This document shows, in pieces, positions 1 to 64,000 of a stretch of DNA of 64,000 nucleotides. The stretch comes from Candidatus Caldarchaeum sp. (GTDB lineage Archaea; Thermoproteota; Nitrososphaeria_A; Caldarchaeales; Caldarchaeaceae), in assembly GCA_038885755.1 (NCBI GenBank), contig JAVZZH010000001.1, positions 256,001-320,000 on the forward strand, read 5' to 3'. The position numbers and the translations under genes are program-made. The notes under the pieces were generated by a model. That model did not search any database, was not told the DNA's origin, and was given only the letters and a program-made list of their open reading frames with translations. Within the stretch, counting starts at the first letter, position 1. Each line of letters starts with the position of its first letter.

Positions 1-37
1 ACCGAGCAGAAGCAATCCTAAAACGAGGAGAACAATT

Positions 38-1039
38 TTACGCAAACCTGTATCCACACCTCCTGCATGCAAAGTCTCCAGCATAGACGGGGAATCTACA
101 GGCGGGGCAGTATCCCACGATTGACGGCGGCGGGGGTGGGGGCTGCTGATAGGTCGATGAGGGCGGCGCATACACTGGATACGGATAGGTTGGCGGTAGA
201 GGTCTTTTCCTAGCCCGCGTAAAGAATAGGGTTGCTCCGATTATTCCCGCCGATACACCGACGGCTACGGGTAGCGGAAAGACCGCTGAACTAGGTGGTT
301 GAACTTCTGCTTGAACGGTCGCGGTCGTGGAGACCGTTGTAGTGGCTACGATGGTTTCTACGCGTGTTTCTACTCTTGTCAAAGTTTCTATCGCCGTTTC
401 GGTTACCGTCTCCGTCCTTTCCTGCACCACCGTGGTTCTAGTTGTGGCAACGGCTGTTGTCCTCCGCGTGGTCACCGGCGTCGTGTAAGTCGACGTCGAC
501 GCCACGGCCCCGCTCTGCTCGATGTTCACTAGCTGCAGGCCTTTTTTCTGGCCGAATATCACGCCGAGAAGCAGGCCTTTCAACCGGCTGAAAGGCTCTG
601 GCCCGTCTTCGATAAACATCCAGAAAGTCGACTGGTCTGTCGAAGCAACGATCGTGAGCTTAATGCCTTGCATCTCAAGTCCTTTCTGAGCGACTACGAC
701 ATCTACTCCACCGAACTTGAAACGCGTTCCGGGGCTTAGGTCGAGTGGAATCCATAAATCAATCCTCACTCCCGGCTGAATTTCTCCGTTGGGCTTGACG
801 TTTAAGCTGGTCGGCCTCATGACATCCGATTGGATGGCGACGGTGATGGCCTGAGGTGAGACGGATTCGATTATGTATCTGTGGAAAAGGTTCTCAAGCT
901 GCTGTTTCTGCAAGTCGACGACTTGATATACAAAAACGAATCCACGCTGAATGTATGGAGGCGGCTGCTGCGAGTATACGGGAGCAACCAAGGCCAAAGC
1001 AATTATGGAAACGGTTAACAAAGAAAGTAGTGAGCGCAT
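38..1039 (-). CDS. Cell-surface single-pass membrane protein with Thr-rich linker and cytoplasmic C-terminal zinc ribbon
   Basis: ATG at 1039 begins a signal peptide (MRSLLSLLTVSIIALALVAP). It is followed by a Thr-rich stalk, a TM helix (FPLPVAVGVSAGIIGATLFF), a basic stop-transfer segment, a Pro-rich tail and CPAC...CRRC. The ORF-track start at 1096 overlaps the upstream gene. Confidence 0.75.
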   Translation of the reverse strand: MRSLLSLLTVSIIALALVAPVYSQQPPPYIQRGFVFVYQVVDLQKQQLENLFHRYIIESVSPQAITVAIQSDVMRPTSLNVKPNGEIQPGVRIDLWIPLDLSPGTRFKFGGVDVVVAQKGLEMQGIKLTIVASTDQSTFWMFIEDGPEPFSRLKGLLLGVIFGQKKGLQLVNIEQSGAVASTSTYTTPVTTRRTTAVATTRTTVVQERTETVTETAIETLTRVETRVETIVATTTVSTTATVQAEVQPPSSAVFPLPVAVGVSAGIIGATLFFTRARKRPLPPTYPYPVYAPPSSTYQQPPPPPPSIVGYCPACRFPVYAGDFACRRCGYRFA

Positions 1040-1046
1040 CTTCGCA

Positions 1047-1925
1047 TCACGCTGTTTTCTCGACGGGTGCTTTGCCAGCCGCGTAGCCCCAGGCAACTTC
1101 GTCCTGCAGTGCCCATAAAACCCTCTGCACCAAAGCTGCGAGGAACAGAACGGTCAACAACCCTGTTCCAACTAGCCGGATAAACAAAGGCTGGCCCCCG
1201 AGCAGAGCAATCACAAACGCTGCGATGGCCTTGAATAGAGCCACCGGAATAAAGCCGGTAAGCAGGTCGCCGAAGCCTACCGATGTGTACTTAGCTTTGA
1301 CGTATCCAATCCACCATCCCGTGAACGCCGGAAACATCACGTATATGAATTCCTCCAAAGCCAGCGTCAGCAAAAATTCAGGCCGAAGCGGAACGTATCC
1401 CCCGAGCAGGTAGAAGTTGTTGTAGAGAACGTATCCGAGGCCCAGAGAAACACCGTATACGGCTCCGTCGAGGTGGTCGTTGAATTCCCTGCCGGTGAAC
1501 CTGTTGGCGTCCAGAAGATAGAGGATGAGGAAGAAGATGAATTCGAGGAGGATGAGTTTGGCGACGTAGGAGGTTAATCCCGCTGGGAACGGGAGGAGGT
1601 TGAAAAGGGCTGCGACCACGACGCCGACGCCTATCACAGCTACAACAAGTGTCTTCGGCTCCGGCTCATACCTGTCTGTCCGAACCAGCCAAGCCAAAAG
1701 CAGCGCTATCGGCAGCACTGAAAGCCCGACGTAAACCATTATTCCACGGATTTCAGCGACGAGCAGCCCTGCAGCCAAAACGGCGATTACGGCGAATACA
1801 CCGACAACCCAGAGCCTACTGCCGGAATAAACAATCATACCTCTCTGATAAATCTCTGAAGTAGGAGACTTGATAGGAGTCCGCTTGAACCATGTGGCGA
1901 ACGCTTCCCGCCACAGTGAGGACAT
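1047..1925 (-). CDS. PrsW-family intramembrane protease homologue (catalytic residues apparently lost)
   Basis: Multi-pass membrane protein with family signatures DRYEPEP and EFNDHLDGAVYGVSLGLG. The start may be the later ATG (MIVYSG). Confidence 0.75.
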   Translation of the reverse strand: MSSLWREAFATWFKRTPIKSPTSEIYQRGMIVYSGSRLWVVGVFAVIAVLAAGLLVAEIRGIMVYVGLSVLPIALLLAWLVRTDRYEPEPKTLVVAVIGVGVVVAALFNLLPFPAGLTSYVAKLILLEFIFFLILYLLDANRFTGREFNDHLDGAVYGVSLGLGYVLYNNFYLLGGYVPLRPEFLLTLALEEFIYVMFPAFTGWWIGYVKAKYTSVGFGDLLTGFIPVALFKAIAAFVIALLGGQPLFIRLVGTGLLTVLFLAALVQRVLWALQDEVAWGYAAGKAPVEKTA

Positions 1926-1929
1926 CTCA

Positions 1930-2475
1930 CTACACCGCAGGCAGCATCAAAGCCACGTAAATTACGGCGCCGAGAAACACGAAGTATCCGAATAAGTAAA
2001 CGCCCACGGCCAAAGGCTCTTTATCAACGTCGTCGAGGTCAAGGCCGAACGGCTCTATCTTAGCCAATATCCTGTAGTAGATGATTGCGAAGACGTAGGA
2101 AAGCAGGACAGCGGCGAAAAGTGTTATGAGTTTGTAGGCTATGAGCACGGCTGGGTTGACGTTGAGAGTCGCGACGCCTGTTTCAAGCCCGATGGGTAGG
2201 GGGGAGGCCATCGACGCGACGAAACCCATCGAAAGATAGACGAAGAAACCAGCCGCAAACACGCCCGTAGCCAAAGAATTACCCCTTATGACCTGAATTT
2301 CACGAATACCCGGAGTAATCAAGTCAACAACACGAACAGAGACCAACCCGATCAAAAACACGACGACGAAAGTCAAGAAAGTACGGATCAAAACCCAGCC
2401 AAGCCCCGTCAGGAAAACAACGGGGTCAGCCCAAGTAGGCGGAAGAGGAGGCTCGACCTGCATCAGGGAGAGCAT
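1930..2475 (-). CDS. DUF350-type membrane protein (tandem repeat)
   Basis: Four TM helices with two repeats of the D-x-I-T-P...N-x-A-x-G pattern (DLITPGIREIQVIRGNSLATGV and KIEPFGLDLDDVDKEPLAVGV). Confidence 0.6.
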   Translation of the reverse strand: MLSLMQVEPPLPPTWADPVVFLTGLGWVLIRTFLTFVVVFLIGLVSVRVVDLITPGIREIQVIRGNSLATGVFAAGFFVYLSMGFVASMASPLPIGLETGVATLNVNPAVLIAYKLITLFAAVLLSYVFAIIYYRILAKIEPFGLDLDDVDKEPLAVGVYLFGYFVFLGAVIYVALMLPAV

Positions 2476-2795
2476 ACATCCCTGTTTTCGAAACCCGGTA
2501 TAAATACGTTTTTCCGTCCAATTTAGGGTCCACCATAAATCTCACGTCATAGACGCTTACTCCCACGCGGGGCGTGTTAATGCGTCAACCGGCTGTATGA
2601 GGTTTTGATGATCACGCGGAGAACCGAGAACATCTTGAATAGTTTCAAACACGCCGGTCTTTGCATAGTCTAGGACTCGTCGCTGCGTTATCATTCGACA
2701 GCACCCCCGAAAGATGGGGGAGGTTTTCATATCCTGTAGGGCCGTGCAGAACCGGCGTTGAGAGGAGATCGCTGCAAGCTCCTATGGAGTAGGTG

Positions 2796-3785
2796 TTATG
2801 TGTTTCGATGGGTTGTGGGTTTTGTTTCCAGCAGCCGAGGAGGCTCGAAGCCTTCAGCTTTGGCTGCGCTGACCCAGTACCGGCTTACCGTCTCCTGTAT
2901 GTGGTTGATTGCTTGTTGCTGGCGGTGGGGGGTGAAAAGATGTCTGTATCGACCCTGAACCCTCAAGTATTCTTCCACGGGCTTGAGCGCTCGAGGCACG
3001 ACCGTGTGGCGCACCACTCCATGCACTGCTTCCTTCAAAGGCCACACCCCGGTGTCGACAGCCAGCCTTGAAACCTTTACAGCTTCTGAGGAGTCGAACC
3101 CCCAGCCTGTCGGGCAGGGAGCTAGAGAGATGAAAAGCTTGGGGCCCCTGAGCCTCGAAGCTTTCTCAACCTTTCTCAGCATGTCGACAACGTGTGAGGG
3201 AGCCAGCGTTGCGACGTAGGGCGGTTTGTGGCTTCTCCAGATCTCGAACAAGTCTTTCTTGACGCCGGTGTAGCCTGCTGGGTTGAGGCTGGTTGGAGGC
3301 GTTGTAGAGGTCGAGGAACCATAGGGGGTTGCGCCGCTTTTCTGGAAGCCTGTGTTGCCGTAGGACTCGTTGTCGTAAACGAGGTAGTAGAAGTCGAGAC
3401 CTCTCTCGATGGCGCCGGAAGACGACTGCAGCCCTATGTCGTAGGCAGCTCCGTCGCCGGTCAGAACGACGACCTGCATCCTCTCACCCGGACTCAACCT
3501 GCCCTTCGCAATCAGGATGTCGAACGCATCGCTTATTCCCTGAGCTCCGGCGGGAGCCGACGCGAACGCCGTGTACATCCAGCTGGACTTGAGCGGAGTA
3601 TATGGGTAGACCTGCATCAGAGTCAGGCATCCCGCCGCGTTCACGAAGACAACGTTCCCGCCGAGGGCTTTGTGGAAGACCCTCAGAACCAGCATGGCGC
3701 CGCAGCCGGCGCACATGGGCGATCCCGGTGAAAGATACTCTTCGACGGGAAACTCTCTCAAAGTCTTGAACTTGGTCTCCATCAT
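2796..3785 (-). CDS. porB: 2-oxoacid (pyruvate-type):ferredoxin oxidoreductase beta subunit
   Basis: CAGCG, GCL, TPP-binding GDG...DNESYGNTG and APCPTGW motifs. ATGA overlap with porA. Confidence 0.9.
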   Translation of the reverse strand: MMETKFKTLREFPVEEYLSPGSPMCAGCGAMLVLRVFHKALGGNVVFVNAAGCLTLMQVYPYTPLKSSWMYTAFASAPAGAQGISDAFDILIAKGRLSPGERMQVVVLTGDGAAYDIGLQSSSGAIERGLDFYYLVYDNESYGNTGFQKSGATPYGSSTSTTPPTSLNPAGYTGVKKDLFEIWRSHKPPYVATLAPSHVVDMLRKVEKASRLRGPKLFISLAPCPTGWGFDSSEAVKVSRLAVDTGVWPLKEAVHGVVRHTVVPRALKPVEEYLRVQGRYRHLFTPHRQQQAINHIQETVSRYWVSAAKAEGFEPPRLLETKPTTHRNT

Positions 3786-5008
3786 TCATCACCCCCGCCC
3801 GCAAGCTGGAAAGCTCTTTGAAAGTCTCTGAGCTCGTCTTCACGGAAGAGGAACAAAGGCTTGTCGACCTCCGGTCCGTCTCCTCGTGCAAGCAGCCTGA
3901 AAACGTGTTCAAACTCCTCCTCCGTCACGTATTTCCCGCCCACTCCGCCTATCACTGACATTATTCTCTCCGGCCTGTTTCTGGCGTGGATGAGCGCCGC
4001 AGCTGTCTCGTTGTAGATTATTCCTCCGAGGCCGGGGGAGATGTTTTGGTCGAACACAGCCACAGCCCTCCTGCTCCTCAACACTTCCTCGAGCTTTTTC
4101 CCCGGGAACGGTCGGAGCATGACGATTTTAGCGAGGCCGGCCGCCACTCCTCTCTCCCTCAACTTCATGACGGCTCTCCTAGCGATTGTCGTGAACGAGT
4201 TCGTCATCACGAGGACATATTCGGCGTCGTCGAGCATATACCCCTCAACCGCCTCGACACGCCTGCCGCAAATCTTCTCGAACTTTTCAGAAGCCTCTTC
4301 AAAGACTCGACTAGCTCTGACCATCGACTCGTGTATGTTGTGCTTGAAGTATGTGTAGATGTGTCCCCCGAACACGGCGGCTCCCTTTACGACGTGTTTC
4401 TCAGCTCGGAAGGGCCGGGGGTTTGTGTAAGGCGGTAAGAACTCAGCGACATCCTCCTCGGACGGGAGATGCACTGCTTCACGGGTGAACGAGAGGTAGA
4501 AACCATCCATGTTTACGATCGAGGGCAGCAAGACCCTTCTGTCCTCGGAGACGCGGTAGGCTAGAAGGATCAAGTCGAGCACGTCCTGACAACGTTCGGC
4601 GTGAAACTGCAAGAACCCGCTGTCCCTCGCAGCCAGTACGTCGTTGTGGTCGGGCTCGAGCGTGATGGGAGCGGCTAAAGCCCTCGAGACGTTAACTAGA
4701 ACTATCGGAGCCCTCCATCCAGATATGTTGTACAGCATCTCAAACCCGTAGAGAAGACCTTGGCTCGACGTTGACGTGAACACCCTCGCGCCTGTCAGCG
4801 AGGCTGTTCCGGCGGCTGTGAGCATCGAGTGCTCCGACTCGAGCTGCACCAGCTTCGCCCTCATCAAGCCTTGGCTTATCCATTTGGCGAGCGTCTCGAT
4901 GATCTCGGTCTGCGGGGTTATGGGGTACGCCGGAATGTAGTCGACGTCTGCGAGTCTCGCCGCCCACGCAGCCGCTGTGTTCCCGGTCATCAAGTCGTAT
5001 TCACGCAT
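3782..5008 (-). CDS. porA: 2-oxoacid (pyruvate-type):ferredoxin oxidoreductase alpha subunit
   Basis: GNxAAA, YPITPQT, ESEHS and TSSQGL motifs. Confidence 0.9.
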   Translation of the reverse strand: MREYDLMTGNTAAAWAARLADVDYIPAYPITPQTEIIETLAKWISQGLMRAKLVQLESEHSMLTAAGTASLTGARVFTSTSSQGLLYGFEMLYNISGWRAPIVLVNVSRALAAPITLEPDHNDVLAARDSGFLQFHAERCQDVLDLILLAYRVSEDRRVLLPSIVNMDGFYLSFTREAVHLPSEEDVAEFLPPYTNPRPFRAEKHVVKGAAVFGGHIYTYFKHNIHESMVRASRVFEEASEKFEKICGRRVEAVEGYMLDDAEYVLVMTNSFTTIARRAVMKLRERGVAAGLAKIVMLRPFPGKKLEEVLRSRRAVAVFDQNISPGLGGIIYNETAAALIHARNRPERIMSVIGGVGGKYVTEEEFEHVFRLLARGDGPEVDKPLFLFREDELRDFQRAFQLAGGGDE

Positions 5009-5888
5009 AAGCCCTCACCTCCTTCACGGCTGAGATAGCCTTCAGCGGGCACTCCTTCAAGCATATCAGGCAGCCCTTGCAGTTTTCGTAGTCGACCACA
5101 GGCCTGCCCTCAGCGTCTAGGACGATGGCTGAGTCGGGGCAGTAGACGAAGCAAACCATGCATCCTGTACACTTGCTGTAGTCTACGACCGGCCTGAAAA
5201 CTCTCCAGTTTCCAGTTCTCCTTAAGTAGGAATTACCCGTCCTAGTTATGTCGCCCGAGACAACAGCTTCAGAAGAAAGGCTGGCGAGAACGACAGGCCT
5301 CCTATACTCCTCGTCAAAGCTCACCGGATGACGAGGTATCTTTTCAAATACTTCTGAGACGAGCTTGAGGTTCTTCTCCAGCATCTCCCCGCCGAGGCCC
5401 AGCTCCGCCAGCTCCTCGGAAGCAGCCTCCAAAACATGCCTTTTCCTAATCAACCCAGATATCTTCGCAGCTGTTGCGGCGGCTGGAGCGCTTATCACAG
5501 GCCTGCCGATGGTCTTCAACGCCTCGTCTGTCAAGCTGTACCTCAAGACGGTGTACCCATCCCGCGACGACTCGGAAGCTTCGGACGCCGCCGTGTTTAT
5601 GAAAGCGACGCCGCCTCTCTGAAGCCCTTCCAGAGGCCTAGCCTGCCTGTCTTCGATGAGTGTCTCATCCATCACGACGACTATGTGTGGGTGGAAGATA
5701 TACCCCCTTTCAAGGATGGGCCCGTGCGATATCCGGGTGAAGGCGGCGACCGGGGCCCCCCTTCTCTCGGCGCCGTAGATGGGCGAGTCCTGAGCAAAGT
5801 AGCCAGCTAGGAAGGCAGCTCGGCCGAGAATACGGCTGCTCGTCTTAACCCCCTGCCCGCCTCTTCCGTGAAACCTAACCCTAAGCAA
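5001..5888 (-). CDS. 2-oxoacid:ferredoxin oxidoreductase fused gamma/delta subunit
   Basis: N-terminal HGRGGQG and YGAERRG (gamma). C-terminal TGNWR plus two CxxCxxCxxxCP [4Fe-4S] motifs (delta). Confidence 0.9.
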   Translation of the reverse strand: MLRVRFHGRGGQGVKTSSRILGRAAFLAGYFAQDSPIYGAERRGAPVAAFTRISHGPILERGYIFHPHIVVVMDETLIEDRQARPLEGLQRGGVAFINTAASEASESSRDGYTVLRYSLTDEALKTIGRPVISAPAAATAAKISGLIRKRHVLEAASEELAELGLGGEMLEKNLKLVSEVFEKIPRHPVSFDEEYRRPVVLASLSSEAVVSGDITRTGNSYLRRTGNWRVFRPVVDYSKCTGCMVCFVYCPDSAIVLDAEGRPVVDYENCKGCLICLKECPLKAISAVKEVRAYA

Positions 5889-5975
5889 GGGGGTTCCCTA
5901 CTGTATATACTTCGGCTGCTGAATATATTTGTTTTGATGGCTTGCATTTAAAAACACGCCGGACAACGGGTTGGC

Positions 5976-8102
5976 GTGAGCGGGCTGGATCTTTTCTTCA
6001 ACCCGGGTTCCGTGGCGGTGGCGGGGGTGTCGAGGGACGAGTCTAAGATAGGGCGTGTGATATATGAAAGGCTGCTGGAGAACAAGCGTTCCGGCCTCCT
6101 CAAAGCCGACCTCTACCCTGTCAGCGATTCGGGTGGAGAGGTCCGCGGCGCGAGGGTTTACCGTTCTCTCGACGAGATAGGGAGAGGGGTTGACTTGGTC
6201 GTCGTAGCCGTCCCAGCCGCCGCGGTTCCCGATTTGATCTTGGACGCTGGAAGATGCGGGGCTAGGGCTGCGGTCTTGGTCAGCGGAGGGTTCTCGGAGG
6301 CGGGCAACCACGATCTAGACAGAAGGCTTAGAGAAGCCGTCGCCGTATCGGGGGTTAGAGTCATGGGCCCCAACACCGTCGGAGTCCTAGATCCTTACAC
6401 GGGCGTGGAAACTTTCTTCACAAAGCCCGTCAAGCCTTTCTCAGACGGGAGGCAGGCCCGAACCATCACCTACCCTCCACGTGGAAGCGTGGCCGTCGTG
6501 TCCCAGAGCGGTGCTCTAGCCTACTTCATCATAGACTCTCTCGGGGAGAGGAACGCCGGGCTCAGGGCGGCGGCCTGCGTCGGCAACCAAATCGACGTGA
6601 AAATCGCTGAGCTTGTCGGCTACTTTGCTGAGGACAGGCTGACCAAGGTCGTGGCCGTCTACGTGGAGGGGCTTGACGACGGGCGAGAGTTCCTCAACAT
6701 GGTTTTGAGAGCTAGGAGGGCGGGAAAGCAAGTTGTGGTGCTTAAGGCCGGCAGGACGGCGGCGGGCGGTAGAGCCGCTTACACGCACACAGCCAGCATG
6801 GTGGGAGAATGGGACGTCTACTACGGGGCCTTCCGTCAAGCGGGAGCCATCGTAGTAGACAACGTAAGGGAGTTGGTCGACGTCGCCTTCACCGCGAGCA
6901 TTCAGAGACCTCCGAAGAACAGGAAGGCTTTCGTGCTGTCGAACGCCGGAGGATTCTCGGTGATGGCCTCCGACTTCGCGGCGATGGGCGGGCTGGAGCT
7001 TCCACCTCTTCCGGATGATGTCGTCGAAAGGTTGGAGCATCTCAAGCAGTCCGGCATCCTGCCAGCCATAGTCGTGCCCAGCAACCCACTCGACCTGAGC
7101 GGAAGCGCCACCCCCCAAGCCTTCGAAGAAGCCTGCAAAGCCTTGTCCGGAGAATTCGGCATCCATCTCCTCATGCCCTTCCACCTGCCTCCAGCCATGG
7201 ACGACACGGTCGTCGACAGGCTTTCGAACTTGGCTGCGGCGAGCGGGGCTACGGTGGTGGCCTGCGATGCAGGCGGGTCTGAGTGGGCTTTGAGGATACG
7301 ACGAATGTTCGTGGAGAGGGGGGTGCCTGCGTTGAGCAGCGTCGAGGAGGCTGTAAGAGCCCTGTGTCTCTACGCCCAGGCTTACACACCTTCTAGGGCA
7401 GGTTTTCCATCATTCCGGATGAGGGAGGGTGAAGTTTCACCCATCCCCCGAGCTGAGCTGCGTGGGCTTCTGCGGAGGTATGGGTTGGAGACGGCTATGG
7501 AGGAGGTGGTTTTCGACGAAGCTGAAGCTGTCGAGGCAGCTATGAGGATAGGGTTCCCGGTTGTGATGAAGGTTGCTTCCGACAGGCTTCCCCACAAGAC
7601 CGACGTCGGGGGAGTTGTTGTTGGAGTAGAATCGGCTGAGGCTGCTGCGAAGGCGTTTGAAAGGCTTAACGGTGTTGCTCACAGGCTCGGCGTCGGAGAC
7701 GACGGCGTCGTCGTCCAGGAAACCGTCAAAGGTGTCGAGCTTCTTCTAGGAGCGAAGACCGACAGGGTCTTCGGCCCCGTCGCGACGGTGGGGGTGGGCG
7801 GCGTCTTCACGGAGCTCGTGAGGGATTTCATCACTTTCGTATCGCCTGTGGACGAGGAGGAGGCGGGCATGATGCTTGCGATGCTCAGGTCGTCGAGGCT
7901 CCTAGCCGGCTTCAGGAACCTACCGCCCGCAGACCCCGATCATCTCAAGAGAGCCATAGCCAGCTTTTCGAGAATCCTTTACGACAACCCGTCCATCCAC
8001 CAGCTTGAGATAAACCCTTTAATGGTTTTCGGCAGCACTATAAAAGCCGTCGACTTCAGAGGCCTCAGAACAGCGGCGGCCCCCGAGCCGACCAACATTT
8101 AA
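5976..8102 (+). CDS. ADP-forming acetate/acyl-CoA ligase (fused alpha-beta)
   Basis: FNPGSVAVAG CoA-binding domain, GPNTVG, SQSGAL, phospho-His AAYTHTASM, NPLDL, and ATP-grasp HKTDVGGV and EINPL. Confidence 0.9.
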   Translation: MSGLDLFFNPGSVAVAGVSRDESKIGRVIYERLLENKRSGLLKADLYPVSDSGGEVRGARVYRSLDEIGRGVDLVVVAVPAAAVPDLILDAGRCGARAAVLVSGGFSEAGNHDLDRRLREAVAVSGVRVMGPNTVGVLDPYTGVETFFTKPVKPFSDGRQARTITYPPRGSVAVVSQSGALAYFIIDSLGERNAGLRAAACVGNQIDVKIAELVGYFAEDRLTKVVAVYVEGLDDGREFLNMVLRARRAGKQVVVLKAGRTAAGGRAAYTHTASMVGEWDVYYGAFRQAGAIVVDNVRELVDVAFTASIQRPPKNRKAFVLSNAGGFSVMASDFAAMGGLELPPLPDDVVERLEHLKQSGILPAIVVPSNPLDLSGSATPQAFEEACKALSGEFGIHLLMPFHLPPAMDDTVVDRLSNLAAASGATVVACDAGGSEWALRIRRMFVERGVPALSSVEEAVRALCLYAQAYTPSRAGFPSFRMREGEVSPIPRAELRGLLRRYGLETAMEEVVFDEAEAVEAAMRIGFPVVMKVASDRLPHKTDVGGVVVGVESAEAAAKAFERLNGVAHRLGVGDDGVVVQETVKGVELLLGAKTDRVFGPVATVGVGGVFTELVRDFITFVSPVDEEEAGMMLAMLRSSRLLAGFRNLPPADPDHLKRAIASFSRILYDNPSIHQLEINPLMVFGSTIKAVDFRGLRTAAAPEPTNI

Positions 8103-8133
8103 AAACAACAACCTGCACACCATACCCGCAGGC

Positions 8134-8209
8134 GGGGCCGTGGTCTAGCATGGTCTAAGACTCCAGCCTGGGGCGCTGGCAATCCTGGGTTCAAATCCCA
8201 GCGGCCCCA
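8134..8209 (+). tRNA. tRNA-Pro (GGG)
   Basis: Acceptor stem GGGGCCG/CGGCCCC, anticodon arm CCAGC-CT-GGG-GC-GCTGG and T-loop GGTTCAAATCC. An A/T-rich TATA-like box lies near 8098-8105. Confidence 0.97.
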
Positions 8210-8262
8210 TCCCGGATGGATTTAATAATCACAGGTCTGCACGACGTCCTGAAAACAGTCAC

Positions 8263-9117
8263 ATGGCGAGCGGCTTCACCGTCGAGATAGCTTTCGACAT
8301 TCCCCGACTAGAGGAGAAGATGCTTGCGAAGACGGCTGCGGCGAAAGGGTTCGGCGTCAAGCTGACAAACGTCAAGCAGGTTTCTTTCGGGTTTGAACGG
8401 CCCTCGGTCGACGTCAGCTTGATTAGATGCGTCTCGATGTACGGAGCGGTTCACACAGCCGCCATACGCGAGGGAGCGGGCGTGAGAGCAGTAAACTCGT
8501 CGTCCGCCATCCTATACTCAGGCGACAAGATTCTCACGGTTTCGAGGCTTAAGATGGCTGGACTGCCTGTTCCCCGGACCGCGGTTGGACTGAACTCCGA
8601 GGCCGCGAAGAAGGCTTTGGAGAAGGTGGGGTTGCCTGCCGTGGACAAGCCGCCGATAGGTAGCTGGGGACGTCTTGTAGCGTTGGTGAAGGACCCTGAA
8701 GACTTCAAGATCGTCCTAGAGCACAGGGAGATGTTGTCAAGCAGCTACATGAAGACCCATCTCATACAGGAATACATAAACCTGCCAAACAGGGACATCA
8801 GAACGCTCATAATCGGCGACGACGTTGTGGGCGCCATCTACAGATACAGGTCTTCGAACGACTGGAGGACGAACATAGCCCTAGGCGGAGAGCCTTCTCC
8901 GGCCTTCCTCAACGACGACCTGATAGAGATCAGTTTGAGGGCGGCCAAGGCTGTGGGCGGTGAGTTTGTGAGCGTGGACATCTTCGAGACCGTGGACGGA
9001 AGCTATCTGGTGAACGAGGTTAACGGCGTCCCGGAATTCAAGGGCCTGATGCGCGCCACCTCAGCAGACATACCTGAGAAGGTCATGACCTACCTCTTCA
9101 AGTCCTCGAGACGCTGA
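8263..9117 (+). CDS. RimK/LysX-family ATP-grasp ligase (LysX/ArgX-like)
   Basis: IRCVSM, GDK, KPPIGSWGR, QEYI, RDIR, WRTNIALGG and NEVNGVPEFKG motifs. Confidence 0.85.
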   Translation: MASGFTVEIAFDIPRLEEKMLAKTAAAKGFGVKLTNVKQVSFGFERPSVDVSLIRCVSMYGAVHTAAIREGAGVRAVNSSSAILYSGDKILTVSRLKMAGLPVPRTAVGLNSEAAKKALEKVGLPAVDKPPIGSWGRLVALVKDPEDFKIVLEHREMLSSSYMKTHLIQEYINLPNRDIRTLIIGDDVVGAIYRYRSSNDWRTNIALGGEPSPAFLNDDLIEISLRAAKAVGGEFVSVDIFETVDGSYLVNEVNGVPEFKGLMRATSADIPEKVMTYLFKSSRR

Positions 9118-9616
9118 CCTGCTTCAAACACGGCCCGCAGAAGCTTTCACTCTTCATGTCGACTTGCTGAACGTCGTTGCTGAAGTTCATCACGCATCCC
9201 GGAGTAGTGCAGTGAGAAAGCCCGAGGACATGACCAACCTCGTGAACAGCCTCCTTCAAGACTCGCGAAACGTAAAGCTCTTCGTCGAGCTCTGCCGAAG
9301 GCCTCAGCCTGTAGGTGGAGACGACCGCTGCCTTCCCCGGAGCGTATCCGAACACGTAGTTCAGCCCTTGGACATACAGGTCTCTGCCTGTGATGACAAG
9401 CGTGTAGTCCTCGACACGCCCTAGCTTCGCAAGCAGGTGGACGGCGTTGTACTGTCCTCTGGACGGGTTGTAGGAGGACTCCGCGTCTAGCTGTTCAACC
9501 ACGCGGACGACGACGTCAAACCCGAAGACCTTCTCCAGCTTCTGCTTCAATAACCCAGCCAGATAACCTTCCTCCTTCTCGAGAATAAGAACCAAACGCA
9601 TAATACCGAGATCCAT
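9098..9616 (-). CDS. Archaemetzincin-family zinc metalloprotease
   Basis: HEVGHVLGLSHC, CVMNFS and FCxxC motifs; RGQY and LNYVFG. Start uncertain (ATG 9616 or 9601). Confidence 0.9.
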   Translation of the reverse strand: MDLGIMRLVLILEKEEGYLAGLLKQKLEKVFGFDVVVRVVEQLDAESSYNPSRGQYNAVHLLAKLGRVEDYTLVITGRDLYVQGLNYVFGYAPGKAAVVSTYRLRPSAELDEELYVSRVLKEAVHEVGHVLGLSHCTTPGCVMNFSNDVQQVDMKSESFCGPCLKQVSVSRT

Positions 9617-9627
9617 TTCCTCGCTGC

Positions 9628-10215
9628 GTGATAATATGGATTTCGGGCTCCCCCGGAGTGGGCAAGACAACCGTCGGCAGGATGGTGGCGGCCAAGCTCG
9701 GGTACGACTTCGTCGACGTCCCCAGCCTAATTAGGGGGGAGAAGCTTGTAGAGTCTTTTGACGAGGTTAGGCAGGCGTGGACGGTCGACCCCGAAGCTCT
9801 GTCGAAGCACCTCGTCCGAAGTATTGTCGATGACTGTGTGCTGGCCAGCCACATAGTTCTTCCTCTGAAAAAGCGCAGGGCTAAATGCATAGTCCTCAGG
9901 CTTAACCCGTTAGTTTTGAAGAGAAGGCTTGAGAGGAGGGGCTACAGCCTCAAAAAGGTATCTGAGAACGTCGAGGCAGAGTTTGTCGGAGTGGTTTACC
10001 ACGAAGCTGTCGCAGCTCTGGGCTGGAGGAGGGTCTACCAGCTGGACACGACAGGCATGGGCGTCAAAGCCACAGCCGGTAAATGTCTAAAGGTTTTGGA
10101 CGGCGTCCACGGCGGCGACGAAGTCGACTGGCTCTCCTCTCTCCCTGAAAACCAGCTCGAGAAACTACTAAGCTTCCTCGCCAGATACAGACGAGTAGAC
10201 TTTTTTAACCACTAG
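9628..10215 (+). CDS. Adenylate kinase, AK6/Fap7 type
   Basis: Walker A GSPGVGKTT, ASH motif, LERRGY...KVSENVEAE. Confidence 0.85.
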   Translation: MIIWISGSPGVGKTTVGRMVAAKLGYDFVDVPSLIRGEKLVESFDEVRQAWTVDPEALSKHLVRSIVDDCVLASHIVLPLKKRRAKCIVLRLNPLVLKRRLERRGYSLKKVSENVEAEFVGVVYHEAVAALGWRRVYQLDTTGMGVKATAGKCLKVLDGVHGGDEVDWLSSLPENQLEKLLSFLARYRRVDFFNH

Positions 10216-10267
10216 GTCGCTTGACCATATCAGTAGTGGTTTTTGAACGCTGCGGAAGGTGTCTGGG

Positions 10268-12055
10268 ATGGTGTCCGACCACAGAGTGGCTGTGTTAGAC
10301 AGAGACCTTTGCGACTCGAAGAAGTGCGGGAACTGGCCCTGCATCACCTACTGCCCTCCCGTCAGGAACAAGATAGAGGCCATCAAGATGGGTGATGACG
10401 GATTCCCCATAATCAGCGAAACTCTGTGCATAAGCTGCGGCATATGCGTCAGGAAGTGTCCTTTCGAAGCCATCACGATCATCAACCTGCCCTCCGAGCT
10501 CCGTGAAAGCGTCGTACACCACTACGGAGTCAACAGCTTCAAGCTCTTCCGCCTCCCATACCCTAGGAAGGGAGCCGTTGTCGGTCTTCTGGGCAAGAAC
10601 GGCATCGGCAAGTCGACGGCCATCAAGATCTTGAGCGGACAGCTTGTTCCAAACTTCGGCGACCTCGAGAGGAAGCCGAGTTGGGAGGACGCGGTTAAGT
10701 TTCTACGAGCATCGCTCGTAAAGGACCATCTGGCCCAGCTTGCGAAAGGAGGGCTGAAGATCTCCTACAAGCCTCAGAACATCGTCGACATTCCCAAAGT
10801 CGTCAAAGGAACGGTTAGAACCGTCTTGGAGAAGCTCTCGACACCCGAGGAAGCAGCTAGGATTATGGAGGCTCTAGAGCTGGACACGGTTGCGGACAGA
10901 CAGGTGGAGCATTTGAGCGGGGGAGAGCTTCAGCGTCTCGCTGTAGCGGCATGCCTCCTCAGGAAAGCCGACATGTACGTTCTCGACGAGCCGTCCAGCT
11001 TCCTCGACATAAGGCAGAGGCTGCGGCTTGTTGAAGCCGTCAGGGAGGCTGTGCGCGGGGATGTGAAGGCCTTGGTGGCTGACCACGACCTAGCGGTGCT
11101 TGACTACTTGTCGGACATGGTCTTCATCTTCTACGGAGAGCCCTCCGTCTACGGGGTTGTCGCAGGTCCATACGGCGTGCGTGAGGGGATAAACATTTTC
11201 ATCGAGGGATACATACCGGACGAGAACGTCAGGTTCCGGGACGAGCGGATAGACTTTCAGGTAAAGCCTCCTACGAGGGAAGCCGAGGCGGATGTAAGCC
11301 GGATTACATGGCCTTCGATGACCAAGACGTTTCCGGGTTTCAGGCTTCGCGTGGACGAGGGATGGATCAAGAGAGGCGAGGTGGTTGGAATAATGGGGCC
11401 CAACGGCATCGGCAAGACTACGTTCGCCTCCATCGTGGCGGGAAGGCTCGAGACCGACGAGGGTTTCAGCTTCGACCCCAAGCCCGTCAGCTACAAGCCG
11501 CAGCATCCCCAGCCAGAGGACAAGACGGTCGAGGAGTTTTTGAGGGAAGCCTGTCCAGACATCGAATCCTCCTACTACCAGTCAACAATCGTAAAGCCTT
11601 TCGGGCTGGACAAGCTGCTCAGCAAAAACCTGCTCGAGCTAAGCGGTGGAGAGCTCCAGAAGGTTGTGGTTGCCCAAGCTTTGTCGAGGAAGGCCGACAT
11701 CTTCGTCCTTGACGAGCCGAGCGCCTTCCTAGACGTTGAGGAGAGGTATCACATGGCTAGGCTGCTCAAGAGGATGGCTCTTGAGCGGGGCGTCTACGTA
11801 CTTCTGATAGAGCATGACTTCACCGTCCTCGACTTCGCCTCTTCAGCCATCATGGTTTTTGACGGCACGCCTGGCGTTAACGGGCACGGTAATGCTCCGA
11901 CAGACCTCCGGACAGGCTTCAACCAATTCCTCAAATCCATGGAAGTGACTTTCAGGCGGGACCAAGAAACCAAACGCCCTCGGATAAACAAAAGAGACTC
12001 CCAGCTCGACCGTCTGCAGAAAGCCTCAGGCGAATACTACTATGCAGCGGTCTAA
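10268..12055 (+). CDS. rli: Ribosome recycling ATPase ABCE1/RLI
   Basis: N-terminal Fe-S Cys motifs, two ABC domains (GKNGIGKST and GPNGIGKTT, LSGGELQ twice) and C-terminal RPRINK...GEYY. Confidence 0.97.
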   Translation: MVSDHRVAVLDRDLCDSKKCGNWPCITYCPPVRNKIEAIKMGDDGFPIISETLCISCGICVRKCPFEAITIINLPSELRESVVHHYGVNSFKLFRLPYPRKGAVVGLLGKNGIGKSTAIKILSGQLVPNFGDLERKPSWEDAVKFLRASLVKDHLAQLAKGGLKISYKPQNIVDIPKVVKGTVRTVLEKLSTPEEAARIMEALELDTVADRQVEHLSGGELQRLAVAACLLRKADMYVLDEPSSFLDIRQRLRLVEAVREAVRGDVKALVADHDLAVLDYLSDMVFIFYGEPSVYGVVAGPYGVREGINIFIEGYIPDENVRFRDERIDFQVKPPTREAEADVSRITWPSMTKTFPGFRLRVDEGWIKRGEVVGIMGPNGIGKTTFASIVAGRLETDEGFSFDPKPVSYKPQHPQPEDKTVEEFLREACPDIESSYYQSTIVKPFGLDKLLSKNLLELSGGELQKVVVAQALSRKADIFVLDEPSAFLDVEERYHMARLLKRMALERGVYVLLIEHDFTVLDFASSAIMVFDGTPGVNGHGNAPTDLRTGFNQFLKSMEVTFRRDQETKRPRINKRDSQLDRLQKASGEYYYAAV

Positions 12056-12131
12056 AAACCTTAACATATTTTTACCACCCCTCAGTATGGGCAAAGTTTT
12101 ATACCTGCCGATTAGTGGTTGAAACTAGGCT

Positions 12132-14303
12132 ATGTCTTCGGTTAAGAAGAAGGAGCTGAGCCTGCGGGTCGCCGAGGCGAGGCAGCGGGACATAGGGCGT
12201 AAGATAGCCCGTGTGGACAGCATGGGGATGAAGGAGATAGAGCTGAGCCCGGGCGACTTGATAGAGATAACTGGCAGGAGGACGACCGTGGCGATCGTCT
12301 GGCCACCCTACAGGGAGGACGACGGCCAGGGAATCATACGCATAGACGGGGAGATAAGGAGGAACTCCGGGGTCAGCGTAGGAGAATATGTGAGGATTTC
12401 GAAGACCACGGCCAAGCCCGCGACGAAGATAGTCCTAGCGCCTTTCGAGCCCCTACCATTCGTGGGGGACTTCGGCAGGATAGTTCGGAGCCAGCTGCTC
12501 AACATGCCCGTCGCCAAGGGAGACGTGATAGTTGTCCCGGTTCTCGGAATGGGCGTAGAGCTCAAGGTGAGCTCAACAAGCCCTTCGCCAATCGTGATGG
12601 TGACTGAAGGGACAGTGGTCGAGATCAGCACTACTCCGGCGAAGAGGCTTGAGGAGGTTTCGGGCGTTTCCTACGAGGACATAGGAGGTCTTCACGACGA
12701 GCTTCAGCGTATCAGGGAGATGATCGAGCTTCCGCTCAAACATCCCGAGCTCTTCAAACACCTGGGGATCGAGCCTCCTAAGGGAGTCATACTCTACGGG
12801 CCTCCTGGAACAGGCAAGACGCTCATAGCGAAGGCCATCGCCAACGAGACCGGAGCCCACTTCGTCTCGATAAACGGGCCTGAAATCATGAGCAAGTTCT
12901 ACGGAGAGTCTGAGGCAAGGCTTAGGGAGGTGTTTCAGGAAGCTGAGCAGAACAGCCCCTCGATAATCTTCATCGACGAGCTCGACGCTATTGCGCCGAA
13001 GAGGGGAGAGGTGACTGGGGAGGTTGAGAGACGCGTAGTCTCCCAGCTGCTTACCCTGATGGACGGGTTGAAGAGCAGGGGGCAGGTTGTCGTGATAGGA
13101 GCAACCAACAGGATTGAGGCCATAGACCCGGCTCTGAGGAGGCCGGGAAGGTTTGACCGTGAGATAAGGATAGGCGTGCCCGACAGGAACGGGAGGAAGG
13201 AGATCCTGCTGATACACACTAGGAGGATGCCGCTGTCCGACGACGTTAACTTGGACGAGCTCGCTGAAATAACCCACGGCTTCGTCGGAGCCGACATAGC
13301 TGCGTTAACAAGGGAGGCGGCCATGAATGCTCTCAGAAGATACCTGCCGCAGATAGACTTGGAGAAAGAGGTCATCCCCGCCGACGTCCTCGAGAAGATT
13401 AAAGTCACTAGAGAGGACTTTGCCAACGCCCTCAAGACTATTCAGCCTTCAGCGCTCCGTGAAGTCGTGCTGGAGGTGCCGAACGTCAAGTGGGAGGATA
13501 TCGGAGGGCTGGAGGCTGTTAAGCAGGAGCTGAGGGAGGCTGTGGAGTGGCCGCTCAAGTACCCCGATGTATTCAGAAGGCTCGGAATCAGGCCTCCAAG
13601 GGGGATTCTGCTGTACGGCCCGCCCGGAACAGGCAAAACTTTGCTGGCTAAGGCTGTGGCTACGGAGAGTCAGGCGAACTTCATCAGCGTCAAAGGCCCT
13701 GAAGTCCTGTCGAAGTGGGTGGGAGAGTCTGAGAAGGCTATCAGAGAGATCTTCAGGAAGGCTAGGGAGACAGCTCCATGCATAATCTTCTTCGACGAGC
13801 TCGACTCAATAGCGCCGAGAAGAGGCATCCATACAGACGCCGGCGTGACCGACAGAATCGTCAACCAGTTGTTGACAGAGATGGATGGGATGCAGACTCT
13901 GAAGGGCGTGGTCGTAATGGGCGCCACGAACAGGCCGGACATACTCGACCCAGCTCTGCTCCGACCCGGAAGGTTCGACAGAGTGTTGTATGTTCCTCCG
14001 CCCGACAGAGCTTCAAGGCTCGCGATATTCAAGATCCATACACGTGAAATGCCTCTCGACGCCGACGTAGACCTCGAATCCTTGGCTTCCATCACGGAGG
14101 GATACACAGGGGCTGACATAGAGGCCGTTGTGAGGGAGGCGGCTATGCTCGCCGCCAGAGAGAACATCAACGCTCAGAAGGTTTCGATGGCTCATTTCGA
14201 GAAGGCTTTGCTGAAGATCAAGCCCAGCGTCGGAGTGGAGGAGAAAGCCGAGTACGAGAAGATCGTCAGCAACTTCAAGAAATCCATGGCATACATCGGG
14301 TAG
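12132..14303 (+). CDS. cdc48: CDC48/VCP-family AAA+ ATPase
   Basis: N-domain plus two AAA modules (GPPGTGKT twice, DELD, RPGRFDR twice) and C-terminal MAYIG. TATA-like TTTTATA near 12097. Confidence 0.97.
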
Positions 14304-14409
14304 AGACTACAGAGGTATAACGCAGAAATCCCCTAGATAGTGGAGCATGTGCCGGATGCGCTGAAGCGATAAATATGCGTGGCTTGAAGAGGGCGGTGAG
14401 GTACAAAAA

Positions 14410-15030
14410 ATGCGAGCACCTTGGAGAAGGGAGCAAGTCGACAGACAAGCCTACGTGCAGCCGGTTCGCTACCAAGACAGAATGCTGGAGGTCTTGACGC
14501 AGCTGAAGATCCAGAACGAGAAGCTCAACAGAACGATCGAGAGGCTGAAGCACCGCGGCAAGGAGTTGTTTGAGCAGTGCGTCAGAGCGGAGCAGGAGAA
14601 GGACACCGCTAGGGCGACGATCTACGCTAACGAAATAGCTCAGCTCCGTAAAATGACGAGGACTCTTCTAGCCAGCCACATGTCTCTCGACAAGGTTGTC
14701 TTGAGGCTCGAGACCGTCAAAGAATTCGGGGACGTCATGCACGTTTTAGGCCCGGCGACGCAGATCATCAAGCAGGTTCAGCACGAGATCTCAGGCATAG
14801 TGCCCGAGGTCGCCCACAGCTTGAAGAGGGTTGACGAGATGCTGGAAAGCATCATAATCGAGGCAGGCAACGTCACAGGCGGAAGCGTGTACGTCTCGGT
14901 GAGCGACCCAGAGGCACAGAAGATCATGGAGGAGGCCGCTGAAGTAGCTGCCCAGAGGATGAAGAGCAACTTCCCCGAACTCCCCGAGACATATCAGCAC
15001 CTCGAGACGGCTGCGGAGAAAATCGACTAA
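14410..15030 (+). CDS. ESCRT-III / CdvB-family (Snf7 domain) protein
   Basis: Helical 206-aa protein with RATIYANEIAQLRK, LRLETVKEFGD and EAQKIMEEA...FPELP signatures. No C-terminal winged helix. Confidence 0.85.
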   Translation: MRAPWRREQVDRQAYVQPVRYQDRMLEVLTQLKIQNEKLNRTIERLKHRGKELFEQCVRAEQEKDTARATIYANEIAQLRKMTRTLLASHMSLDKVVLRLETVKEFGDVMHVLGPATQIIKQVQHEISGIVPEVAHSLKRVDEMLESIIIEAGNVTGGSVYVSVSDPEAQKIMEEAAEVAAQRMKSNFPELPETYQHLETAAEKID

Positions 15031-15923
15031 CCTCTCTCCTCAATTTTTTTGAAAGAGTTTGTTGGAGCCACTCCCCTAAACAGCTCTGGATGTATTATCT
15101 CGGCAAGGATTAGAACCGCCTCTCCAATCGAGGGCCCGTGTCTGCTGAAATACTTGTCAGCGTCTACAGCGTAAAGGTTTTTGTCCTCGACTGCTTTCAA
15201 CGCCGCCGTCCAAGGCTGCTCAACGAACCTCAGCAGTTCCTCGTAGCTGCTGTCCAGATGAACGCCGCAAGGACCTGCGACAAGCTTCTCGGGATTGTGG
15301 GCCAGTATTTCATCCGGCTTCAGACGTCTGGAGTGAACTCCCTTAACCCCGAGGTCCAGCCCGCCGGCCAGCTCCACCAGCTCGGGAACCCAGTGGCCCG
15401 CCGAGAAAGGTGGGAAAAGCCATTCGAGAAAAGCAACACGAACCCTCGCAAGCCCTCCGACAGCTTCCTTGACGCGGTCGATCTTCTCAGTTATGCTTTC
15501 GACGACTTCTAGGGCCTCGGCCTCCCTTTTGAGCAGCCGGCCTATCAAGAGAATGTCTTGAAGAATCTCGTCAACACTGCGAGGGTTAAGCTCGACGACG
15601 GGCGCCACCCTCCTCAGGCTCTCGCCGAACCTCCTCGTGGTTGCTGCACAAACGTCGCAGACACCCTGAGCTATGATGAGGTCTGGTTTCAGGCTCTCTA
15701 TTCTATCGAGGTCGAGGGCGTAGAGAGGAAGTCCCGACGCGTTAGCCATGGATACTGTCTTGTCCACCTGTTCAGGGGAGAGGCCCTCGGTTCTGACGAG
15801 AGGCATGACAACGACGGGCTTTGAGCTGAGGCCGCATGCATAGGTGGCGGCTGCAATTTCATCGCCGGCACCCAACGCGACCATGATGTCCGTGGCGCTC
15901 GGAACCAAAGATACAACCCTCAT
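15027..15923 (-). CDS. BtuF-like (cobalamin/Fe-siderophore-type) substrate-binding protein
   Basis: MRVVSLVPSAT, PDLII, CDVCA, LEWLFPPFSAGHWVPE and YFSRHGP motifs. Confidence 0.75.
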   Translation of the reverse strand: MRVVSLVPSATDIMVALGAGDEIAAATYACGLSSKPVVVMPLVRTEGLSPEQVDKTVSMANASGLPLYALDLDRIESLKPDLIIAQGVCDVCAATTRRFGESLRRVAPVVELNPRSVDEILQDILLIGRLLKREAEALEVVESITEKIDRVKEAVGGLARVRVAFLEWLFPPFSAGHWVPELVELAGGLDLGVKGVHSRRLKPDEILAHNPEKLVAGPCGVHLDSSYEELLRFVEQPWTAALKAVEDKNLYAVDADKYFSRHGPSIGEAVLILAEIIHPELFRGVAPTNSFKKIEERG

Positions 15924-16003
15924 CGACTGACTCCCGGGCCTAATGTTTTTAAGACTTTCCACGGAAGGCAAAAGGTGATATAAGACATACTCAGCGTGTT
16001 GAC

Positions 16004-16792
16004 GTGGATTTCCATCAAGCCGTACTCCTCGGCGTTCTGCAGGGCTTCGCCGAATGGCTTCCCGTCAGCAGCGAAGGTCTAACAACGCTGGTCGGCAAAA
16101 CGTTCTACGGACAGAGCCTTGAGAGGGCTCTCGGAACATCCATATGGCTTCACGCGGGAACGCTTCTGGCGGCCTGCGTCTACTTTCGGAGAGACCTTAG
16201 GTCGGTCGCCGTCGGAGTCTTCAGGGATGGGCAGGGAAGAGTTCTCCTCAAGTTTCTCACAACCGCTACCCTAGCCTCGGCAGCCACAGCCATCCCGTCG
16301 CTAACCCTGTTGAGAAACCTAGTCGTGCCAGACAGCGTGTTCACCATAAGCATAGGACTCCTCATCCTAGCCGTGGCCTTACTCAGCAAAAACATACGCC
16401 CCAGAGCAGAAGCAGCCGGTCTTACATACTCGGCGTCGGTCGTGGTCGGTCTGGTTCAAGGGCTGTCGATAATTCCGGGCGTAAGCAGGTCAGGAGTCAC
16501 GATCGCTGCTTTGCTCGTTCTCGGCTTCGGCCTAGCCGACTCCATCAGGCTCAGCTATCTTCTCAGCATCCCAGCCACAGCCGGGGCCCAGATAGCCCTC
16601 CCACTCTACTTCGGAATAGGTCAGATAACTCCTGAGATGGTGGCGGGGGCGGCTGCAGCCATGGCCGTGGGCTTGACGACTATAAGCCTGCTGATTAGGG
16701 CAAGCCTAGGAAGGGACTTCAGGAAAGCCGCAGTGGTGGTCGGCTCGTTGATAGTCGCGGCGGGCCTGCTCTTCCATTACCTAGGCGGGTAG
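16004..16792 (+). CDS. uppP: Undecaprenyl-diphosphate phosphatase (BacA/UppP)
   Basis: QGFAEWLPVSSEG, HAGT and PGVSRSG motifs; multi-pass membrane protein. Confidence 0.9.
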   Translation: MDFHQAVLLGVLQGFAEWLPVSSEGLTTLVGKTFYGQSLERALGTSIWLHAGTLLAACVYFRRDLRSVAVGVFRDGQGRVLLKFLTTATLASAATAIPSLTLLRNLVVPDSVFTISIGLLILAVALLSKNIRPRAEAAGLTYSASVVVGLVQGLSIIPGVSRSGVTIAALLVLGFGLADSIRLSYLLSIPATAGAQIALPLYFGIGQITPEMVAGAAAAMAVGLTTISLLIRASLGRDFRKAAVVVGSLIVAAGLLFHYLGG

Positions 16793-17370
16793 AGACCTCC
16801 AGTCTTACGCAGCCGTGCATGCTCGTTAAGCCTGCGGTAAACCGCTCCATGCGGAGCCCCCTCAATCAAAGACCTGACAGCGTCCTCGGCTGCTTTGACG
16901 TCGCTGTACCTACCTATTATCCCCACCGTATCTCCGTAGACGGATACATGGACCTGACAAGTCTCCTCTATGATTCGGCGTGTCTTACCCATGCTTCCTA
17001 TGATGCGTGCCTTGACACGCGTCAAGTGGTTGAAGTTGTCGCCGACGTACTCCGTCAAGTCTAGGACAGCCAGCACGTAGTCGTCCATGAACAGCTTGAA
17101 AGCCTTCTCAGGCGTGAAGCCTCTGGCTATGGCTGTTATCACGTCCCTGGCCTTGAACAACGACGTGGGGTCTCCTCCTGCGCCGGGAGGCTGGGCAAGG
17201 TTAATCACAACCGTCCCCTCGCCGCTGTTGATGTCAAGCCTCACGCCCAACTCTCTCTCAATCCTTGTCTTGACGGACCCGCCCTCTCCTATCAAAACCC
17301 CCACCCGCTCCTTGGGGACGTTGACGACGAACGAAGCCTGCGTTATCTCCCTTTCAGCCCGACGCATCAA
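16777..17370 (-). CDS. KH-domain rRNA-processing protein Dim2/Pno1
   Basis: RVGVLIG, AIARGF, ARIIGSMGKTR and GAPHGAVY motifs. Coupled to rio1 by a TTGA overlap. Confidence 0.9.
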   Translation of the reverse strand: MMRRAEREITQASFVVNVPKERVGVLIGEGGSVKTRIERELGVRLDINSGEGTVVINLAQPPGAGGDPTSLFKARDVITAIARGFTPEKAFKLFMDDYVLAVLDLTEYVGDNFNHLTRVKARIIGSMGKTRRIIEETCQVHVSVYGDTVGIIGRYSDVKAAEDAVRSLIEGAPHGAVYRRLNEHARLRKTGGLYPPR

Positions 17371-18164
17371 TTTCCCCTCCGTATCATTTCGAGAGTAGAG
17401 TCGGCGTCAACTGAAAGCCCTGCTTTGTTGAAGAACCCGCAGAGGACGTTAACACCGTGTTGGAGGGATTTCTCGGCAAGAGGATGGTCCAGACGAACCG
17501 CTTGAGCCAAGTCGATCAAGTAAACCTCCAACCCTTTTCCAACCATGATGTTGTACTGGCTTAGGTCTCCGTGCACCATTCCCGCGTCTCTGTACATCCT
17601 TCCTAGAACGTCAACCAGCCGCTCGTAAATCTTCTCAAGCTCATCCAGCTCAAACTTCTCCTCGTGAAGCAGAGGAAGCCTCACTCCGTTCTCGCCTAGA
17701 AACTCCATCACGAGGATGTTCCGAAGCTGGTGGAAGGGCCTCGGAACAGGCAGGCCTGCGTTGAAGGCATCAACTAGATTGGCGTATTCTCTCTCCGACC
17801 ACAGGTAGACGAAACGCCTGAAGTCTCTGGGGATTTTCTTAAACCTCGGGTCGTTGACGACGTACTGGAGCCTGTTCCGCCTGAATTCAGCTGAGGAGAC
17901 GAGATAGATCTTGACAGCGTATTCCTCGCCGTTCCATCCTAGCCCGTGGTAGACTCGAGATTCCTTGCCCGAGCTAACGACACCCCTCAACTCCTTGAGC
18001 TTCTTCGCGTTAAGCATTTCGTACAGAGACATCAAAGTCTGCCTGTCGAAAACCTCCTCGAGGCTCTCGTCAAGCTCAGACCTCTTCTCCAAGTATCTCT
18101 GCTCCCTCTCCCTCGCGAACTCCCTCCTAGCGACCCTTTTCTCCACTCTACCCCAAGCCGTCAA
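17367..18164 (-). CDS. rio1: RIO1 serine kinase/ATPase
   Basis: SSGKESRVY, AVKIY, HGDLSQYNI and IDLAQAV motifs. Confidence 0.92.
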   Translation of the reverse strand: MTAWGRVEKRVARREFAREREQRYLEKRSELDESLEEVFDRQTLMSLYEMLNAKKLKELRGVVSSGKESRVYHGLGWNGEEYAVKIYLVSSAEFRRNRLQYVVNDPRFKKIPRDFRRFVYLWSEREYANLVDAFNAGLPVPRPFHQLRNILVMEFLGENGVRLPLLHEEKFELDELEKIYERLVDVLGRMYRDAGMVHGDLSQYNIMVGKGLEVYLIDLAQAVRLDHPLAEKSLQHGVNVLCGFFNKAGLSVDADSTLEMIRRGN

Positions 18165-18232
18165 CTCGTTCCTGAATAATGGGCGTGGTGGTGGGATAAA
18201 ACCATAAAGACCCCGCGACGTTTTGTTGTTGC

Positions 18233-19612
18233 ATGTCGGCTGAGGAGAGAGTTTACAAGCTGGTTGACGTGGACAGCTTTACACCCGTCGCCTCAGGCGT
18301 GGAAAGCGGTTCGGCGGAGAGGAGGCCGGGAGACGGCGTCGTTGCCGGAACCGGCATGGTCGACGGAAGGCCTGTGGCTGTTTGTGCGACGGAACCATCG
18401 TTCCTGAAAGGCTCTGTCGGGGTTGAGGGGGCGAGGAAATTGACTAGCCTGTTCAGCCATGCGCAGAGGCTGGGCGTACCCGTCGTCCTCCTTTCCGACT
18501 CTTCTGGTGCCAGGGTGAATGAGGGGCAGCCTGTTCTTCAAGCCCTGGCGGAGTTGCTGTTGAAGGTCGTGGAGGCTCGGCGCTACATACCTGTGATCAC
18601 GGCTGTGCTGGGCGGCTGCGCCGGCGCCATGTCTGTGCTCGCGGGGCTTAGCCACTTGGTCGTAGGCTGTAAGGAGAAAGGCTACATGTTTCTTTACGGC
18701 CCTAGAGCGGTGAAACACCTCGTCGGAGAGGAAGTAGAGCTGTCAAGGCTGGGAGACCTTGAAAACCTATCGGCCAAAGCCGGAACCGTCCACATAATCG
18801 CGGAGGACGAGGACTCAACCATAAAAACCGTCAAACATCTTCTTCAGCTCCTGCCTCAAAACTCTTCGCAAACCCCGGAACAGAAACCGTTCACAGACCC
18901 GCCTGACCGGCTGATTCCCGAGAAAGTTTTCGAGGAAGAGTCATCTAAGCTCGTGTCTGAAGTATGCGACAGAGGGTCCTGTATCGAGCTGAGACCCACG
19001 TACGGAAGGGCTGTGTCCACTGTTCTGGGGAGACTGTCTGGACTCCCGGCGGGCTTCGTCGCGTCGAACCATTTCTACAACAAGGGGTTGATCGACAGGG
19101 AAGCAGCCGTCAAGACATCGGAGTTCGTCGAGCTCTGCAGCCTTTTCAACATACCCGTCATAACGTTGGTCAACACGCCGGGTTTTTCGGTAGGTCTTTC
19201 CCATGAGGAGGCCGGGATTCTAAGGCATGTGGCGCAGGTGGTGAGAGCCTACGCTGGCTGCCGCGCACCAAAGATAGCTGTAATAGCTGGCCGGGCCTAC
19301 GGAGCAGCTTACATCGCCATGGGCAGCAGGTTTCTGGGAGCTGACTACGTCTACGCAACCCCCCAAGCAGAGGTTGCGACGATGCCGCCCGAAGCCATCG
19401 TAGAGACAATCCACAGCAAGAAACTCACTACGATGACGGAGGAGGAAAAACAGGCGCTGGTAGACCAGGAGAAGATTAAATCCTCATCACAGACGCTTCT
19501 ATCAAACGGCCTTGTAGACGAGATAATAGATAAACAACACCTACGGAGCAAGCTAGCCATAACACTCCTAAACATCTACAAAGTCCGCGGGCAGGGTCAA
19601 GCCCTCGTTTGA
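18233..19612 (+). CDS. Acyl-CoA carboxylase carboxyltransferase subunit (divergent)
   Basis: DGVVAG, DSSGARVNEG, NTPGF and AYGAAYIAM motifs. Confidence 0.8.
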   Translation: MSAEERVYKLVDVDSFTPVASGVESGSAERRPGDGVVAGTGMVDGRPVAVCATEPSFLKGSVGVEGARKLTSLFSHAQRLGVPVVLLSDSSGARVNEGQPVLQALAELLLKVVEARRYIPVITAVLGGCAGAMSVLAGLSHLVVGCKEKGYMFLYGPRAVKHLVGEEVELSRLGDLENLSAKAGTVHIIAEDEDSTIKTVKHLLQLLPQNSSQTPEQKPFTDPPDRLIPEKVFEEESSKLVSEVCDRGSCIELRPTYGRAVSTVLGRLSGLPAGFVASNHFYNKGLIDREAAVKTSEFVELCSLFNIPVITLVNTPGFSVGLSHEEAGILRHVAQVVRAYAGCRAPKIAVIAGRAYGAAYIAMGSRFLGADYVYATPQAEVATMPPEAIVETIHSKKLTTMTEEEKQALVDQEKIKSSSQTLLSNGLVDEIIDKQHLRSKLAITLLNIYKVRGQGQALV

Positions 19613-19659
19613 AAGAAGATAAGACTTCACAGCAGGGTAGCAGATAAAAAACACAAGTG

Positions 19660-19782
19660 TCCCGCGGGCAGGATTTGAACCTGCGACCACCCGGTCTCCA
19701 TGTAGCCTGGTTGGCTGTTTTTCGGCGCAGCCTTCGGCTGACCGCTACAGCCGGGCGCTCTACCAGGCTGAGCTACCGCGGG
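19660..19782 (-). tRNA. tRNA-Tyr (GTA) with 49-nt intron at position 37/38 (intron 19696-19744)
   Basis: Acceptor CCCGCGG/CCGCGGG with the archaeal Tyr C1-G72 pair. Anticodon arm CCCGG-CT-GTA-G^A-CCGGG after intron removal; T-loop GGTTCAAATCC. Confidence 0.93.
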
Positions 19783-19787
19783 CTTGC

Positions 19788-20351
19788 TCAGCTTGTCTGG
19801 GTTTTTGGGATGTTTTTTAGTTTTTCGAGGGTTTGGAGTCGTTTGGCTAATACGATGGCGTTTACCGCTAGGAGCGTTATGGCTGCTCCGGTAAGGTAGG
19901 GGCTGAGGGCTGTGATGAGGCCTACTCCGAAGAGAGCTAGCGATGCGGGCCAGCCGCAGCATACGTATCCGAAGCTTATGACGCTGGCGAGGAGGCCGCT
20001 GACTCCGCTCCAAGCGGTTCCCAACAGGCATGTCCTCAGCAGTCTTCTTCGGAAAAGCACGTAAACCAATCCCGCGTTGTAGCCGACGAGGCTCGAGACA
20101 ACGACGCCGAGCAAAGCCGGGTAGACACGAATGTTCAACAAAAACCCCTCCGCAACCACTTGAACCAGCGGCCCTGTGTAGAGCTGCGTCTCGACGAACG
20201 TCGTCATGACTGCGACCGTAGATATTCCAAGGGGGGGCAGGCTGTTAACCTGCACGGCTCCGGTGAAAAACAGGTAGAAGATGTAGTAGGCTGTCGCTGC
20301 TGCAGCCGACGAGTAGGCCTTCTGCCTGTCTAACCCTTCGAGAGGAGCCAT
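19788..20351 (-). CDS. Membrane protein with vicinal Cys (YVCCGWP)
   Basis: About four to five hydrophobic helices; overlaps the end of the SCO gene on the same strand. Confidence 0.65.
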   Translation of the reverse strand: MAPLEGLDRQKAYSSAAAATAYYIFYLFFTGAVQVNSLPPLGISTVAVMTTFVETQLYTGPLVQVVAEGFLLNIRVYPALLGVVVSSLVGYNAGLVYVLFRRRLLRTCLLGTAWSGVSGLLASVISFGYVCCGWPASLALFGVGLITALSPYLTGAAITLLAVNAIVLAKRLQTLEKLKNIPKTQTS

Positions 20352-20941
20352 TCCACTCCCTTAACGTATTCTTCAAACGATGCATCGGCAGTGAACGCGG
20401 TTCTCAAGACATGGTTTCTGTCGGCTGCGAGCACGAGGGCGTAATGGACGACGATATAGTTTCCATTCTCGTCTGGAGGATGTTTCACAGCGTATATGTT
20501 GTACAGGGTCATCACGGCTTTAACCTCCTCGGGGGTGCCTGTCAGGCCCACTATCTTCGGCGAGTAGTACGAGAGATATTTCTTCAAAACCTCGGGAGTG
20601 TCCCTCTCAGGGTCAACCGAGACGAAGACCATCACTACTTGGTCGGCTTTGCTGCCGAGAGCTTGGTAAAGCTTGGCGTACTTGCTCAGGACAAGAGGGC
20701 AGACGTCTGGGCAGTGGGTGTATCCGAAGAAGAGGAGAACGGCCTTCCCCTTGACGCTTGAAATGCTGAACTTGTTACCGTTCTGGTCCGTGAGGCTGAA
20801 GTCTGGGAGCTTCTGCCCCGAGACTATCTCTATAGCGGGCTTGTATTCGGCGAACAGCTGGCGGCTGACCATGGCCGCCGCAGCGCCTCCAACCATCGCA
20901 GCTAAACCAACCGCCAAAAACAGGAGAAGCCTTCTCCTCAT
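20330..20941 (-). CDS. SCO1/SenC-family copper chaperone
   Basis: N-terminal anchor, FGYTHCPDVCP, VSVDPERDTP and conserved His (YIVVH). Confidence 0.92.
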   Translation of the reverse strand: MRRRLLLFLAVGLAAMVGGAAAAMVSRQLFAEYKPAIEIVSGQKLPDFSLTDQNGNKFSISSVKGKAVLLFFGYTHCPDVCPLVLSKYAKLYQALGSKADQVVMVFVSVDPERDTPEVLKKYLSYYSPKIVGLTGTPEEVKAVMTLYNIYAVKHPPDENGNYIVVHYALVLAADRNHVLRTAFTADASFEEYVKGVEWLLSKG

Positions 20942-21023
20942 CTGTCGATTCTTACGGGCCCCATGCTATAAACATATCCCAACTAGCTGAGGATAAATGC
21001 CGGCTATGTAGATCTATTCAGAG

Positions 21024-23576
21024 ATGTCAAACTTACCGCTTAAGGTGGTGAAGCGGGACGGCCGTGTTGTAGACTTTGACACGGCTCGTATACGTGAGGC
21101 TGTCAGGAAGGCGATGGCTTCGAGAGGGGTTTTCGACAGCCAGCTTCTCAACCTCGTCGTCGACTCGGTGCTGCGGAGGCTGTGTGAGAAGTACGGGGTT
21201 GAGAAGATTCCGCACGTGGAGGAGATTCAGGACGTCGTGGAGTACAGCCTGATGGACCACGGGCTGAAGGAGGTAGCGAAGGCCTACATCCTCTACCGTC
21301 ATGAGAGAACCAGAGTGCGGGAGGAGAAGATGAGAGTTCTCGAGACCACTTATGTTGACGAGGTTGATAAACGGTTCTCGGTCAACGCTCTGAGGCTGAT
21401 GGCTTCGAGATACCTGCTGAGAGACAAGCAGGGCCGTCTCGTGGAAAGGCCTAAGCAAATGTTTCAGAGGACGGCTGCGCTGGTTGTTCTCGCCGACATA
21501 GTCTACGACCCCATGTTTTATGACTCTTCCGGCTCCCAGCCGTGTTGGGGGGATGACGACATCTCCATCGAACATTACGCAGATGTTTTAGGCTTGGGGC
21601 CGGCGGGGGGTGAGCTGGAGGTCCGGTGGAACGTCCACCACATCGAGAGGCTTGCCGCTCTCTACCGCAGGCTTGACGAGCAGGGCATGATGAAAAAACC
21701 CTTGAAAGAAATCCTGAGCTTTTTGCAGAGCAACCACGACAAATTCTACAGCACTTACAGGCAGTACTACGAAGCCATGGTTGAGAAGAAGTTCTTGCCC
21801 AACAGCCCAACTCTGTTCAACGCCGGAACGGTTCTGGGTCAGCTGAGCGCGTGCTTCGTTCTAGACGTCGATGACGACATAACATCTATCATGCGGACGG
21901 CTGAGACCGCTGCCTTAATCTTCAAGACGGGCGGAGGAGTCGGCGTCAACTATTCGAAGCTGAGGCCAGAGGGGGATCTTGTAGCGTCGACGGGCGGCGT
22001 GGCTTCGGGCCCTGTCTCGTTCATGCGTATCATCGACACGGTCACGGATGTCGTCAAGCAGGGTGGAAGAAGAAGGGGTGCGAACATCGGCATCCTCAAC
22101 ATTAACCATCCAGACGTCGAGAAGTTCATAACAGCCAAGCAGAGGCCGGGTTTCCTGGAGAACTTCAACATCTCCGTCATGGTGCTGAAAGATTTCTGGG
22201 ACCATTATCGAGATAACAGGCCCTACCCGCTCGTCAACCCGAGGGACGGCTCGGTCTGGAGGCTCGTAGACCCGCGAAAGCTTCTACGCCTCATAGCTGA
22301 GAACGCCTGGAGGACAGCCGACCCCGGGATACTCTACCACGACAACATCAACGCGCTCAATCCTCTTCTCGAGCTGTACGGCGAGATTAACTGCGTCAAC
22401 CCTTGCGGAGAACAGCCCCTCTACCCCAACGAGTCCTGCAACCTCGGGTCTATCAACCTGCATGCCTTCGTAAACAAAGGCCGCATAGACTGGGATGAGC
22501 TGGGAAGGGTGGTCAAGCTGGCTGTTAGGTTTCTGGACAACGTGGTTGATTTGACGAAGCACCCCACAGCCGCCGTCGAGAAGATGACGCTGAGGACACG
22601 GCGGATTGGGCTGGGGATAATGGGGCTGGCGGACATGCTGTACGAGATGGAGGTTCCCTACAACAGCGAGGAAGGTTTTGAGACGATGGGGAGGGTGATG
22701 GAGTTCATAGCCCATAAAGCCGTCGAGGCATCGGCCGAACTCGCTGAAGAGAGGGGAAGCTTCCCAGACTTCCACAGGTCTTCATGGGCCCGAGGCATGC
22801 TGCCGTTCAAAGGCCTCTACACACCCGGCAAGGCCAGGCTTGACTGGAGCTCTTTGAAGAACAGAGCGATGAAGGGCATGCGGAACAGCCATCTCCTCAC
22901 CGTCGCGCCGACCGGAAGCATATCGATGCTCGCCGACGTCTCCTCGGGTCTCGAGCCGCAGTATGCGCTGGTCTACCGGAAGCAGGTTTCAGCAGGAACC
23001 TTCTACTACGTCGACCAAGCCTTCGACAGATACGTTTCGGAGAAAGGCCTTCCGAGGGAGGAGGTGTTGAAGAAGGTGGCTGACAACGGCGGGTCGGCTC
23101 AGGGGCTTGCCGAGATACCGCCCCAAGCTCAGCGTGTGTTTGTTACGGCGCTCGACATACCGTGGTGGGACCATTTAAGGGCCCAGCACGAGGTCCAGTC
23201 GTGGGTTGACGCCTCGGTGAGCAAGACCATCAACATGCCTTCATGGGTTGCTGTCGAAGATGTTTTGAATGCTTTCGTCGCGGCTCACGGTCTTGGGCTG
23301 AAGGGGTTGACGGTTTACAGGGACGGCTCGAAGTCTTCACAGGTCCTGACCACCCCGACTCAGAGACACGGGGCCTACGCCGGCAGGACGGAGAACAAAA
23401 CTCTGGAATTGTTGAAGAGTCTCGGGATAGATGTTGTCGCAAAACCGTCTGAAGCCCTTCCTCCCCCGCCGCTCATCCACACATTCTGCCCGGTCTGCGG
23501 AGGCAGGAACATGGTCTTCCAAGAGGGGTGCGAACGTTGTTTGGACTGCAGCTGGTCCAGCTGCGTAGTAGCGTAA
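21024..23576 (+). CDS. nrdJ: Class II (adenosylcobalamin-dependent) ribonucleotide reductase with ATP-cone
   Basis: VVKRDG ATP-cone, FLPNSPTLFNAG, LSACFV, NPCGE, CNLGS, APTGSIS, SKTIN and C-terminal CPVC...CLDC. No intein. Confidence 0.93.
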   Translation: MSNLPLKVVKRDGRVVDFDTARIREAVRKAMASRGVFDSQLLNLVVDSVLRRLCEKYGVEKIPHVEEIQDVVEYSLMDHGLKEVAKAYILYRHERTRVREEKMRVLETTYVDEVDKRFSVNALRLMASRYLLRDKQGRLVERPKQMFQRTAALVVLADIVYDPMFYDSSGSQPCWGDDDISIEHYADVLGLGPAGGELEVRWNVHHIERLAALYRRLDEQGMMKKPLKEILSFLQSNHDKFYSTYRQYYEAMVEKKFLPNSPTLFNAGTVLGQLSACFVLDVDDDITSIMRTAETAALIFKTGGGVGVNYSKLRPEGDLVASTGGVASGPVSFMRIIDTVTDVVKQGGRRRGANIGILNINHPDVEKFITAKQRPGFLENFNISVMVLKDFWDHYRDNRPYPLVNPRDGSVWRLVDPRKLLRLIAENAWRTADPGILYHDNINALNPLLELYGEINCVNPCGEQPLYPNESCNLGSINLHAFVNKGRIDWDELGRVVKLAVRFLDNVVDLTKHPTAAVEKMTLRTRRIGLGIMGLADMLYEMEVPYNSEEGFETMGRVMEFIAHKAVEASAELAEERGSFPDFHRSSWARGMLPFKGLYTPGKARLDWSSLKNRAMKGMRNSHLLTVAPTGSISMLADVSSGLEPQYALVYRKQVSAGTFYYVDQAFDRYVSEKGLPREEVLKKVADNGGSAQGLAEIPPQAQRVFVTALDIPWWDHLRAQHEVQSWVDASVSKTINMPSWVAVEDVLNAFVAAHGLGLKGLTVYRDGSKSSQVLTTPTQRHGAYAGRTENKTLELLKSLGIDVVAKPSEALPPPPLIHTFCPVCGGRNMVFQEGCERCLDCSWSSCVVA

Positions 23577-23607
23577 AGGCTAAAAACGACGTCGAGCTGC
23601 TGGATGC

Positions 23608-24048
23608 ATGTCTGCGGTTGTAAGCAAGGCTAAAGCTGTTTGGAGAGGAGATCTTTTCCACGGCGAGGGAGAGGTGAGCTTTGACAGCGGAGCATTTCCA
23701 ACGCGTCAGGTGACGTGGGCAGCGAGGTCTTCGAAGGTGGCGGGGATGACCAGCCCCGAAGAGCTCCTAGCGGCTGCGCATGCAAGCTGCTTCGCCATGG
23801 CTCTGTCAAACATCCTAGCGAAGGAAGGTAAGCCAGCCTCACATCTCGAGGTATCGGCTGAGGCTTACTTCGCCAAGACCGATGAGGGCTTCAGGGTGAC
23901 GCAGGTGAACATCAACGTCGTCGGCAACGTTCCGGGAATGGACAAGGAAGCGTTTGAGAAGGCAGCATCCGCAGCCGGCGAGGGATGCCCTATATCCAAG
24001 GCCTTGAAGGGAAACGTTAAGATAAACGTCTCAGCAAAACTAGCGTGA
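23608..24048 (+). CDS. osmC: OsmC-family peroxiredoxin
   Basis: PEELLAAAHASCF and CPISKAL motifs. Confidence 0.9.
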   Translation: MSAVVSKAKAVWRGDLFHGEGEVSFDSGAFPTRQVTWAARSSKVAGMTSPEELLAAAHASCFAMALSNILAKEGKPASHLEVSAEAYFAKTDEGFRVTQVNINVVGNVPGMDKEAFEKAASAAGEGCPISKALKGNVKINVSAKLA

Positions 24049-24530
24049 ACAAACAACTAGCCGCAGCGCTGGTACTCGCCGCAGCCCTTCTCTCAATCTT
24101 TCTACTCCTCACCGCTCCGGAAAAGGCTGAAAACTCATACAGCGTCTCGAAGTCTCAGGATCTCCCTCCCCACGTCCTCGTCGACGGAGTGAAGGTTTTC
24201 GTCGAGCTAGCTGACACAGCTGAAAAACGTGCACAGGGACTGTCGGATAGGGACCGTCTTGAGGAGGGCTGGGGGATGCTTTTTGTCTTCGAGCAGCCGG
24301 GGATCTATTCTTTCTGGATGTACAGGATGCGTTTCCCGCTCGACATCATCTGGGTCGACGCTGAGGGCAGGGTTGTCTACGTGGTTGAGAAGGCCCCGCC
24401 CTGCCAAGCCAACGAGCCTTGCCAGTCCTATACTCCTCCCGCCGAGGCTCTGTATGTTTTGGAGGTTAGGGCGGGTTTTGTCGAGGAGAACAGGATAGGG
24501 GTTGGGAGCAGTGTTGTGGTCGTCCGTTAG
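24045..24530 (+). CDS. DUF192-family exported protein
   Basis: N-terminal TM segment; VELAD...[20 protein letters not shown] and YVLEV motifs. Confidence 0.88.
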
Positions 24531-25927
24531 CCTACCGAGCCAGACATCTCGAGCTCGATCAGCCTGTTGAACTCGACTGCATACTCCATTGGGAGAGTTT
24601 TGGTGAAGGGCTCCAGAAAGCCTAGCACGATCATGTTGAGGGCTTCCTGCTCCGAAAGCCCTCGGCTCATAAGGTAGAACAGCTGCTCCTCACCGATCTT
24701 GCCGACCGTAGCTTCGTGAGTTGCCGTCGTGTCCTCCTCGTTTATGTCGTTGTAGGGGTATGTGTCTGTCCTCGAGGCGTCGTCGAGGATTAGGGCGTCG
24801 CATCTCACGCTGGACTTGACTCTTTTAGCGCCACGAGCAACGTGAAGCAGGCCCCGGTAGGAGGTTCTCCCGCCGTCCTTGCAGACGGACTTCGCTGTGA
24901 TTCTCGAGGTTGTGTCGGGAGCTAGGTGAACCGCCTTTGCTCCCGTGTCCTGATGCTGGCCCCTGCCTGCGAAAGCCACCGACAGTATGTCGGCTTTCGC
25001 CCCGCGGCCGAGAAGGTAGACGCTGGGATACTTCATCGTCACCCTGCTTCCTATGTTGGCGTCCACCCATTCGACCGTCGCCTCCTCGTAGGCGTGAGCC
25101 CTCTTGGTGACGAGGTTGTAAACATCGCTGCTCCAGTTCTGAAGCGTTGTGTACCTTACGTATGCGCCTTTCTTGGCAACGATCTCGACGACTGCGGTGT
25201 GAAGCGATGAGGTTGAGTATATGGGTGCGGTGCATCCCTCTATGTAGTGAACTCTGCTGTGGGGCTCGGCTATGATGAGGGTTCTCTCGAACTGGCCGAC
25301 GTTGGCCGCGTTTATTCTGAAGTAGGCTTGGAGTGGGTATTGGATTTCGACGCCTTCGGGGACGTAGATGAAGCTGCCGCCGCTGAAGACGGCGCTGTTG
25401 AGGGCGGCGAATTTGTTGTCCTCCGGCGGAACCACTTTACCGAAATAGGGTTTGAAGATGTCTGAATATTCTCTGAAAGCTGTGTCGGGGTCTACGAAGA
25501 TTACGCCTTTCTTCTGAAGATCTTTCTGAAGGTTGTGGTAGACGACTTCGCTCTCGTACTGGGCCCCAACTCCAGCGAGGAACTTTCTCTCCGCCTCGGG
25601 TATTCCAAGCCTGTCGAACGTCTTCTTGATGTATTCCGGGACGTCGTCCCAGCTCGAGGCCTTCCTGTCGCTCGGCTTGATGTAGTAGTGTATCCTGTCG
25701 AAGTCCACGGACTTCAGGTCGGCGCCCCACATGGGCATCGGCTTCTTGAGGAAAATGTCCAGAGACTTTAGCCTGAACCGTCTCAGCCACTCCGGCTCGT
25801 CCTTCATCCGGGATATCTCGTTCACGACCTCCTCTGAGAGGCCTGGCCGGGACTTGAAGACATACAGCTCGGGGTCTTTAAAGTCGTACTTGCTGTAGTC
25901 TATTTCTAGGGTTTGTTTTTCAGTCAT
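24527..25927 (-). CDS. sufB: Fe-S cluster assembly protein SufB
   Basis: [35 protein letters not shown] and YLMSRGL motifs. Confidence 0.95.
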
Positions 25928-25977
25928 TCGGCTATAACGGCGTTATGCCCACTATTATATCTTACACAGCAACAACC

Positions 25978-28239
25978 CTAGCGAAGCTTCTCAGGCTTGA
26001 TCGGAAGAGACTTCACCCTTTTTCCCAGCGCGTCGTAAACAGCGTTGGCGAGCGCCGCAGCCGTAGGTATGCATCCCGTCTCGCCGATGCCCTTCGCCCC
26101 GTAGGGCCCGGCAGGGTCCGGATTCTCGACGAACACGACCTTAATCGGAGGGGTTTCGAGAGACGTGGGCAGCAGGTAGTCCGCGAGCGAGGCGTTGACT
26201 ACACGGCCGTTGTCCAGAACCATCTCCTCGTACAAGGCGTAGCCAAGCCCCATCGCAACACCTCCATGAACCTGTCCCTCCGCAGCCATAGGGTTCAGGA
26301 TGCGGCCCGAGTCATGGACCGAAACAATCTTCAGAACCTTGAGAGCTCCCGTCTCAGGGTCTACTTCGACAAGCGCCGCCTGAACTCCGAAAGAGTAGGC
26401 CGCCGAAAGGTTGCCCATCCATCTCTCGTCCTGCATCTCCGTCGGCGGGTCGTAGTAAGCTGAAAAGACAAGGTTGCTCCCCCCCTGCCTGAAGTGAATT
26501 CTCCGAACGACCTTTTCCAGCTCAATCCTCTTCGAAGGAGACTGCCGGGAATATATCACGCCGTCCTCGACGACGAGCTCCGACGGCTGCGTGTTCAAAG
26601 CCTCCGCCGCCGCACGCAGTATAGCCTCTTTCGCCTTCCTAGCTGCCAGCAAAGCAGAGTTTCCCGCGACGAAGGTGGCTCTGCTTGCGTGCGTGCCTAC
26701 GTCCCATGGGCGGATGGATGCGTCGTCGTTCACTACGCGAACGTTCTGCACCTGAACGCCAAGCTCCTCCGCAACGATCTGAGCTATCGCTGTGTCCGAC
26801 CCCGTGCCTAAGTCAGTCGAACCCGTGATGACTGTGACGACGCCGAAGTCGTCGATGGAGAGAACCGTGCCGCAGCCGTCTGAACGGTAGACCCTAGCCC
26901 CTCCACCGACGTGGAAGAATGACGCAAACCCTATGCCCCTGTTCGGTCCAGCCATTCCTCTCCCCCTCCAGCCCACCTCCTCAGCGGCCCTGCGGAGACA
27001 TTCTCTCAGCTCGCAGGTCGTGATCTTCATGCCCTGCGGCGTTGTTGTGTAAGGCTTGTTCGCGTTCAGCATACGGAACTCGACGGGGTCCATGCCGAGC
27101 TCCTCAGCCAGCATGTCCATCTGCTGCTCTATTGCGAAGGTTATCTGAGGGTTTCCAGCGCCTCTCTGAGTGCCTGTGTAGGGGTTGTTTGTGTAGACGA
27201 CGGTAGCCTCGAACCTCACCTCGGCGACGTCGTACAGCCCGGTGGCGGTCGCCATCATCACTCTTCCGTCGAACGGCCCCCAAGAAACGTAGGCCCCTGC
27301 GTCTAGAATCACGCGAGCATCCCTGGCCAACAGCCTACCATCTCTGTCAGCCGCGGTCCTCATCATGATGATGGCGGGCTGGCGTGGCGGAGCGTACTGG
27401 AGCTCCTCCTCCCTCGTGAACACTATCTTCACGGGCCTCCTCGTCTTGATCGAGAGGGCGGCGGTTATCGGGTCGAGAGGGTAGATGTCCATCCCCCGGC
27501 CGAAGGCCCCGCCTATCTCAGGCTGCACCACCCTTATCTTGGCCGGGTTGAAGCCCAGCGTTTTAGCCAGCTCGTGGCGGTAAAGGAAAGGGGCTTGAGT
27601 GTTGGTGTAGACCGTGAGCTCTCCCACCGCGTTGTAGTGAGCTATGCAGCCCATGGTCCCCAGCGGCGAGGCGTTCATGTACTGGACTTGGTACCTGTCC
27701 TCAACCGTTGCAGCGGCTTTCGTGAAAATCTCTGAGAAGCGTCTGTCGTCGGATGTGGTGAACCTGAAGCCCAAGTCAACCACGTTGCTTCCCGCCTCCT
27801 CGTGTACGAGCGGGGCTCCGGGCTTGGACGCCTCCTCCGGGTCGAACACACCCTCCAGAGGCTCGTACTCGACTTCAATCTCTTCCAGCGCCCTTTCAGC
27901 CTCCTCGACGGTCTCCGCAGCAACTGCAGCAACCTCGTCACGTACAGACCTCACCTTGCCGGTCTTGAGAGGCGGATGGTCTTTCAACACCCCCATGTTG
28001 TTGAACCGAAAATCAAAGCCCGTGATCACAGCTCTTACTCCCGGAATCCTCCAAGCCCGCTCCGTGTTTATTCTCAGGATCCTAGCGTGCGGGTAGCGGC
28101 TCCTCAGTATCTTGCCGTGAAGCATGTTCGGGAGCTCCAAGTCGTCTATGTATTTTGAACTTCCCGACACCTTGAGCCCGCCGTCTATCTTCGGCACAGA
28201 CCTACCTATCACGCGGTATCTTTCGGCGTAGGACAGCAC
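25978..28239 (-). CDS. Xanthine dehydrogenase-family molybdopterin-binding (large) subunit
   Basis: GGAFG, RGAGNPQ, THASR, GQVHGG and GAKGIGE motifs. Confidence 0.9.
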   Translation of the reverse strand: MLSYAERYRVIGRSVPKIDGGLKVSGSSKYIDDLELPNMLHGKILRSRYPHARILRINTERAWRIPGVRAVITGFDFRFNNMGVLKDHPPLKTGKVRSVRDEVAAVAAETVEEAERALEEIEVEYEPLEGVFDPEEASKPGAPLVHEEAGSNVVDLGFRFTTSDDRRFSEIFTKAAATVEDRYQVQYMNASPLGTMGCIAHYNAVGELTVYTNTQAPFLYRHELAKTLGFNPAKIRVVQPEIGGAFGRGMDIYPLDPITAALSIKTRRPVKIVFTREEELQYAPPRQPAIIMMRTAADRDGRLLARDARVILDAGAYVSWGPFDGRVMMATATGLYDVAEVRFEATVVYTNNPYTGTQRGAGNPQITFAIEQQMDMLAEELGMDPVEFRMLNANKPYTTTPQGMKITTCELRECLRRAAEEVGWRGRGMAGPNRGIGFASFFHVGGGARVYRSDGCGTVLSIDDFGVVTVITGSTDLGTGSDTAIAQIVAEELGVQVQNVRVVNDDASIRPWDVGTHASRATFVAGNSALLAARKAKEAILRAAAEALNTQPSELVVEDGVIYSRQSPSKRIELEKVVRRIHFRQGGSNLVFSAYYDPPTEMQDERWMGNLSAAYSFGVQAALVEVDPETGALKVLKIVSVHDSGRILNPMAAEGQVHGGVAMGLGYALYEEMVLDNGRVVNASLADYLLPTSLETPPIKVVFVENPDPAGPYGAKGIGETGCIPTAAALANAVYDALGKRVKSLPIKPEKLR

Positions 28240-28470
28240 GTCGTCTGAAGTGTTTTCTCAGGTTTAAACCTTGCCGAAGCCCGGATTCGGCGAAAGCGCC
28301 GACAAAATCGGCAGAGCCACTAGCACGGCTGAAGACCTGCCTACGGCGTTATTCACAGTCCTCGCTTGTCGGTCTTCGGTATTTATGTTTTTGAAAGCCG
28401 CTATGTTCAACCAATAGACTTAAGACTTGGTGGGTGTTTACTCGATCGAGGTCGCGTTGCCTTGTTGTTG

Positions 28471-29607
28471 ATGATTCCAGGCCCAACCGAGGTCGACGAA
28501 AGAGTTATTCGCGCCATGGCTCGCCAGATGATAGACCACCGCTCTGAGGATTTCAGGGTATTGATGAGAAGCATCGTCGAGAATCTGAAGAAAATCCTCG
28601 AAACGAAGTCGGACGTGTTTGTGCTTACTTCTTCAGGCACGGGAGCCGTCGAGGCTGCTGCCTCAAACCTAACGTTTCCCGGGGATAAGGTTCTTGTCCC
28701 TACGGCTGGGCTTTTCGCCGAGAGGATGGCCGAGGCCTTCGAGGCGTATGGGGCGAACGTTATAAAAGCAAGGCTCGACAACGGGCAGGGCCCCAACCCG
28801 GAAGCTGTGAAGAAAATGCTCGACGAAAACCCCGGCGTCTCCATCGTTGCATTCCCCTACAACGAGACATCCACCGGGATAATCTCACGTGAAGTCAGGG
28901 AGATCGCGAGAATATGCCACGACAGGAATGCGTTGCTGGCCGTCGACGCAGTAACGGCTGTCGGCGGAGTAAGGGTCGCTGTAGACGAAACCGGAATCGA
29001 CATGTTCGCAGCCGGCACCCAGAAGTGCCTCGCGGCTCCGCCGGGGGTGGCTTTTGTAGCCGTGTCCGAGATGGCGTGGGAGAGGATCAGAAGGAAGAAG
29101 GTCAGGCCTCCTTACTTCGACTTGGTCAAGTACAAGACCTTCCTCGAAAAGTGGGAGACTCCCTTCACCCCGGCGATAACCTTGTTCTGGGCCCTTGACG
29201 AGGCTCTGAAGATAATCCTCGAATACGGCTACGAGAAATGGCTCGCCAGACACGCCGCCGGAGCTGCCGGGCTTTACGCAGGCCTGAGGACTTACGGCCT
29301 CGAGTTCTACGCGGCTAGAGGATTCGAGTCTCCGATCGTCGCCGCCATGCACATACCGCCGGGGTTGACGGACACGGCGATAAGGAGTGTGATGAAGGAA
29401 AAATACGGCGTTTTGATAGCAGGCGGTCTCGGCCCCTACAAGGGCAAGATGATAAGGGTCTCGAACATCGGGCTCATAGGTCGTGATAAGATAGTGAGCA
29501 CAATATACGCGTTGGGGAAGACCCTCAAATCTCTGGGAATGGCCGTCGACGTCGAGAAGGCTGTCGAAAACTCCGAGTCCGAGCTGGACAGGAACTGGCC
29601 CAAGTGA
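28471..29607 (+). CDS. Class V PLP aminotransferase (serine-pyruvate/alanine-glyoxylate type)
   Basis: MIPGPT, SSGTGAVE, NETSTG, VDAV, GTQKCL (PLP Lys) and TPFTP motifs. Start near 28462-28471. Confidence 0.9.
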   Translation: MIPGPTEVDERVIRAMARQMIDHRSEDFRVLMRSIVENLKKILETKSDVFVLTSSGTGAVEAAASNLTFPGDKVLVPTAGLFAERMAEAFEAYGANVIKARLDNGQGPNPEAVKKMLDENPGVSIVAFPYNETSTGIISREVREIARICHDRNALLAVDAVTAVGGVRVAVDETGIDMFAAGTQKCLAAPPGVAFVAVSEMAWERIRRKKVRPPYFDLVKYKTFLEKWETPFTPAITLFWALDEALKIILEYGYEKWLARHAAGAAGLYAGLRTYGLEFYAARGFESPIVAAMHIPPGLTDTAIRSVMKEKYGVLIAGGLGPYKGKMIRVSNIGLIGRDKIVSTIYALGKTLKSLGMAVDVEKAVENSESELDRNWPK

Positions 29608-29608
29608 A

Positions 29609-30076
29609 ATGTTCTTTGAAGATTTTCAGGTAGGGCAGGAGTTCAAGGCTTCCAGCCGGATGATCACGCCGACGGACGTCGAGCTATTCACGTCGCTGAC
29701 GTGGGCGGTCAACCCGCTCTTCCTCGACGACTCCTTCGCAAAGCAGAGGGGTTTTCCGTCTAGAGTCGTCCCCGGAGCTCTAGTGATATCTTTCGTTATC
29801 GGCCTGCTTTACCAGACGACTATCTTCGACCACATAACCGCTTTAACCGGCGTGGAGAAGCTTTACTTCAGGTCTTCAACGCATCCGGGCGACGTCATAA
29901 CAGCCCGTGCTCTAGTTGTTGATAAGAAGGAGACGAGCTCTGCAGACAAAGGATTGGTCAGGTTTTCCGTGGAATGCATCAACCTCTCCAAGAACAAGAA
30001 GGCGTTCGAAGCCGAGATGGTCTTCCTAATGCTTCGTAAACCCTCAAACCAATCGGAAGCCGGCAGACAGCCATGA
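29609..30076 (+). CDS. MaoC/PaaZ-type hot-dog fold dehydratase
   Basis: FFEDFQVG, NPLFLD and PGDVI pattern. Confidence 0.8.
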   Translation: MFFEDFQVGQEFKASSRMITPTDVELFTSLTWAVNPLFLDDSFAKQRGFPSRVVPGALVISFVIGLLYQTTIFDHITALTGVEKLYFRSSTHPGDVITARALVVDKKETSSADKGLVRFSVECINLSKNKKAFEAEMVFLMLRKPSNQSEAGRQP

Positions 30077-30792
30077 AGCAGGGAAGGACAGAGCTTCTCT
30101 ACATGGATGACTCTTACATCAGGGAGTTTGTGGCATCGGTTCTCAGGTCTGAGAACGGACGTGTCGTCCTTGACAGAACAGCTTTTCATCCACGTGGAGG
30201 TGGTCTTGTGTCAGATAAAGGCGTGATTAAGCATGCGGGGGGAGAGGCCCGAGTTGTGGAGGTTCTGTTCGAGGACGACGAGGTCGTGCACAGTGTTGAG
30301 GGAGCGGCACCGTCAGCGGGGTCTGAGGCAAGGTGCTTTCTCGACTGGGAGAGACGATATCGTTTGATGAGGATGCATACCGGGCTACACGTCCTCGCAG
30401 CAACCATGGTCGAGAAGACGAACGCCCTCATAACGGGCAACAACATCTCCCACGACCAAGGAAGAGTGGACTTCAGCCTCGAGTCCTTCGACAGGGCTGT
30501 GATGGAGGAATGCGTCGAGGAGACGAACAGGAGGCTAGAAAAAGGATACCCTGTCGAAATCTACTACATGGAGAGGGAGAAGGTGTTGTCGACACCGGGG
30601 CTCGTCAAGCTCGCTGGACGTCTGCCGCCAAACATACCCATGCTGAGAATCGTCGAGATAGGGGACGTCGACGTTCAGGCCGACGGCGGGCCTCATGTAA
30701 GGAACACGTCGGAGGTTGGCCGGATACAAGCTACCAAACTGGAGAACAAGGGGAAGACGAACAGAAGGATGTATTTCACCGTGATTCCTTAA
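30073..30792 (+). CDS. alaXM: Trans-editing protein AlaX-M
   Basis: LYMDDSY, TAFHPRGGG, MRMHTGLH and ADGGPHV motifs. Confidence 0.9.
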   Translation: MKQGRTELLYMDDSYIREFVASVLRSENGRVVLDRTAFHPRGGGLVSDKGVIKHAGGEARVVEVLFEDDEVVHSVEGAAPSAGSEARCFLDWERRYRLMRMHTGLHVLAATMVEKTNALITGNNISHDQGRVDFSLESFDRAVMEECVEETNRRLEKGYPVEIYYMEREKVLSTPGLVKLAGRLPPNIPMLRIVEIGDVDVQADGGPHVRNTSEVGRIQATKLENKGKTNRRMYFTVIP

Positions 30793-30812
30793 ATAAGGGT
30801 TCCGCGGATCTC

Positions 30813-30884
30813 GGCGAGATGATGAGACTGACCTGTTCGGAGAGCCTTCCAGGGCTCTGTGACGAACATACACCTCTCTGAGCC
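30813..30884 (+). ncRNA. Box C/D methylation-guide sRNA
   Basis: Box C ATGATGA 30819-25, 12-nt guide, D' CGGA 30838-41, hairpin, C' GTGACGA 30859-65, 12-nt guide, box D CTGA 30878-81, terminal GGC/GCC stem. Confidence 0.85.
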
Positions 30885-32017
30885 TATGGCCTAGCGGAGA
30901 GGACAACGGTCAGCTCCACGGCCTGCGAACCCCTCAAGACCGTCAGCGAGACCGTCTGCCCGGGAGACGTCCTCTCCTCCAAGTAGAGGAGTAGCTCATC
31001 CATCGAAGACACTTGACGGCCGTCGATGGCGGTGATGATGTCTCCCCCCACCCTGACGGGCGCGCCGTTGACAACCACGTTCCTGTCCCCGCCCCGTAGT
31101 CCAGCGCGCTGCGCAGGGCTGTTGGGGACGACGTCGACGACCAGTACACCCTTTGAAACGCTTGCACCCATGGCCGCAGCTATGTCGATGTCGAGCGAAA
31201 CGGCTGAGATACCCATCCAGCTCCGCTGGTAGGAGCCGTTCTGAATCAAGGCTGGAACAACACGTGAGACGATCGACGAGGGGACTGCGTAGCCTATTCC
31301 AACGCCCGAAGGCTCGATCGCTGTGTTGACGCCGACAACCTCGCCCTTTAAGTTAAGCAGCGGGCCTCCCGAGTTCCCCGGGTTTATGGCGGCGTCTGTC
31401 TGTATGACGCCGGGTATGGAGTATCCTCGCCCCGTAGGCAGAAGCCTCCCCTTCTGGCTAACTATGCCCGAAGTCACTGTGCCCTCAAGCCCGAACGGGT
31501 TCCCGATAGCCACAACCGGCTCTCCTATCTTCAGCTCGGAGGAGTTCCCCAGACGCAGCGGCTTCAGCCCTTCAGGCGGGTTCTCTATCCTCAGCACGGC
31601 TATGTCGCTGTCAACATCCGCGCCCACAACCCTAGCACTGTACGTGGAGCCGTCGCTGAAAACAACCCGGAACGACGTCCCACCTCTTACGACATGCTGA
31701 TTCGTCACAACATGCCCTAAGGCGTCGTAGACGAAGCCCGACCCAACCGTAGACCCGGAGGCGAAGAAAACCCTCACCATGACAACAGAGTCTTTAACCA
31801 TCTCGTAGAGAGAGCTAAAGTCCGACGCCTCCAGATTGTGCACAACCACCGTCTCCACTCTTACGGTCTGCGGAGTTTTCTGAATCTGGGCCGCCAGCGT
31901 CGATACCTGGAGGATGAGGCTCCTCGTCTCAGAGTGTATGACCAGTGTCTGGTAGATGTTTAACAGGGTTAAGGCTGCCACCGCTAGGACGAGAATGGTG
32001 GTTGACTTGGAGCTCAT
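30884..32017 (-). CDS. HtrA/DegP-family membrane-anchored serine protease with PDZ domain
   Basis: TNQHVV, SDIAVL and QTDAAINPGNSGGPL motifs; C-terminal PDZ domain. Confidence 0.93.
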   Translation of the reverse strand: MSSKSTTILVLAVAALTLLNIYQTLVIHSETRSLILQVSTLAAQIQKTPQTVRVETVVVHNLEASDFSSLYEMVKDSVVMVRVFFASGSTVGSGFVYDALGHVVTNQHVVRGGTSFRVVFSDGSTYSARVVGADVDSDIAVLRIENPPEGLKPLRLGNSSELKIGEPVVAIGNPFGLEGTVTSGIVSQKGRLLPTGRGYSIPGVIQTDAAINPGNSGGPLLNLKGEVVGVNTAIEPSGVGIGYAVPSSIVSRVVPALIQNGSYQRSWMGISAVSLDIDIAAAMGASVSKGVLVVDVVPNSPAQRAGLRGGDRNVVVNGAPVRVGGDIITAIDGRQVSSMDELLLYLEERTSPGQTVSLTVLRGSQAVELTVVLSARP

Positions 32018-32119
32018 GCAGGTACTTACAGAGAACACTATAATATAGTTGATGTATGAAACGTTCTTCGGATTTAAACATCTAAATATGGTTCAAGGCG
32101 GCTACGGGTAGGGTTCGCG

Positions 32120-33391
32120 TTGAAGTTCGAGACGCCGCGGGGCATGGACGACCTTCTGCCCGAGGAGTTCGCCGTCAAGCAGAGGGTTGTGGACGTGGTC
32201 AGGGAGGTTTACAGGCTTTACGGCTACCAAGAAGTCGAGACTCCCACCCTCGAGTATCTGGAGCTCTTCGAAGCCAAGTCGGGAGACGAAATAAGACACA
32301 GGATGTACGTCTTCACCGACGTCCACGGCAAGAAGCTCGTCCTCAGGCCTGAGGTGACGGCTTCGATAGCCCGGCTCGTGGCCACCAAGCTCTCCAAACA
32401 CCCCAAACCGATGAGGCTTGGCTACATCGCTGACTGCTATAGGTATGACGAGCCGCAGTGGGGTCGGAGGAGAAGGTTCTGGCACGGAGGTTTCGAGCTT
32501 TTCGGAAGCAGCGACCCTTCGAGCGACGCCGAGATAATCCTAGCCAGCAGAGACGTCTTCGCCAAGCTTGGCATCGAGTCCTTCTCCTTCAGGATAGGCC
32601 ACGTCGGCGTAATTAGGGGCTTGCTGGGAAAAATGGATACAAAGCTTCAGGACAAATTTCTCTCACTGGTCGACCGTGGTAGGCGCGACGAGGCCTTCGA
32701 GACGGCCGCCACCTACCTCGACAACGAGTCGCTAGAATGCCTACGCAAGCTCTCCAGTCTCAAGGGCGGACACGATGTCTTGAAGCAAGCCTCCGACCTC
32801 GTCTCGCCATGGGAGAAGGCGTCGAAAGCGGTGGAGAACCTCGCAGAAGTGGTTGATGTCGTTAGGGAGGTTGACAAAGCGCTGCGGTTTGAGCTGGACA
32901 TGGGCTTTGCACGCGGGCTCGAATACTATACAGGCATGATCTTCGAGCAGAGGATAGATGGGGAGGAGTTGTCTTTCAACGGCGGCGGAAGGTACGACGG
33001 ACTAGTCGAGTTGTTCGGAGGCGGTAGAGTGCCGGCCGTAGGATGCTCAATAGGCATAACGAGGCTCACCATGTACTTGAGGAGAAAGCCTCTCACTGAT
33101 CTTGAAAAGCCGCCTGCAGCAGCTCTAGCTATTGTTAGCGACGACTCACGGGGGTACGCAGCATCCGTAGCGGACTTCCTCAGGAGAAGAGGATGCTCCG
33201 TGGTCGTCGACGTATCGCGTAAAAAGCTCTCAGACGTCATCGAAACAACGTCGGCTAAGGGCATCAAATACTTAATCATAGTGGGTTCTAAGGAGAGAGA
33301 ATCGGAGAAGGTTTCTTTGAGAGACCTTGTCAGCGAACAGCAGGAAATGATGTCTTTGGAGGAGGTTGCCCGGATGGTTTGTGGGAAGTGA
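32120..33391 (+). CDS. hisS: Histidine--tRNA ligase
   Basis: PRGMDD, LRPEVTAS, RYDEPQ, RGLEYYTG and GGGRYD motifs. Confidence 0.95.
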   Translation: MKFETPRGMDDLLPEEFAVKQRVVDVVREVYRLYGYQEVETPTLEYLELFEAKSGDEIRHRMYVFTDVHGKKLVLRPEVTASIARLVATKLSKHPKPMRLGYIADCYRYDEPQWGRRRRFWHGGFELFGSSDPSSDAEIILASRDVFAKLGIESFSFRIGHVGVIRGLLGKMDTKLQDKFLSLVDRGRRDEAFETAATYLDNESLECLRKLSSLKGGHDVLKQASDLVSPWEKASKAVENLAEVVDVVREVDKALRFELDMGFARGLEYYTGMIFEQRIDGEELSFNGGGRYDGLVELFGGGRVPAVGCSIGITRLTMYLRRKPLTDLEKPPAAALAIVSDDSRGYAASVADFLRRRGCSVVVDVSRKKLSDVIETTSAKGIKYLIIVGSKERESEKVSLRDLVSEQQEMMSLEEVARMVCGK

Positions 33392-33397
33392 ATACTC

Positions 33398-34201
33398 ATG
33401 CTGTCTTTGCTCCTCGAAGCAACCCTCGTGATGCTGGCGATAGGGCTTATCGCTATTGGTGGTCGTTTTCTCGACGCTAAAGGCCTTGCTGCAGCCGTAG
33501 TGGTCGGGTATTGTGTATACGTTCTGGGCGGTAGGAGCTATTTTCTGGCCATCTTCACCTTCTTCGTCGTCGCCGGCTTCACGACACGTTTTCGCTACAG
33601 GGAAAAGTACGGTGAATTTGGGAGAGGTGTTAGAACTTGGTCAAACGTCCTCGCCAACGGTCTCACGGCCTGTCTGATCACGGTTTCAGGATACTTCCTC
33701 GGCCTCGACAGCTCAGCCACGCTAGCCACTTTCTTAGGCGCCGTGTCGTCGGTCTTCGCAGACACCATGTCGACGGAGGTCGGCCTTCTTTCAAAAAGCA
33801 AGCCTAGGATGATAACATCGCTAAAAGAAGCGAGCCCCGGAACGCCCGGAGCCGTCAGCCTTCTAGGGCTGGCCGCAGGGTTTTTCACAGGCTTCCTGCT
33901 CGCAGGCGTGATGGTGGTGTACGGCCTGTTCCTCGGGTTGCCGCTCCAGCCGTACAGCGTATTCCTAATCGCTGTCTCGGCAGGCTTCAGCGGAAGCCTC
34001 TTCGACAGTGTTTTCGGCGGGCTTTTCCAGTCCCGGTACCGATGCCCCTCATGCGGAAAGGTCGTAGAGGTCAAAACCCACTGCGGCAAGTCGACGGTCT
34101 ATCTATCAGGCAGCAGGCTGGTCAACAACGAGGTTGTGAACCTCCTGACATCTGTCTACGGCGCCTCCGTCGCATACGTCGCATGGCTGTACATCGGTTA
34201 A
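33398..34201 (+). CDS. DUF92/TMEM19-family membrane protein
   Basis: NVLANG, ADTMSTEVG, GAVS..G, DSVFG, CxxC...HCG and NNEVVN motifs. Confidence 0.88.
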   Translation: MLSLLLEATLVMLAIGLIAIGGRFLDAKGLAAAVVVGYCVYVLGGRSYFLAIFTFFVVAGFTTRFRYREKYGEFGRGVRTWSNVLANGLTACLITVSGYFLGLDSSATLATFLGAVSSVFADTMSTEVGLLSKSKPRMITSLKEASPGTPGAVSLLGLAAGFFTGFLLAGVMVVYGLFLGLPLQPYSVFLIAVSAGFSGSLFDSVFGGLFQSRYRCPSCGKVVEVKTHCGKSTVYLSGSRLVNNEVVNLLTSVYGASVAYVAWLYIG

Positions 34202-35394
34202 ACCTCCAGCTCGTACCGGTGCTCCACGAGCTTCACAGCCCTGCCGTTCTCAACAACCACTACGTCCTCAATCCTCACCCCGCCAAACCCGGGCTCGTAA
34301 AGCCCTGGCTCGACTGTGAAGACGTCGCCGTTTGATAGGGTGGTGAATGAGTTCTTGGATAGGTACGGCTCCTCGCCTATGGTGAGGCCTACGCCGTGGC
34401 CTAGGCCGTGGACGAATCCCCTGACGGGGTTAGGAGTCTCCAACAGCGTGGGCCATCCTCTTCTCCTGAGGATTACGCAGGCCTCGGCGAAAACCGACCC
34501 GCACCTAGATCCCACCCTTATCGTCTCGACTGCGTGTGTTTGAGCTGCCAGAACGTCCTCATACATTTTCCTCAGCGGTGGTTTGGGCCTCCCGACGCAG
34601 TAGGTTCTTGTGAAGTCGTAGCGGTATCCGGTCTCCGAAGCCGGGTATATGTCGAAAACCAGAGGCTCGCCCGCCGACAGCTGCCTGCCGTCCTCCCCTG
34701 ACGCATGGGGGTCGCTCGACTCCGGTCCCGAAGCAAGGATCAGGCCTTCAGGAAGACTGAGACCCATCTCGCCGCACCAAGTCCGGACAAGCCTTTTCAG
34801 ATAACCGACGGTTAGAGGCTGTCCATCATAGTATACAGCTCCTCTGCGGACGTCCGACTCCCCGAGTATCTTCTCCAGCCTCTCGACGACCCGTATGGTC
34901 CGCCGCCCCGCTTCAGCGACAGCCTCGACCTCCCACCTGTCCTTCCTCCTCCTGCACAGGTCTAGGAACGAAGGCTTGGGCATGCCCTCTACTCTAAAAC
35001 CGCGTCTTCTGAGAAAGTCGACCAGATAGGTTGTCGTCAGCGCGTCGGCTCTGCCGGCTAGGGCGATCTTCCCCTCAACTCCGTTCCTACGGAGCATGGC
35101 GGCCAGCATTTCAGCCAAGCCACGCCCGGGCCCGAACCTTCTCTGAAGCTGTGCAAGGCCGTAGTCGCTGTAGGGCTTGACGTCAGCGACAACTCCTTTC
35201 CGTGCGCTGGGCAGGTCAAGCATGCTCACGACGAGCTGGGGCTCACCACCCCTACGCTTCAGACACACCCCGCCACGAGGTATGTGGGCCCTCGTCAAGT
35301 AGTAAAGCTCGGGCGAGGAGTAGGTCGAGTCGCCCAAGACCAGCACAGCCTCGAACCCAGCCTTAGCCATCAATTCATCCAGCTCGGAGATCAT
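34198..35394 (-). CDS. Xaa-Pro aminopeptidase (M24 family)
   Basis: DIYP, DFTRT, HGLGHGVGL, TVEPGLY and GVRIED motifs. Confidence 0.9.
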   Translation of the reverse strand: MISELDELMAKAGFEAVLVLGDSTYSSPELYYLTRAHIPRGGVCLKRRGGEPQLVVSMLDLPSARKGVVADVKPYSDYGLAQLQRRFGPGRGLAEMLAAMLRRNGVEGKIALAGRADALTTTYLVDFLRRRGFRVEGMPKPSFLDLCRRRKDRWEVEAVAEAGRRTIRVVERLEKILGESDVRRGAVYYDGQPLTVGYLKRLVRTWCGEMGLSLPEGLILASGPESSDPHASGEDGRQLSAGEPLVFDIYPASETGYRYDFTRTYCVGRPKPPLRKMYEDVLAAQTHAVETIRVGSRCGSVFAEACVILRRRGWPTLLETPNPVRGFVHGLGHGVGLTIGEEPYLSKNSFTTLSNGDVFTVEPGLYEPGFGGVRIEDVVVVENGRAVKLVEHRYELEV

Positions 35395-35454
35395 CGAACC
35401 AACTCGCCTACGTCGTGAATAAAACCTTTAGAGAGGCTGCGTAGACGTTTCCAC

Positions 35455-35529
35455 GGGCCCGTGGCCTAGAATGGACAGGGCGTCGGCCTCCGGAGCCGAA
35501 GGTCGTGGGTTCAAGTCCCACCGGGCCCG
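35455..35529 (+). tRNA. tRNA-Arg (CCG)
   Basis: Acceptor GGGCCCG/CGGGCCC, anticodon arm TCGGC-CT-CCG-GA-GCCGA and T-loop GGTTCAAGTCC. Confidence 0.97.
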
Positions 35530-35587
35530 GGCTGCATTTTCGACGTTCTCTATCACGATATATCCATGGTTGAAGGCTTTGCTGGAT

Positions 35588-37723
35588 GTGGATGGAAGGC
35601 TTGTCGACGTCTGTTTGGATGGTTCGAGCGTCTGCCTGTGGCTGAGGAGTGAGGGTGGTGTTTACAAGGTTCGGGTTGCATGGAGTTCTAGGCTTTACCT
35701 CGCAGGTCCGCAGCACGTCTTGACCGCTGTCGACAGAATTCTCTCCGATGTTTACGAGACGAGGCTCGTGGAGAAAAGAATACCCGGCGCTGGAGCCGCT
35801 GAAGTTCTGGAGGTGCTGGTCGCTCCGTCGGAGAAGAGAAGCCTGGCCAGGTCTGTCGTGGATCGTTGGGGTCATCTAGGCGTGAGAGCTTACAACGTCG
35901 ACATCCCGGTCCTGCAGGAGTTCCTCTACGAGTTCGGCTTAGCGCCCACGGCGGCCGTGAAGAATTGCAACGGCCTACTCCAGCCGGGCGAGGAGGTCGA
36001 CAGCGTCTCCTACACCACGTCTTTCCTCAGGAATGGTTGTCTGGAGGCTGAAGTCGACTCTTCAGGGCCCTTGCCACGGTTCTCCGACAGGCTTAGGTGT
36101 GTAAGGCTTCGTGTAGACGGTGAGGAGGTTGTTCTCGACGGATGCGAGGACGATGTTCTGCAGCAGCTGCAGCGTCTTCTCGACGACATGGATGTCGACG
36201 TGCTGATAACCCGTGGAGGGGACAGGTTCTTGCTAAAGTATCTGCGTAGGAGAGCTGAGGAGAACGGTCTTCAGTTGCGGCTGGGAAGGGAGGACGACAA
36301 GCCGACTAGCTCGAGGGGTTTTTCTTACTTTAGCTACGGCAGAACGTATCACAGGTTCGCTGGGCAGAAGCTCAGGGGTCGTCTGCACATAGACGCCGAG
36401 AACTCGATGCTCTACGCTGAAACCGGCCTCGAAGGTGTGCTGGAGACAGCTCGCACCGTTAGGGCGCCGGTCCAAGACGCTGCACGGTACACGATAGGCC
36501 GGTGCATGACCTCCCTCCAGTATCGTCAAGCCTATCTGAACAACTTGCTGATACCCGTCGAGGCCGGCAGGCCTTACTGCTCCACTGCGGCCGAGCTCGT
36601 CGTAGCCGACAGAGGCGGATGGGTGTTAGACCACAGCCCGGGGGTTTACTGGAACGTCGGCGAGCTTGACTTCCACAGCCTGTATCCGACGCTGATGCTG
36701 AAGAACAACATAAGCGGCGAGACGGTCAACTGCGGCTGCTGTCGGGGAAGCGATATACCGGAGCTGGGGTACCATGTCTGCAGGAAGTGGCGTGGAGTTG
36801 TTCCGCTGGCTGTCGAAACACCGTTGAGGAAGAGGATGGAGTACAAGAGGCTGTATGCGGAGACGGGGTTGAAGACCTACAAAGCTAGAGCAGACGCCCT
36901 CAAATGGATACTCGTCACGTCGTTCGGCTACCTAGGCTACAAGAAGGCTAAGTTCGGAAGCCGTGAAGCCCACATGGCCGTCTGCGCCCTAGCCCGGGAG
37001 ACGCTGCTGAGAAGCGTTAAAACCGCTGAAGAGCAGGGCTTTCGAGTCCTCCACGGAATAGTCGACTGCCTATGGGTCTGGAGGAGGGGTGCGTCGGAGG
37101 ATGACTACAGAAGGCTGGGGAAGGAGCTTGAGAGGAGGCTCGGCCTTCCTCTGGAGTATGAGGGGACCTATCGGTGGATAGCTTTCCTGCCTTCACGCAT
37201 GCACGAGGGCAGGCCTGTGAACAACAGGTATTTCGGGGTTTACGCGGACGGCCGGCTGAAGGTGCGTGGGGTCGAGCTGAGGAGAAGGGACACCCCGCTG
37301 ATCGTCAAGCAGATGCAGGAGGAGATGCTGGAGAAGCTTGCTCAAGCCGACTCCCCCGAATCTCTCCGGATGAAAGCCGAGGAATGTCTCGAGACATACA
37401 GAAAGTATGTAAGGATGGTTTACTCGGGTTCTGCAGAGCCGGAGCAGCTAGCGATAGCTAGGAGCTTGGGAGCGAGCCCGGGGAGTTATGCGAGAAAGCT
37501 GAAGCATGTTTCAGCCGCGAGGATGCTTGAACGGAGTGGTGTGGAGGTCCACCCCGGGCAGGTTGTTGAGTACGTGGTCAGGCGAGGCGGTGGAGCGCCG
37601 CTGCAGCTGCTGGAGGACCATGGCTACGATGACGAGCACTACGCCGCCATGCTCAGAAGAGGTATGGAGACGCTGCTGCGGCCTTTCCTCACTCCATCTC
37701 GGTTGAAGCAGCTAAAGCCATGA
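35588..37723 (+). CDS. polB2: Family B DNA polymerase, PolB2 type (altered motif C)
   Basis: DFHSLYP, KWILVTSFGY and HGIVDCLWV (in place of YGDTD) motifs; RGVELRRRD. Probable GTG start at 35588; the ORF-track start lies inside tRNA-Arg. Confidence 0.88.
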   Translation: MDGRLVDVCLDGSSVCLWLRSEGGVYKVRVAWSSRLYLAGPQHVLTAVDRILSDVYETRLVEKRIPGAGAAEVLEVLVAPSEKRSLARSVVDRWGHLGVRAYNVDIPVLQEFLYEFGLAPTAAVKNCNGLLQPGEEVDSVSYTTSFLRNGCLEAEVDSSGPLPRFSDRLRCVRLRVDGEEVVLDGCEDDVLQQLQRLLDDMDVDVLITRGGDRFLLKYLRRRAEENGLQLRLGREDDKPTSSRGFSYFSYGRTYHRFAGQKLRGRLHIDAENSMLYAETGLEGVLETARTVRAPVQDAARYTIGRCMTSLQYRQAYLNNLLIPVEAGRPYCSTAAELVVADRGGWVLDHSPGVYWNVGELDFHSLYPTLMLKNNISGETVNCGCCRGSDIPELGYHVCRKWRGVVPLAVETPLRKRMEYKRLYAETGLKTYKARADALKWILVTSFGYLGYKKAKFGSREAHMAVCALARETLLRSVKTAEEQGFRVLHGIVDCLWVWRRGASEDDYRRLGKELERRLGLPLEYEGTYRWIAFLPSRMHEGRPVNNRYFGVYADGRLKVRGVELRRRDTPLIVKQMQEEMLEKLAQADSPESLRMKAEECLETYRKYVRMVYSGSAEPEQLAIARSLGASPGSYARKLKHVSAARMLERSGVEVHPGQVVEYVVRRGGGAPLQLLEDHGYDDEHYAAMLRRGMETLLRPFLTPSRLKQLKP

Positions 37724-38315
37724 AGTCTTCCGGCTTGACCAAGGCGTCGAAGTCGGGCGAGAGCTGTCGAGTCTCCTCCAGAACCTTCCGGGTCAAGTAC
37801 CAGAAAGCGTAGGGGAGGGAGGTTCTGCTCCTGTTGTTCATCGGAATCACCAAGTCGACGTTGGAGCAGGTGTTGTCCGTGCTGCACATAGCTATCACGG
37901 GAACCCTCGCTATCCGAGCCTCCTCCAGCGCCTGGACGTCGTACCTAGGGTCGGAGATTATCACCAACGCCGGCTCAAGGTAGTTCTTCAAAGTCCTGTT
38001 GGTGAGCATTCCCGCAGGCATCTTGCCGGCGATCGCAACCCCGCCCGTGAGCTCAGCGTACTTCTGCACCGCCTTCATCCCGAAGACGTGGGTTGAGACG
38101 GCGACGACTTTGTCGAGAGGGTAGTAGGATATCATCCGTGCCGCGAGGTTGAGCCTTTCGAGGATTTTCTTGATGTCGAAAAGGTAGACGCCGTCGTACC
38201 TCATCTTGAAAATGTACTGCTCCATGTGCCTGACCTTTATACGGGAGCCTATGTGCACGTTGTACTTGACCAGCTGCTCCAGTATCGCAGCCTCCTGCTC
38301 AGCCGACAACGTCAA
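37689..38315 (-). CDS. rps2: 30S ribosomal protein S2 (uS2)
   Basis: VHIG, MEQYIF, GMLTN, DPRYDVQA and IPMNN motifs. Confidence 0.95.
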   Translation of the reverse strand: MTLSAEQEAAILEQLVKYNVHIGSRIKVRHMEQYIFKMRYDGVYLFDIKKILERLNLAARMISYYPLDKVVAVSTHVFGMKAVQKYAELTGGVAIAGKMPAGMLTNRTLKNYLEPALVIISDPRYDVQALEEARIARVPVIAMCSTDNTCSNVDLVIPMNNRSRTSLPYAFWYLTRKVLEETRQLSPDFDALVKPEDFMALAASTEME

Positions 38316-39559
38316 CTAGAACCAGCCTCCTCGATAGCAAGCTCGCCACGATGCTTACGCCATATCCGTAGAAGCTCATTAGCCTTAGCCACCCTTTCAC
38401 CTCCAACAACACCTGCCTTAATAAATTTGCCTCCCAGCCCCACAGCCAGATGGGCTAGGAACGCGTCGCATGTCTCCCCAGACCTGTGCGAGACAACCCT
38501 CACGATGCCTCGCCTCTCAGCCTCAGCCGCAGCCTCGAGGGTGTCTGACAAGCATCCGACTTGGTTGGGCTTGAGTATCACAGCCCTTACGGAACCGTTG
38601 TCCGCAGCCCTCTTGATGAGCTCCTTCCTAGTGACGACGAGGTCGTCCCCGCACACAAGTAGGTTTGGAAACATGCGGCAGAGCTCGGCGAACGAGCTGA
38701 AGTCCGTCTCCTCGAAAGGGTCTTCGACGTAGGAGAGGCCGAAGTCTTCAACGAGCTGCTTAATGAACTCAAGCTGCTCGCGCCTAGACCTTTTCACGCC
38801 ACGGTTCCTGTAAAGATAGAATCCCGAACTCGGTTCGTAGAGCGTCGAAGCCGCGACGTCAAGCCCAAGCCCGACGCTGAGCCCGTCCAAGGCCTCGGCT
38901 ACGTATTTGAGGGCTGAGTAGTCGTCGACTGGTGGTGAGTAGCCTCCTTCGTCGCCTCTCCCTCCGCCGTATCCTCCTACTCTCTGCATAAGGATTCGTC
39001 CCAGCCTTCGATGGGCTTCTATGTTGGTTTTCAAAGCGTCCTCGACCGAGCTGGGCTTGGACGGGTAGACGAGGAACTCTTGGATGTCGGGTGCTCCTCC
39101 TCCTGCGTGCGCTCCTCCGCCGAGTATGTTTCCCAGAGGCCGTGGCATCGACGGCTTGATGCCTGAAAGCTCTGAGATGTAGCGCCAGAGAGGTCTGCCC
39201 GTCAGCCTTGCAGTCAGAAGGGCTGCTGCCGCCGAAACGGCGTAGGATAGGTTTCCGCCTATTTTGGAGAAGTTCTCAGTTCCGTCGACCTGTTTCATCA
39301 GGCTGTCGATGCCTTTCTGGTCAGCCGGGTCGAACCCGACCAGTCTCGGCTTAAGCTGTTTTTCAAACACCTCGACCGCTTCCTCCGCCCCCTTGGGAGG
39401 GAACGGCACAGCCTCGTTCTTCCCCCTGCTTTTTCCGGAAGGTGCTGAGACACGGGCCGAGGTCGTGCCCGACCAAAGCTCGACCTCGACTGTTTCAGAG
39501 CCCCTGCTGTCGAAAACCACGCAAGCCTCGCAGTCAGTTATCTTGAAAGACTGCCTCAA
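38312..39559 (-). CDS. eno: Enolase
   Basis: DSRG, APSGKS, GGAH, DIQEF, GDEGG, EDPF, GDDL and SHRSGET motifs. Confidence 0.95.
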   Translation of the reverse strand: MRQSFKITDCEACVVFDSRGSETVEVELWSGTTSARVSAPSGKSRGKNEAVPFPPKGAEEAVEVFEKQLKPRLVGFDPADQKGIDSLMKQVDGTENFSKIGGNLSYAVSAAAALLTARLTGRPLWRYISELSGIKPSMPRPLGNILGGGAHAGGGAPDIQEFLVYPSKPSSVEDALKTNIEAHRRLGRILMQRVGGYGGGRGDEGGYSPPVDDYSALKYVAEALDGLSVGLGLDVAASTLYEPSSGFYLYRNRGVKRSRREQLEFIKQLVEDFGLSYVEDPFEETDFSSFAELCRMFPNLLVCGDDLVVTRKELIKRAADNGSVRAVILKPNQVGCLSDTLEAAAEAERRGIVRVVSHRSGETCDAFLAHLAVGLGGKFIKAGVVGGERVAKANELLRIWRKHRGELAIEEAGSS

Positions 39560-39777
39560 CGCTGACCTTCACCGGCCGACAGGTATTTTTGATGAAACTC
39601 GATAAGCTCGTCCATGAAGTCCACGGCTGAAATAAACATTCTACGGCAACAGTATCTCCTGAACCCTAGGCTGTCGAGGACAGCGCCGGGGCTTTCACCT
39701 CTCCGGACTCTCGCCTTATACTCGTCCCACTTGTGGGCGATTACACGGCCGCAGCTGAAGCAGCGCACAGGAATCAT
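39556..39777 (-). CDS. rpoN: RNA polymerase subunit N (Rpo10)
   Basis: PVRCFSCG and RYCCRRM motifs. Confidence 0.96.
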   Translation of the reverse strand: MIPVRCFSCGRVIAHKWDEYKARVRRGESPGAVLDSLGFRRYCCRRMFISAVDFMDELIEFHQKYLSAGEGQR

Positions 39778-39787
39778 CAAGTTTTCC

Positions 39788-40183
39788 TCACCTGTAGCTT
39801 TTCTGTTTGAACCTTCGCGCGCTGCGTCTGTTGGGTTTCTTGGGCTCGGCCTGCCTCGGGTCGTCTACCAGAAGATGCCTGTCGTAGCTGGCTATAACGT
39901 TCCTGCCGTCGGGAGTCATGGACGAGACCGCCTTGGAGATTGCTATCGCTGCGGCGTCGGCCGAAGACATGACTCCTCCTCCCCTTACCTTGATGTAGAA
40001 GTCATGTGAGTTCCAGAAATCGGGAACCAGCTTGAGAGGTGTTAGGATCTTGCTCCTGACGAACTCTCCAAGCATGTGGAGAGGTGTGTCGTTGAAGAAT
40101 ATGCTGCCCTTGCCGGGCCTCACGAAGACCTTCGCGACGGAGGTCTTACGTCTTCCGACAAAGTGCTGGGCGGCTTTCCTCAG
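39788..40183 (-). CDS. rps9: 30S ribosomal protein S9 (uS9), probable CTG start
   Basis: GRRKTSVA (upstream of the ORF-track start), VRGGG, YDRHLL.DDPR..EPKK and QKSYR motifs. Confidence 0.93.
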   Translation of the reverse strand: MRKAAQHFVGRRKTSVAKVFVRPGKGSIFFNDTPLHMLGEFVRSKILTPLKLVPDFWNSHDFYIKVRGGGVMSSADAAAIAISKAVSSMTPDGRNVIASYDRHLLVDDPRQAEPKKPNRRSARRFKQKSYR

Positions 40184-40635
40184 GGCCTTCCACCCCTCAG
40201 ATGTCTCGACAGCTCTTCAAGAGTCATGACGCGTATCACTTTCCCCGACCTGCTTACATAGCTTAGGTGCTTGGCGTCTGGAAACTCAACAGGCTCTCCC
40301 GGAAGGCTCGCCTCCCCCCTTATCACTTCAAGCCTTCTCGAGGCTTCCACACCCCTAGGCTTCTTGCGGGGCAGCATCCTGAGCACGGCGTACCTGAGTA
40401 TGGCCTCGGCTCTCGTCGGATACCAGACTGTTATTTTCTTGTGGGAGGTTAACTGGCGGCGTCTCCTGAGCATCAAGTAGTGTTCGAGTATCGAACTCTT
40501 AGTGCCTGTTATCAGGGCTTTCTCGGCGTTGAAAACCTTAACTCGGTGCCCCTCCAGCAGCAGCTTGGCGATTTTGGAGGCTAGGCGTCCGAGCCTGTAT
40601 CCCTCTGCGTTGACCACGTAGGTCTTCTCATCCAA
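40180..40635 (-). CDS. rpl13: 50S ribosomal protein L13 (uL13)
   Basis: LGRLASKIAKLLL, NAEK and RMLPRK motifs. Confidence 0.94.
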   Translation of the reverse strand: MDEKTYVVNAEGYRLGRLASKIAKLLLEGHRVKVFNAEKALITGTKSSILEHYLMLRRRRQLTSHKKITVWYPTRAEAILRYAVLRMLPRKKPRGVEASRRLEVIRGEASLPGEPVEFPDAKHLSYVSRSGKVIRVMTLEELSRHLRGGRP

Positions 40636-40963
40636 CTAGCTTCACTCCCTTCCTCTGTCCAAACTCTTTGAGGAAGTCCTCTGCCAGCAGGGCCCTTCCT
40701 CCCATGGCCGTGATCTTTTTGTAGGCTGTGCTGGAGAAGCTGAAAGCACCGACCGTCAGCTTCTTGGTTATCACGCCTCCGCCCAGAACCTTGCCCGGCA
40801 CGAAAACAACGTCGTTCTCGACTGTGTGTCTTTCGAGGCGTGAAAGGTTAACCTCTCTCATGTTCCTGCGACTGCGGCCAGCCTCCTCAACCAGCCTCCT
40901 GCTTAGACCCGTCTTAACGCCCAGCTTCCTCACAGCTACTTCAAGCCTCCTTGCGCCGTGCAT
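40628..40963 (-). CDS. rpl18e: 50S ribosomal protein L18e
   Basis: VNLSRL, VPGKVLG and AFSFS motifs. ATG at 40963 is preceded by an SD-like GAGGTG. Confidence 0.93.
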   Translation of the reverse strand: MHGARRLEVAVRKLGVKTGLSRRLVEEAGRSRRNMREVNLSRLERHTVENDVVFVPGKVLGGGVITKKLTVGAFSFSSTAYKKITAMGGRALLAEDFLKEFGQRKGVKLVG

Positions 40964-41588
40964 CGCCAACCACCTCTCCAAAAGCATGTTCAAAGGCAAT
41001 GACTTTATTCTTAACTATTTCCACGGCCTTTAAAAAAATCTCTCTTGGAGGTAGGAAACCATAACCTTCGATGTAAAGGCGGGTCTTCCCCCCATCTCGG
41101 TAGACCGTCGCTATGCCGGGGGTCCATTTTGAATGCTTCTTACCCCTGCCCAGCCTAACGTAAAGCTCCAATTCGACCCTCTGGCCCGGGGCTAGGGAGA
41201 CGATGGGTATGTCGCCGCTGAAAGGAGCGACGACGTCCCCCTCCTTCTCGGGAGTTATGTCCCTAGAGTATAGAGTGACGACGGATGTTGAAGCTTCTCC
41301 CCTGAGGACGAACCTAGCAACGCATCTCTCGCATCCCAGCCTGCTCTGGCAGTCGCATTCCTCGGGAAGCTTGTAGTTCTTCAGGTCGGTGATGAAAGGT
41401 ATAAGGGATATGCGGTGAGAAAGCACTTCGTTAGTCATGCTCGACGAGTTTTCTATCACAAGCACCTCCTCGACAGCCATGGTCGGAACCTCCCTGAGAA
41501 TAGTGCGGCGTAGGGCGTTGACGACGTAGTGAGGTATGTCGTCGACCTCTATGGTTATCGAGTCTTGGTCCTCGGCTGCAACCTTCAA
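40941..41588 (-). CDS. rpoD: RNA polymerase subunit D (Rpo3)
   Basis: NALRR, VPTMAVE, ENSS, HRISLIP and GKKHSKW motifs. Confidence 0.93.
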   Translation of the reverse strand: MKVAAEDQDSITIEVDDIPHYVVNALRRTILREVPTMAVEEVLVIENSSSMTNEVLSHRISLIPFITDLKNYKLPEECDCQSRLGCERCVARFVLRGEASTSVVTLYSRDITPEKEGDVVAPFSGDIPIVSLAPGQRVELELYVRLGRGKKHSKWTPGIATVYRDGGKTRLYIEGYGFLPPREIFLKAVEIVKNKVIAFEHAFGEVVGDARRKEA

Positions 41589-41669
41589 GCTAATGCAGCA
41601 CGTGGCTTACATTATTTAAATTTGTATGAGCAATATCCTTTAATAAAACTGACTCACAGACAACCCGAC

Positions 41670-42020
41670 ATGGAGTCAAAGCTGGAGACATACTCGCTCA
41701 AGATTACGGAGAGAGCAGCTAGGAAGATAGCCCAGCTGATCGCCGAGGAGAAGAACGACAAGCTTGCCTTGAGAATATACATAACGGGAGGGGGCTGCTC
41801 CGGCTACAGGTATGGCATGGCCTTGGACGAGAACGTTTACGACGACGACAGGGTCGTCGAGGCTTACGGCGTAAGGGTGGTGGTGGACTCGTTCAGCGCT
41901 CCTTTCCTAGAGGGCTCTGAGATCGACTATGTCGAGGACGTGATGGGGTCTGGGTTTTCCATCAACAACCCCAACGTCGCCTCCACATGCGGGTGCGGCC
42001 ACTCGTTCAGCATGAAATGA
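41670..42020 (+). CDS. A-type Fe-S carrier (IscA/ErpA/HesB family)
   Basis: GGGCSG, NPN and TCGCGHSF motifs. Confidence 0.93.
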   Translation: MESKLETYSLKITERAARKIAQLIAEEKNDKLALRIYITGGGCSGYRYGMALDENVYDDDRVVEAYGVRVVVDSFSAPFLEGSEIDYVEDVMGSGFSINNPNVASTCGCGHSFSMK

Positions 42021-42475
42021 AGCCCGAGCCCGGGGACAAGGCCCCCGACTTCTCGGCACCCGACCAAGACGGTCGAGTGAGAAGCCTTAAAGAATTGCTG
42101 CAGGGCTATAAGGCTCTCGTTCTATATTTCTACCCTAAGGACGACACGCCGGGATGCACCACCGAGGCCTGTGGCTTCCGAGACTCGATGACGAAGCTCA
42201 AGAGCCGGAACGTTAACGTCGTGGGCGTCAGCGTCGACGACGCGGAATCTCACAGGAAGTTCATTTCGAAGTACGGCCTCAACTTCACGCTCCTCTCGGA
42301 CCAAAGCGGTAGGGTTGCGTCCCTTTACAACTCCTACAGCATGGAGAGGGGTAGGTGCGTCCGCAAGACGTTCGTCATAGACGCGGAAGGAGTAATCAGA
42401 GCTGCCTTCCATAAGGTCAAAGCTGAGGGCCACGCGGAGGAAGTTCTCTCAAAGCTCAAGGAGCTGGGGCTCTGA
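42017..42475 (+). CDS. bcp: BCP-type peroxiredoxin
   Basis: YFYPKDDTPGCTTEAC motif. Confidence 0.93.
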   Translation: MKPEPGDKAPDFSAPDQDGRVRSLKELLQGYKALVLYFYPKDDTPGCTTEACGFRDSMTKLKSRNVNVVGVSVDDAESHRKFISKYGLNFTLLSDQSGRVASLYNSYSMERGRCVRKTFVIDAEGVIRAAFHKVKAEGHAEEVLSKLKELGL

Positions 42476-43154
42476 CCTTCTCTGCGTAGTATCTGCAGAA
42501 GGATGTTATAGGGCAGATCTGGCATCTCGGCCTAGGCTTCCTGCAAACCTCTCGGCCGAAGTTGACGAACGTCATGTTGATGAGGCGTACCTCTTCTGCA
42601 GCGGCCAGCTTCTTGAGCGCGTCTCTTATCTCCTCGTAGCCCGCCTTCGCATCCACTACGCCCAACCTCTTCGCCACAGTCTCCACATGCGTGTCCACAG
42701 CCACCTCCGGCATCCCGTACGCCACAGACAGAACTATGTCAGCCGACTTCGGACCGACTCCGGGAAGCTTCATCAACTCATCCCTGTCAGAGGGGACAAC
42801 GCCGCTTTTCTCGAAAGCTATTATCCTCGCTATCTGCTTGACCCTCCTAGCCTTCTGCCTGTAGAAGCCCACATCCTTGATGAGCTTAGTAATCTCTCTG
42901 ACATCGGCTTCAGCCAGCTCTCTTGGGCTCCGGAACCTCTTCCGAAGATTTTTATAAGCTCTGTCCGTCATCTCGTCCCGGGTTCTGTGCGACAGCACGG
43001 CGCCTATCAACACCCAGAAAGCATCCTTGCCCGAGACGTGGAAGGGAGGGTCTCGTGGGCCGTACCTCTGCCTCAGCAGGTTCAACACGGTCCGGAACTC
43101 CTCCGGCTTCAACACAATCACGGTTGATGGGGCTCTCCGACGGATAAACCTCAT
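42456..43154 (-). CDS. nth: Endonuclease III
   Basis: HhH LPGVGPK, VDTHV and C-terminal CxxxxxxCxxCxxxxxC motifs. Start uncertain. Confidence 0.92.
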   Translation of the reverse strand: MRFIRRRAPSTVIVLKPEEFRTVLNLLRQRYGPRDPPFHVSGKDAFWVLIGAVLSHRTRDEMTDRAYKNLRKRFRSPRELAEADVREITKLIKDVGFYRQKARRVKQIARIIAFEKSGVVPSDRDELMKLPGVGPKSADIVLSVAYGMPEVAVDTHVETVAKRLGVVDAKAGYEEIRDALKKLAAAEEVRLINMTFVNFGREVCRKPRPRCQICPITSFCRYYAEKVRAPAP

Positions 43155-43202
43155 CCTTGTTGATGCGATAGTTTTTTATTAACGCCGTGAAAGCTAGCAA
43201 GC

Positions 43203-43808
43203 ATGAGGAAGTATACTCTTCCAAGCCTGCCGTATGCCTACAACGCTCTCGAACCCGTCATATCGGCTGAAATAATGACCCTGCATCACACGAAGCATCA
43301 TCAGGCCTACGTCAACGGAGCCAACGCGTGCCTAGAACGGTTGGAGAAGGCCCGGAAGGGCGAGAACCCCGAGAACATACGTGGAATACTGCGGGACCTC
43401 AGCTTCAACCTCAGCGGCCACAAGCTGCACGCCGTCTTCTGGCCCAACATGGCTCCACCCGGCAAGGGAGGGGGAAGGCCCGGCGGAAGCATCGCCGACC
43501 AGATCAACAAGGATTTCGGAGACTTCGAATCTTTCAAAAAGCAGTTCAGCGACGCCGCCAAGAACGTCGAGGCTGTTGGATGGGCTGTCCTCACCTACGA
43601 CGCGGAGTCAGACGCCCTAGTCATATACCAGGTTGAGAAGCAGAACTTCATGCATCCGCCTGAGCTGCCCCTACTTCTAACTCTGGACGTCTGGGAGCAC
43701 GCCTACTATCTACAGTACAAGAACGACCGAGCCTCTTACGTCGACAGCTGGTGGAACGTCGTCAACTGGGATGACGTTGACAGGAGGTTCTCGAAGGCGA
43801 AAGCCTAA
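43203..43808 (+). CDS. sod: Fe/Mn superoxide dismutase
   Basis: LHHTKHHQAYV, GHKLH and DVWEHAYY motifs. Confidence 0.96.
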   Translation: MRKYTLPSLPYAYNALEPVISAEIMTLHHTKHHQAYVNGANACLERLEKARKGENPENIRGILRDLSFNLSGHKLHAVFWPNMAPPGKGGGRPGGSIADQINKDFGDFESFKKQFSDAAKNVEAVGWAVLTYDAESDALVIYQVEKQNFMHPPELPLLLTLDVWEHAYYLQYKNDRASYVDSWWNVVNWDDVDRRFSKAKA

Positions 43809-43810
43809 AC

Positions 43811-45007
43811 CTATTTCTTAACCAGCCGATGGCAGAACGCCATGGCTAGGACCGTGACGGCTGTGCACATGGCGACGAGGCTGGGCACTCCCCACACCTC
43901 TAAAACTATCCCCGAGACGAATGGGATTACTATGGACGAGCCCGCTGTCGCTGCGTCGGCGAAGCCTGTCAAACCTCCTCTCTCGCCGGGCGTCGTTAGG
44001 TCCGCTATGTAGGCCGAAGAAGACACCCATACCGCGCTCCAGCCGAGGCCGACGAGGAAAAGGGCTGTTGCGACGACCGGGAACAAGTCCGATGCGAGGA
44101 TCATGACGGTTCCAGCTCCCTCCAGACCTAGCCCCGTCGTCATCAGGGCGACACGTCCATACCTGTCCGAGAGCCTGCCAATAGGTATGGAGAAAGCATA
44201 CATTCCCAAGACGTGAATCATGACGACCGTGGATATCTCAACGGCGGTGTAGTGATGGCCGTACATGACCACGGTGTTGAGCGACATCACCGCAACCATG
44301 ACGCCCGTGGAGGCTGCTGCAGCAAGCACAGCCGTCATGATGGCCGGGTTAGCAGCCATCCGCAAACCGGTCGAACGGGCTTGGTCCGGGTTGCTGAGCT
44401 GTTTGGCCAGCTTCAGCGGTTCTGGCCACACCATCAAAGCCACGGCGGCTCCTGCGGCTGCTATGACTATCGCGTAGTTGAGGGAGTCGACGATGTTTGA
44501 TATGATTGAGGGGTTGAGCTGCGACGTGCTGTATATCAGCAACGGAGCTGTGAGTGTTCCTGCTATGCTGGCGGTCAGGAGCAAGCCTGTTCCAAACCCT
44601 CTCTTTTCGGGCGGAAGTAGGTCGGCCACGGCCACTCTTGTAAACTCGACCATCCCCCGGGCCACGCCGTACAGCATCAGGCTGCTCAGGAAGAGAACGA
44701 GCCTGTAGCTAGATAGAGCGAGAGCGGCGATGGACAGAGACACGGCCGCCAGAGCCATTCCACCTGCTATGACGGGCCTCCTGCCCACCCTGTCCATCAA
44801 CACCCCCATCTGTAAAGTGCTGACCAAACGCCCTCCCCACACGAAAGCCATCCCCAGTCCCGCCAGAGAGGGCGAGCCCCCTAGGAGGAGGATGGATATG
44901 GGGGCGTAAACTATGAGAACTTGGACTATGAGGGTGTTGAGCGCTTGAGCCGCCGCCAGAAGCCCTGTGTTCCTAGCTGTCGTCAGACGCAGGCCGGCTA
45001 TCCTCAA
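43811..45007 (-). CDS. MFS transporter
   Basis: About 12 TM helices with GxxxDRxGRR-type motifs (MDRVGRR and LSDRYGR). Confidence 0.9.
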   Translation of the reverse strand: MRIAGLRLTTARNTGLLAAAQALNTLIVQVLIVYAPISILLLGGSPSLAGLGMAFVWGGRLVSTLQMGVLMDRVGRRPVIAGGMALAAVSLSIAALALSSYRLVLFLSSLMLYGVARGMVEFTRVAVADLLPPEKRGFGTGLLLTASIAGTLTAPLLIYSTSQLNPSIISNIVDSLNYAIVIAAAGAAVALMVWPEPLKLAKQLSNPDQARSTGLRMAANPAIMTAVLAAAASTGVMVAVMSLNTVVMYGHHYTAVEISTVVMIHVLGMYAFSIPIGRLSDRYGRVALMTTGLGLEGAGTVMILASDLFPVVATALFLVGLGWSAVWVSSSAYIADLTTPGERGGLTGFADAATAGSSIVIPFVSGIVLEVWGVPSLVAMCTAVTVLAMAFCHRLVKK

Positions 45008-46061
45008 CCTTTCGTAAACCTCCGGCAGCCCTAGCCTTCCTCATATAAAATTGCATCGGACTCCTGACTCCACCGCACAGCCTTCCCTCCTCTATGCAGA
45101 GACCATGTGCTTGAATAGTTGCGCAGCGGGGAACGGAATACTTGGTCCTGCTGCCCTTGAGGCCTGCGATGTGCTCGACTTGGTAGCGTGCTATACGTGG
45201 GTCAAAGTCTCCTCTCTGAGAATACGCCGCCACCACCTCATCAACCCCCACGCCTATCTTCAGCATGAACGCGGCGAGGGTGAAGTTGGCGAAGTGGCTT
45301 ATCGGCTCTCCGGCCAGCAGCCGGGTTCTAAGGGCTTTCATGCATGGAGGCCAGTTTTCTGGCCCCAGCCTAACTGACGGAAGTTTGTCTGAGATGGTTA
45401 GGGACTCGAGGGCTTTTCTCAGACGGCTGACGTGTTCTTTCAGGAATTCGGGGGGCTCGACCTTGCCGACTTTGTCAAGCCTTTCGTAGACGAGCATCTC
45501 CAGCCCGTTCTTGACGAGTGTCATCGCCTCTGGTCTTGAAACGCCTACGTATCCTTTGTCGACAAGCCTGTTAACCAGCTTGAAACGCGGCTCGTTAAGG
45601 TTTACGGATATCTTCAGGTAGTCTGGAAAATGTATCCAGAATTCATGGGGATGCGTGCCTAGACGGACGTTCATCCCGAGAACTCTAGACATGACGTAGT
45701 GGATCACCTGCCTCTGCCCCTCCCGCACGTTCTTAATCATGCCGGCGTACCTTTCGGCTTCATAGGCTGCGAACCTTCTTTTTGCGACGGCGCTGTCGAG
45801 CATAGCCACCACGGCCATGGCGAGGGGGTGCGAAAGAATCTCCACATCCGACGGCAGGTCGGCTAAAGCCATCCTGCCCGGACTCTTAGACAACGCCTCC
45901 TCAACCCTCCTAACTGCCGTCTCGACCAGAACGTCAGCGTCGGCGAAGTCCTCAAGCCTCAGGTTGAGCGAGGCCACGTATCCCCTTATCTCCTTGAGGA
46001 ACGGGAACTTCGACAAGAACGCCTCGACAACGTATTCGTCCTCCGCCAACCCCTCCAACAA
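44973..46061 (-). CDS. priL: DNA primase large subunit
   Basis: KFPF, KLVNR, WPPCM, YQVEHI, Y..PRC and GLC Fe-S motifs. Confidence 0.92.
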   Translation of the reverse strand: MLEGLAEDEYVVEAFLSKFPFLKEIRGYVASLNLRLEDFADADVLVETAVRRVEEALSKSPGRMALADLPSDVEILSHPLAMAVVAMLDSAVAKRRFAAYEAERYAGMIKNVREGQRQVIHYVMSRVLGMNVRLGTHPHEFWIHFPDYLKISVNLNEPRFKLVNRLVDKGYVGVSRPEAMTLVKNGLEMLVYERLDKVGKVEPPEFLKEHVSRLRKALESLTISDKLPSVRLGPENWPPCMKALRTRLLAGEPISHFANFTLAAFMLKIGVGVDEVVAAYSQRGDFDPRIARYQVEHIAGLKGSRTKYSVPRCATIQAHGLCIEEGRLCGGVRSPMQFYMRKARAAGGLRKVEDSRPASDDS

Positions 46062-46088
46062 TACAACTAGATGAATAAATTCATACCC

Positions 46089-46541
46089 TTATGTAAGCCT
46101 GCTGGTGTCGAAGCCGTGGTGTTTTTTAAGCCACGACGCCTCATTAAGCAGGTCCAACCTGTCGAGCTTGTGTACAAGACGGGCCTCGGGCGAGCTGCGG
46201 CTCAGGTACTCGCTGTACAGCTCAGCGTACCGCTGCCTCAGACCGGGCGGCAGGCCTTGGATGAGCTGGTTTAAGACCGACTTCTCGACAACCTTCAGAA
46301 GCCTAGGCCTAATCTTCCTCTTCAAGGCGGGAGTCAGGTCTCCAAGGTAGCTCTCGGGAAGGTCGTGGATTAAAGCCATCTCGACGGCTTTCAATACGTC
46401 GAGGTTTCTCCTCGAGGCCTCAACCATAGCCAGCAAGGCTACTCCGTAGCTGTGGCTGGCGACTGTCTCAGCCCGTTTGACGCCCAGCTCAACCCATCCA
46501 GACCGGGGCAGTCTTTTGAGGATGGCGACCGCTGTCTTCAG
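46089..46541 (-). CDS. HD-domain phosphohydrolase (YfbR/HDDC2-like)
   Basis: LKRLPRSGW, ETVASHS, IHDLPE and DRLD motifs. Start uncertain (CTG 46541 or ATG 46643). Confidence 0.85.
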   Translation of the reverse strand: MKTAVAILKRLPRSGWVELGVKRAETVASHSYGVALLAMVEASRRNLDVLKAVEMALIHDLPESYLGDLTPALKRKIRPRLLKVVEKSVLNQLIQGLPPGLRQRYAELYSEYLSRSSPEARLVHKLDRLDLLNEASWLKKHHGFDTSRLT

Positions 46542-47776
46542 CCAACGGCTCGGATCCTTCTCAGCAGCTTCTCCAGCCCCGTGCTGTACTGGAGGGCCTT
46601 CTTCTCCACCTCCGCTAACTCCCCCAGGCCTACGACCCTGCATGCTTCACGAAGTATTTTCTTCCTTACAACCTTTCCATTTTCAAACGACAGCTTCAAG
46701 CTTAGGGGTGTGCCTAAAGCAGCCTCCACCACACTCCTGCACAGGTAAGGCGTTATCAAGTATGCTCCCGCGGACCGGACAGCCAAGAAGTCTCGGGGTA
46801 GCCCGAACTCGTTGAGCTTGTGAAAATCATCCATCATCATTCTCTCCACGGCTTTAGGACCGTGCTCAACCAAGGCTTTGCCGTACTTCATGTATCCGCC
46901 GAAGAGCTCGTCAGCACCCTGTCCAGAGACCGAGGCCAAGCATCCCGATTCCACTGCCTTAGCCGCAAGCATCTTCATCGCCACAGATATCGATGCATCC
47001 ATGAGCTTCATGCTGCCCAGCCAGACCTCCAGCTCCTTAAGAGCCTGTTTGACGTCGTTGGGCTCAGCCTCGACCCGGACAACATCCATCCCGAGAACCT
47101 CCGCAGCCCTGAGACTTCTGACGAAGTCGGAGCTGCCTCTGACGCCTAAGGTGAAAAGCTTGGGCTTAAGCCCGTTGTCTAGCCCCAGCTTAGCCAGCAG
47201 GAGGCTGTCCAGCCCGCCTGAGAAGAAGACGGCGTGTGTTTTGGGGCAGAGTCGCCTTATGCAGTAGGATAGATTGTTCAAAAGAGTTTCGGGCCCCGCC
47301 TCCACGGGGTTTAGCCTAGTTGTATGAAAGGCTTGGTTTGAAAGCAGCTTCAGCAGCGTTGCAGGCGGAAGAGGGCTTGGGCTGCTGGCCCACGCCGAAG
47401 CTTCGGCAGGCATGTTCGTGGCAATTCTAGCCCTGCCGTCGACGACGTAAACGGGCACGAGGCCTGCGTGATCCCTGAAGACGATGACGTCATCCTCGAC
47501 CACAACGCCTGCGTAAAAACCGTCAAAACTACGCAAAGCATCCATACGCCCGGGCTGCACAACCTCCTCCGCAAAACTTCTCGGGCTAGGGCCTAAAGCC
47601 TGCACCACGGCTTTGTCGAAGTCAGCCTCGTAGTAAGTTTCAGCGGACACCCCCTCTCCCGAGACGTAGAGGCAGGCCGCCGCCCCTCCCTGCAGACGGA
47701 CGACGTGAGAACGCTCAGGCTCGAACGTCCTCGGCCTCGTCTCCCCGTCCCCGACAGAGGCCAGAAAACGTATCAT
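46538..47776 (-). CDS. Asparagine synthase-related protein
   Basis: PP-loop FSGGLDS, SGQGADELFGGY and KKALQY motifs. No N-terminal nucleophile Cys. Confidence 0.8.
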   Translation of the reverse strand: MIRFLASVGDGETRPRTFEPERSHVVRLQGGAAACLYVSGEGVSAETYYEADFDKAVVQALGPSPRSFAEEVVQPGRMDALRSFDGFYAGVVVEDDVIVFRDHAGLVPVYVVDGRARIATNMPAEASAWASSPSPLPPATLLKLLSNQAFHTTRLNPVEAGPETLLNNLSYCIRRLCPKTHAVFFSGGLDSLLLAKLGLDNGLKPKLFTLGVRGSSDFVRSLRAAEVLGMDVVRVEAEPNDVKQALKELEVWLGSMKLMDASISVAMKMLAAKAVESGCLASVSGQGADELFGGYMKYGKALVEHGPKAVERMMMDDFHKLNEFGLPRDFLAVRSAGAYLITPYLCRSVVEAALGTPLSLKLSFENGKVVRKKILREACRVVGLGELAEVEKKALQYSTGLEKLLRRIRAVG

Positions 47777-47835
47777 CGGACAGCCGGTGTACAAGCGTTA
47801 AAGGATTTATAAAACGTCGCCGGATTCTACGCTGG

Positions 47836-48006
47836 ATGGGTGAGGCCTGCAGCCACGTCCTCGAGTTCATAGGTGAGCAGAAGGCGGAGAACGGTGTCAA
47901 CAAGTATTTTAGATGCGTGAGGTGCGGCGACGTGTTTGTCCAAACAGCTGACGAGTCTAAAACCTACCGTATACCCGGTGTCAAGAACGTTCAAACGCCT
48001 AGGTGA
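47836..48006 (+). CDS. Small zinc-ribbon-like protein (56 aa, below ORF-track cut-off)
   Basis: MGEACSHVLEFIGEQKAENGVNKYFRCVRCGDVFVQ...; CxH and CxxC motifs. TATA box TTTATAAA at about 47806-47813. Confidence 0.7.
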   Translation: MGEACSHVLEFIGEQKAENGVNKYFRCVRCGDVFVQTADESKTYRIPGVKNVQTPR

Positions 48007-48461
48007 AGCTCGTCGGCGGTCAACCCTACCGCGTGGAAGACCTCCTCCCCCACCCTCGCCAGCTCCTCCCTGTGTTTTTGTTTGAGCGAGTTGTAGACAC
48101 GGTAGAAGACCTGCCTGACCCTCTCAACCCGCTCGAACAGTTCGGCGGCGTTGCGGTATGTCTCGGTCTTCAGCTTCAGCTTCTTCGCCCCATCTTCCTG
48201 TATGCTGATGAAATACCTTATCCTGCCCGGAAGGCTCAGGAAGCTCTGGAACACACCTTCGACGGCATCGGCCTCAGCCTCGACGAGGACTGAGTAGCTC
48301 CGTCTCCGGCCGTTCTCAACCTTCACCACGTCTATCGCGAAACCGCATCTTCCGAACCGGTTGTAGATTATCTTCTCCCGGGGATAGTGTCTGTGAGTAG
48401 CCAACCCAACCACTCCCTCCGACTCCACCAGCTTAACAATCTCGTCGACGATTTCGGACAT
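47991..48461 (-). CDS. Hypothetical protein
   Basis: 156-aa ATG-started ORF with protein-like composition that fills the gap; no recognised motif. Confidence 0.65.
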   Translation of the reverse strand: MSEIVDEIVKLVESEGVVGLATHRHYPREKIIYNRFGRCGFAIDVVKVENGRRRSYSVLVEAEADAVEGVFQSFLSLPGRIRYFISIQEDGAKKLKLKTETYRNAAELFERVERVRQVFYRVYNSLKQKHREELARVGEEVFHAVGLTADELHLGV

Positions 48462-48558
48462 GGTGGTTTACTTGATTTACGGCTGAAGATAAGTGTTGGG
48501 CTGAGAAGCCGTTAAGGTTTTTATCATACACGCCAGCAGCCACGTCAGGTAGTCTGGA

Positions 48559-49524
48559 ATGGGTAGGCGTAAGTACTCTAGGCCGAGGCACGGCTCTCTA
48601 GCATACCTGCCCAGGGGGAGGTCTAGAAGCCTTCTCCCCAGGGTCAAGCACTGGCCCGACAGTCGTGAGGGACCGCTCGGCTTCATAGTCTACAAGGTCG
48701 GCATGACTTCTGTACATTACATCGACAACAGGCCTGGGTCTCCGACCCAGGGAAGCGAGGTCGTCTCGCCTGCCACCGTCGTAGCGGCTCCGCCTCTCAA
48801 GGTCATCGGCTTGTCTCTGTACGCTGAGAAGGACGGAAGACTGGTCAACGTCCTGAAGGCCTGGAGCAGCCAAGGAGTTGAGGATGTTGTCCGGAGGAAC
48901 CCGACGTTCAAGCCGACCCCCGGTCCTGAAGCGGTTGAGGAGTTGCGTGAAGACTTGGCCGAGGTTCGGCTGGTGGTGGCGACGCAGCCGCGTCTTGTTG
49001 GAGCTGGCAAGAAGCCTAACATAGCCGAGATTAAACTGGGCGGCTCGCCCAGTCAAAGCCTGAAGAGGGGGCTGGAGCTTCTCGGCAAGGAGATCAGGAT
49101 TTCTGACGTCTTCAAGGACGGTGAGTTCGTCGACGTCGTGGGTGTGTCGAAGGGCAAGGGTTTTCAGGGTGTTGTTAAAAGGTACGGCGTCTCGATACTT
49201 CAGAGGAAGTCGAGGAAGACTAGGCGAGGAGTTGCCGCCATCGGGCCATGGAACCCTCACTACGTTATGTACACCGTTCCCAGGTCTGGTCAGATGGGCT
49301 ACCACAGAAGAACCGAATACAACAAACGTATCCTCAAGATAGGGTCGGACCCGAGCTCCGTCAACCCCAAGTCGGGATGGCACAGGTATGGTCTGGTGAG
49401 GACGGACTACGCACTCATCGAGGGAAGCCTGCCAGGCACGCCTCTCAGGCCTCTTGTCCTACGATGTCCTGCAAAGCCTCCAAAGCCCTTGGAGCCTCCG
49501 CAGATAAACTTGGTTGAGGTGTAG
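48559..49524 (+). CDS. rpl3: 50S ribosomal protein L3
   Basis: PRHGSL, YKVGMT, KGKGFQGVVKR and GQMGYHRRTEYNK motifs. Confidence 0.97.
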   Translation: MGRRKYSRPRHGSLAYLPRGRSRSLLPRVKHWPDSREGPLGFIVYKVGMTSVHYIDNRPGSPTQGSEVVSPATVVAAPPLKVIGLSLYAEKDGRLVNVLKAWSSQGVEDVVRRNPTFKPTPGPEAVEELREDLAEVRLVVATQPRLVGAGKKPNIAEIKLGGSPSQSLKRGLELLGKEIRISDVFKDGEFVDVVGVSKGKGFQGVVKRYGVSILQRKSRKTRRGVAAIGPWNPHYVMYTVPRSGQMGYHRRTEYNKRILKIGSDPSSVNPKSGWHRYGLVRTDYALIEGSLPGTPLRPLVLRCPAKPPKPLEPPQINLVEV

Positions 49525-49528
49525 CGTG

Positions 49529-50347
49529 ATGGACTTCACGGCCTCTATTCTGGTTCAAAAACCGCGTACGCTCGAGGTGCCGGTGTATCAGGCGGACGGA
49601 GTGAAGAGCGGATCCGTAGCCCTGCCCAGAGCATTCACCGCACCCATGCGGGAGGACTTGGTCCGAAGGGCTTATCTGCACTTGGCGACACACCGGCTCC
49701 AGCCCAAAGGAGCTTCAAAGATATCGGGGCACAAGCATTCAGTCGAGTCTTGGGGGCCGGGGTTCGGCATGGCCCGCATCTCAAGGATACGCGGACGTGG
49801 AACACCCAAGTACGGGTCAGGGGGAATGGTTCCGTCAGCCGTTGGAGGTAGGCCTACTCATCCGCCCGTGCCTGAAAAAAGAATACACAAGGCCTTGAAC
49901 AAGAAGGAGCTACGGAACGCATTTCTCTCAGCCCTCGCATTCACCACGTCCAGCGAGAAGGTTAGAGAAAGGGGGCACCGAATACCAGCTGAAACACCAC
50001 TCCCCATAGTCGTCGACGATGCTGTAGAGGAAATCGCCAAGACTAGAGAGGTTAAAAACCTTCTGAACAGCTTGGGGCTGGCGGACGAGCTTCGGAGATG
50101 CGTGCGGGTCAAGATAAGGCCCGGCAGGGGCAAGATGAGGGGCAGGATTTACAAGCGGAGGCGCGGCCCTCTGCTGGTTGTTTCGAAGAAGTGCGTCCTC
50201 GCCAAAGCCGCTGAGAACATAGAGGGAGTTGACGTTGTTGAGGCTAGAAACCTCAGCGTCCTCGACCTCGCTCCGGGCGGTCATCCAGGCAGGCTGGCCA
50301 TCTTCACAAAATCGGCGCTCAACGTTCTGGGTGAGAGGCTGGAATGA
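49529..50347 (+). CDS. rpl4: 50S ribosomal protein L4
   Basis: [20 protein letters not shown] and [10 protein letters not shown] motifs. Confidence 0.96.
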
Positions 50348-50604
50348 ACCTTCAAGACGTGGTCAAGCGTGTTGTGATAACTCAGGACGCCGTCTCGCTC
50401 ATCGAGAAGGAGAACAAGCTCGTGTTCATAGTCGACTTGAAAGCCGACAAAAAGACCATCATGCGTGCAGTCGAGCATCTATACGAGGTTAAGGTCGAGA
50501 AGGTAAACACGCTGATAACGCCGAGGGGTGAGAAGAAAGCTTTCGTCAAGCTAAAGCCCGAGTACAAGGCGTCCGACCTAGCAGTAAAGCTTGGAATCTT
50601 CTGA
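50344..50604 (+). CDS. rpl23: 50S ribosomal protein L23
   Basis: ENKLVFIV and VNTL...KKAFVKL motifs. Confidence 0.96.
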
Positions 50605-50615
50605 GGTGGACAGGT

Positions 50616-51338
50616 ATGGGCAGGAACATAAGAGCTCAACGCATCGGCCGCGGCTCACCGCGCTTCATAGCCTCTAAACACCGCAAATACGAGGTGGGCT
50701 ATCCTACCAGCTTAATCAACTCGGGAGGGTTGACGACGGCGGTGGTCAGGGACATTCTCCACGACCCGGGCAGAGGAGCTCCTGTGGCTATCGTGGGCTA
50801 TGACGGCACGGAGTTCGCAGTTCCAGCTGTTGAGGGAATGTATGTTGGGCAGGTGATTGAGATGGGTGGTTCGGCGAAGCCTTCTGCGGGGAACATCGTC
50901 GTCCTAGGCAGCGTTCCAGAGGGAACCGTCGTGTCGATGGTTGAAAGGGTTCCCGGCGACGGTGGAAAGCTTGTGAGGACCTCGGGAGGCTACGCCGTTG
51001 TGATGGCTCAGGTCGGCGACAAGACGATCCTGCGAATGCCGTCCAAGAAAGACGTCGAAGTTTCGGCGAAGTCTCTGGCGGTGGTGGGCGTCGTAGCCGG
51101 CGGAGGCAGGAACGAGAAACCATTCCTCAAGGCCGGCGCGAAGCATCATTTGATGAGAGCCCGACACCGCTACTGGCCGAAGTCGAGGGGCGTGGCCATG
51201 GTTCCCGCCGTGCACCCGTTCGGCGGAGGAAGCCACAAGAGAATAGGAAGGCCCGAGACGGTGAAGCGCACAACTCCCCCTGGGAGGAAGGTGGGTTTGA
51301 TAGCCGCACGGAGGACTGGAAGGAAGAAGAAAGGCTGA
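50616..51338 (+). CDS. rpl2: 50S ribosomal protein L2
   Basis: HDPGR, RGVAM..HPFGGG and PPGRKVGLIAARRTG motifs. Confidence 0.97.
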   Translation: MGRNIRAQRIGRGSPRFIASKHRKYEVGYPTSLINSGGLTTAVVRDILHDPGRGAPVAIVGYDGTEFAVPAVEGMYVGQVIEMGGSAKPSAGNIVVLGSVPEGTVVSMVERVPGDGGKLVRTSGGYAVVMAQVGDKTILRMPSKKDVEVSAKSLAVVGVVAGGGRNEKPFLKAGAKHHLMRARHRYWPKSRGVAMVPAVHPFGGGSHKRIGRPETVKRTTPPGRKVGLIAARRTGRKKKG

Positions 51339-51409
51339 AACAAAGAACCGAAATACCTATGTTTGAAAGGATATTTCAGAGTTCTGGCAGATTAGGAAGG
51401 GGGAGGTAA

Positions 51410-51550
51410 GGAAGCCGGAGACCACCCACTTGGCGGTGTTCGCTCTGCTCATGGGCGTGGGTTTGGATGCGGGGGCTTTCGGCAGCTTGGCTGTTCCGCT
51501 GGGCTCCGGAGAAACGGGTTCCGGGCGGGCGTCGCATGATGCTCGGCTCC
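51410..51550 (+). ncRNA. Putative structured RNA of unknown class
   Basis: G+C-rich intergenic element with a closing stem and several internal hairpins whose imperfect pairs are G-U on the + strand. No match to tRNA, 5S, SRP or RNase P signatures. Confidence 0.35.
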
Positions 51551-51565
51551 ATATGTTAGTTCATG

Positions 51566-51573
51566 TTTATATG
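51566..51573 (+). promoter_or_regulatory. TATA box of rps19 (probably leaderless transcript)
   Basis: TTTATAT about 27-33 nt upstream of the rps19 ATG. Confidence 0.5.
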
Positions 51574-51599
51574 CAGGCGGTCAGCCTTGACGGCCGGTA

Positions 51600-52013
51600 A
51601 TGGTTAGGGAGTTCACATACAAAGGCTACACAGTTGAACAGCTCATGTCCATGAGCATGGATGCTGTGATAAAGCTCCTGCCCAGCAGGGCTAGGAGAAG
51701 CCTCTACAAGAGAGGCCTCACTCCTGCGCAGTCCAAGCTGCTGGTCAAGGTGCGTAAGGCTAGGAAGCTTCTAGAGTCGGGGCAGAGGCTTGAGAAGCCG
51801 ATTAAGACACACTGCAGGGACATGATTATAATCCCCGAGATGATCGGGTTAACCATCCACGTTCACAACGGCAAGGAGTTTCAGCCCGTCGAGATCGTTC
51901 CCGAGATGCTTGGACACAGGCTCGGCGAATACGTAATCACTAACAAGAAGGTCGTCCACGGAAGAGCAGGAGTCGGCGCGACTAGGAGCAGCATGTACGT
52001 CCCGCTGAAATAG
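51600..52013 (+). CDS. rps19: 30S ribosomal protein S19 (uS19)
   Basis: FTYKG, KTHCRDM, HNGKEF and ATRSS.YVPLK motifs. Confidence 0.97.
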
Positions 52014-52442
52014 CCTTACGCATCTACGTGTGTCAAGAGCTACGAGCTTCTGAAGCCAGCGACACTGTTCCTCCGTCAGAAGCTGTGAGTTTTGAGCGGA
52101 TAGACATCTAGCTTCTGCACGGCTAATAACAGCTGGGCTTGCAAAATACCGTCCCATGCCGTCGGCGGCGAAAGCATCCAATGAGATGGAACGAGTAATA
52201 AAAACCATCGACAGCGGTGCTCACAAAAGCTCTAAGAAGCTTGGCTCGGAGAAAGATAGGCTATCTCAACAAGGCTTCACACACCAAGTATAGCGCTCCT
52301 GCATGTGACCAGACATCAATTGAACGTTTTCAGAAATAAGCGGGCATACAAAACCAACAGGTTCAAGGCGTGTCGGGAAAGATGTATTTTAGAGAAAAAA
52401 GACTTAAATAAACTATGCACGTCGCGTCAGTTGATTTGATTC

Positions 52443-54758
52443 ATGAAAAGAGTTGAAGACATGCGGCTTCTCAAAGGCCTCGGTGTTTTTGTAGACGACC
52501 TAACGCTTCCTAAGATGCTTCACTGCGTATTTACCCGAAGCAGTTACGCTCACGCAAAGATTCTCAGAATAGATTATTCCGAAGCCCTCAAGACAGGGGG
52601 TGTAGTGGCGGTAATAGATGGAAGTTACGTAGCGTCGCGCTACAAACCGCTCAACACACTCATAAATGGAATTAATTACTATGGAATAGCCGTTGACAAA
52701 GTCCGCTACTTTGGAGAACCAGTGGCGATGGTGCTAGCCGATTCCGTCGAGACGGCATACGACGCCGCAGAAAAAATCTACGTAGATTATGACCCGCTTC
52801 CGGCGGTTGTTGAGCCTGAGAAGTCCGCGGCTTCGACGACCTTAGTCCATGAAAACGTTGGAACTAACCTTGTTCTTCACAGAAGCTTCAGATTCGGCGA
52901 TGTAGATAAAGCGTTTGAAGAAGCTCATACTGTTGTCTCGGAAAAATTCTATTTCGACCGGTACGCCGCCTCACCGGTAGAGACGTGCGGTGTTCTTGTC
53001 AACTATCTAAAGGATGGGTCTTTAACAGTTTACGACAACCAGCAGACACCGTATCTTTTTAGAAAAACCATAGCACGTTCCTTAGGCATCGACCCTGAGA
53101 AAGTTAGGTTTATCGAAAAAGACGCAGGCGGTGGTTTCGGCGTAAAGATCATGCTCTACCCATATGTTTTCTTACTCTGCCTCGCGTCCTTACACGTTCA
53201 AAGACCTGTAAAATGGTTCGAAACGAGGAGAGAGCATCTAACGTCTATGGCTCAAAACTCGAACAGAGTGACCTACGCCGAGATGGCCTTGGATAAAACC
53301 GGCCGAATCACCGGCTACAGGACGAAGTTTTACGAGGATTGTGGAGCGTTTGTCAGACTGCCCGACCCCGGAGGAGTCATAAGATCCTTGATGACCTATC
53401 AGGGATGTTATGATATCAGAAATATCGAGGTTGATTTGAATGTTGTAGTGACGAATAAATGTCCAACCGGGCCTGTCAGAGGCTATGGGTGCCCGCAGGC
53501 ATATTTTGTTCTGGAAAGGATGATGGATATCGCGGCGAAGCAGGTTGGGTTATCACCCTTTGAAATCCGTATCCGCAACATGGTGGATAAAAGCCAGCAA
53601 CCTTACCGAACGGTTTTCGGCAGCCTGTATGACGGCGGTGATTACAAAAACGTTCTGGAGAGAGCGTGGAAGCTTGCCGAGCCGGAGAAATTCGCTGGCG
53701 AACCTAACGTGGGTATCGGGATAGCGTGTGTTGTGGAGCCAGCTGTGACGAACCTGGCTCGAAATAAGCTTCTTTTCCCCGAGATTGAAGCATCGGGTTC
53801 AGGCGAGGGAGCGGTGGTCCGTCTCGAGGAATCGGGGAACATAACAGTCTACATAGCATCCATTCCCCAAGGTCAAGGGCACGAAACTGTCGCTACGCAG
53901 GTCGTCTGCGAAACTTTGAACGTTAAGCCCGAGCGGGTGAGAATTGTTTATGGTGATTCAGAAATGGTTTACCCCAGCCCGTATGGAGGGACATGGGCTA
54001 GCAGATTCAGCGTGATGACCACAGCTGCCGTGAAAAAAGCCTGTGAAACCCTGAAACGCAGCATACTCTCCGTCGCCTCCGAACTCCTCGAAGCATCTGA
54101 AAACGACCTGGAAATCCGCGACGGAGCAATCTACGTAAGAGGGTCTGAAGCCTCGATCTCGTTGGAACAGCTTGCCGCAAAAGCATACCGCGACAGTGTC
54201 AAAGCACGTAGCCGCGCCCCGCTGCAGGCTGAACATTTCTATGATTTCCCAACATTCAACACAGGCGTTGCAGGAGGTATCAACATGTCGGCCACCTACG
54301 GCAACTCAGCGCATGTTGCAATAGTAAGGGTAGACCCCGAAACCTTCAAACCAACAATACTACGGTATGTGGCGGTCCATGACTGCGGCAGGATCTTGAA
54401 CAAACAAATCGTCGACGGCCAGATATTCGGCGGAGTAGTGCAGGGGATTGGGGCAACGCTTTACGAAAGAATCGTTTACGATGAAAACGGACAGATTTTA
54501 ACATCGTCTTTCATCGACTACCTTTTGCCAACATCTGTTGAGACGCCGGAGGTCATAGTAGACCACTTAGAGACCCCGTCTTTGTTTTCTGAGCTTGGGT
54601 CGAAGGGTATGGGCGAGGGCCCCTTGATACCTGTATCTGCTTCGATAGCCAACGCAGTTGAAGATGCTTTGAAAACCCGAATAAACAACTCTCACATCTC
54701 GCCTCAACAGCTCTGGGAGACGATGAAAAATAATAAAAATAAGCTGCGAAAGAGTTGA
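52443..54758 (+). CDS. Molybdenum hydroxylase large subunit (xanthine dehydrogenase/CoxL-like family)
   Basis: RVED, GGGFG.K, RGYG, QGQGHET, GTWASR, GQIFGG and GSKGMGE motifs. Lacks the AYxCSFR loop of form I CO dehydrogenase. Confidence 0.9.
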   Translation: MKRVEDMRLLKGLGVFVDDLTLPKMLHCVFTRSSYAHAKILRIDYSEALKTGGVVAVIDGSYVASRYKPLNTLINGINYYGIAVDKVRYFGEPVAMVLADSVETAYDAAEKIYVDYDPLPAVVEPEKSAASTTLVHENVGTNLVLHRSFRFGDVDKAFEEAHTVVSEKFYFDRYAASPVETCGVLVNYLKDGSLTVYDNQQTPYLFRKTIARSLGIDPEKVRFIEKDAGGGFGVKIMLYPYVFLLCLASLHVQRPVKWFETRREHLTSMAQNSNRVTYAEMALDKTGRITGYRTKFYEDCGAFVRLPDPGGVIRSLMTYQGCYDIRNIEVDLNVVVTNKCPTGPVRGYGCPQAYFVLERMMDIAAKQVGLSPFEIRIRNMVDKSQQPYRTVFGSLYDGGDYKNVLERAWKLAEPEKFAGEPNVGIGIACVVEPAVTNLARNKLLFPEIEASGSGEGAVVRLEESGNITVYIASIPQGQGHETVATQVVCETLNVKPERVRIVYGDSEMVYPSPYGGTWASRFSVMTTAAVKKACETLKRSILSVASELLEASENDLEIRDGAIYVRGSEASISLEQLAAKAYRDSVKARSRAPLQAEHFYDFPTFNTGVAGGINMSATYGNSAHVAIVRVDPETFKPTILRYVAVHDCGRILNKQIVDGQIFGGVVQGIGATLYERIVYDENGQILTSSFIDYLLPTSVETPEVIVDHLETPSLFSELGSKGMGEGPLIPVSASIANAVEDALKTRINNSHISPQQLWETMKNNKNKLRKS

Positions 54759-54764
54759 TGAGAA

Positions 54765-55949
54765 ATGAAAACCGTTCTGATCAAAAACATAGGTAAAATA
54801 GTTTCGGGAAAAATAGCTAAGCCAATAGTCGACGGCGACAGCATATACATCAGCAACGGCGTCGTAGAGGAAGTTGGATACAACATTTCACGCCAGGCTG
54901 ACGGGGTCTTCGACGTCAACGGCATGACAGTCATTCCAGGACTGTTTGATTCCCATGTTCACCCGGTTTTCGGAGATTTCACACCCAGGCAAAACACTCT
55001 CGGGTTCATAGAATCGTCTGTCAACGGAGGCGTGACAACATTCATCTCAGCCGGTGAAGTGCATTTGCCCGGCAGGCCTCGCGGCGATAAGGATGCGGCG
55101 AAGGCGTTGGCAATTTTAGCCCACAAAACATTCAAAAACCTTCGGCCTCTCGGCGCGAAGATTCACGCCGGAGCTTTGCTGCTTGAGAAAGGACTGGTTG
55201 AGGCTGATTTTGAAGAAGTGGTGAGGGCCGGTGTTTGGTTGGTTGGCGAGGTTGGTCTCGGAAGCGTCCAGGACCCAGATGAGGCGGCGGCTCTGGTGAG
55301 AATAGCCCAGAAACACGGCATGAAAGTGGTTATCCACACAGGAGGAGCATCGATTCCAGGCAGCACGATCATCAACGCGGAAGTAGTCCTGAAGGTAAAG
55401 CCGAACGTCGTGTCGCACATCAACGGAGGGCCCACATCACCATCGTTGACAGACATCCGAAGAATAATCGAGAACACAGAATCAGCCATCGAAGTCGTGC
55501 AGTGCGGCAACTTCAAATCCATGGTCGAAACAGTCAAGATACTCCATTCACGCAACGAGCTGAACAGGCTGATAATAGGAAACGACGCGCCATCGGGAAC
55601 CGGCGTAGTCCCGCTCGGAATAATCCGGACTGTATCTTTCATCGCATCCAACACGTCAGTTGAGGCGGAGAAAGTTGTCTGCGCAGCCACCGGCAACACT
55701 GCCAAAGTCTTCGGCTTAAAGGAAGGCGTTATCGAACCAGGAAAACCCGCAGACCTCATAGTCGTGGACACGCCCTACGGCTCGACCGGCAGAGACGCTC
55801 TCGAAGCATTTTCCGTCGGCGACATTCCCGGCATAGCTATGGTGATGGTCGACGGCGTTCCACGTGTAGGCCGCAGTAGGATGACTCCCCCTCCAACGAA
55901 ACATATAAAAACTGAAGGAGAAGCGAAACTCCCCGAAGGCGGTCATTAA
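54765..55949 (+). CDS. ena: Enamidase (amidohydrolase superfamily)
   Basis: IKNIGKIVSG, DSHVH, GDFTPRQ, GEVGLG, HTGG.SIPGS, SHINGGPT, GNDAPSGTG, GDIPGI and SR.TPP match the Eubacterium barkeri enamidase as I recall it along the whole length. Confidence 0.88.
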   Translation: MKTVLIKNIGKIVSGKIAKPIVDGDSIYISNGVVEEVGYNISRQADGVFDVNGMTVIPGLFDSHVHPVFGDFTPRQNTLGFIESSVNGGVTTFISAGEVHLPGRPRGDKDAAKALAILAHKTFKNLRPLGAKIHAGALLLEKGLVEADFEEVVRAGVWLVGEVGLGSVQDPDEAAALVRIAQKHGMKVVIHTGGASIPGSTIINAEVVLKVKPNVVSHINGGPTSPSLTDIRRIIENTESAIEVVQCGNFKSMVETVKILHSRNELNRLIIGNDAPSGTGVVPLGIIRTVSFIASNTSVEAEKVVCAATGNTAKVFGLKEGVIEPGKPADLIVVDTPYGSTGRDALEAFSVGDIPGIAMVMVDGVPRVGRSRMTPPPTKHIKTEGEAKLPEGGH

Positions 55950-55950
55950 A

Positions 55951-56931
55951 ATGAAGCTAGGCCTCCGGTTGCCAACATTCACACGCACGGGTGATTTTTC
56001 ATCAGGCGAAGCCTTGAAAAACTATGTTGCTGAGGCTGAGCAACTCGGCGTCCAGGGATTCTTCGTCATCGACCATTTGCTTACATCGCGGCCGGCTTAT
56101 TCAACTAGCTGGCACGACCCGTTGATTGCCCTGTCCTTCGTCGCGGCGGCGACAAAGAACGCCGTTGTAGGTCCCATGGTGATGGTGCTGCCTCTCAGAA
56201 GTCCCTATCTTGTCGCAAAACAGACAGCTTCTTTGGATGTTTACTCTGGAGGAAGATTTGTGCTTGGAGCGGGCGTGGGATGGAACGTCGACGAATTCAA
56301 ACTGCTTAACGTTCCGCTGGAAAAAAGAGGAGTTATAATGGACGAATACCTTGCCCTTCTCAAAAAGCTCTGGACCGATGACAAAGTCACGTTCGAGGGA
56401 AAACATTTCAACGTGAAAGACCTAGTCCTCGAGCCCAAGCCTGTTCAGAAACCACATCCCCCTATATGGATAGGTGGCGGCAGCCAGCCGCATGAAATTC
56501 TCTACGGTGCTGCCGCGAAGGGAATCGATAAAGTTCTTCTACGCATAGCCAAGTTTGCGGATGGATGGATACCGCATTCAAGCTCAACGCCCGAGATGTC
56601 GGCTCAGGACTGGGAGAAAGTGAAGAAATATGCAGAGGAGCTCGGACGCGACCCCTACCGAATAACAAAAGTCTATTCAAACTTTGTCTACATCCGTAGC
56701 CCGGGAGAGGATGACAACGAAGCCGTGAAACGTTTTTCACTCTACTCAGGTATGAACCTCGAATACTGGAGAAACTACTACCTCTACGGCACTGCTGACG
56801 AGCTTGCGGTGAAGATCAAGAAACGCATCGAATCGCTTGAGGGCGTTGACTGGGTCGTGCTAAACCCCGTGACGTTTGAAAGAACGCAGCTTCTCAGAAT
56901 CACGCAAGACCTCTATCCTCGCGTCAGCTAA
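55951..56931 (+). CDS. LLM-class (luciferase-like) flavin/F420-dependent oxidoreductase
   Basis: IDHL, LDVYSGGRFVLGAGVGW..DEF, PKPVQKPHPPIWIGG and ADGWI motifs. Confidence 0.88.
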   Translation: MKLGLRLPTFTRTGDFSSGEALKNYVAEAEQLGVQGFFVIDHLLTSRPAYSTSWHDPLIALSFVAAATKNAVVGPMVMVLPLRSPYLVAKQTASLDVYSGGRFVLGAGVGWNVDEFKLLNVPLEKRGVIMDEYLALLKKLWTDDKVTFEGKHFNVKDLVLEPKPVQKPHPPIWIGGGSQPHEILYGAAAKGIDKVLLRIAKFADGWIPHSSSTPEMSAQDWEKVKKYAEELGRDPYRITKVYSNFVYIRSPGEDDNEAVKRFSLYSGMNLEYWRNYYLYGTADELAVKIKKRIESLEGVDWVVLNPVTFERTQLLRITQDLYPRVS

Positions 56932-56969
56932 ACAAAACTATAAAAGCCTCTATATTTGCTGGAAAAACC

Positions 56970-58184
56970 ATGAAAAGGTCAGTCGTCATTGCTATCGTTG
57001 CCGTGGTCGTGGTCGTTGCAGCTTCGTCTGGTGTGTTCCTGTTTCTCTCACAGCAGAGCCTTGGAGTATCTGAGGTGAAGATCGGAGCTCTCGTTCCTTT
57101 GACAGGTCCTTTCGCCATCTACGGCGACTACACAATTTACGGGATGAGGTTTGCTGTCGATGAACTGAACGCCAAGGGAGGTGTTCTTGGGGCGAAGGTC
57201 GTTCTCATCGAGGCTGACGAAAAAAACGACGCGAAGGAAGCTGTTGCGATATTCAAAAGGATGGCGGAGATTGACCGCGTAACCGCCGTTGTGGGTACAA
57301 TTTCGAGCGGGATCGGCGCAGTCTTGACGGCTGAGGCGGAGCAGGCGAAGGTTCCGCTTTTCCTCATAGCAGCCGGATCACACACAATCCTGACCAAGGA
57401 TTCCCGCTACACGTTCAGAACCTGTCTACCGCCTGCTCCAACTAACGGCGAGCTCCTAGCCAACTTTGTCCGCGACAAAGGCTACAAGAGAGTCGGCGTA
57501 GTCATAGCTAGTTATGAATGGGGTTTTGCCATCAAGGAAGTTTTGGAGAAACGGCTGAAGGATATTCCGGGAGTACAGTTTCAGATTGAGGAAGCTCCTC
57601 TAGGTGAGACTGACTTTACAACCGTTCTTCGGAAGCTTCAGCCCCTCAATCCAGAGGTCATGATACTGACCGGGCATCCGCCGGGATTCCCCGTTATCAC
57701 CAAGCAAGCCATTGAACTTGGTTTCCAATCAGAGTACTACATTGCTTCAGTTCAGCCGCCTGAACTCATGCTCAGAGGTGTTGGAGAAATAGGCCTCAAC
57801 AAGCTTGTCACAACCACGTGCGTGAACTTAGAAGCACCCCAGTACCGTGAGCTGGCGGAGAAATTCTACCAGAAATACGGCAAATACTTTGACCATAACG
57901 CGGTATCCGGATACGTCACCGTGTTGTTGATCGCCGACGCTGTGGAGAAGACAAGGTCAACAGACCCCGCAGTTGTTGCCAACTACATCCGTACACACGA
58001 GTTCAACCATCCCGTATTCGCATGGCCGTTGTCCTACACCGAGTGGGGCGAGATAAAGAAGCCGTCGATGCGTCTCGCTGTGATTAAGAGCGGAAACCCA
58101 GGCCCGGTCAACCCGGGAGCGAACTGGCTGGTTGAAAACCTGTATACATCGCCGCCGGTCGAGCCTTACGTTCCAGCCAAATAA
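56970..58184 (+). CDS. Liv-type ABC transporter substrate-binding protein
   Basis: N-terminal anchor; IGALVPLTG, NAKGGVLG, YTFR and DF motifs. Confidence 0.9.
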   Translation: MKRSVVIAIVAVVVVVAASSGVFLFLSQQSLGVSEVKIGALVPLTGPFAIYGDYTIYGMRFAVDELNAKGGVLGAKVVLIEADEKNDAKEAVAIFKRMAEIDRVTAVVGTISSGIGAVLTAEAEQAKVPLFLIAAGSHTILTKDSRYTFRTCLPPAPTNGELLANFVRDKGYKRVGVVIASYEWGFAIKEVLEKRLKDIPGVQFQIEEAPLGETDFTTVLRKLQPLNPEVMILTGHPPGFPVITKQAIELGFQSEYYIASVQPPELMLRGVGEIGLNKLVTTTCVNLEAPQYRELAEKFYQKYGKYFDHNAVSGYVTVLLIADAVEKTRSTDPAVVANYIRTHEFNHPVFAWPLSYTEWGEIKKPSMRLAVIKSGNPGPVNPGANWLVENLYTSPPVEPYVPAK

Positions 58185-58185
58185 C

Positions 58186-58206
58186 ATATTTTTATATTTC
58201 TTTTCC
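58186..58206 (+). terminator. Possible internal oligo-T terminator after the binding-protein gene
   Basis: TTTTTATATTTCTTTT directly after the stop codon. Confidence 0.4.
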
Positions 58207-58243
58207 TGACGAGAAGACGGTTGATAACGGTTTGGGATCTATA

Positions 58244-58981
58244 ATGCTAAACTGTATTGACGTGACTATGTTTTTCGGCGGTCTACCGGCCCTGAGGAAC
58301 GTCAACCTCCAAGTTGAGGAGGGTGAGATCAGGGCTGTCATCGGCCCTAACGGAGCTGGTAAAACAACGCTGTTTAACGTGATAAACGGAGTCTACAAGC
58401 CTTCTTCAGGCAAGATTCTGCTCGATGGTGTTGACATAACTAGAAAACCTCCATACGTGGTTTTTAAGCTCGGTGTTGGAAGAACTCTCCAGATTCCAAG
58501 GCCTTTCAAGGATTTGACGGTTTGGGAGAACGTTCTGGCAGGCGGGCTGTTCAGCGGCCGTATGTCGATGGATGAGCTGGAAAACCATGTTTCAACGCTC
58601 TTAGACAGACTCGGTTTATCCAGTAAAGCAAACCTCAAAGCAGCTGTTCTGAACCTTCAGGAAAGGAAGAAAGTAGAGCTGGCGAGAGCCTTGGCGTCGA
58701 AGCCAAAGGTTTTGATGGTGGATGAATACATGAGCGGCCTCAACACCGCCGAAATAGAGGATGCCGTAGAGCTCTTCAGAGAACTGAGGAAAACCTACAA
58801 CCTTACGATCATCTGGGTCGAACACGTGATCAGCGCGGTGTCATCCCTCGCCGACAAGGTTTCAGTCCTAAACCAAGGGGTAAAGATAGCTGAGGGAAAG
58901 CCTGAAGAAATAGTCGCCGACGAAGAGGTAATTGAAGCTTACTTGGGTGAGAGAATTGTCCAGCCTTCTAAAAGTGGATAA
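58244..58981 (+). CDS. Liv-type ABC transporter ATP-binding protein (LivG-like)
   Basis: FGGL.AL, GPNGAGKTT, LARAL, VEH and V.EAYLG motifs. Confidence 0.92.
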   Translation: MLNCIDVTMFFGGLPALRNVNLQVEEGEIRAVIGPNGAGKTTLFNVINGVYKPSSGKILLDGVDITRKPPYVVFKLGVGRTLQIPRPFKDLTVWENVLAGGLFSGRMSMDELENHVSTLLDRLGLSSKANLKAAVLNLQERKKVELARALASKPKVLMVDEYMSGLNTAEIEDAVELFRELRKTYNLTIIWVEHVISAVSSLADKVSVLNQGVKIAEGKPEEIVADEEVIEAYLGERIVQPSKSG

Positions 58982-59675
58982 CCTCGCAGCAGCATACGGC
59001 GACATTCAAATTCTCTGGGATGTTTCGATAAACGTAAACAAGGGAGAAGTGGTCGTCGTTTTGGGCCCCAACGGTGCCGGCAAAACAACCCTTCTCAAAA
59101 CTATTGCAGGCTTGTTGAAACCCAAAAAAGGTTCAGTGACCCTTGATGGTAAACGAATAGACGGCCTGCCGCCTGAAAAGGTTGTCGGAGAAGGCGTGGC
59201 ATTGGCACTCGCTGAGAAAGAACTCTTTCCCCAGATGACTGTAAAGGAAAACCTGCTTCTCGGAGCCTTCCACGCTAGGGCGAGGAAAAAAGTTCATGAA
59301 AACCTCGAGCTTGTCTACAGCATCTTTCCAAAACTCAAAGAAAGAGAGTTTCAAAAAGCGGGGACCATGAGCGGTGGCGAACAGCAGATGCTGGCCATCG
59401 GCAGAGCTTTGATGACGGATGCTAAGCTTTTGCTTCTGGACGAGCCTTCCACAGGACTTGCTCCACTACTCGTCAAAAACATTTTCACAGGACTGAGGAG
59501 AATAATGGAGAACAAGAAAGAGCTGTCGATACTTCTAGTCGAACAACGAACGGTGCAGGCGGCGGAGCTGTGCGACAGGGGATACATACTCACGAACGGC
59601 CGCATAGTGTTCGACGGCGACATACGAGAAGGGCTGTCGAAACAGGCTTTCGTCAGAAAGTATCTGGGGATGTAG
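58956..59675 (+). CDS. Liv-type ABC transporter ATP-binding protein (LivF-like)
   Basis: GPNGAGKTT, MSGGEQQMLAIGRAL, DEPSTGLAP and LVEQ motifs. Confidence 0.92.
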   Translation: MSSLLKVDNLAAAYGDIQILWDVSINVNKGEVVVVLGPNGAGKTTLLKTIAGLLKPKKGSVTLDGKRIDGLPPEKVVGEGVALALAEKELFPQMTVKENLLLGAFHARARKKVHENLELVYSIFPKLKEREFQKAGTMSGGEQQMLAIGRALMTDAKLLLLDEPSTGLAPLLVKNIFTGLRRIMENKKELSILLVEQRTVQAAELCDRGYILTNGRIVFDGDIREGLSKQAFVRKYLGM

Positions 59676-59677
59676 AT

Positions 59678-60550
59678 ATGGACTCTAGTTTCCTTTTATT
59701 CGTTATAGATGGAGTGGTTTTTGGCTTGATTCTTTCGCTGATAGCCGCAGGCTTGACTTTGATATACGGCCTAGCCGGCGTGCTTAACCTTGCACACGGC
59801 GAGCTGCTGGTTGTATGCACAGTAACCTCGGCTGTCTTGATGCAGACATTTGGTTTTCCGCTATCGCTGGCTTTAGTAGCTGGCCTAGCCGTCACAGCAG
59901 GTGCAGCCGCCTTCCTCGACAAGATCGTTCTACAGCCCGTTTACAGGCTTGAAGGTGAGGAAAGAGTTCTTCTAGGCCTCTACTTGACGCTCGCTTTCTC
60001 AATCTTCCTCCACAGCTCTATCATAACAACTTTCCCCCTCGCGTTCCTCACGATCAACCTGCCGATAGCAACAATCAACTTCATGGAGTTGAAGCTTCGG
60101 CTGGCTCAGTTGGTGACCGGCGTGTCTTCAGCGGCCATCCTAGTGGGAGTTTACTTTTTCCTCAGGAGAACTTGGAGCGGTATGGCGATACGTTCCCTCA
60201 CTCAAAATGAAACAGGTGCGTTGATGGTCGGAGTAAGCGTCAAGAAATATCGTTTGCTGGTTTTCATGCTGGGAGCTTTTCTCGTCGGCCTTGCTGGGAT
60301 AATACGTAGCATCATAGCAACGGTTGCGCCGGAAAGCGGAATAGAGTTCACAATCCTAGGACTGCTTGTCTGCGTGGTGGGCGGGATTCGCAGCGTCTAC
60401 GGAGTGATTATCGCCGGCCTAGTCATAGGAATAGCCTATACTTTCCTCGTCTTCTTCATAGGTACTTACCTTGCCTACGTAGCTCTTTTGATCCTCATCA
60501 TAGCCATCATAATTGTTCGTCCCTACGGTATCGTGGGTGAGAAATGGTGA
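59678..60550 (+). CDS. Liv-type ABC transporter permease (LivH-like)
   Basis: GLTLIYG...NLAHGE, G.AIR and RPYG motifs. Confidence 0.92.
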   Translation: MDSSFLLFVIDGVVFGLILSLIAAGLTLIYGLAGVLNLAHGELLVVCTVTSAVLMQTFGFPLSLALVAGLAVTAGAAAFLDKIVLQPVYRLEGEERVLLGLYLTLAFSIFLHSSIITTFPLAFLTINLPIATINFMELKLRLAQLVTGVSSAAILVGVYFFLRRTWSGMAIRSLTQNETGALMVGVSVKKYRLLVFMLGAFLVGLAGIIRSIIATVAPESGIEFTILGLLVCVVGGIRSVYGVIIAGLVIGIAYTFLVFFIGTYLAYVALLILIIAIIIVRPYGIVGEKW

Positions 60551-61503
60551 GAGAGAGGGTAAAACTTAACGCTGTCATAGCACTGATACTTATTTACACA
60601 GCGTTGCCGCTACTGTTCATCAACACGCCCTACATCGTCTTCATATTAGTTCAGATGGTTTTCTTCACGGTTTTCGCCTACGGGTTTAACTTTCTGTTCG
60701 GGTTTACACGGCAGCTCTTCCTATGTATAGGGGCCTTCATCGGGGTTGGTGCATACATTACGGGGATATCTCTCCGAGACGGTTTGATGGGGCCTGTTGA
60801 GGCCATTCTAGTTTCCACACTGGTGGTCGCCTTCGTCGGATGGGCTGTCAGCATAATATCTATCCGTCGCAGGCTTGTCGTTATCTTCACAGGAATCTTC
60901 ACCCTAGCTATCACGCTTGTCTTCAACAACCTTGTAATAGGCCTCGCTAGCCTAACAGGCGGCGAGACGGGTTTCAGAATACGTGGAATAAGCCTAGGGC
61001 CTCTTGACTTGCTACCATACAACCTACGTTTCTACTATCTTGCCGCGGCCACGCTGCTGGCGGTGACTGTAGCATCCTACTACCTGCTTTTCCACACAAA
61101 AACAGGATACGCGTACCGCTGTATCATAGATGATGAAAACAGCGCCGAACTTGTCGGAATAAACGTCTCGAGGGTTAAAAGTCTAACAGCCCTGTTTTCA
61201 TCAGCGCTTCTGGGGCTGGCGGGAGCTCTTTACGGGCTGTTCTCGCAGCTCATCGCGCCCTCGTATTTCGCTTTTTCATCGGTCGACATTCCTGTCCAGC
61301 TTATCGTCATCCTAGGCGGAAGAACCACCCTGCTAGGTCCGTACATAGGCTCGGCCATCATCTCTATCGTAAACGAGGCCTTGAAATTTCTCGGGCCTTT
61401 GACGCAGGTCCTCTACGGTTTGACGCTGATGTTCCTTCTCGCGTTCTTCCGGAACGGGATAGTCGACTTCGTAAAGAGAAGATGGGTTAAATGGTTCTTT
61501 TAA
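60544..61503 (+). CDS. Liv-type ABC transporter permease (LivM-like)
   Basis: GAY, TGGETG, DDE..A...G and ILGG....GP motifs. Confidence 0.9.
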   Translation: MVRERVKLNAVIALILIYTALPLLFINTPYIVFILVQMVFFTVFAYGFNFLFGFTRQLFLCIGAFIGVGAYITGISLRDGLMGPVEAILVSTLVVAFVGWAVSIISIRRRLVVIFTGIFTLAITLVFNNLVIGLASLTGGETGFRIRGISLGPLDLLPYNLRFYYLAAATLLAVTVASYYLLFHTKTGYAYRCIIDDENSAELVGINVSRVKSLTALFSSALLGLAGALYGLFSQLIAPSYFAFSSVDIPVQLIVILGGRTTLLGPYIGSAIISIVNEALKFLGPLTQVLYGLTLMFLLAFFRNGIVDFVKRRWVKWFF

Positions 61504-62105
61504 CGCAGCCCGTCCTCTCCCCGGACCTCCTCTTTCCTCAAGCCGCCGATTCTAGGCAACGGTCTTCCAGAGTCCGACAACGCGGCTATGACCACTATCT
61601 CATCAGGTAGCGGGGCGTCCGGAACTCTTACCTCCATGCTGTCGTAATGTGAGCGGACAAAGGCGGCTCTTTTGTAGTGTAGCGGTACGTCGATAGCCGT
61701 CCCGGGATAGCCTATTTTAACCGATGAGGGGATTATTGCCTTGCACACGTCCGCACCGCCGCATTCCTCTCGGAAACCCTTTCCAAACTTGGGATGGAGA
61801 ATCGCGTGTCCGTGCTCAAGCTCGCCCATCATGCCGATGATCGCTGCCTTGCCATAGTTCTCGGTCGAGTCAGGAGTTATGGCTAACGCTTCACGGGCTT
61901 TCTTCGCAAGGTAGCCTCCCAGAAATTCTCCAGCCTCAATTAACATAGATAGATCTTCGACATATCTGCCGGCAAAAGGGTTCTTTATGACGGCTGCCGC
62001 GGCACTTCTTCTGACTGGTTTGCCTAGCTCGTTTCCCATCTCCACAAATGTTTCGTCGGTCGCTACGACAACTTTCCGTAGAATAACTCCGCCAGCTATT
62101 TTCAT
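61500..62105 (-). CDS. AA_synth (DUF1185)-family protein
   Basis: AAAVIKNPFAGRYVEDL, YGKAAI.G..GELEH, IDVPL, RSHYD, DAP.PDE and GRP.PR motifs. Confidence 0.88.
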   Translation of the reverse strand: MKIAGGVILRKVVVATDETFVEMGNELGKPVRRSAAAAVIKNPFAGRYVEDLSMLIEAGEFLGGYLAKKAREALAITPDSTENYGKAAIIGMMGELEHGHAILHPKFGKGFREECGGADVCKAIIPSSVKIGYPGTAIDVPLHYKRAAFVRSHYDSMEVRVPDAPLPDEIVVIAALSDSGRPLPRIGGLRKEEVRGEDGLR

Positions 62106-62106
62106 T

Positions 62107-63549
62107 TCACCACCACCTCGTAGTTATTATCTTATGATCTGTGAAAAACCTTATCGTGTCGACCCTGCTGTGAGCGTTTCCAAAGAAAGACTGCTTCCTC
62201 CCGCCCAGCGGGAAGTATGCCATTGGTTGGGGAACACCTATGTTCACGCCTACATTGCCGACGTTGACGTTTAAACAGAATTCTCTTGCAGCCCGCGGGT
62301 CTGATGTGAAGATTGAGGCAGCGTTGCCGAAAGGCGTGTTGTTGTTTATGAGGTCGATGGCTTCGCCGAGGCTGTCTACTCTGAGAATGGTCGCAACGGG
62401 GCCAAAGATTTCTTCTTTCGCTAGGGGCGAGTCGGGTGGAAGGTCTTTGAAGATTGTTGGGCCGACGAAGTATCCTTGAAGACCTTTGAGCTGGCTATGG
62501 AGCCGGCCGTCCAGCATAGGTTTCGCATACTGTTCACCTATTTCTATGTATCTCCTGACCCTCTCCACTCCCTGGCGTGAAGCCATCGGACCCATCTCCG
62601 TCTCCTTGTCCATGCCGTATCCCAGCCTCAGGTTTGACTTGGATAAAACCATGTCCACAACCCTCTCAGCTCCTTTCAAAACAACTAGGTTGGAACCGGC
62701 TAGACATCTCTGGCCCGTCATTCCAAAGAACGAGGAAACAGCCGCATCAGCGGTTTTAGACAATTCGGCGTCAGGCGCCACCACAATATGGTTTTTCGCT
62801 CCGGCGTTAATTGATGCTCTCTTACCCTCCTTAGCCACCATCTCGTAGAGCAGTTTACCAGTCTTGGTCGAGCCTATGAAGCCCACCCCCTGGATTCCGT
62901 TATGCTTGACCAGTTTCTCGGCCACGCGTCCGTCTCCATGGACTATGGACATGACTCCAGGCGGAACGCCTGCTTCTCTGACTATGCGGGCAACCTCGTC
63001 ATAAACAAGGGGTGTGACCTCGCTTGGCTTAAGAACGACAGTGCATCCAAGAGCGATAGCGTAGGGAACGTAAGAGGACCATGCGTGGAGCGGGATGTTG
63101 AAGGGAGTTATTACAGCAAAACATCCCAACGGCTCCCGGATCAGTTCCTGGTCTATGTCTGGTGAGATGTTGACCATTTTCTCGCCTTTTGCAAGCGTAT
63201 AAGCAAGCGCGGCAGCCGATTCTACGTTTTCAATGCTTCTCTTAACCTCTCCCACTCCCTCGGCGTAGGTCCTTCCATGGTTCTCGACCAAAACGCGTGC
63301 AAGCAGGTCTGTGTCGCGTTCCAGCAGGCTTCTCAATCGCATGAGATAACCTACCCTTTCCGACGGAGTCGTCTTCCTGTATTTTTCAAATGCTCTGAGA
63401 CCAGACTCGACAGCTCTGTCAACGTCTTCTGAAGTACTCGCCGGCACGTATGCGATTACTGAGTCGAAGGCAGGATTATACACTGGAATCGTCTCGACAG
63501 ACTTTGATGGGACGAATTCGTTGTCGACGAAGTTCTGCAGAATCTTCAT
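62107..63549 (-). CDS. CoA-acylating (methyl)malonate-semialdehyde dehydrogenase-like aldehyde dehydrogenase
   Basis: ITPFN.P, KPSE, GAKNH (no catalytic-Glu ELGG), GQRCLA, EEIFGPV and GVNIGVPQP...SFFG, as in the MmsA/IolA subfamily. Confidence 0.85.
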   Translation of the reverse strand: MKILQNFVDNEFVPSKSVETIPVYNPAFDSVIAYVPASTSEDVDRAVESGLRAFEKYRKTTPSERVGYLMRLRSLLERDTDLLARVLVENHGRTYAEGVGEVKRSIENVESAAALAYTLAKGEKMVNISPDIDQELIREPLGCFAVITPFNIPLHAWSSYVPYAIALGCTVVLKPSEVTPLVYDEVARIVREAGVPPGVMSIVHGDGRVAEKLVKHNGIQGVGFIGSTKTGKLLYEMVAKEGKRASINAGAKNHIVVAPDAELSKTADAAVSSFFGMTGQRCLAGSNLVVLKGAERVVDMVLSKSNLRLGYGMDKETEMGPMASRQGVERVRRYIEIGEQYAKPMLDGRLHSQLKGLQGYFVGPTIFKDLPPDSPLAKEEIFGPVATILRVDSLGEAIDLINNNTPFGNAASIFTSDPRAAREFCLNVNVGNVGVNIGVPQPMAYFPLGGRKQSFFGNAHSRVDTIRFFTDHKIITTRWW

Positions 63550-63722
63550 GCCTTTATGCTCAGATGGGAGTTTTTAAATCTGATGCTTCTAGGACGTCTT
63601 TGCAATGAAAGGGGCCTTAGCCGTTGAAAGAAGCACTAGCCTAGTGTAGCCATTAATTTGTGGGATGAGTTTCAAGGGAATCCATCTCTTAAATCAGCGG
63701 AGACACACGCTAGAGTAAAATG

Positions 63723-63807
63723 TGCGGGGGGTGGGATTTGAACCCACGAACCCCTTCGGGACAGGGTCCTAAGCCCTGCGCCGTTGACCAGGCTTGGCAA
63801 CCCCCGC
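63723..63807 (-). tRNA. tRNA-Leu (TAG)
   Basis: Acceptor GCGGGGG/CCCCCGC, anticodon arm CAGGG-CT-TAG-GA-CCCTG, long variable arm and T-loop GGTTCAAATCC. Confidence 0.97.
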
Positions 63808-63880
63808 TCAGACGCATCTTCGTCTTCGCGCTATTTTGGGTTTTTTACTCATTTTTTTATTGAAGGCTGGTTGTGATGGG

Positions 63881-64000
63881 TTGTTGAGGAGGAGGGCTCT
63901 GCCTTCGCAGGAAGTTGAGAAGGTTGTCGAAGGGCTTAGTGGCTTTCTGGACCCGGTGCAGCTGAAGAAGCTTGTCAAGCGGGGGGTTGAGAGGGTTGAA
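63881..64000 (+). CDS. Partial CDS running off the window (possibly a PUA-domain RNA-binding protein)
   Basis: Open frame from TTG, MLRRRALPSQEVEKVVEGL..., downstream of TTTTTAT. The product is a guess from the N-terminus only. Confidence 0.45.
   Translation, partial: MLRRRALPSQEVEKVVEGLSGFLDPVQLKKLVKRGVERVE

Follow-up and report, generated by a model that had tools for sequence, protein, structure and literature searches.

The window analysed here, a stretch of 64,000 nucleotides from a Candidatus Caldarchaeum genome, contains a block of ten genes at 52443-63549, and both its extent and its gene families (Pfam, NCBIfam) agree with the original prediction. It consists of a Mo-hydroxylase large subunit, an enamidase homologue, a luciferase-like oxidoreductase (LLM) and a Liv-type importer, followed by a convergent pair of genes for an aldehyde dehydrogenase and a DUF1185/AA_synth protein. 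The gaps between the genes measure 1-47 nt in the list of open reading frames. The features of the locus are the following:

51600-52013, plus strand: ribosomal protein S19 gene (Pfam Ribosomal_S19, 101 bits), in the left flank, outside the island
52017-63722: island of 11,706 bp, which a related strain lacks at its empty site
52404-52412, plus strand: TATA-like box TTAAATAAA, read from the sequence, 31-39 nt upstream of the Mo subunit start codon
52443-54758, plus strand: Mo-hydroxylase large subunit, 771 aa (Pfam Ald_Xan_dh_C, MoCoBD_1 and MoCoBD_2)
54765-55949, plus strand: enamidase homologue, an amidohydrolase, 394 aa (matching E. barkeri enamidase 2VUN)
55951-56931, plus strand: LLM, 326 aa (Bac_luciferase; TIGR03619, F420-type)
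56970-58184, plus strand: substrate-binding protein, 404 aa (Pfam Peripla_BP_6)
58232-58981, plus strand: LivG-like ABC ATPase (ABC_tran and BCA_ABC_TP_C; LivG model, 209 bits)
58932-59675, plus strand: LivF-like ABC ATPase (ABC_tran; LivF model, 237 bits)
59570-60550, plus strand: LivH/UrtB-like permease, start uncertain (BPD_transp_2, 102 bits)
60544-61503, plus strand: LivM/UrtC-like permease (BPD_transp_2, 110 bits)
61500-62105, minus strand: AA_synth/DUF1185 protein, 201 aa (PF06684, 227 bits; PDB 2QTP, 1e-59)
62107-63549, minus strand: MMSDH-like aldehyde dehydrogenase, 480 aa (Aldedh; best family TIGR01722 MMSDH)
63571-63579, minus strand: TATA-like box ATTTAAAAA, read on the minus strand, 22-30 nt upstream of the dehydrogenase start codon
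63722-63807, minus strand: tRNA-Leu (anticodon TAG; ARAGORN), whose 3' end is the island's right border, with the joint at 63723

The importer, predicted as complete, indeed has all five genes (a binding protein, two ATPases and two permeases); since the listed TTG start of the LivF-like gene overlaps the preceding gene by 50 nt, its true start may be later.

The ten genes form a unit that is mobile within the Caldarchaeales and is inserted here at the 3' end of tRNA-Leu. To its left, the S19 gene is the final member of an L3-L4-L23-L2-S19 run. One contig from run X7 (329 nt, 13 differing letters, with only 30 letters covered on the far side) reads 51720-52016, then 'AA', and continues from 63723. 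In this related strain, the 3' end of the S19 gene is thus joined straight to tRNA-Leu, which identifies 52017-63722 as an 11.7-kb insertion. In a further relative (G003), the distance from S19 to the PUA gene past the tRNA is 1.7 kb, with the cluster on a different contig. The G+C content of the island is 0.505 compared to 0.547 for the genome, and 3.8% of 612 same-size genome windows are equally low or lower. We found no flanking direct repeats at the island borders and no integrase in the window's list of open reading frames.

Judging from sequence comparison, we consider it fairly probable that the island encodes the uptake of nicotinate or 6-hydroxynicotinate, ring reduction by the LLM, ring opening by the enamidase homologue and oxidative decarboxylation to glutaryl-CoA. 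The Liv-type ABC system would first bring in a pyridine carboxylate, possibly nicotinate, 6-hydroxynicotinate or nicotinate derived from nicotinamide. The lone Mo large subunit would then hydroxylate C6 with FeS and FAD subunits borrowed from other loci, and the LLM would convert 6-hydroxynicotinate to 1,4,5,6-tetrahydro-6-oxonicotinate (THON) with F420H2, in place of the iron-sulfur flavoprotein Hnr; the F420:NADPH oxidoreductase (Fno) of this genome could regenerate F420H2 with NADPH. Hydrolysis of THON by the enamidase homologue would release 2-formylglutarate and ammonia. As a substituted malonate semialdehyde, 2-formylglutarate may finally be turned into glutaryl-CoA by the MMSDH-like dehydrogenase in a CoA-acylating, decarboxylating reaction, aided by the DUF1185 protein, a putative helper for this unstable compound that might act as a decarboxylase, a tautomerase or a dehydrogenase activator. 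Generic beta-oxidation enzymes could carry glutaryl-CoA, an end product suggested on purely chemical grounds, on to acetyl-CoA. Such a route would follow known THON chemistry with two non-orthologous replacements. Of the nicotinate interpretation as originally put forward, the gene homologies and the co-occurrence stand, whereas the Hnr-based route is not supported: measured against the known pathway it is not near-complete, as Hnr was not found and the cluster does not supply the Mo enzyme with the two subunits for electron transfer. Our literature search found no paper on such a pathway in an archaeon, in line with the earlier statement that it is apparently uncharacterised there.

The dehydrogenase resembles methylmalonate-semialdehyde dehydrogenase (MMSDH), as had been proposed. 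Its ten best solved relatives are all CoA-acylating MMSDH enzymes (310-335 bits, with the next family at 253), and it has the GAKNH and Arg-Cys motifs in common with four MMSDH structures; its TIGR01722 score of 414.9 bits is under the cut-off of 448.5. The genome also encodes an MMSDH paralogue (C1:165164-166660) that is 39% identical to the island dehydrogenase, the island copy being a second, diverged one. A gap of 1 nt separates the AA_synth gene from the dehydrogenase gene upstream of it. Nicotinate clusters of Comamonadaceae and Sulfitobacter have two DUF1185 proteins, and to one of these the AA_synth protein is 55% and 52% identical, respectively. These clusters also encode 6-hydroxynicotinate reductase, which ties the block to nicotinate; identity to DUF1185 copies in other enamidase-like contexts is lower, at 34-48%.

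It is possible, though not probable, that the lower pathway instead resembles that of Azorhizobium, in which case DUF1185 or spontaneous chemistry would decarboxylate 2-formylglutarate to glutarate semialdehyde first, and the dehydrogenase would yield free glutarate, or glutaryl-CoA without decarboxylating, with no single-step 'MmsA-type' reaction. Kitts et al. reportedly described in 1992 that decarboxylation precedes oxidation, which would speak for this order of events. The Azorhizobium route runs 'via glutarate' in the part of the source available (PMC3511419), and a DUF1185 homologue, TgnF, stimulates TgnE in trigonelline breakdown, according to an excerpt of PMC7913881. In Thermomicrobium, Agrobacterium and Mariluticola, DUF1185 genes directly adjoin enamidase-like genes, which is also in its favour. 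Hydrolytic aldehyde dehydrogenases, however, usually carry a general-base Glu motif, instead of which the island enzyme has GAKNH, together with the Arg-Cys pair, a combination that presumably fits CoA-dependent release and a beta-carboxylated substrate. A search of the genome for glutaryl-CoA dehydrogenase, suggested as a check on the original prediction, yielded no assignable candidate, as none of the six acyl-CoA dehydrogenases reaches such a cut-off.

We regard it as doubtful that a different N-heterocyclic carboxylate or lactam is degraded, for example a substituted pyridine, a pyridone or a partly saturated ring, with the enamidase homologue opening a related cyclic enamide and a product other than glutaryl-CoA. 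The amidohydrolase is, as predicted, a close homologue of the sole characterised enamidase, the THON-specific 2VUN, and this argues for nicotinate: the match (E 5e-124, 417 bits) spans residues 3-379 of 394, and the next solved match reaches 38 bits. The closer relationship of DUF1185 to the clusters with 6-hydroxynicotinate reductase than to copies in other contexts points in the same direction, and the enamidase homologues of the proteobacterial nicotinate clusters are 47-49% identical to the island protein. In favour of another substrate, enamidase-like proteins of 40-45% identity also occur beside quite other partners (FAD monooxygenases, Rieske oxygenases or an MFS transporter), so that the family extends beyond nicotinate. 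The island protein moreover falls within a clade of 12 archaeal-type sequences (support 100/99), separate from Firmicutes sequences named enamidase, in a tree that does not include the E. barkeri sequence.

The Mo subunit and the binding protein also bear on the substrate. The top solved relatives of the Mo subunit are CoxL, quinoline 2-oxidoreductase (Qor), S. tokodaii glyceraldehyde oxidoreductase and 6-hydroxypseudooxynicotine dehydrogenase (357-385 bits), and no other enzymes are closer to it than the N-heterocycle hydroxylases with which it groups; its equal likeness to the quinoline and hydroxypseudooxynicotine enzymes is compatible with a different ring. The catalytic Glu of GMGEG is retained, and the loop TNKCPTGPVRGYG aligns to Qor without gaps. 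An identity as CO dehydrogenase was rejected, as the active-site loop is without the CO dehydrogenase insert AY.CSFR. Neither in this cluster nor in those of relatives did we find an FeS or FAD subunit gene beside the Mo subunit; the genome holds 11 Mo large subunits compared to four small and four medium ones, and the island copy is an orphan. This lack of partners in the cluster and the distance from nicotinate-type enzymes (only 26-35% identity to the Mo subunits of the compared nicotinate-type clusters, and a score of just 162 bits against the nicotinate dehydrogenase of E. barkeri) weaken the nicotinate reading. It is further weakened by the binding protein, which is not orthologous to its counterparts in proteobacterial nicotinate clusters (only 24-26% identity) and whose solved relatives, at most 92.5 bits and mostly Leu/Ile/Val binders, give no indication of its ligand.

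For ring reduction, the original prediction had cited Hnr, of which we found no homologue in the genome at E<=1e-5, nor any of UPF0280 or FNR; only the non-homologous LLM is available for this step. We propose this protein, which scores 203.9 against TIGR03619 (NCBIfam cut-off 166.9), as a candidate 6-hydroxynicotinate reductase replacing Hnr. On three metagenome contigs (L047-L049), relatives with 53-56% identity have an enamidase gene together with CofD or Fno as neighbours. Contig L047 has the order enamidase (59%), LLM (53%), CofD (310 bits, cut-off 257), followed by genes for the Mo, FAD and FeS subunits. A short F420_oxidored gene adjoins the enamidase-LLM pair on L048 and L049, and its complete copy, the one on L049, passes the Fno model (159 vs 150). 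These neighbours point to a supply of reduced F420 for the LLM. The Caldarchaeum genome itself encodes CofD (308 vs 257), CofE and Fno (183 vs 150). FO synthase (CofH and CofG) was not found in this genome, which is 86.5% complete, and this weakens the F420-dependent reading; CofH occurs in just one of 31 relatives.

That the LLM acts only after ring opening appears unlikely. It might reduce 2-formylglutarate to 2-(hydroxymethyl)glutarate like E. barkeri Hgd, or convert another aldehyde or alcohol, with the ring being reduced by an unlinked enzyme or imported in reduced form. LLM enzymes act more often on alcohols and aldehydes, and the substrate is not fixed by the nearest solved relatives, none of which exceeds 64 bits. 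As far as the available text of PMC8498797 covers them, characterised F420-dependent members are mostly alcohol, aldehyde and sugar-phosphate oxidoreductases. However, the cluster already has an aldehyde-acting dehydrogenase, and the LLM-enamidase pair persists on L047-L049, where we saw no aldehyde dehydrogenase. The suggested reduced-F420 supply likewise favours ring reduction by the LLM, as does the fact that the cluster has no alternative candidate ring reductase and that no Hnr was found in the genome.

We compared presence and absence across 31 relatives and gene order in nine related loci. Enamidase, aldehyde dehydrogenase (orthologues at least 64% identical) and DUF1185 occur in an identical set of 16 of the 31 genomes, and the LLM accompanies them in 15, each time adjoining the enamidase gene; in the sixteenth, the enamidase gene is cut after residue 243, apparently by the contig end. 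Mo subunit, enamidase and LLM stand side by side in all nine loci, and the AA_synth-dehydrogenase pair is present in seven, the two other contigs stopping short of that position. The expectation that the genes co-occur in other archaea is thus confirmed, and the nine-of-nine adjacency and the common pattern of four genes make their grouping more than chance. Contigs from an RNA library of a different study match parts of the enamidase (54749-54986 and 55366-55620), binding-protein (57434-58177) and dehydrogenase genes (62214-62882 and 63292-63526) with 0 differences, a weak hint at expression because such libraries can contain DNA. That a CO-dehydrogenase-like gene, an amino-acid importer and hydrolases stand together by chance or annotation habit is highly improbable and, given the co-occurrence data, close to refuted: Caldarchaeales literature interprets CoxL copies as CO dehydrogenases (PMC10547907, in part) and amino-acid importer is the usual annotation of a Liv-type system, but the CO-dehydrogenase loop is missing, four genes share one pattern over 31 genomes, the gaps are short and the entire block moves as a unit.

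The upper nicotinate fermentation of E. barkeri, with nicotinate dehydrogenase NdhFSLM, Hnr and the enamidase Ena (described in the available parts of PMC7356986, PMC9304392 and PMC3511419), has the same order of chemistry, from hydroxylation and reduction to hydrolytic opening, and a closely homologous enamidase. It differs in Hnr and in its split, selenium-dependent NdhL/NdhM (162 and 130 bits), in place of which the archaeon has one CoxL/Qor-like large subunit. Genes for later fermentation steps (Hgd, mutase etc.) are not in the archaeal cluster, which has the MMSDH-like dehydrogenase instead. THON-type clusters also occur in Azorhizobium caulinodans and Bradyrhizobiaceae (PMC3511419, in part). 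The examples compared here, from Comamonadaceae and Sulfitobacter plasmids, hold '6-hydroxynicotinate reductase', UPF0280, ferredoxin-NADP reductase, a Mo hydroxylase, a Liv-type ABC system and an enamidase homologue. Mo hydroxylase, enamidase homologue, importer and DUF1185 are thus found on both sides, and the proteobacterial cluster likewise ends in glutarate or glutaryl-CoA chemistry, as far as the available source goes. Hnr, UPF0280, ferredoxin-NADP reductase and two DUF1185 genes there contrast with an F420-type LLM, a single DUF1185 gene and an MMSDH-like dehydrogenase here, and the binding proteins are dissimilar.

TgnE/TgnF of the Acinetobacter baylyi ADP1 trigonelline pathway, likened here by description rather than by sequence, are also an aldehyde dehydrogenase-DUF1185 pair ending pyridine-carboxylate breakdown, with TgnE reported as a succinate-semialdehyde dehydrogenase in the accessible part of PMC7913881; the archaeal partner is MMSDH-like, and its aldehyde would be 2-formylglutarate. 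MMSDH enzymes (TIGR01722; 1T90, 5TJR, 9Q0D, 8XXQ) resemble the island dehydrogenase over its full length and in both motifs, and archaeal proteins named MMSDH at NCBI are 46-52% identical to it, yet the island copy is below the family cut-off and tied to an enamidase cluster, not to valine catabolism. Quinoline 2-oxidoreductase (1T3Q) and 6-hydroxypseudooxynicotine dehydrogenase (7DQX) share domain order, the ungapped active-site loop type and the catalytic Glu with the Mo subunit, but have FeS and FAD subunits encoded alongside them. If our reading is true, the island of this hot-spring archaeon would be a compact mobile unit that degrades nicotinate (vitamin B3) or a closely related compound to a fatty-acid-like CoA ester, with two enzymes that differ from the known bacterial nicotinate route.

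The ten genes between 52443 and 63549, in which the original prediction had seen a candidate nicotinate (N-heterocycle) degradation island ending in glutaryl-CoA, were all recovered as open reading frames at these positions, and form two convergent groups. Gaps between the plus-strand genes amount to 1-47 nt or are replaced by small overlaps, and TATA-like boxes can be read from the sequence ahead of the first gene (at 31-39 nt) and of the dehydrogenase gene (at 22-30 nt). The carrier genome (G000; 1.33 Mb, 10 contigs, 86.5% complete, with the window at positions 256001-320000 of its contig C1) has its closest public relatives among Candidatus Caldarchaeum metagenome-assembled genomes (MAGs).

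Genes of the cluster (window positions, strand, product)
52443-54758, plus: Mo-hydroxylase large subunit, 771 aa, first gene of the cluster
54765-55949, plus: amidohydrolase (enamidase homologue), 394 aa
55951-56931, plus: luciferase-like oxidoreductase (LLM), 326 aa
56970-58184, plus: Peripla_BP_6 binding protein
between the binding-protein and DUF1185 genes, plus: two ABC ATPases and two BPD_transp_2 permeases, with the binding protein a five-gene Liv-type system
61500-62105, minus: AA_synth/DUF1185 protein, 201 aa, 1 nt after the dehydrogenase gene
62107-63549, minus: aldehyde dehydrogenase, 480 aa, convergent to the plus-strand genes

Co-occurrence of these genes elsewhere, on which the prediction had been made to depend, was borne out. 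The genes for the Mo subunit, the enamidase homologue and LLM are adjacent in all nine related loci, six of which hold the complete ten-gene set, and the dehydrogenase-DUF1185 pair follows in seven, the remaining two contigs stopping earlier; in archaeon HR01, the transporter genes are absent between the LLM and DUF1185 genes. Across 31 genomes (G000 plus 30 relatives from its order), enamidase and DUF1185 occur in the identical 16, which also encode dehydrogenase orthologues (at least 64% identity). An LLM orthologue (at least 68% identity, always adjacent) is present in 15 of these, and the enamidase gene of the sixteenth is truncated beyond residue 243, apparently by the end of its contig. 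The other 15 genomes lack all four genes; two of them are same-genus genomes, 76% and 82% complete. Unrelated flanking genes in another genome place the borders of the unit at the Mo subunit gene on one side and at the dehydrogenase gene on the other. A second enamidase-like gene (39-41% identity) was seen in six same-genus relatives (G002, G004, G006, G008, G009 and G012) and was not found in G000.

Judged by its sequence, the amidohydrolase is a genuine enamidase homologue: it matches the Eubacterium barkeri enamidase 2VUN with 417 bits (E 5e-124) over residues 3-379 of 394, with the next solved protein at 38 bits. The cluster thus appears to hold the enamidase of nicotinate clusters of the E. 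barkeri/Azorhizobium type, which proceed via 1,4,5,6-tetrahydro-6-oxonicotinate (THON). Plasmid clusters of a Comamonadaceae bacterium and of Sulfitobacter combine a Mo hydroxylase, a Liv-type ABC system, two DUF1185 genes and UPF0280 with a 6-hydroxynicotinate reductase (Hnr, so named by PGAP in the first, Comamonadaceae, record), a ferredoxin-NADP reductase and an enamidase homologue. Such clusters have been described for Azorhizobium caulinodans, Bradyrhizobium and others, with a route that goes on via glutarate, according to the available excerpts of that work (PMC3511419). The window enamidase shares 49% and 47% identity with the Comamonadaceae and Sulfitobacter plasmid copies, and the window DUF1185 protein 55% and 52% with one of the two copies in these clusters. 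Identity of the binding protein to those of proteobacterial nicotinate clusters is just 24-26%, and its solved relatives (at most 92.5 bits) are mostly Leu/Ile/Val binders, with some aromatic-acid binders lower, a mixture that does not point to a ligand.

In a tree of 33 enamidase rows, the window enzyme falls inside a 12-row clade (support 100/99) of Caldarchaeales, an 'Acidilobaceae' MAG, a Bathyarchaeia protein and a group of metagenome contigs (L047-L049), which stands apart from a Firmicutes clade, the Hnr-linked proteobacterial clade and a clade from other contexts, with the branching order among these clades not settled. The enamidase family is wider than nicotinate. DUF1185 directly adjoins enamidase-like genes (42-45% identity) in Thermomicrobium roseum, Agrobacterium vitis and Mariluticola, where other oxygenases accompany them, so the pair is a more general ring-opening module. 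The T. roseum megaplasmid (L038) has, at 5940-19178, an enamidase-like gene in line with DUF1185 and a Mo large subunit. Genes for a Rieske dioxygenase, an SDR, a CoA ligase, two enoyl-CoA hydratases and an ABC system belong to the same row, which has the look of a further uncharacterised N-heterocycle route, again in a thermophile. Outside the window, the single isochorismatase-family gene of G000 (C1, 481273-481755) could encode a nicotinamidase that feeds nicotinate into the pathway.

The dehydrogenase closely resembles CoA-acylating methylmalonate-semialdehyde dehydrogenases (MMSDH), which make up all of its ten best solved relatives (310-335 bits; next family 253). Its GQRCLA and GAKNH segments align with GERCMA/GQRCMA and GAKNH of 5TJR, 1T90, 9Q0D and 8XXQ, and we take two features to be markers of the MMSDH family: an Arg before the catalytic Cys, and GAKNH where a general-base Glu motif would otherwise stand. 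An argument from 'Arg124' of the B. subtilis MMSDH, which reportedly binds the substrate carboxylate, was discarded, the aligned region not being conserved among the four MMSDH structures and the residue number not matching a definite position in it. Outside the cluster-linked group, the nearest named relatives are archaeal MMSDH (46-52% identity). Against the MMSDH model TIGR01722, the dehydrogenase scores 414.9 bits, under the cut-off of 448.5, as does a second MMSDH-like copy in G000 (419.0 bits; 39% identity to the dehydrogenase). The enamidase product is 2-formylglutarate, as stated in the available parts of two papers (PMC7356986, PMC9304392). This compound is a 2-substituted malonate semialdehyde, and an MMSDH-type enzyme would, as the original prediction reasoned, convert it to glutaryl-CoA and CO2, a chemically sound but putative step.

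Alternatively, 2-formylglutarate could be decarboxylated first and then oxidised to glutarate as in Azorhizobium, the order of steps reportedly described by Kitts et al. in 1992. To the dehydrogenase that adjoins the Sulfitobacter cluster, G000 offers no closely related protein (28% at best). None of the six acyl-CoA dehydrogenases in G000 reaches any equivalog cut-off (best, GlutCoADH_Des, 253 vs 470), so that the glutaryl-CoA dehydrogenase for which a search of the genome had been proposed could not be assigned to any of them. The DUF1185 gene beside the dehydrogenase gene has a parallel: the available excerpts of a study on trigonelline breakdown describe a DUF1185 homologue, TgnF, that stimulates the semialdehyde dehydrogenase TgnE (PMC7913881), and this gives a precedent for the close pairing in the island. 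The window DUF1185 protein matches two structures without characterised function, and co-folding it with the dehydrogenase gave no answer (score 0.00) and counts neither way.

The Mo large subunit is about equally similar (357-385 bits) to CoxL, quinoline 2-oxidoreductase, Sulfolobus glyceraldehyde oxidoreductase and 6-hydroxypseudooxynicotine dehydrogenase, and its matches to the E. barkeri nicotinate dehydrogenase are weak (162 and 130 bits). Its active-site loop PVRGYG aligns without gaps to that of the quinoline enzyme and keeps the catalytic Glu, whereas form I CoxL of aerobic CO dehydrogenase has a two-residue insert (AYACSFR and AYRCSFR in 8UEM and 1FFU) that the window protein does not share. 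The subunit is therefore a hydroxylase rather than an aerobic CO dehydrogenase, whose AY.CSFR loop with the Cu-binding Cys is absent. Neither the cluster nor the related locus L009 contains a gene for an FeS small or FAD medium subunit; G000 encodes four of each outside the cluster, and 11 full-length Mo-hydroxylase large subunits plus one fragment, with another copy in the window at 25984-28170 on the minus strand. This imbalance implies that most large subunits are 'orphans' that share partners or work differently. A Caldarchaeales genome paper takes CoxL copies as CO dehydrogenases, and the string 'nicotin' is absent from its available text (PMC10547907).

THON-type clusters of E. barkeri and Azorhizobium require Hnr to reduce the ring, whereas tblastn searches of G000, at 86.5% completeness, with two plasmid-encoded Hnr (one of them PGAP-named), two UPF0280 and two ferredoxin-NADP reductase proteins as queries detected no homologue of any of the three at E<=1e-5. 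Directly after the enamidase gene lies the LLM gene, whose product passes TIGR03619, a model of F420-dependent LLM (203.9 bits vs cut-off 166.9); its solved relatives reach 64 bits at most, and 72,556 plasmids yielded no tblastn match at 1e-50. Relatives with roughly 50% identity belong to Rokubacteria, Methylomirabilota, Binatia and Acidobacteria. LLM relatives (53-56% identity) also adjoin enamidase genes (58-59%) on the metagenome contigs L047-L049. On L047, the next gene encodes a true CofD (310 vs cut-off 257), after which come genes for Mo, FAD and FeS subunits. L048 and L049 carry a short F420_oxidored gene convergent to the enamidase-LLM pair, and the complete copy of L049 passes the model for NADPH-dependent F420 reductase (Fno; 159 vs 150). 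Since the three contigs fall into the same enamidase clade as the window, they represent diverged copies of one invention and not independent ones. Another metagenome contig (L050, 72% G+C), from a high-G+C bacterium, holds DUF1185 (1175-1735; 57.5% identity) and LLM (2565-3509; 46%) within 1 kb; the 293-aa ORF that separates them weakly resembles CoA-transferases, and a fragment of a glycogen phosphorylase lies upstream.

The supply of F420 presents a puzzle of its own. G000 encodes CofD (308 vs cut-off 257), CofE (259 bits) and Fno (183 vs 150), and in this 86.5% complete genome CofH and CofG were not found; CofE occurs in all 31 genomes, yet the FO synthase CofH in one of them. The order thus seems able to finish and use F420 and not to make its head group. 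According to the available part of one paper, F420 production by TACK archaea has not been shown experimentally (PMC8498797).

The cluster lies between an S19 gene and a tRNA-Leu gene in a stretch that may be mobile. One contig from an RNA library of a related strain, sequenced in another study (run X7), joins 52016 to 63723 with two extra letters and so skips 11,706 nt. With 13 differences in 297 nt and a far side of just 30 letters, this empty-site contig is a single, borderline observation, which agrees with a relative (G003) whose S19 and PUA genes lie 1.7 kb apart and whose cluster is on another contig. G+C is 0.505 in the island vs 0.547 in the genome. A typical integrase-borne island at a tRNA gene would differ: besides the ten genes, the island offers no further ORF of at least 80 aa free of overlap with them that could encode an integrase, and its ends bear no att-like or terminal direct repeats; an empty site is seen in the related strain. 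A reading in which the island breaks up a longer ribosomal operon fails on the genes beyond the tRNA (PUA-domain, Mrp/NUBPL, CBS, ECF component, Cdc6 and E1 dehydrogenase genes) and on the S19-PUA spacing in G003.

Comparison of 52443-63549 with loci of two same-genus genomes (L005/L006 in G003/G005) and of a genome from another family (L013 in G024) revealed a mosaic. Identity to the same-genus copies is about 90% for the enamidase, LLM and transporter genes. The dehydrogenase and DUF1185 have their nearest counterparts (86% and 89%) in the other-family genome, the sole cluster carrier among five in its family. Inside the tRNA-Leu gene (63722-63807), DNA contigs of runs X1 and X8 (X8 holding a small share of words) have 31 extra letters at 63783/63784 of a tRNA-Leu-like gene, which is probably a tRNA gene with an intron from other members of the community. 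In the X7 library, zero-difference contigs match sections of the enamidase, binding-protein and dehydrogenase genes, and the LLM and DUF1185 genes have depth; neither the Mo subunit gene (52388-54622) nor the permease genes have a contig, and missing cover of this kind proves nothing. Possible DNA carry-over makes this a hint of expression only.

The nicotinate-to-glutaryl-CoA interpretation consequently stands in part: the enamidase, DUF1185, the MMSDH likeness and co-occurrence speak for it, and the failure to find Hnr in G000 and the orphan Mo subunit limit it. Partial support exists, at the level of sequence, for a putative variation on the known THON-type nicotinate pathway, with an F420-type LLM at the place of Hnr and an orphan Mo large subunit. 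The same holds for a lower module composed of an archaeal MmsA paralogue and DUF1185, and for the transfer of the whole set between strains as a cassette. Our joint proposal, which we advance tentatively and with slightly more doubt than trust, is that Caldarchaeales and some of their neighbours degrade nicotinate by an undescribed route, in which LLM would dearomatise 6-hydroxynicotinate with F420H2, and the diverged MmsA paralogue and DUF1185 would take 2-formylglutarate to glutaryl-CoA in one step, encoded on an 11.7-kb cassette that is mobile between strains. These hot-spring archaea may live on nicotinamide and nicotinate from thermal NAD decay.

If true, this would be the first catabolic pathway for nicotinate (vitamin B3) assigned to an archaeon; in the papers searched, we found no enamidase literature on archaea and no paper describing an LLM/MmsA nicotinate route. 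F420H2-driven dearomatisation, replacing Hnr, would be a new activity for the LLM family. Functions would be gained for TIGR03619 LLM as pyridone ring reductase, for DUF1185/AA_synth as handler of beta-formyl acids, and for one of the many 'orphan CoxL' genes that are read as CO dehydrogenases in the Caldarchaeales literature.

The island resembles the proteobacterial THON-type clusters in its in-cluster importer, a five-gene Liv-type system, and in its one DUF1185 gene. In the bacterial clusters, Hnr is coupled to NADPH via ferredoxin-NADP reductase, and an Fno beside LLM would, by analogy, be the F420 counterpart of this coupling. If the proposed route is real, a known pathway would have been rebuilt convergently from non-homologous parts, with an archaeal MmsA paralogue and with LLM in place of Hnr.
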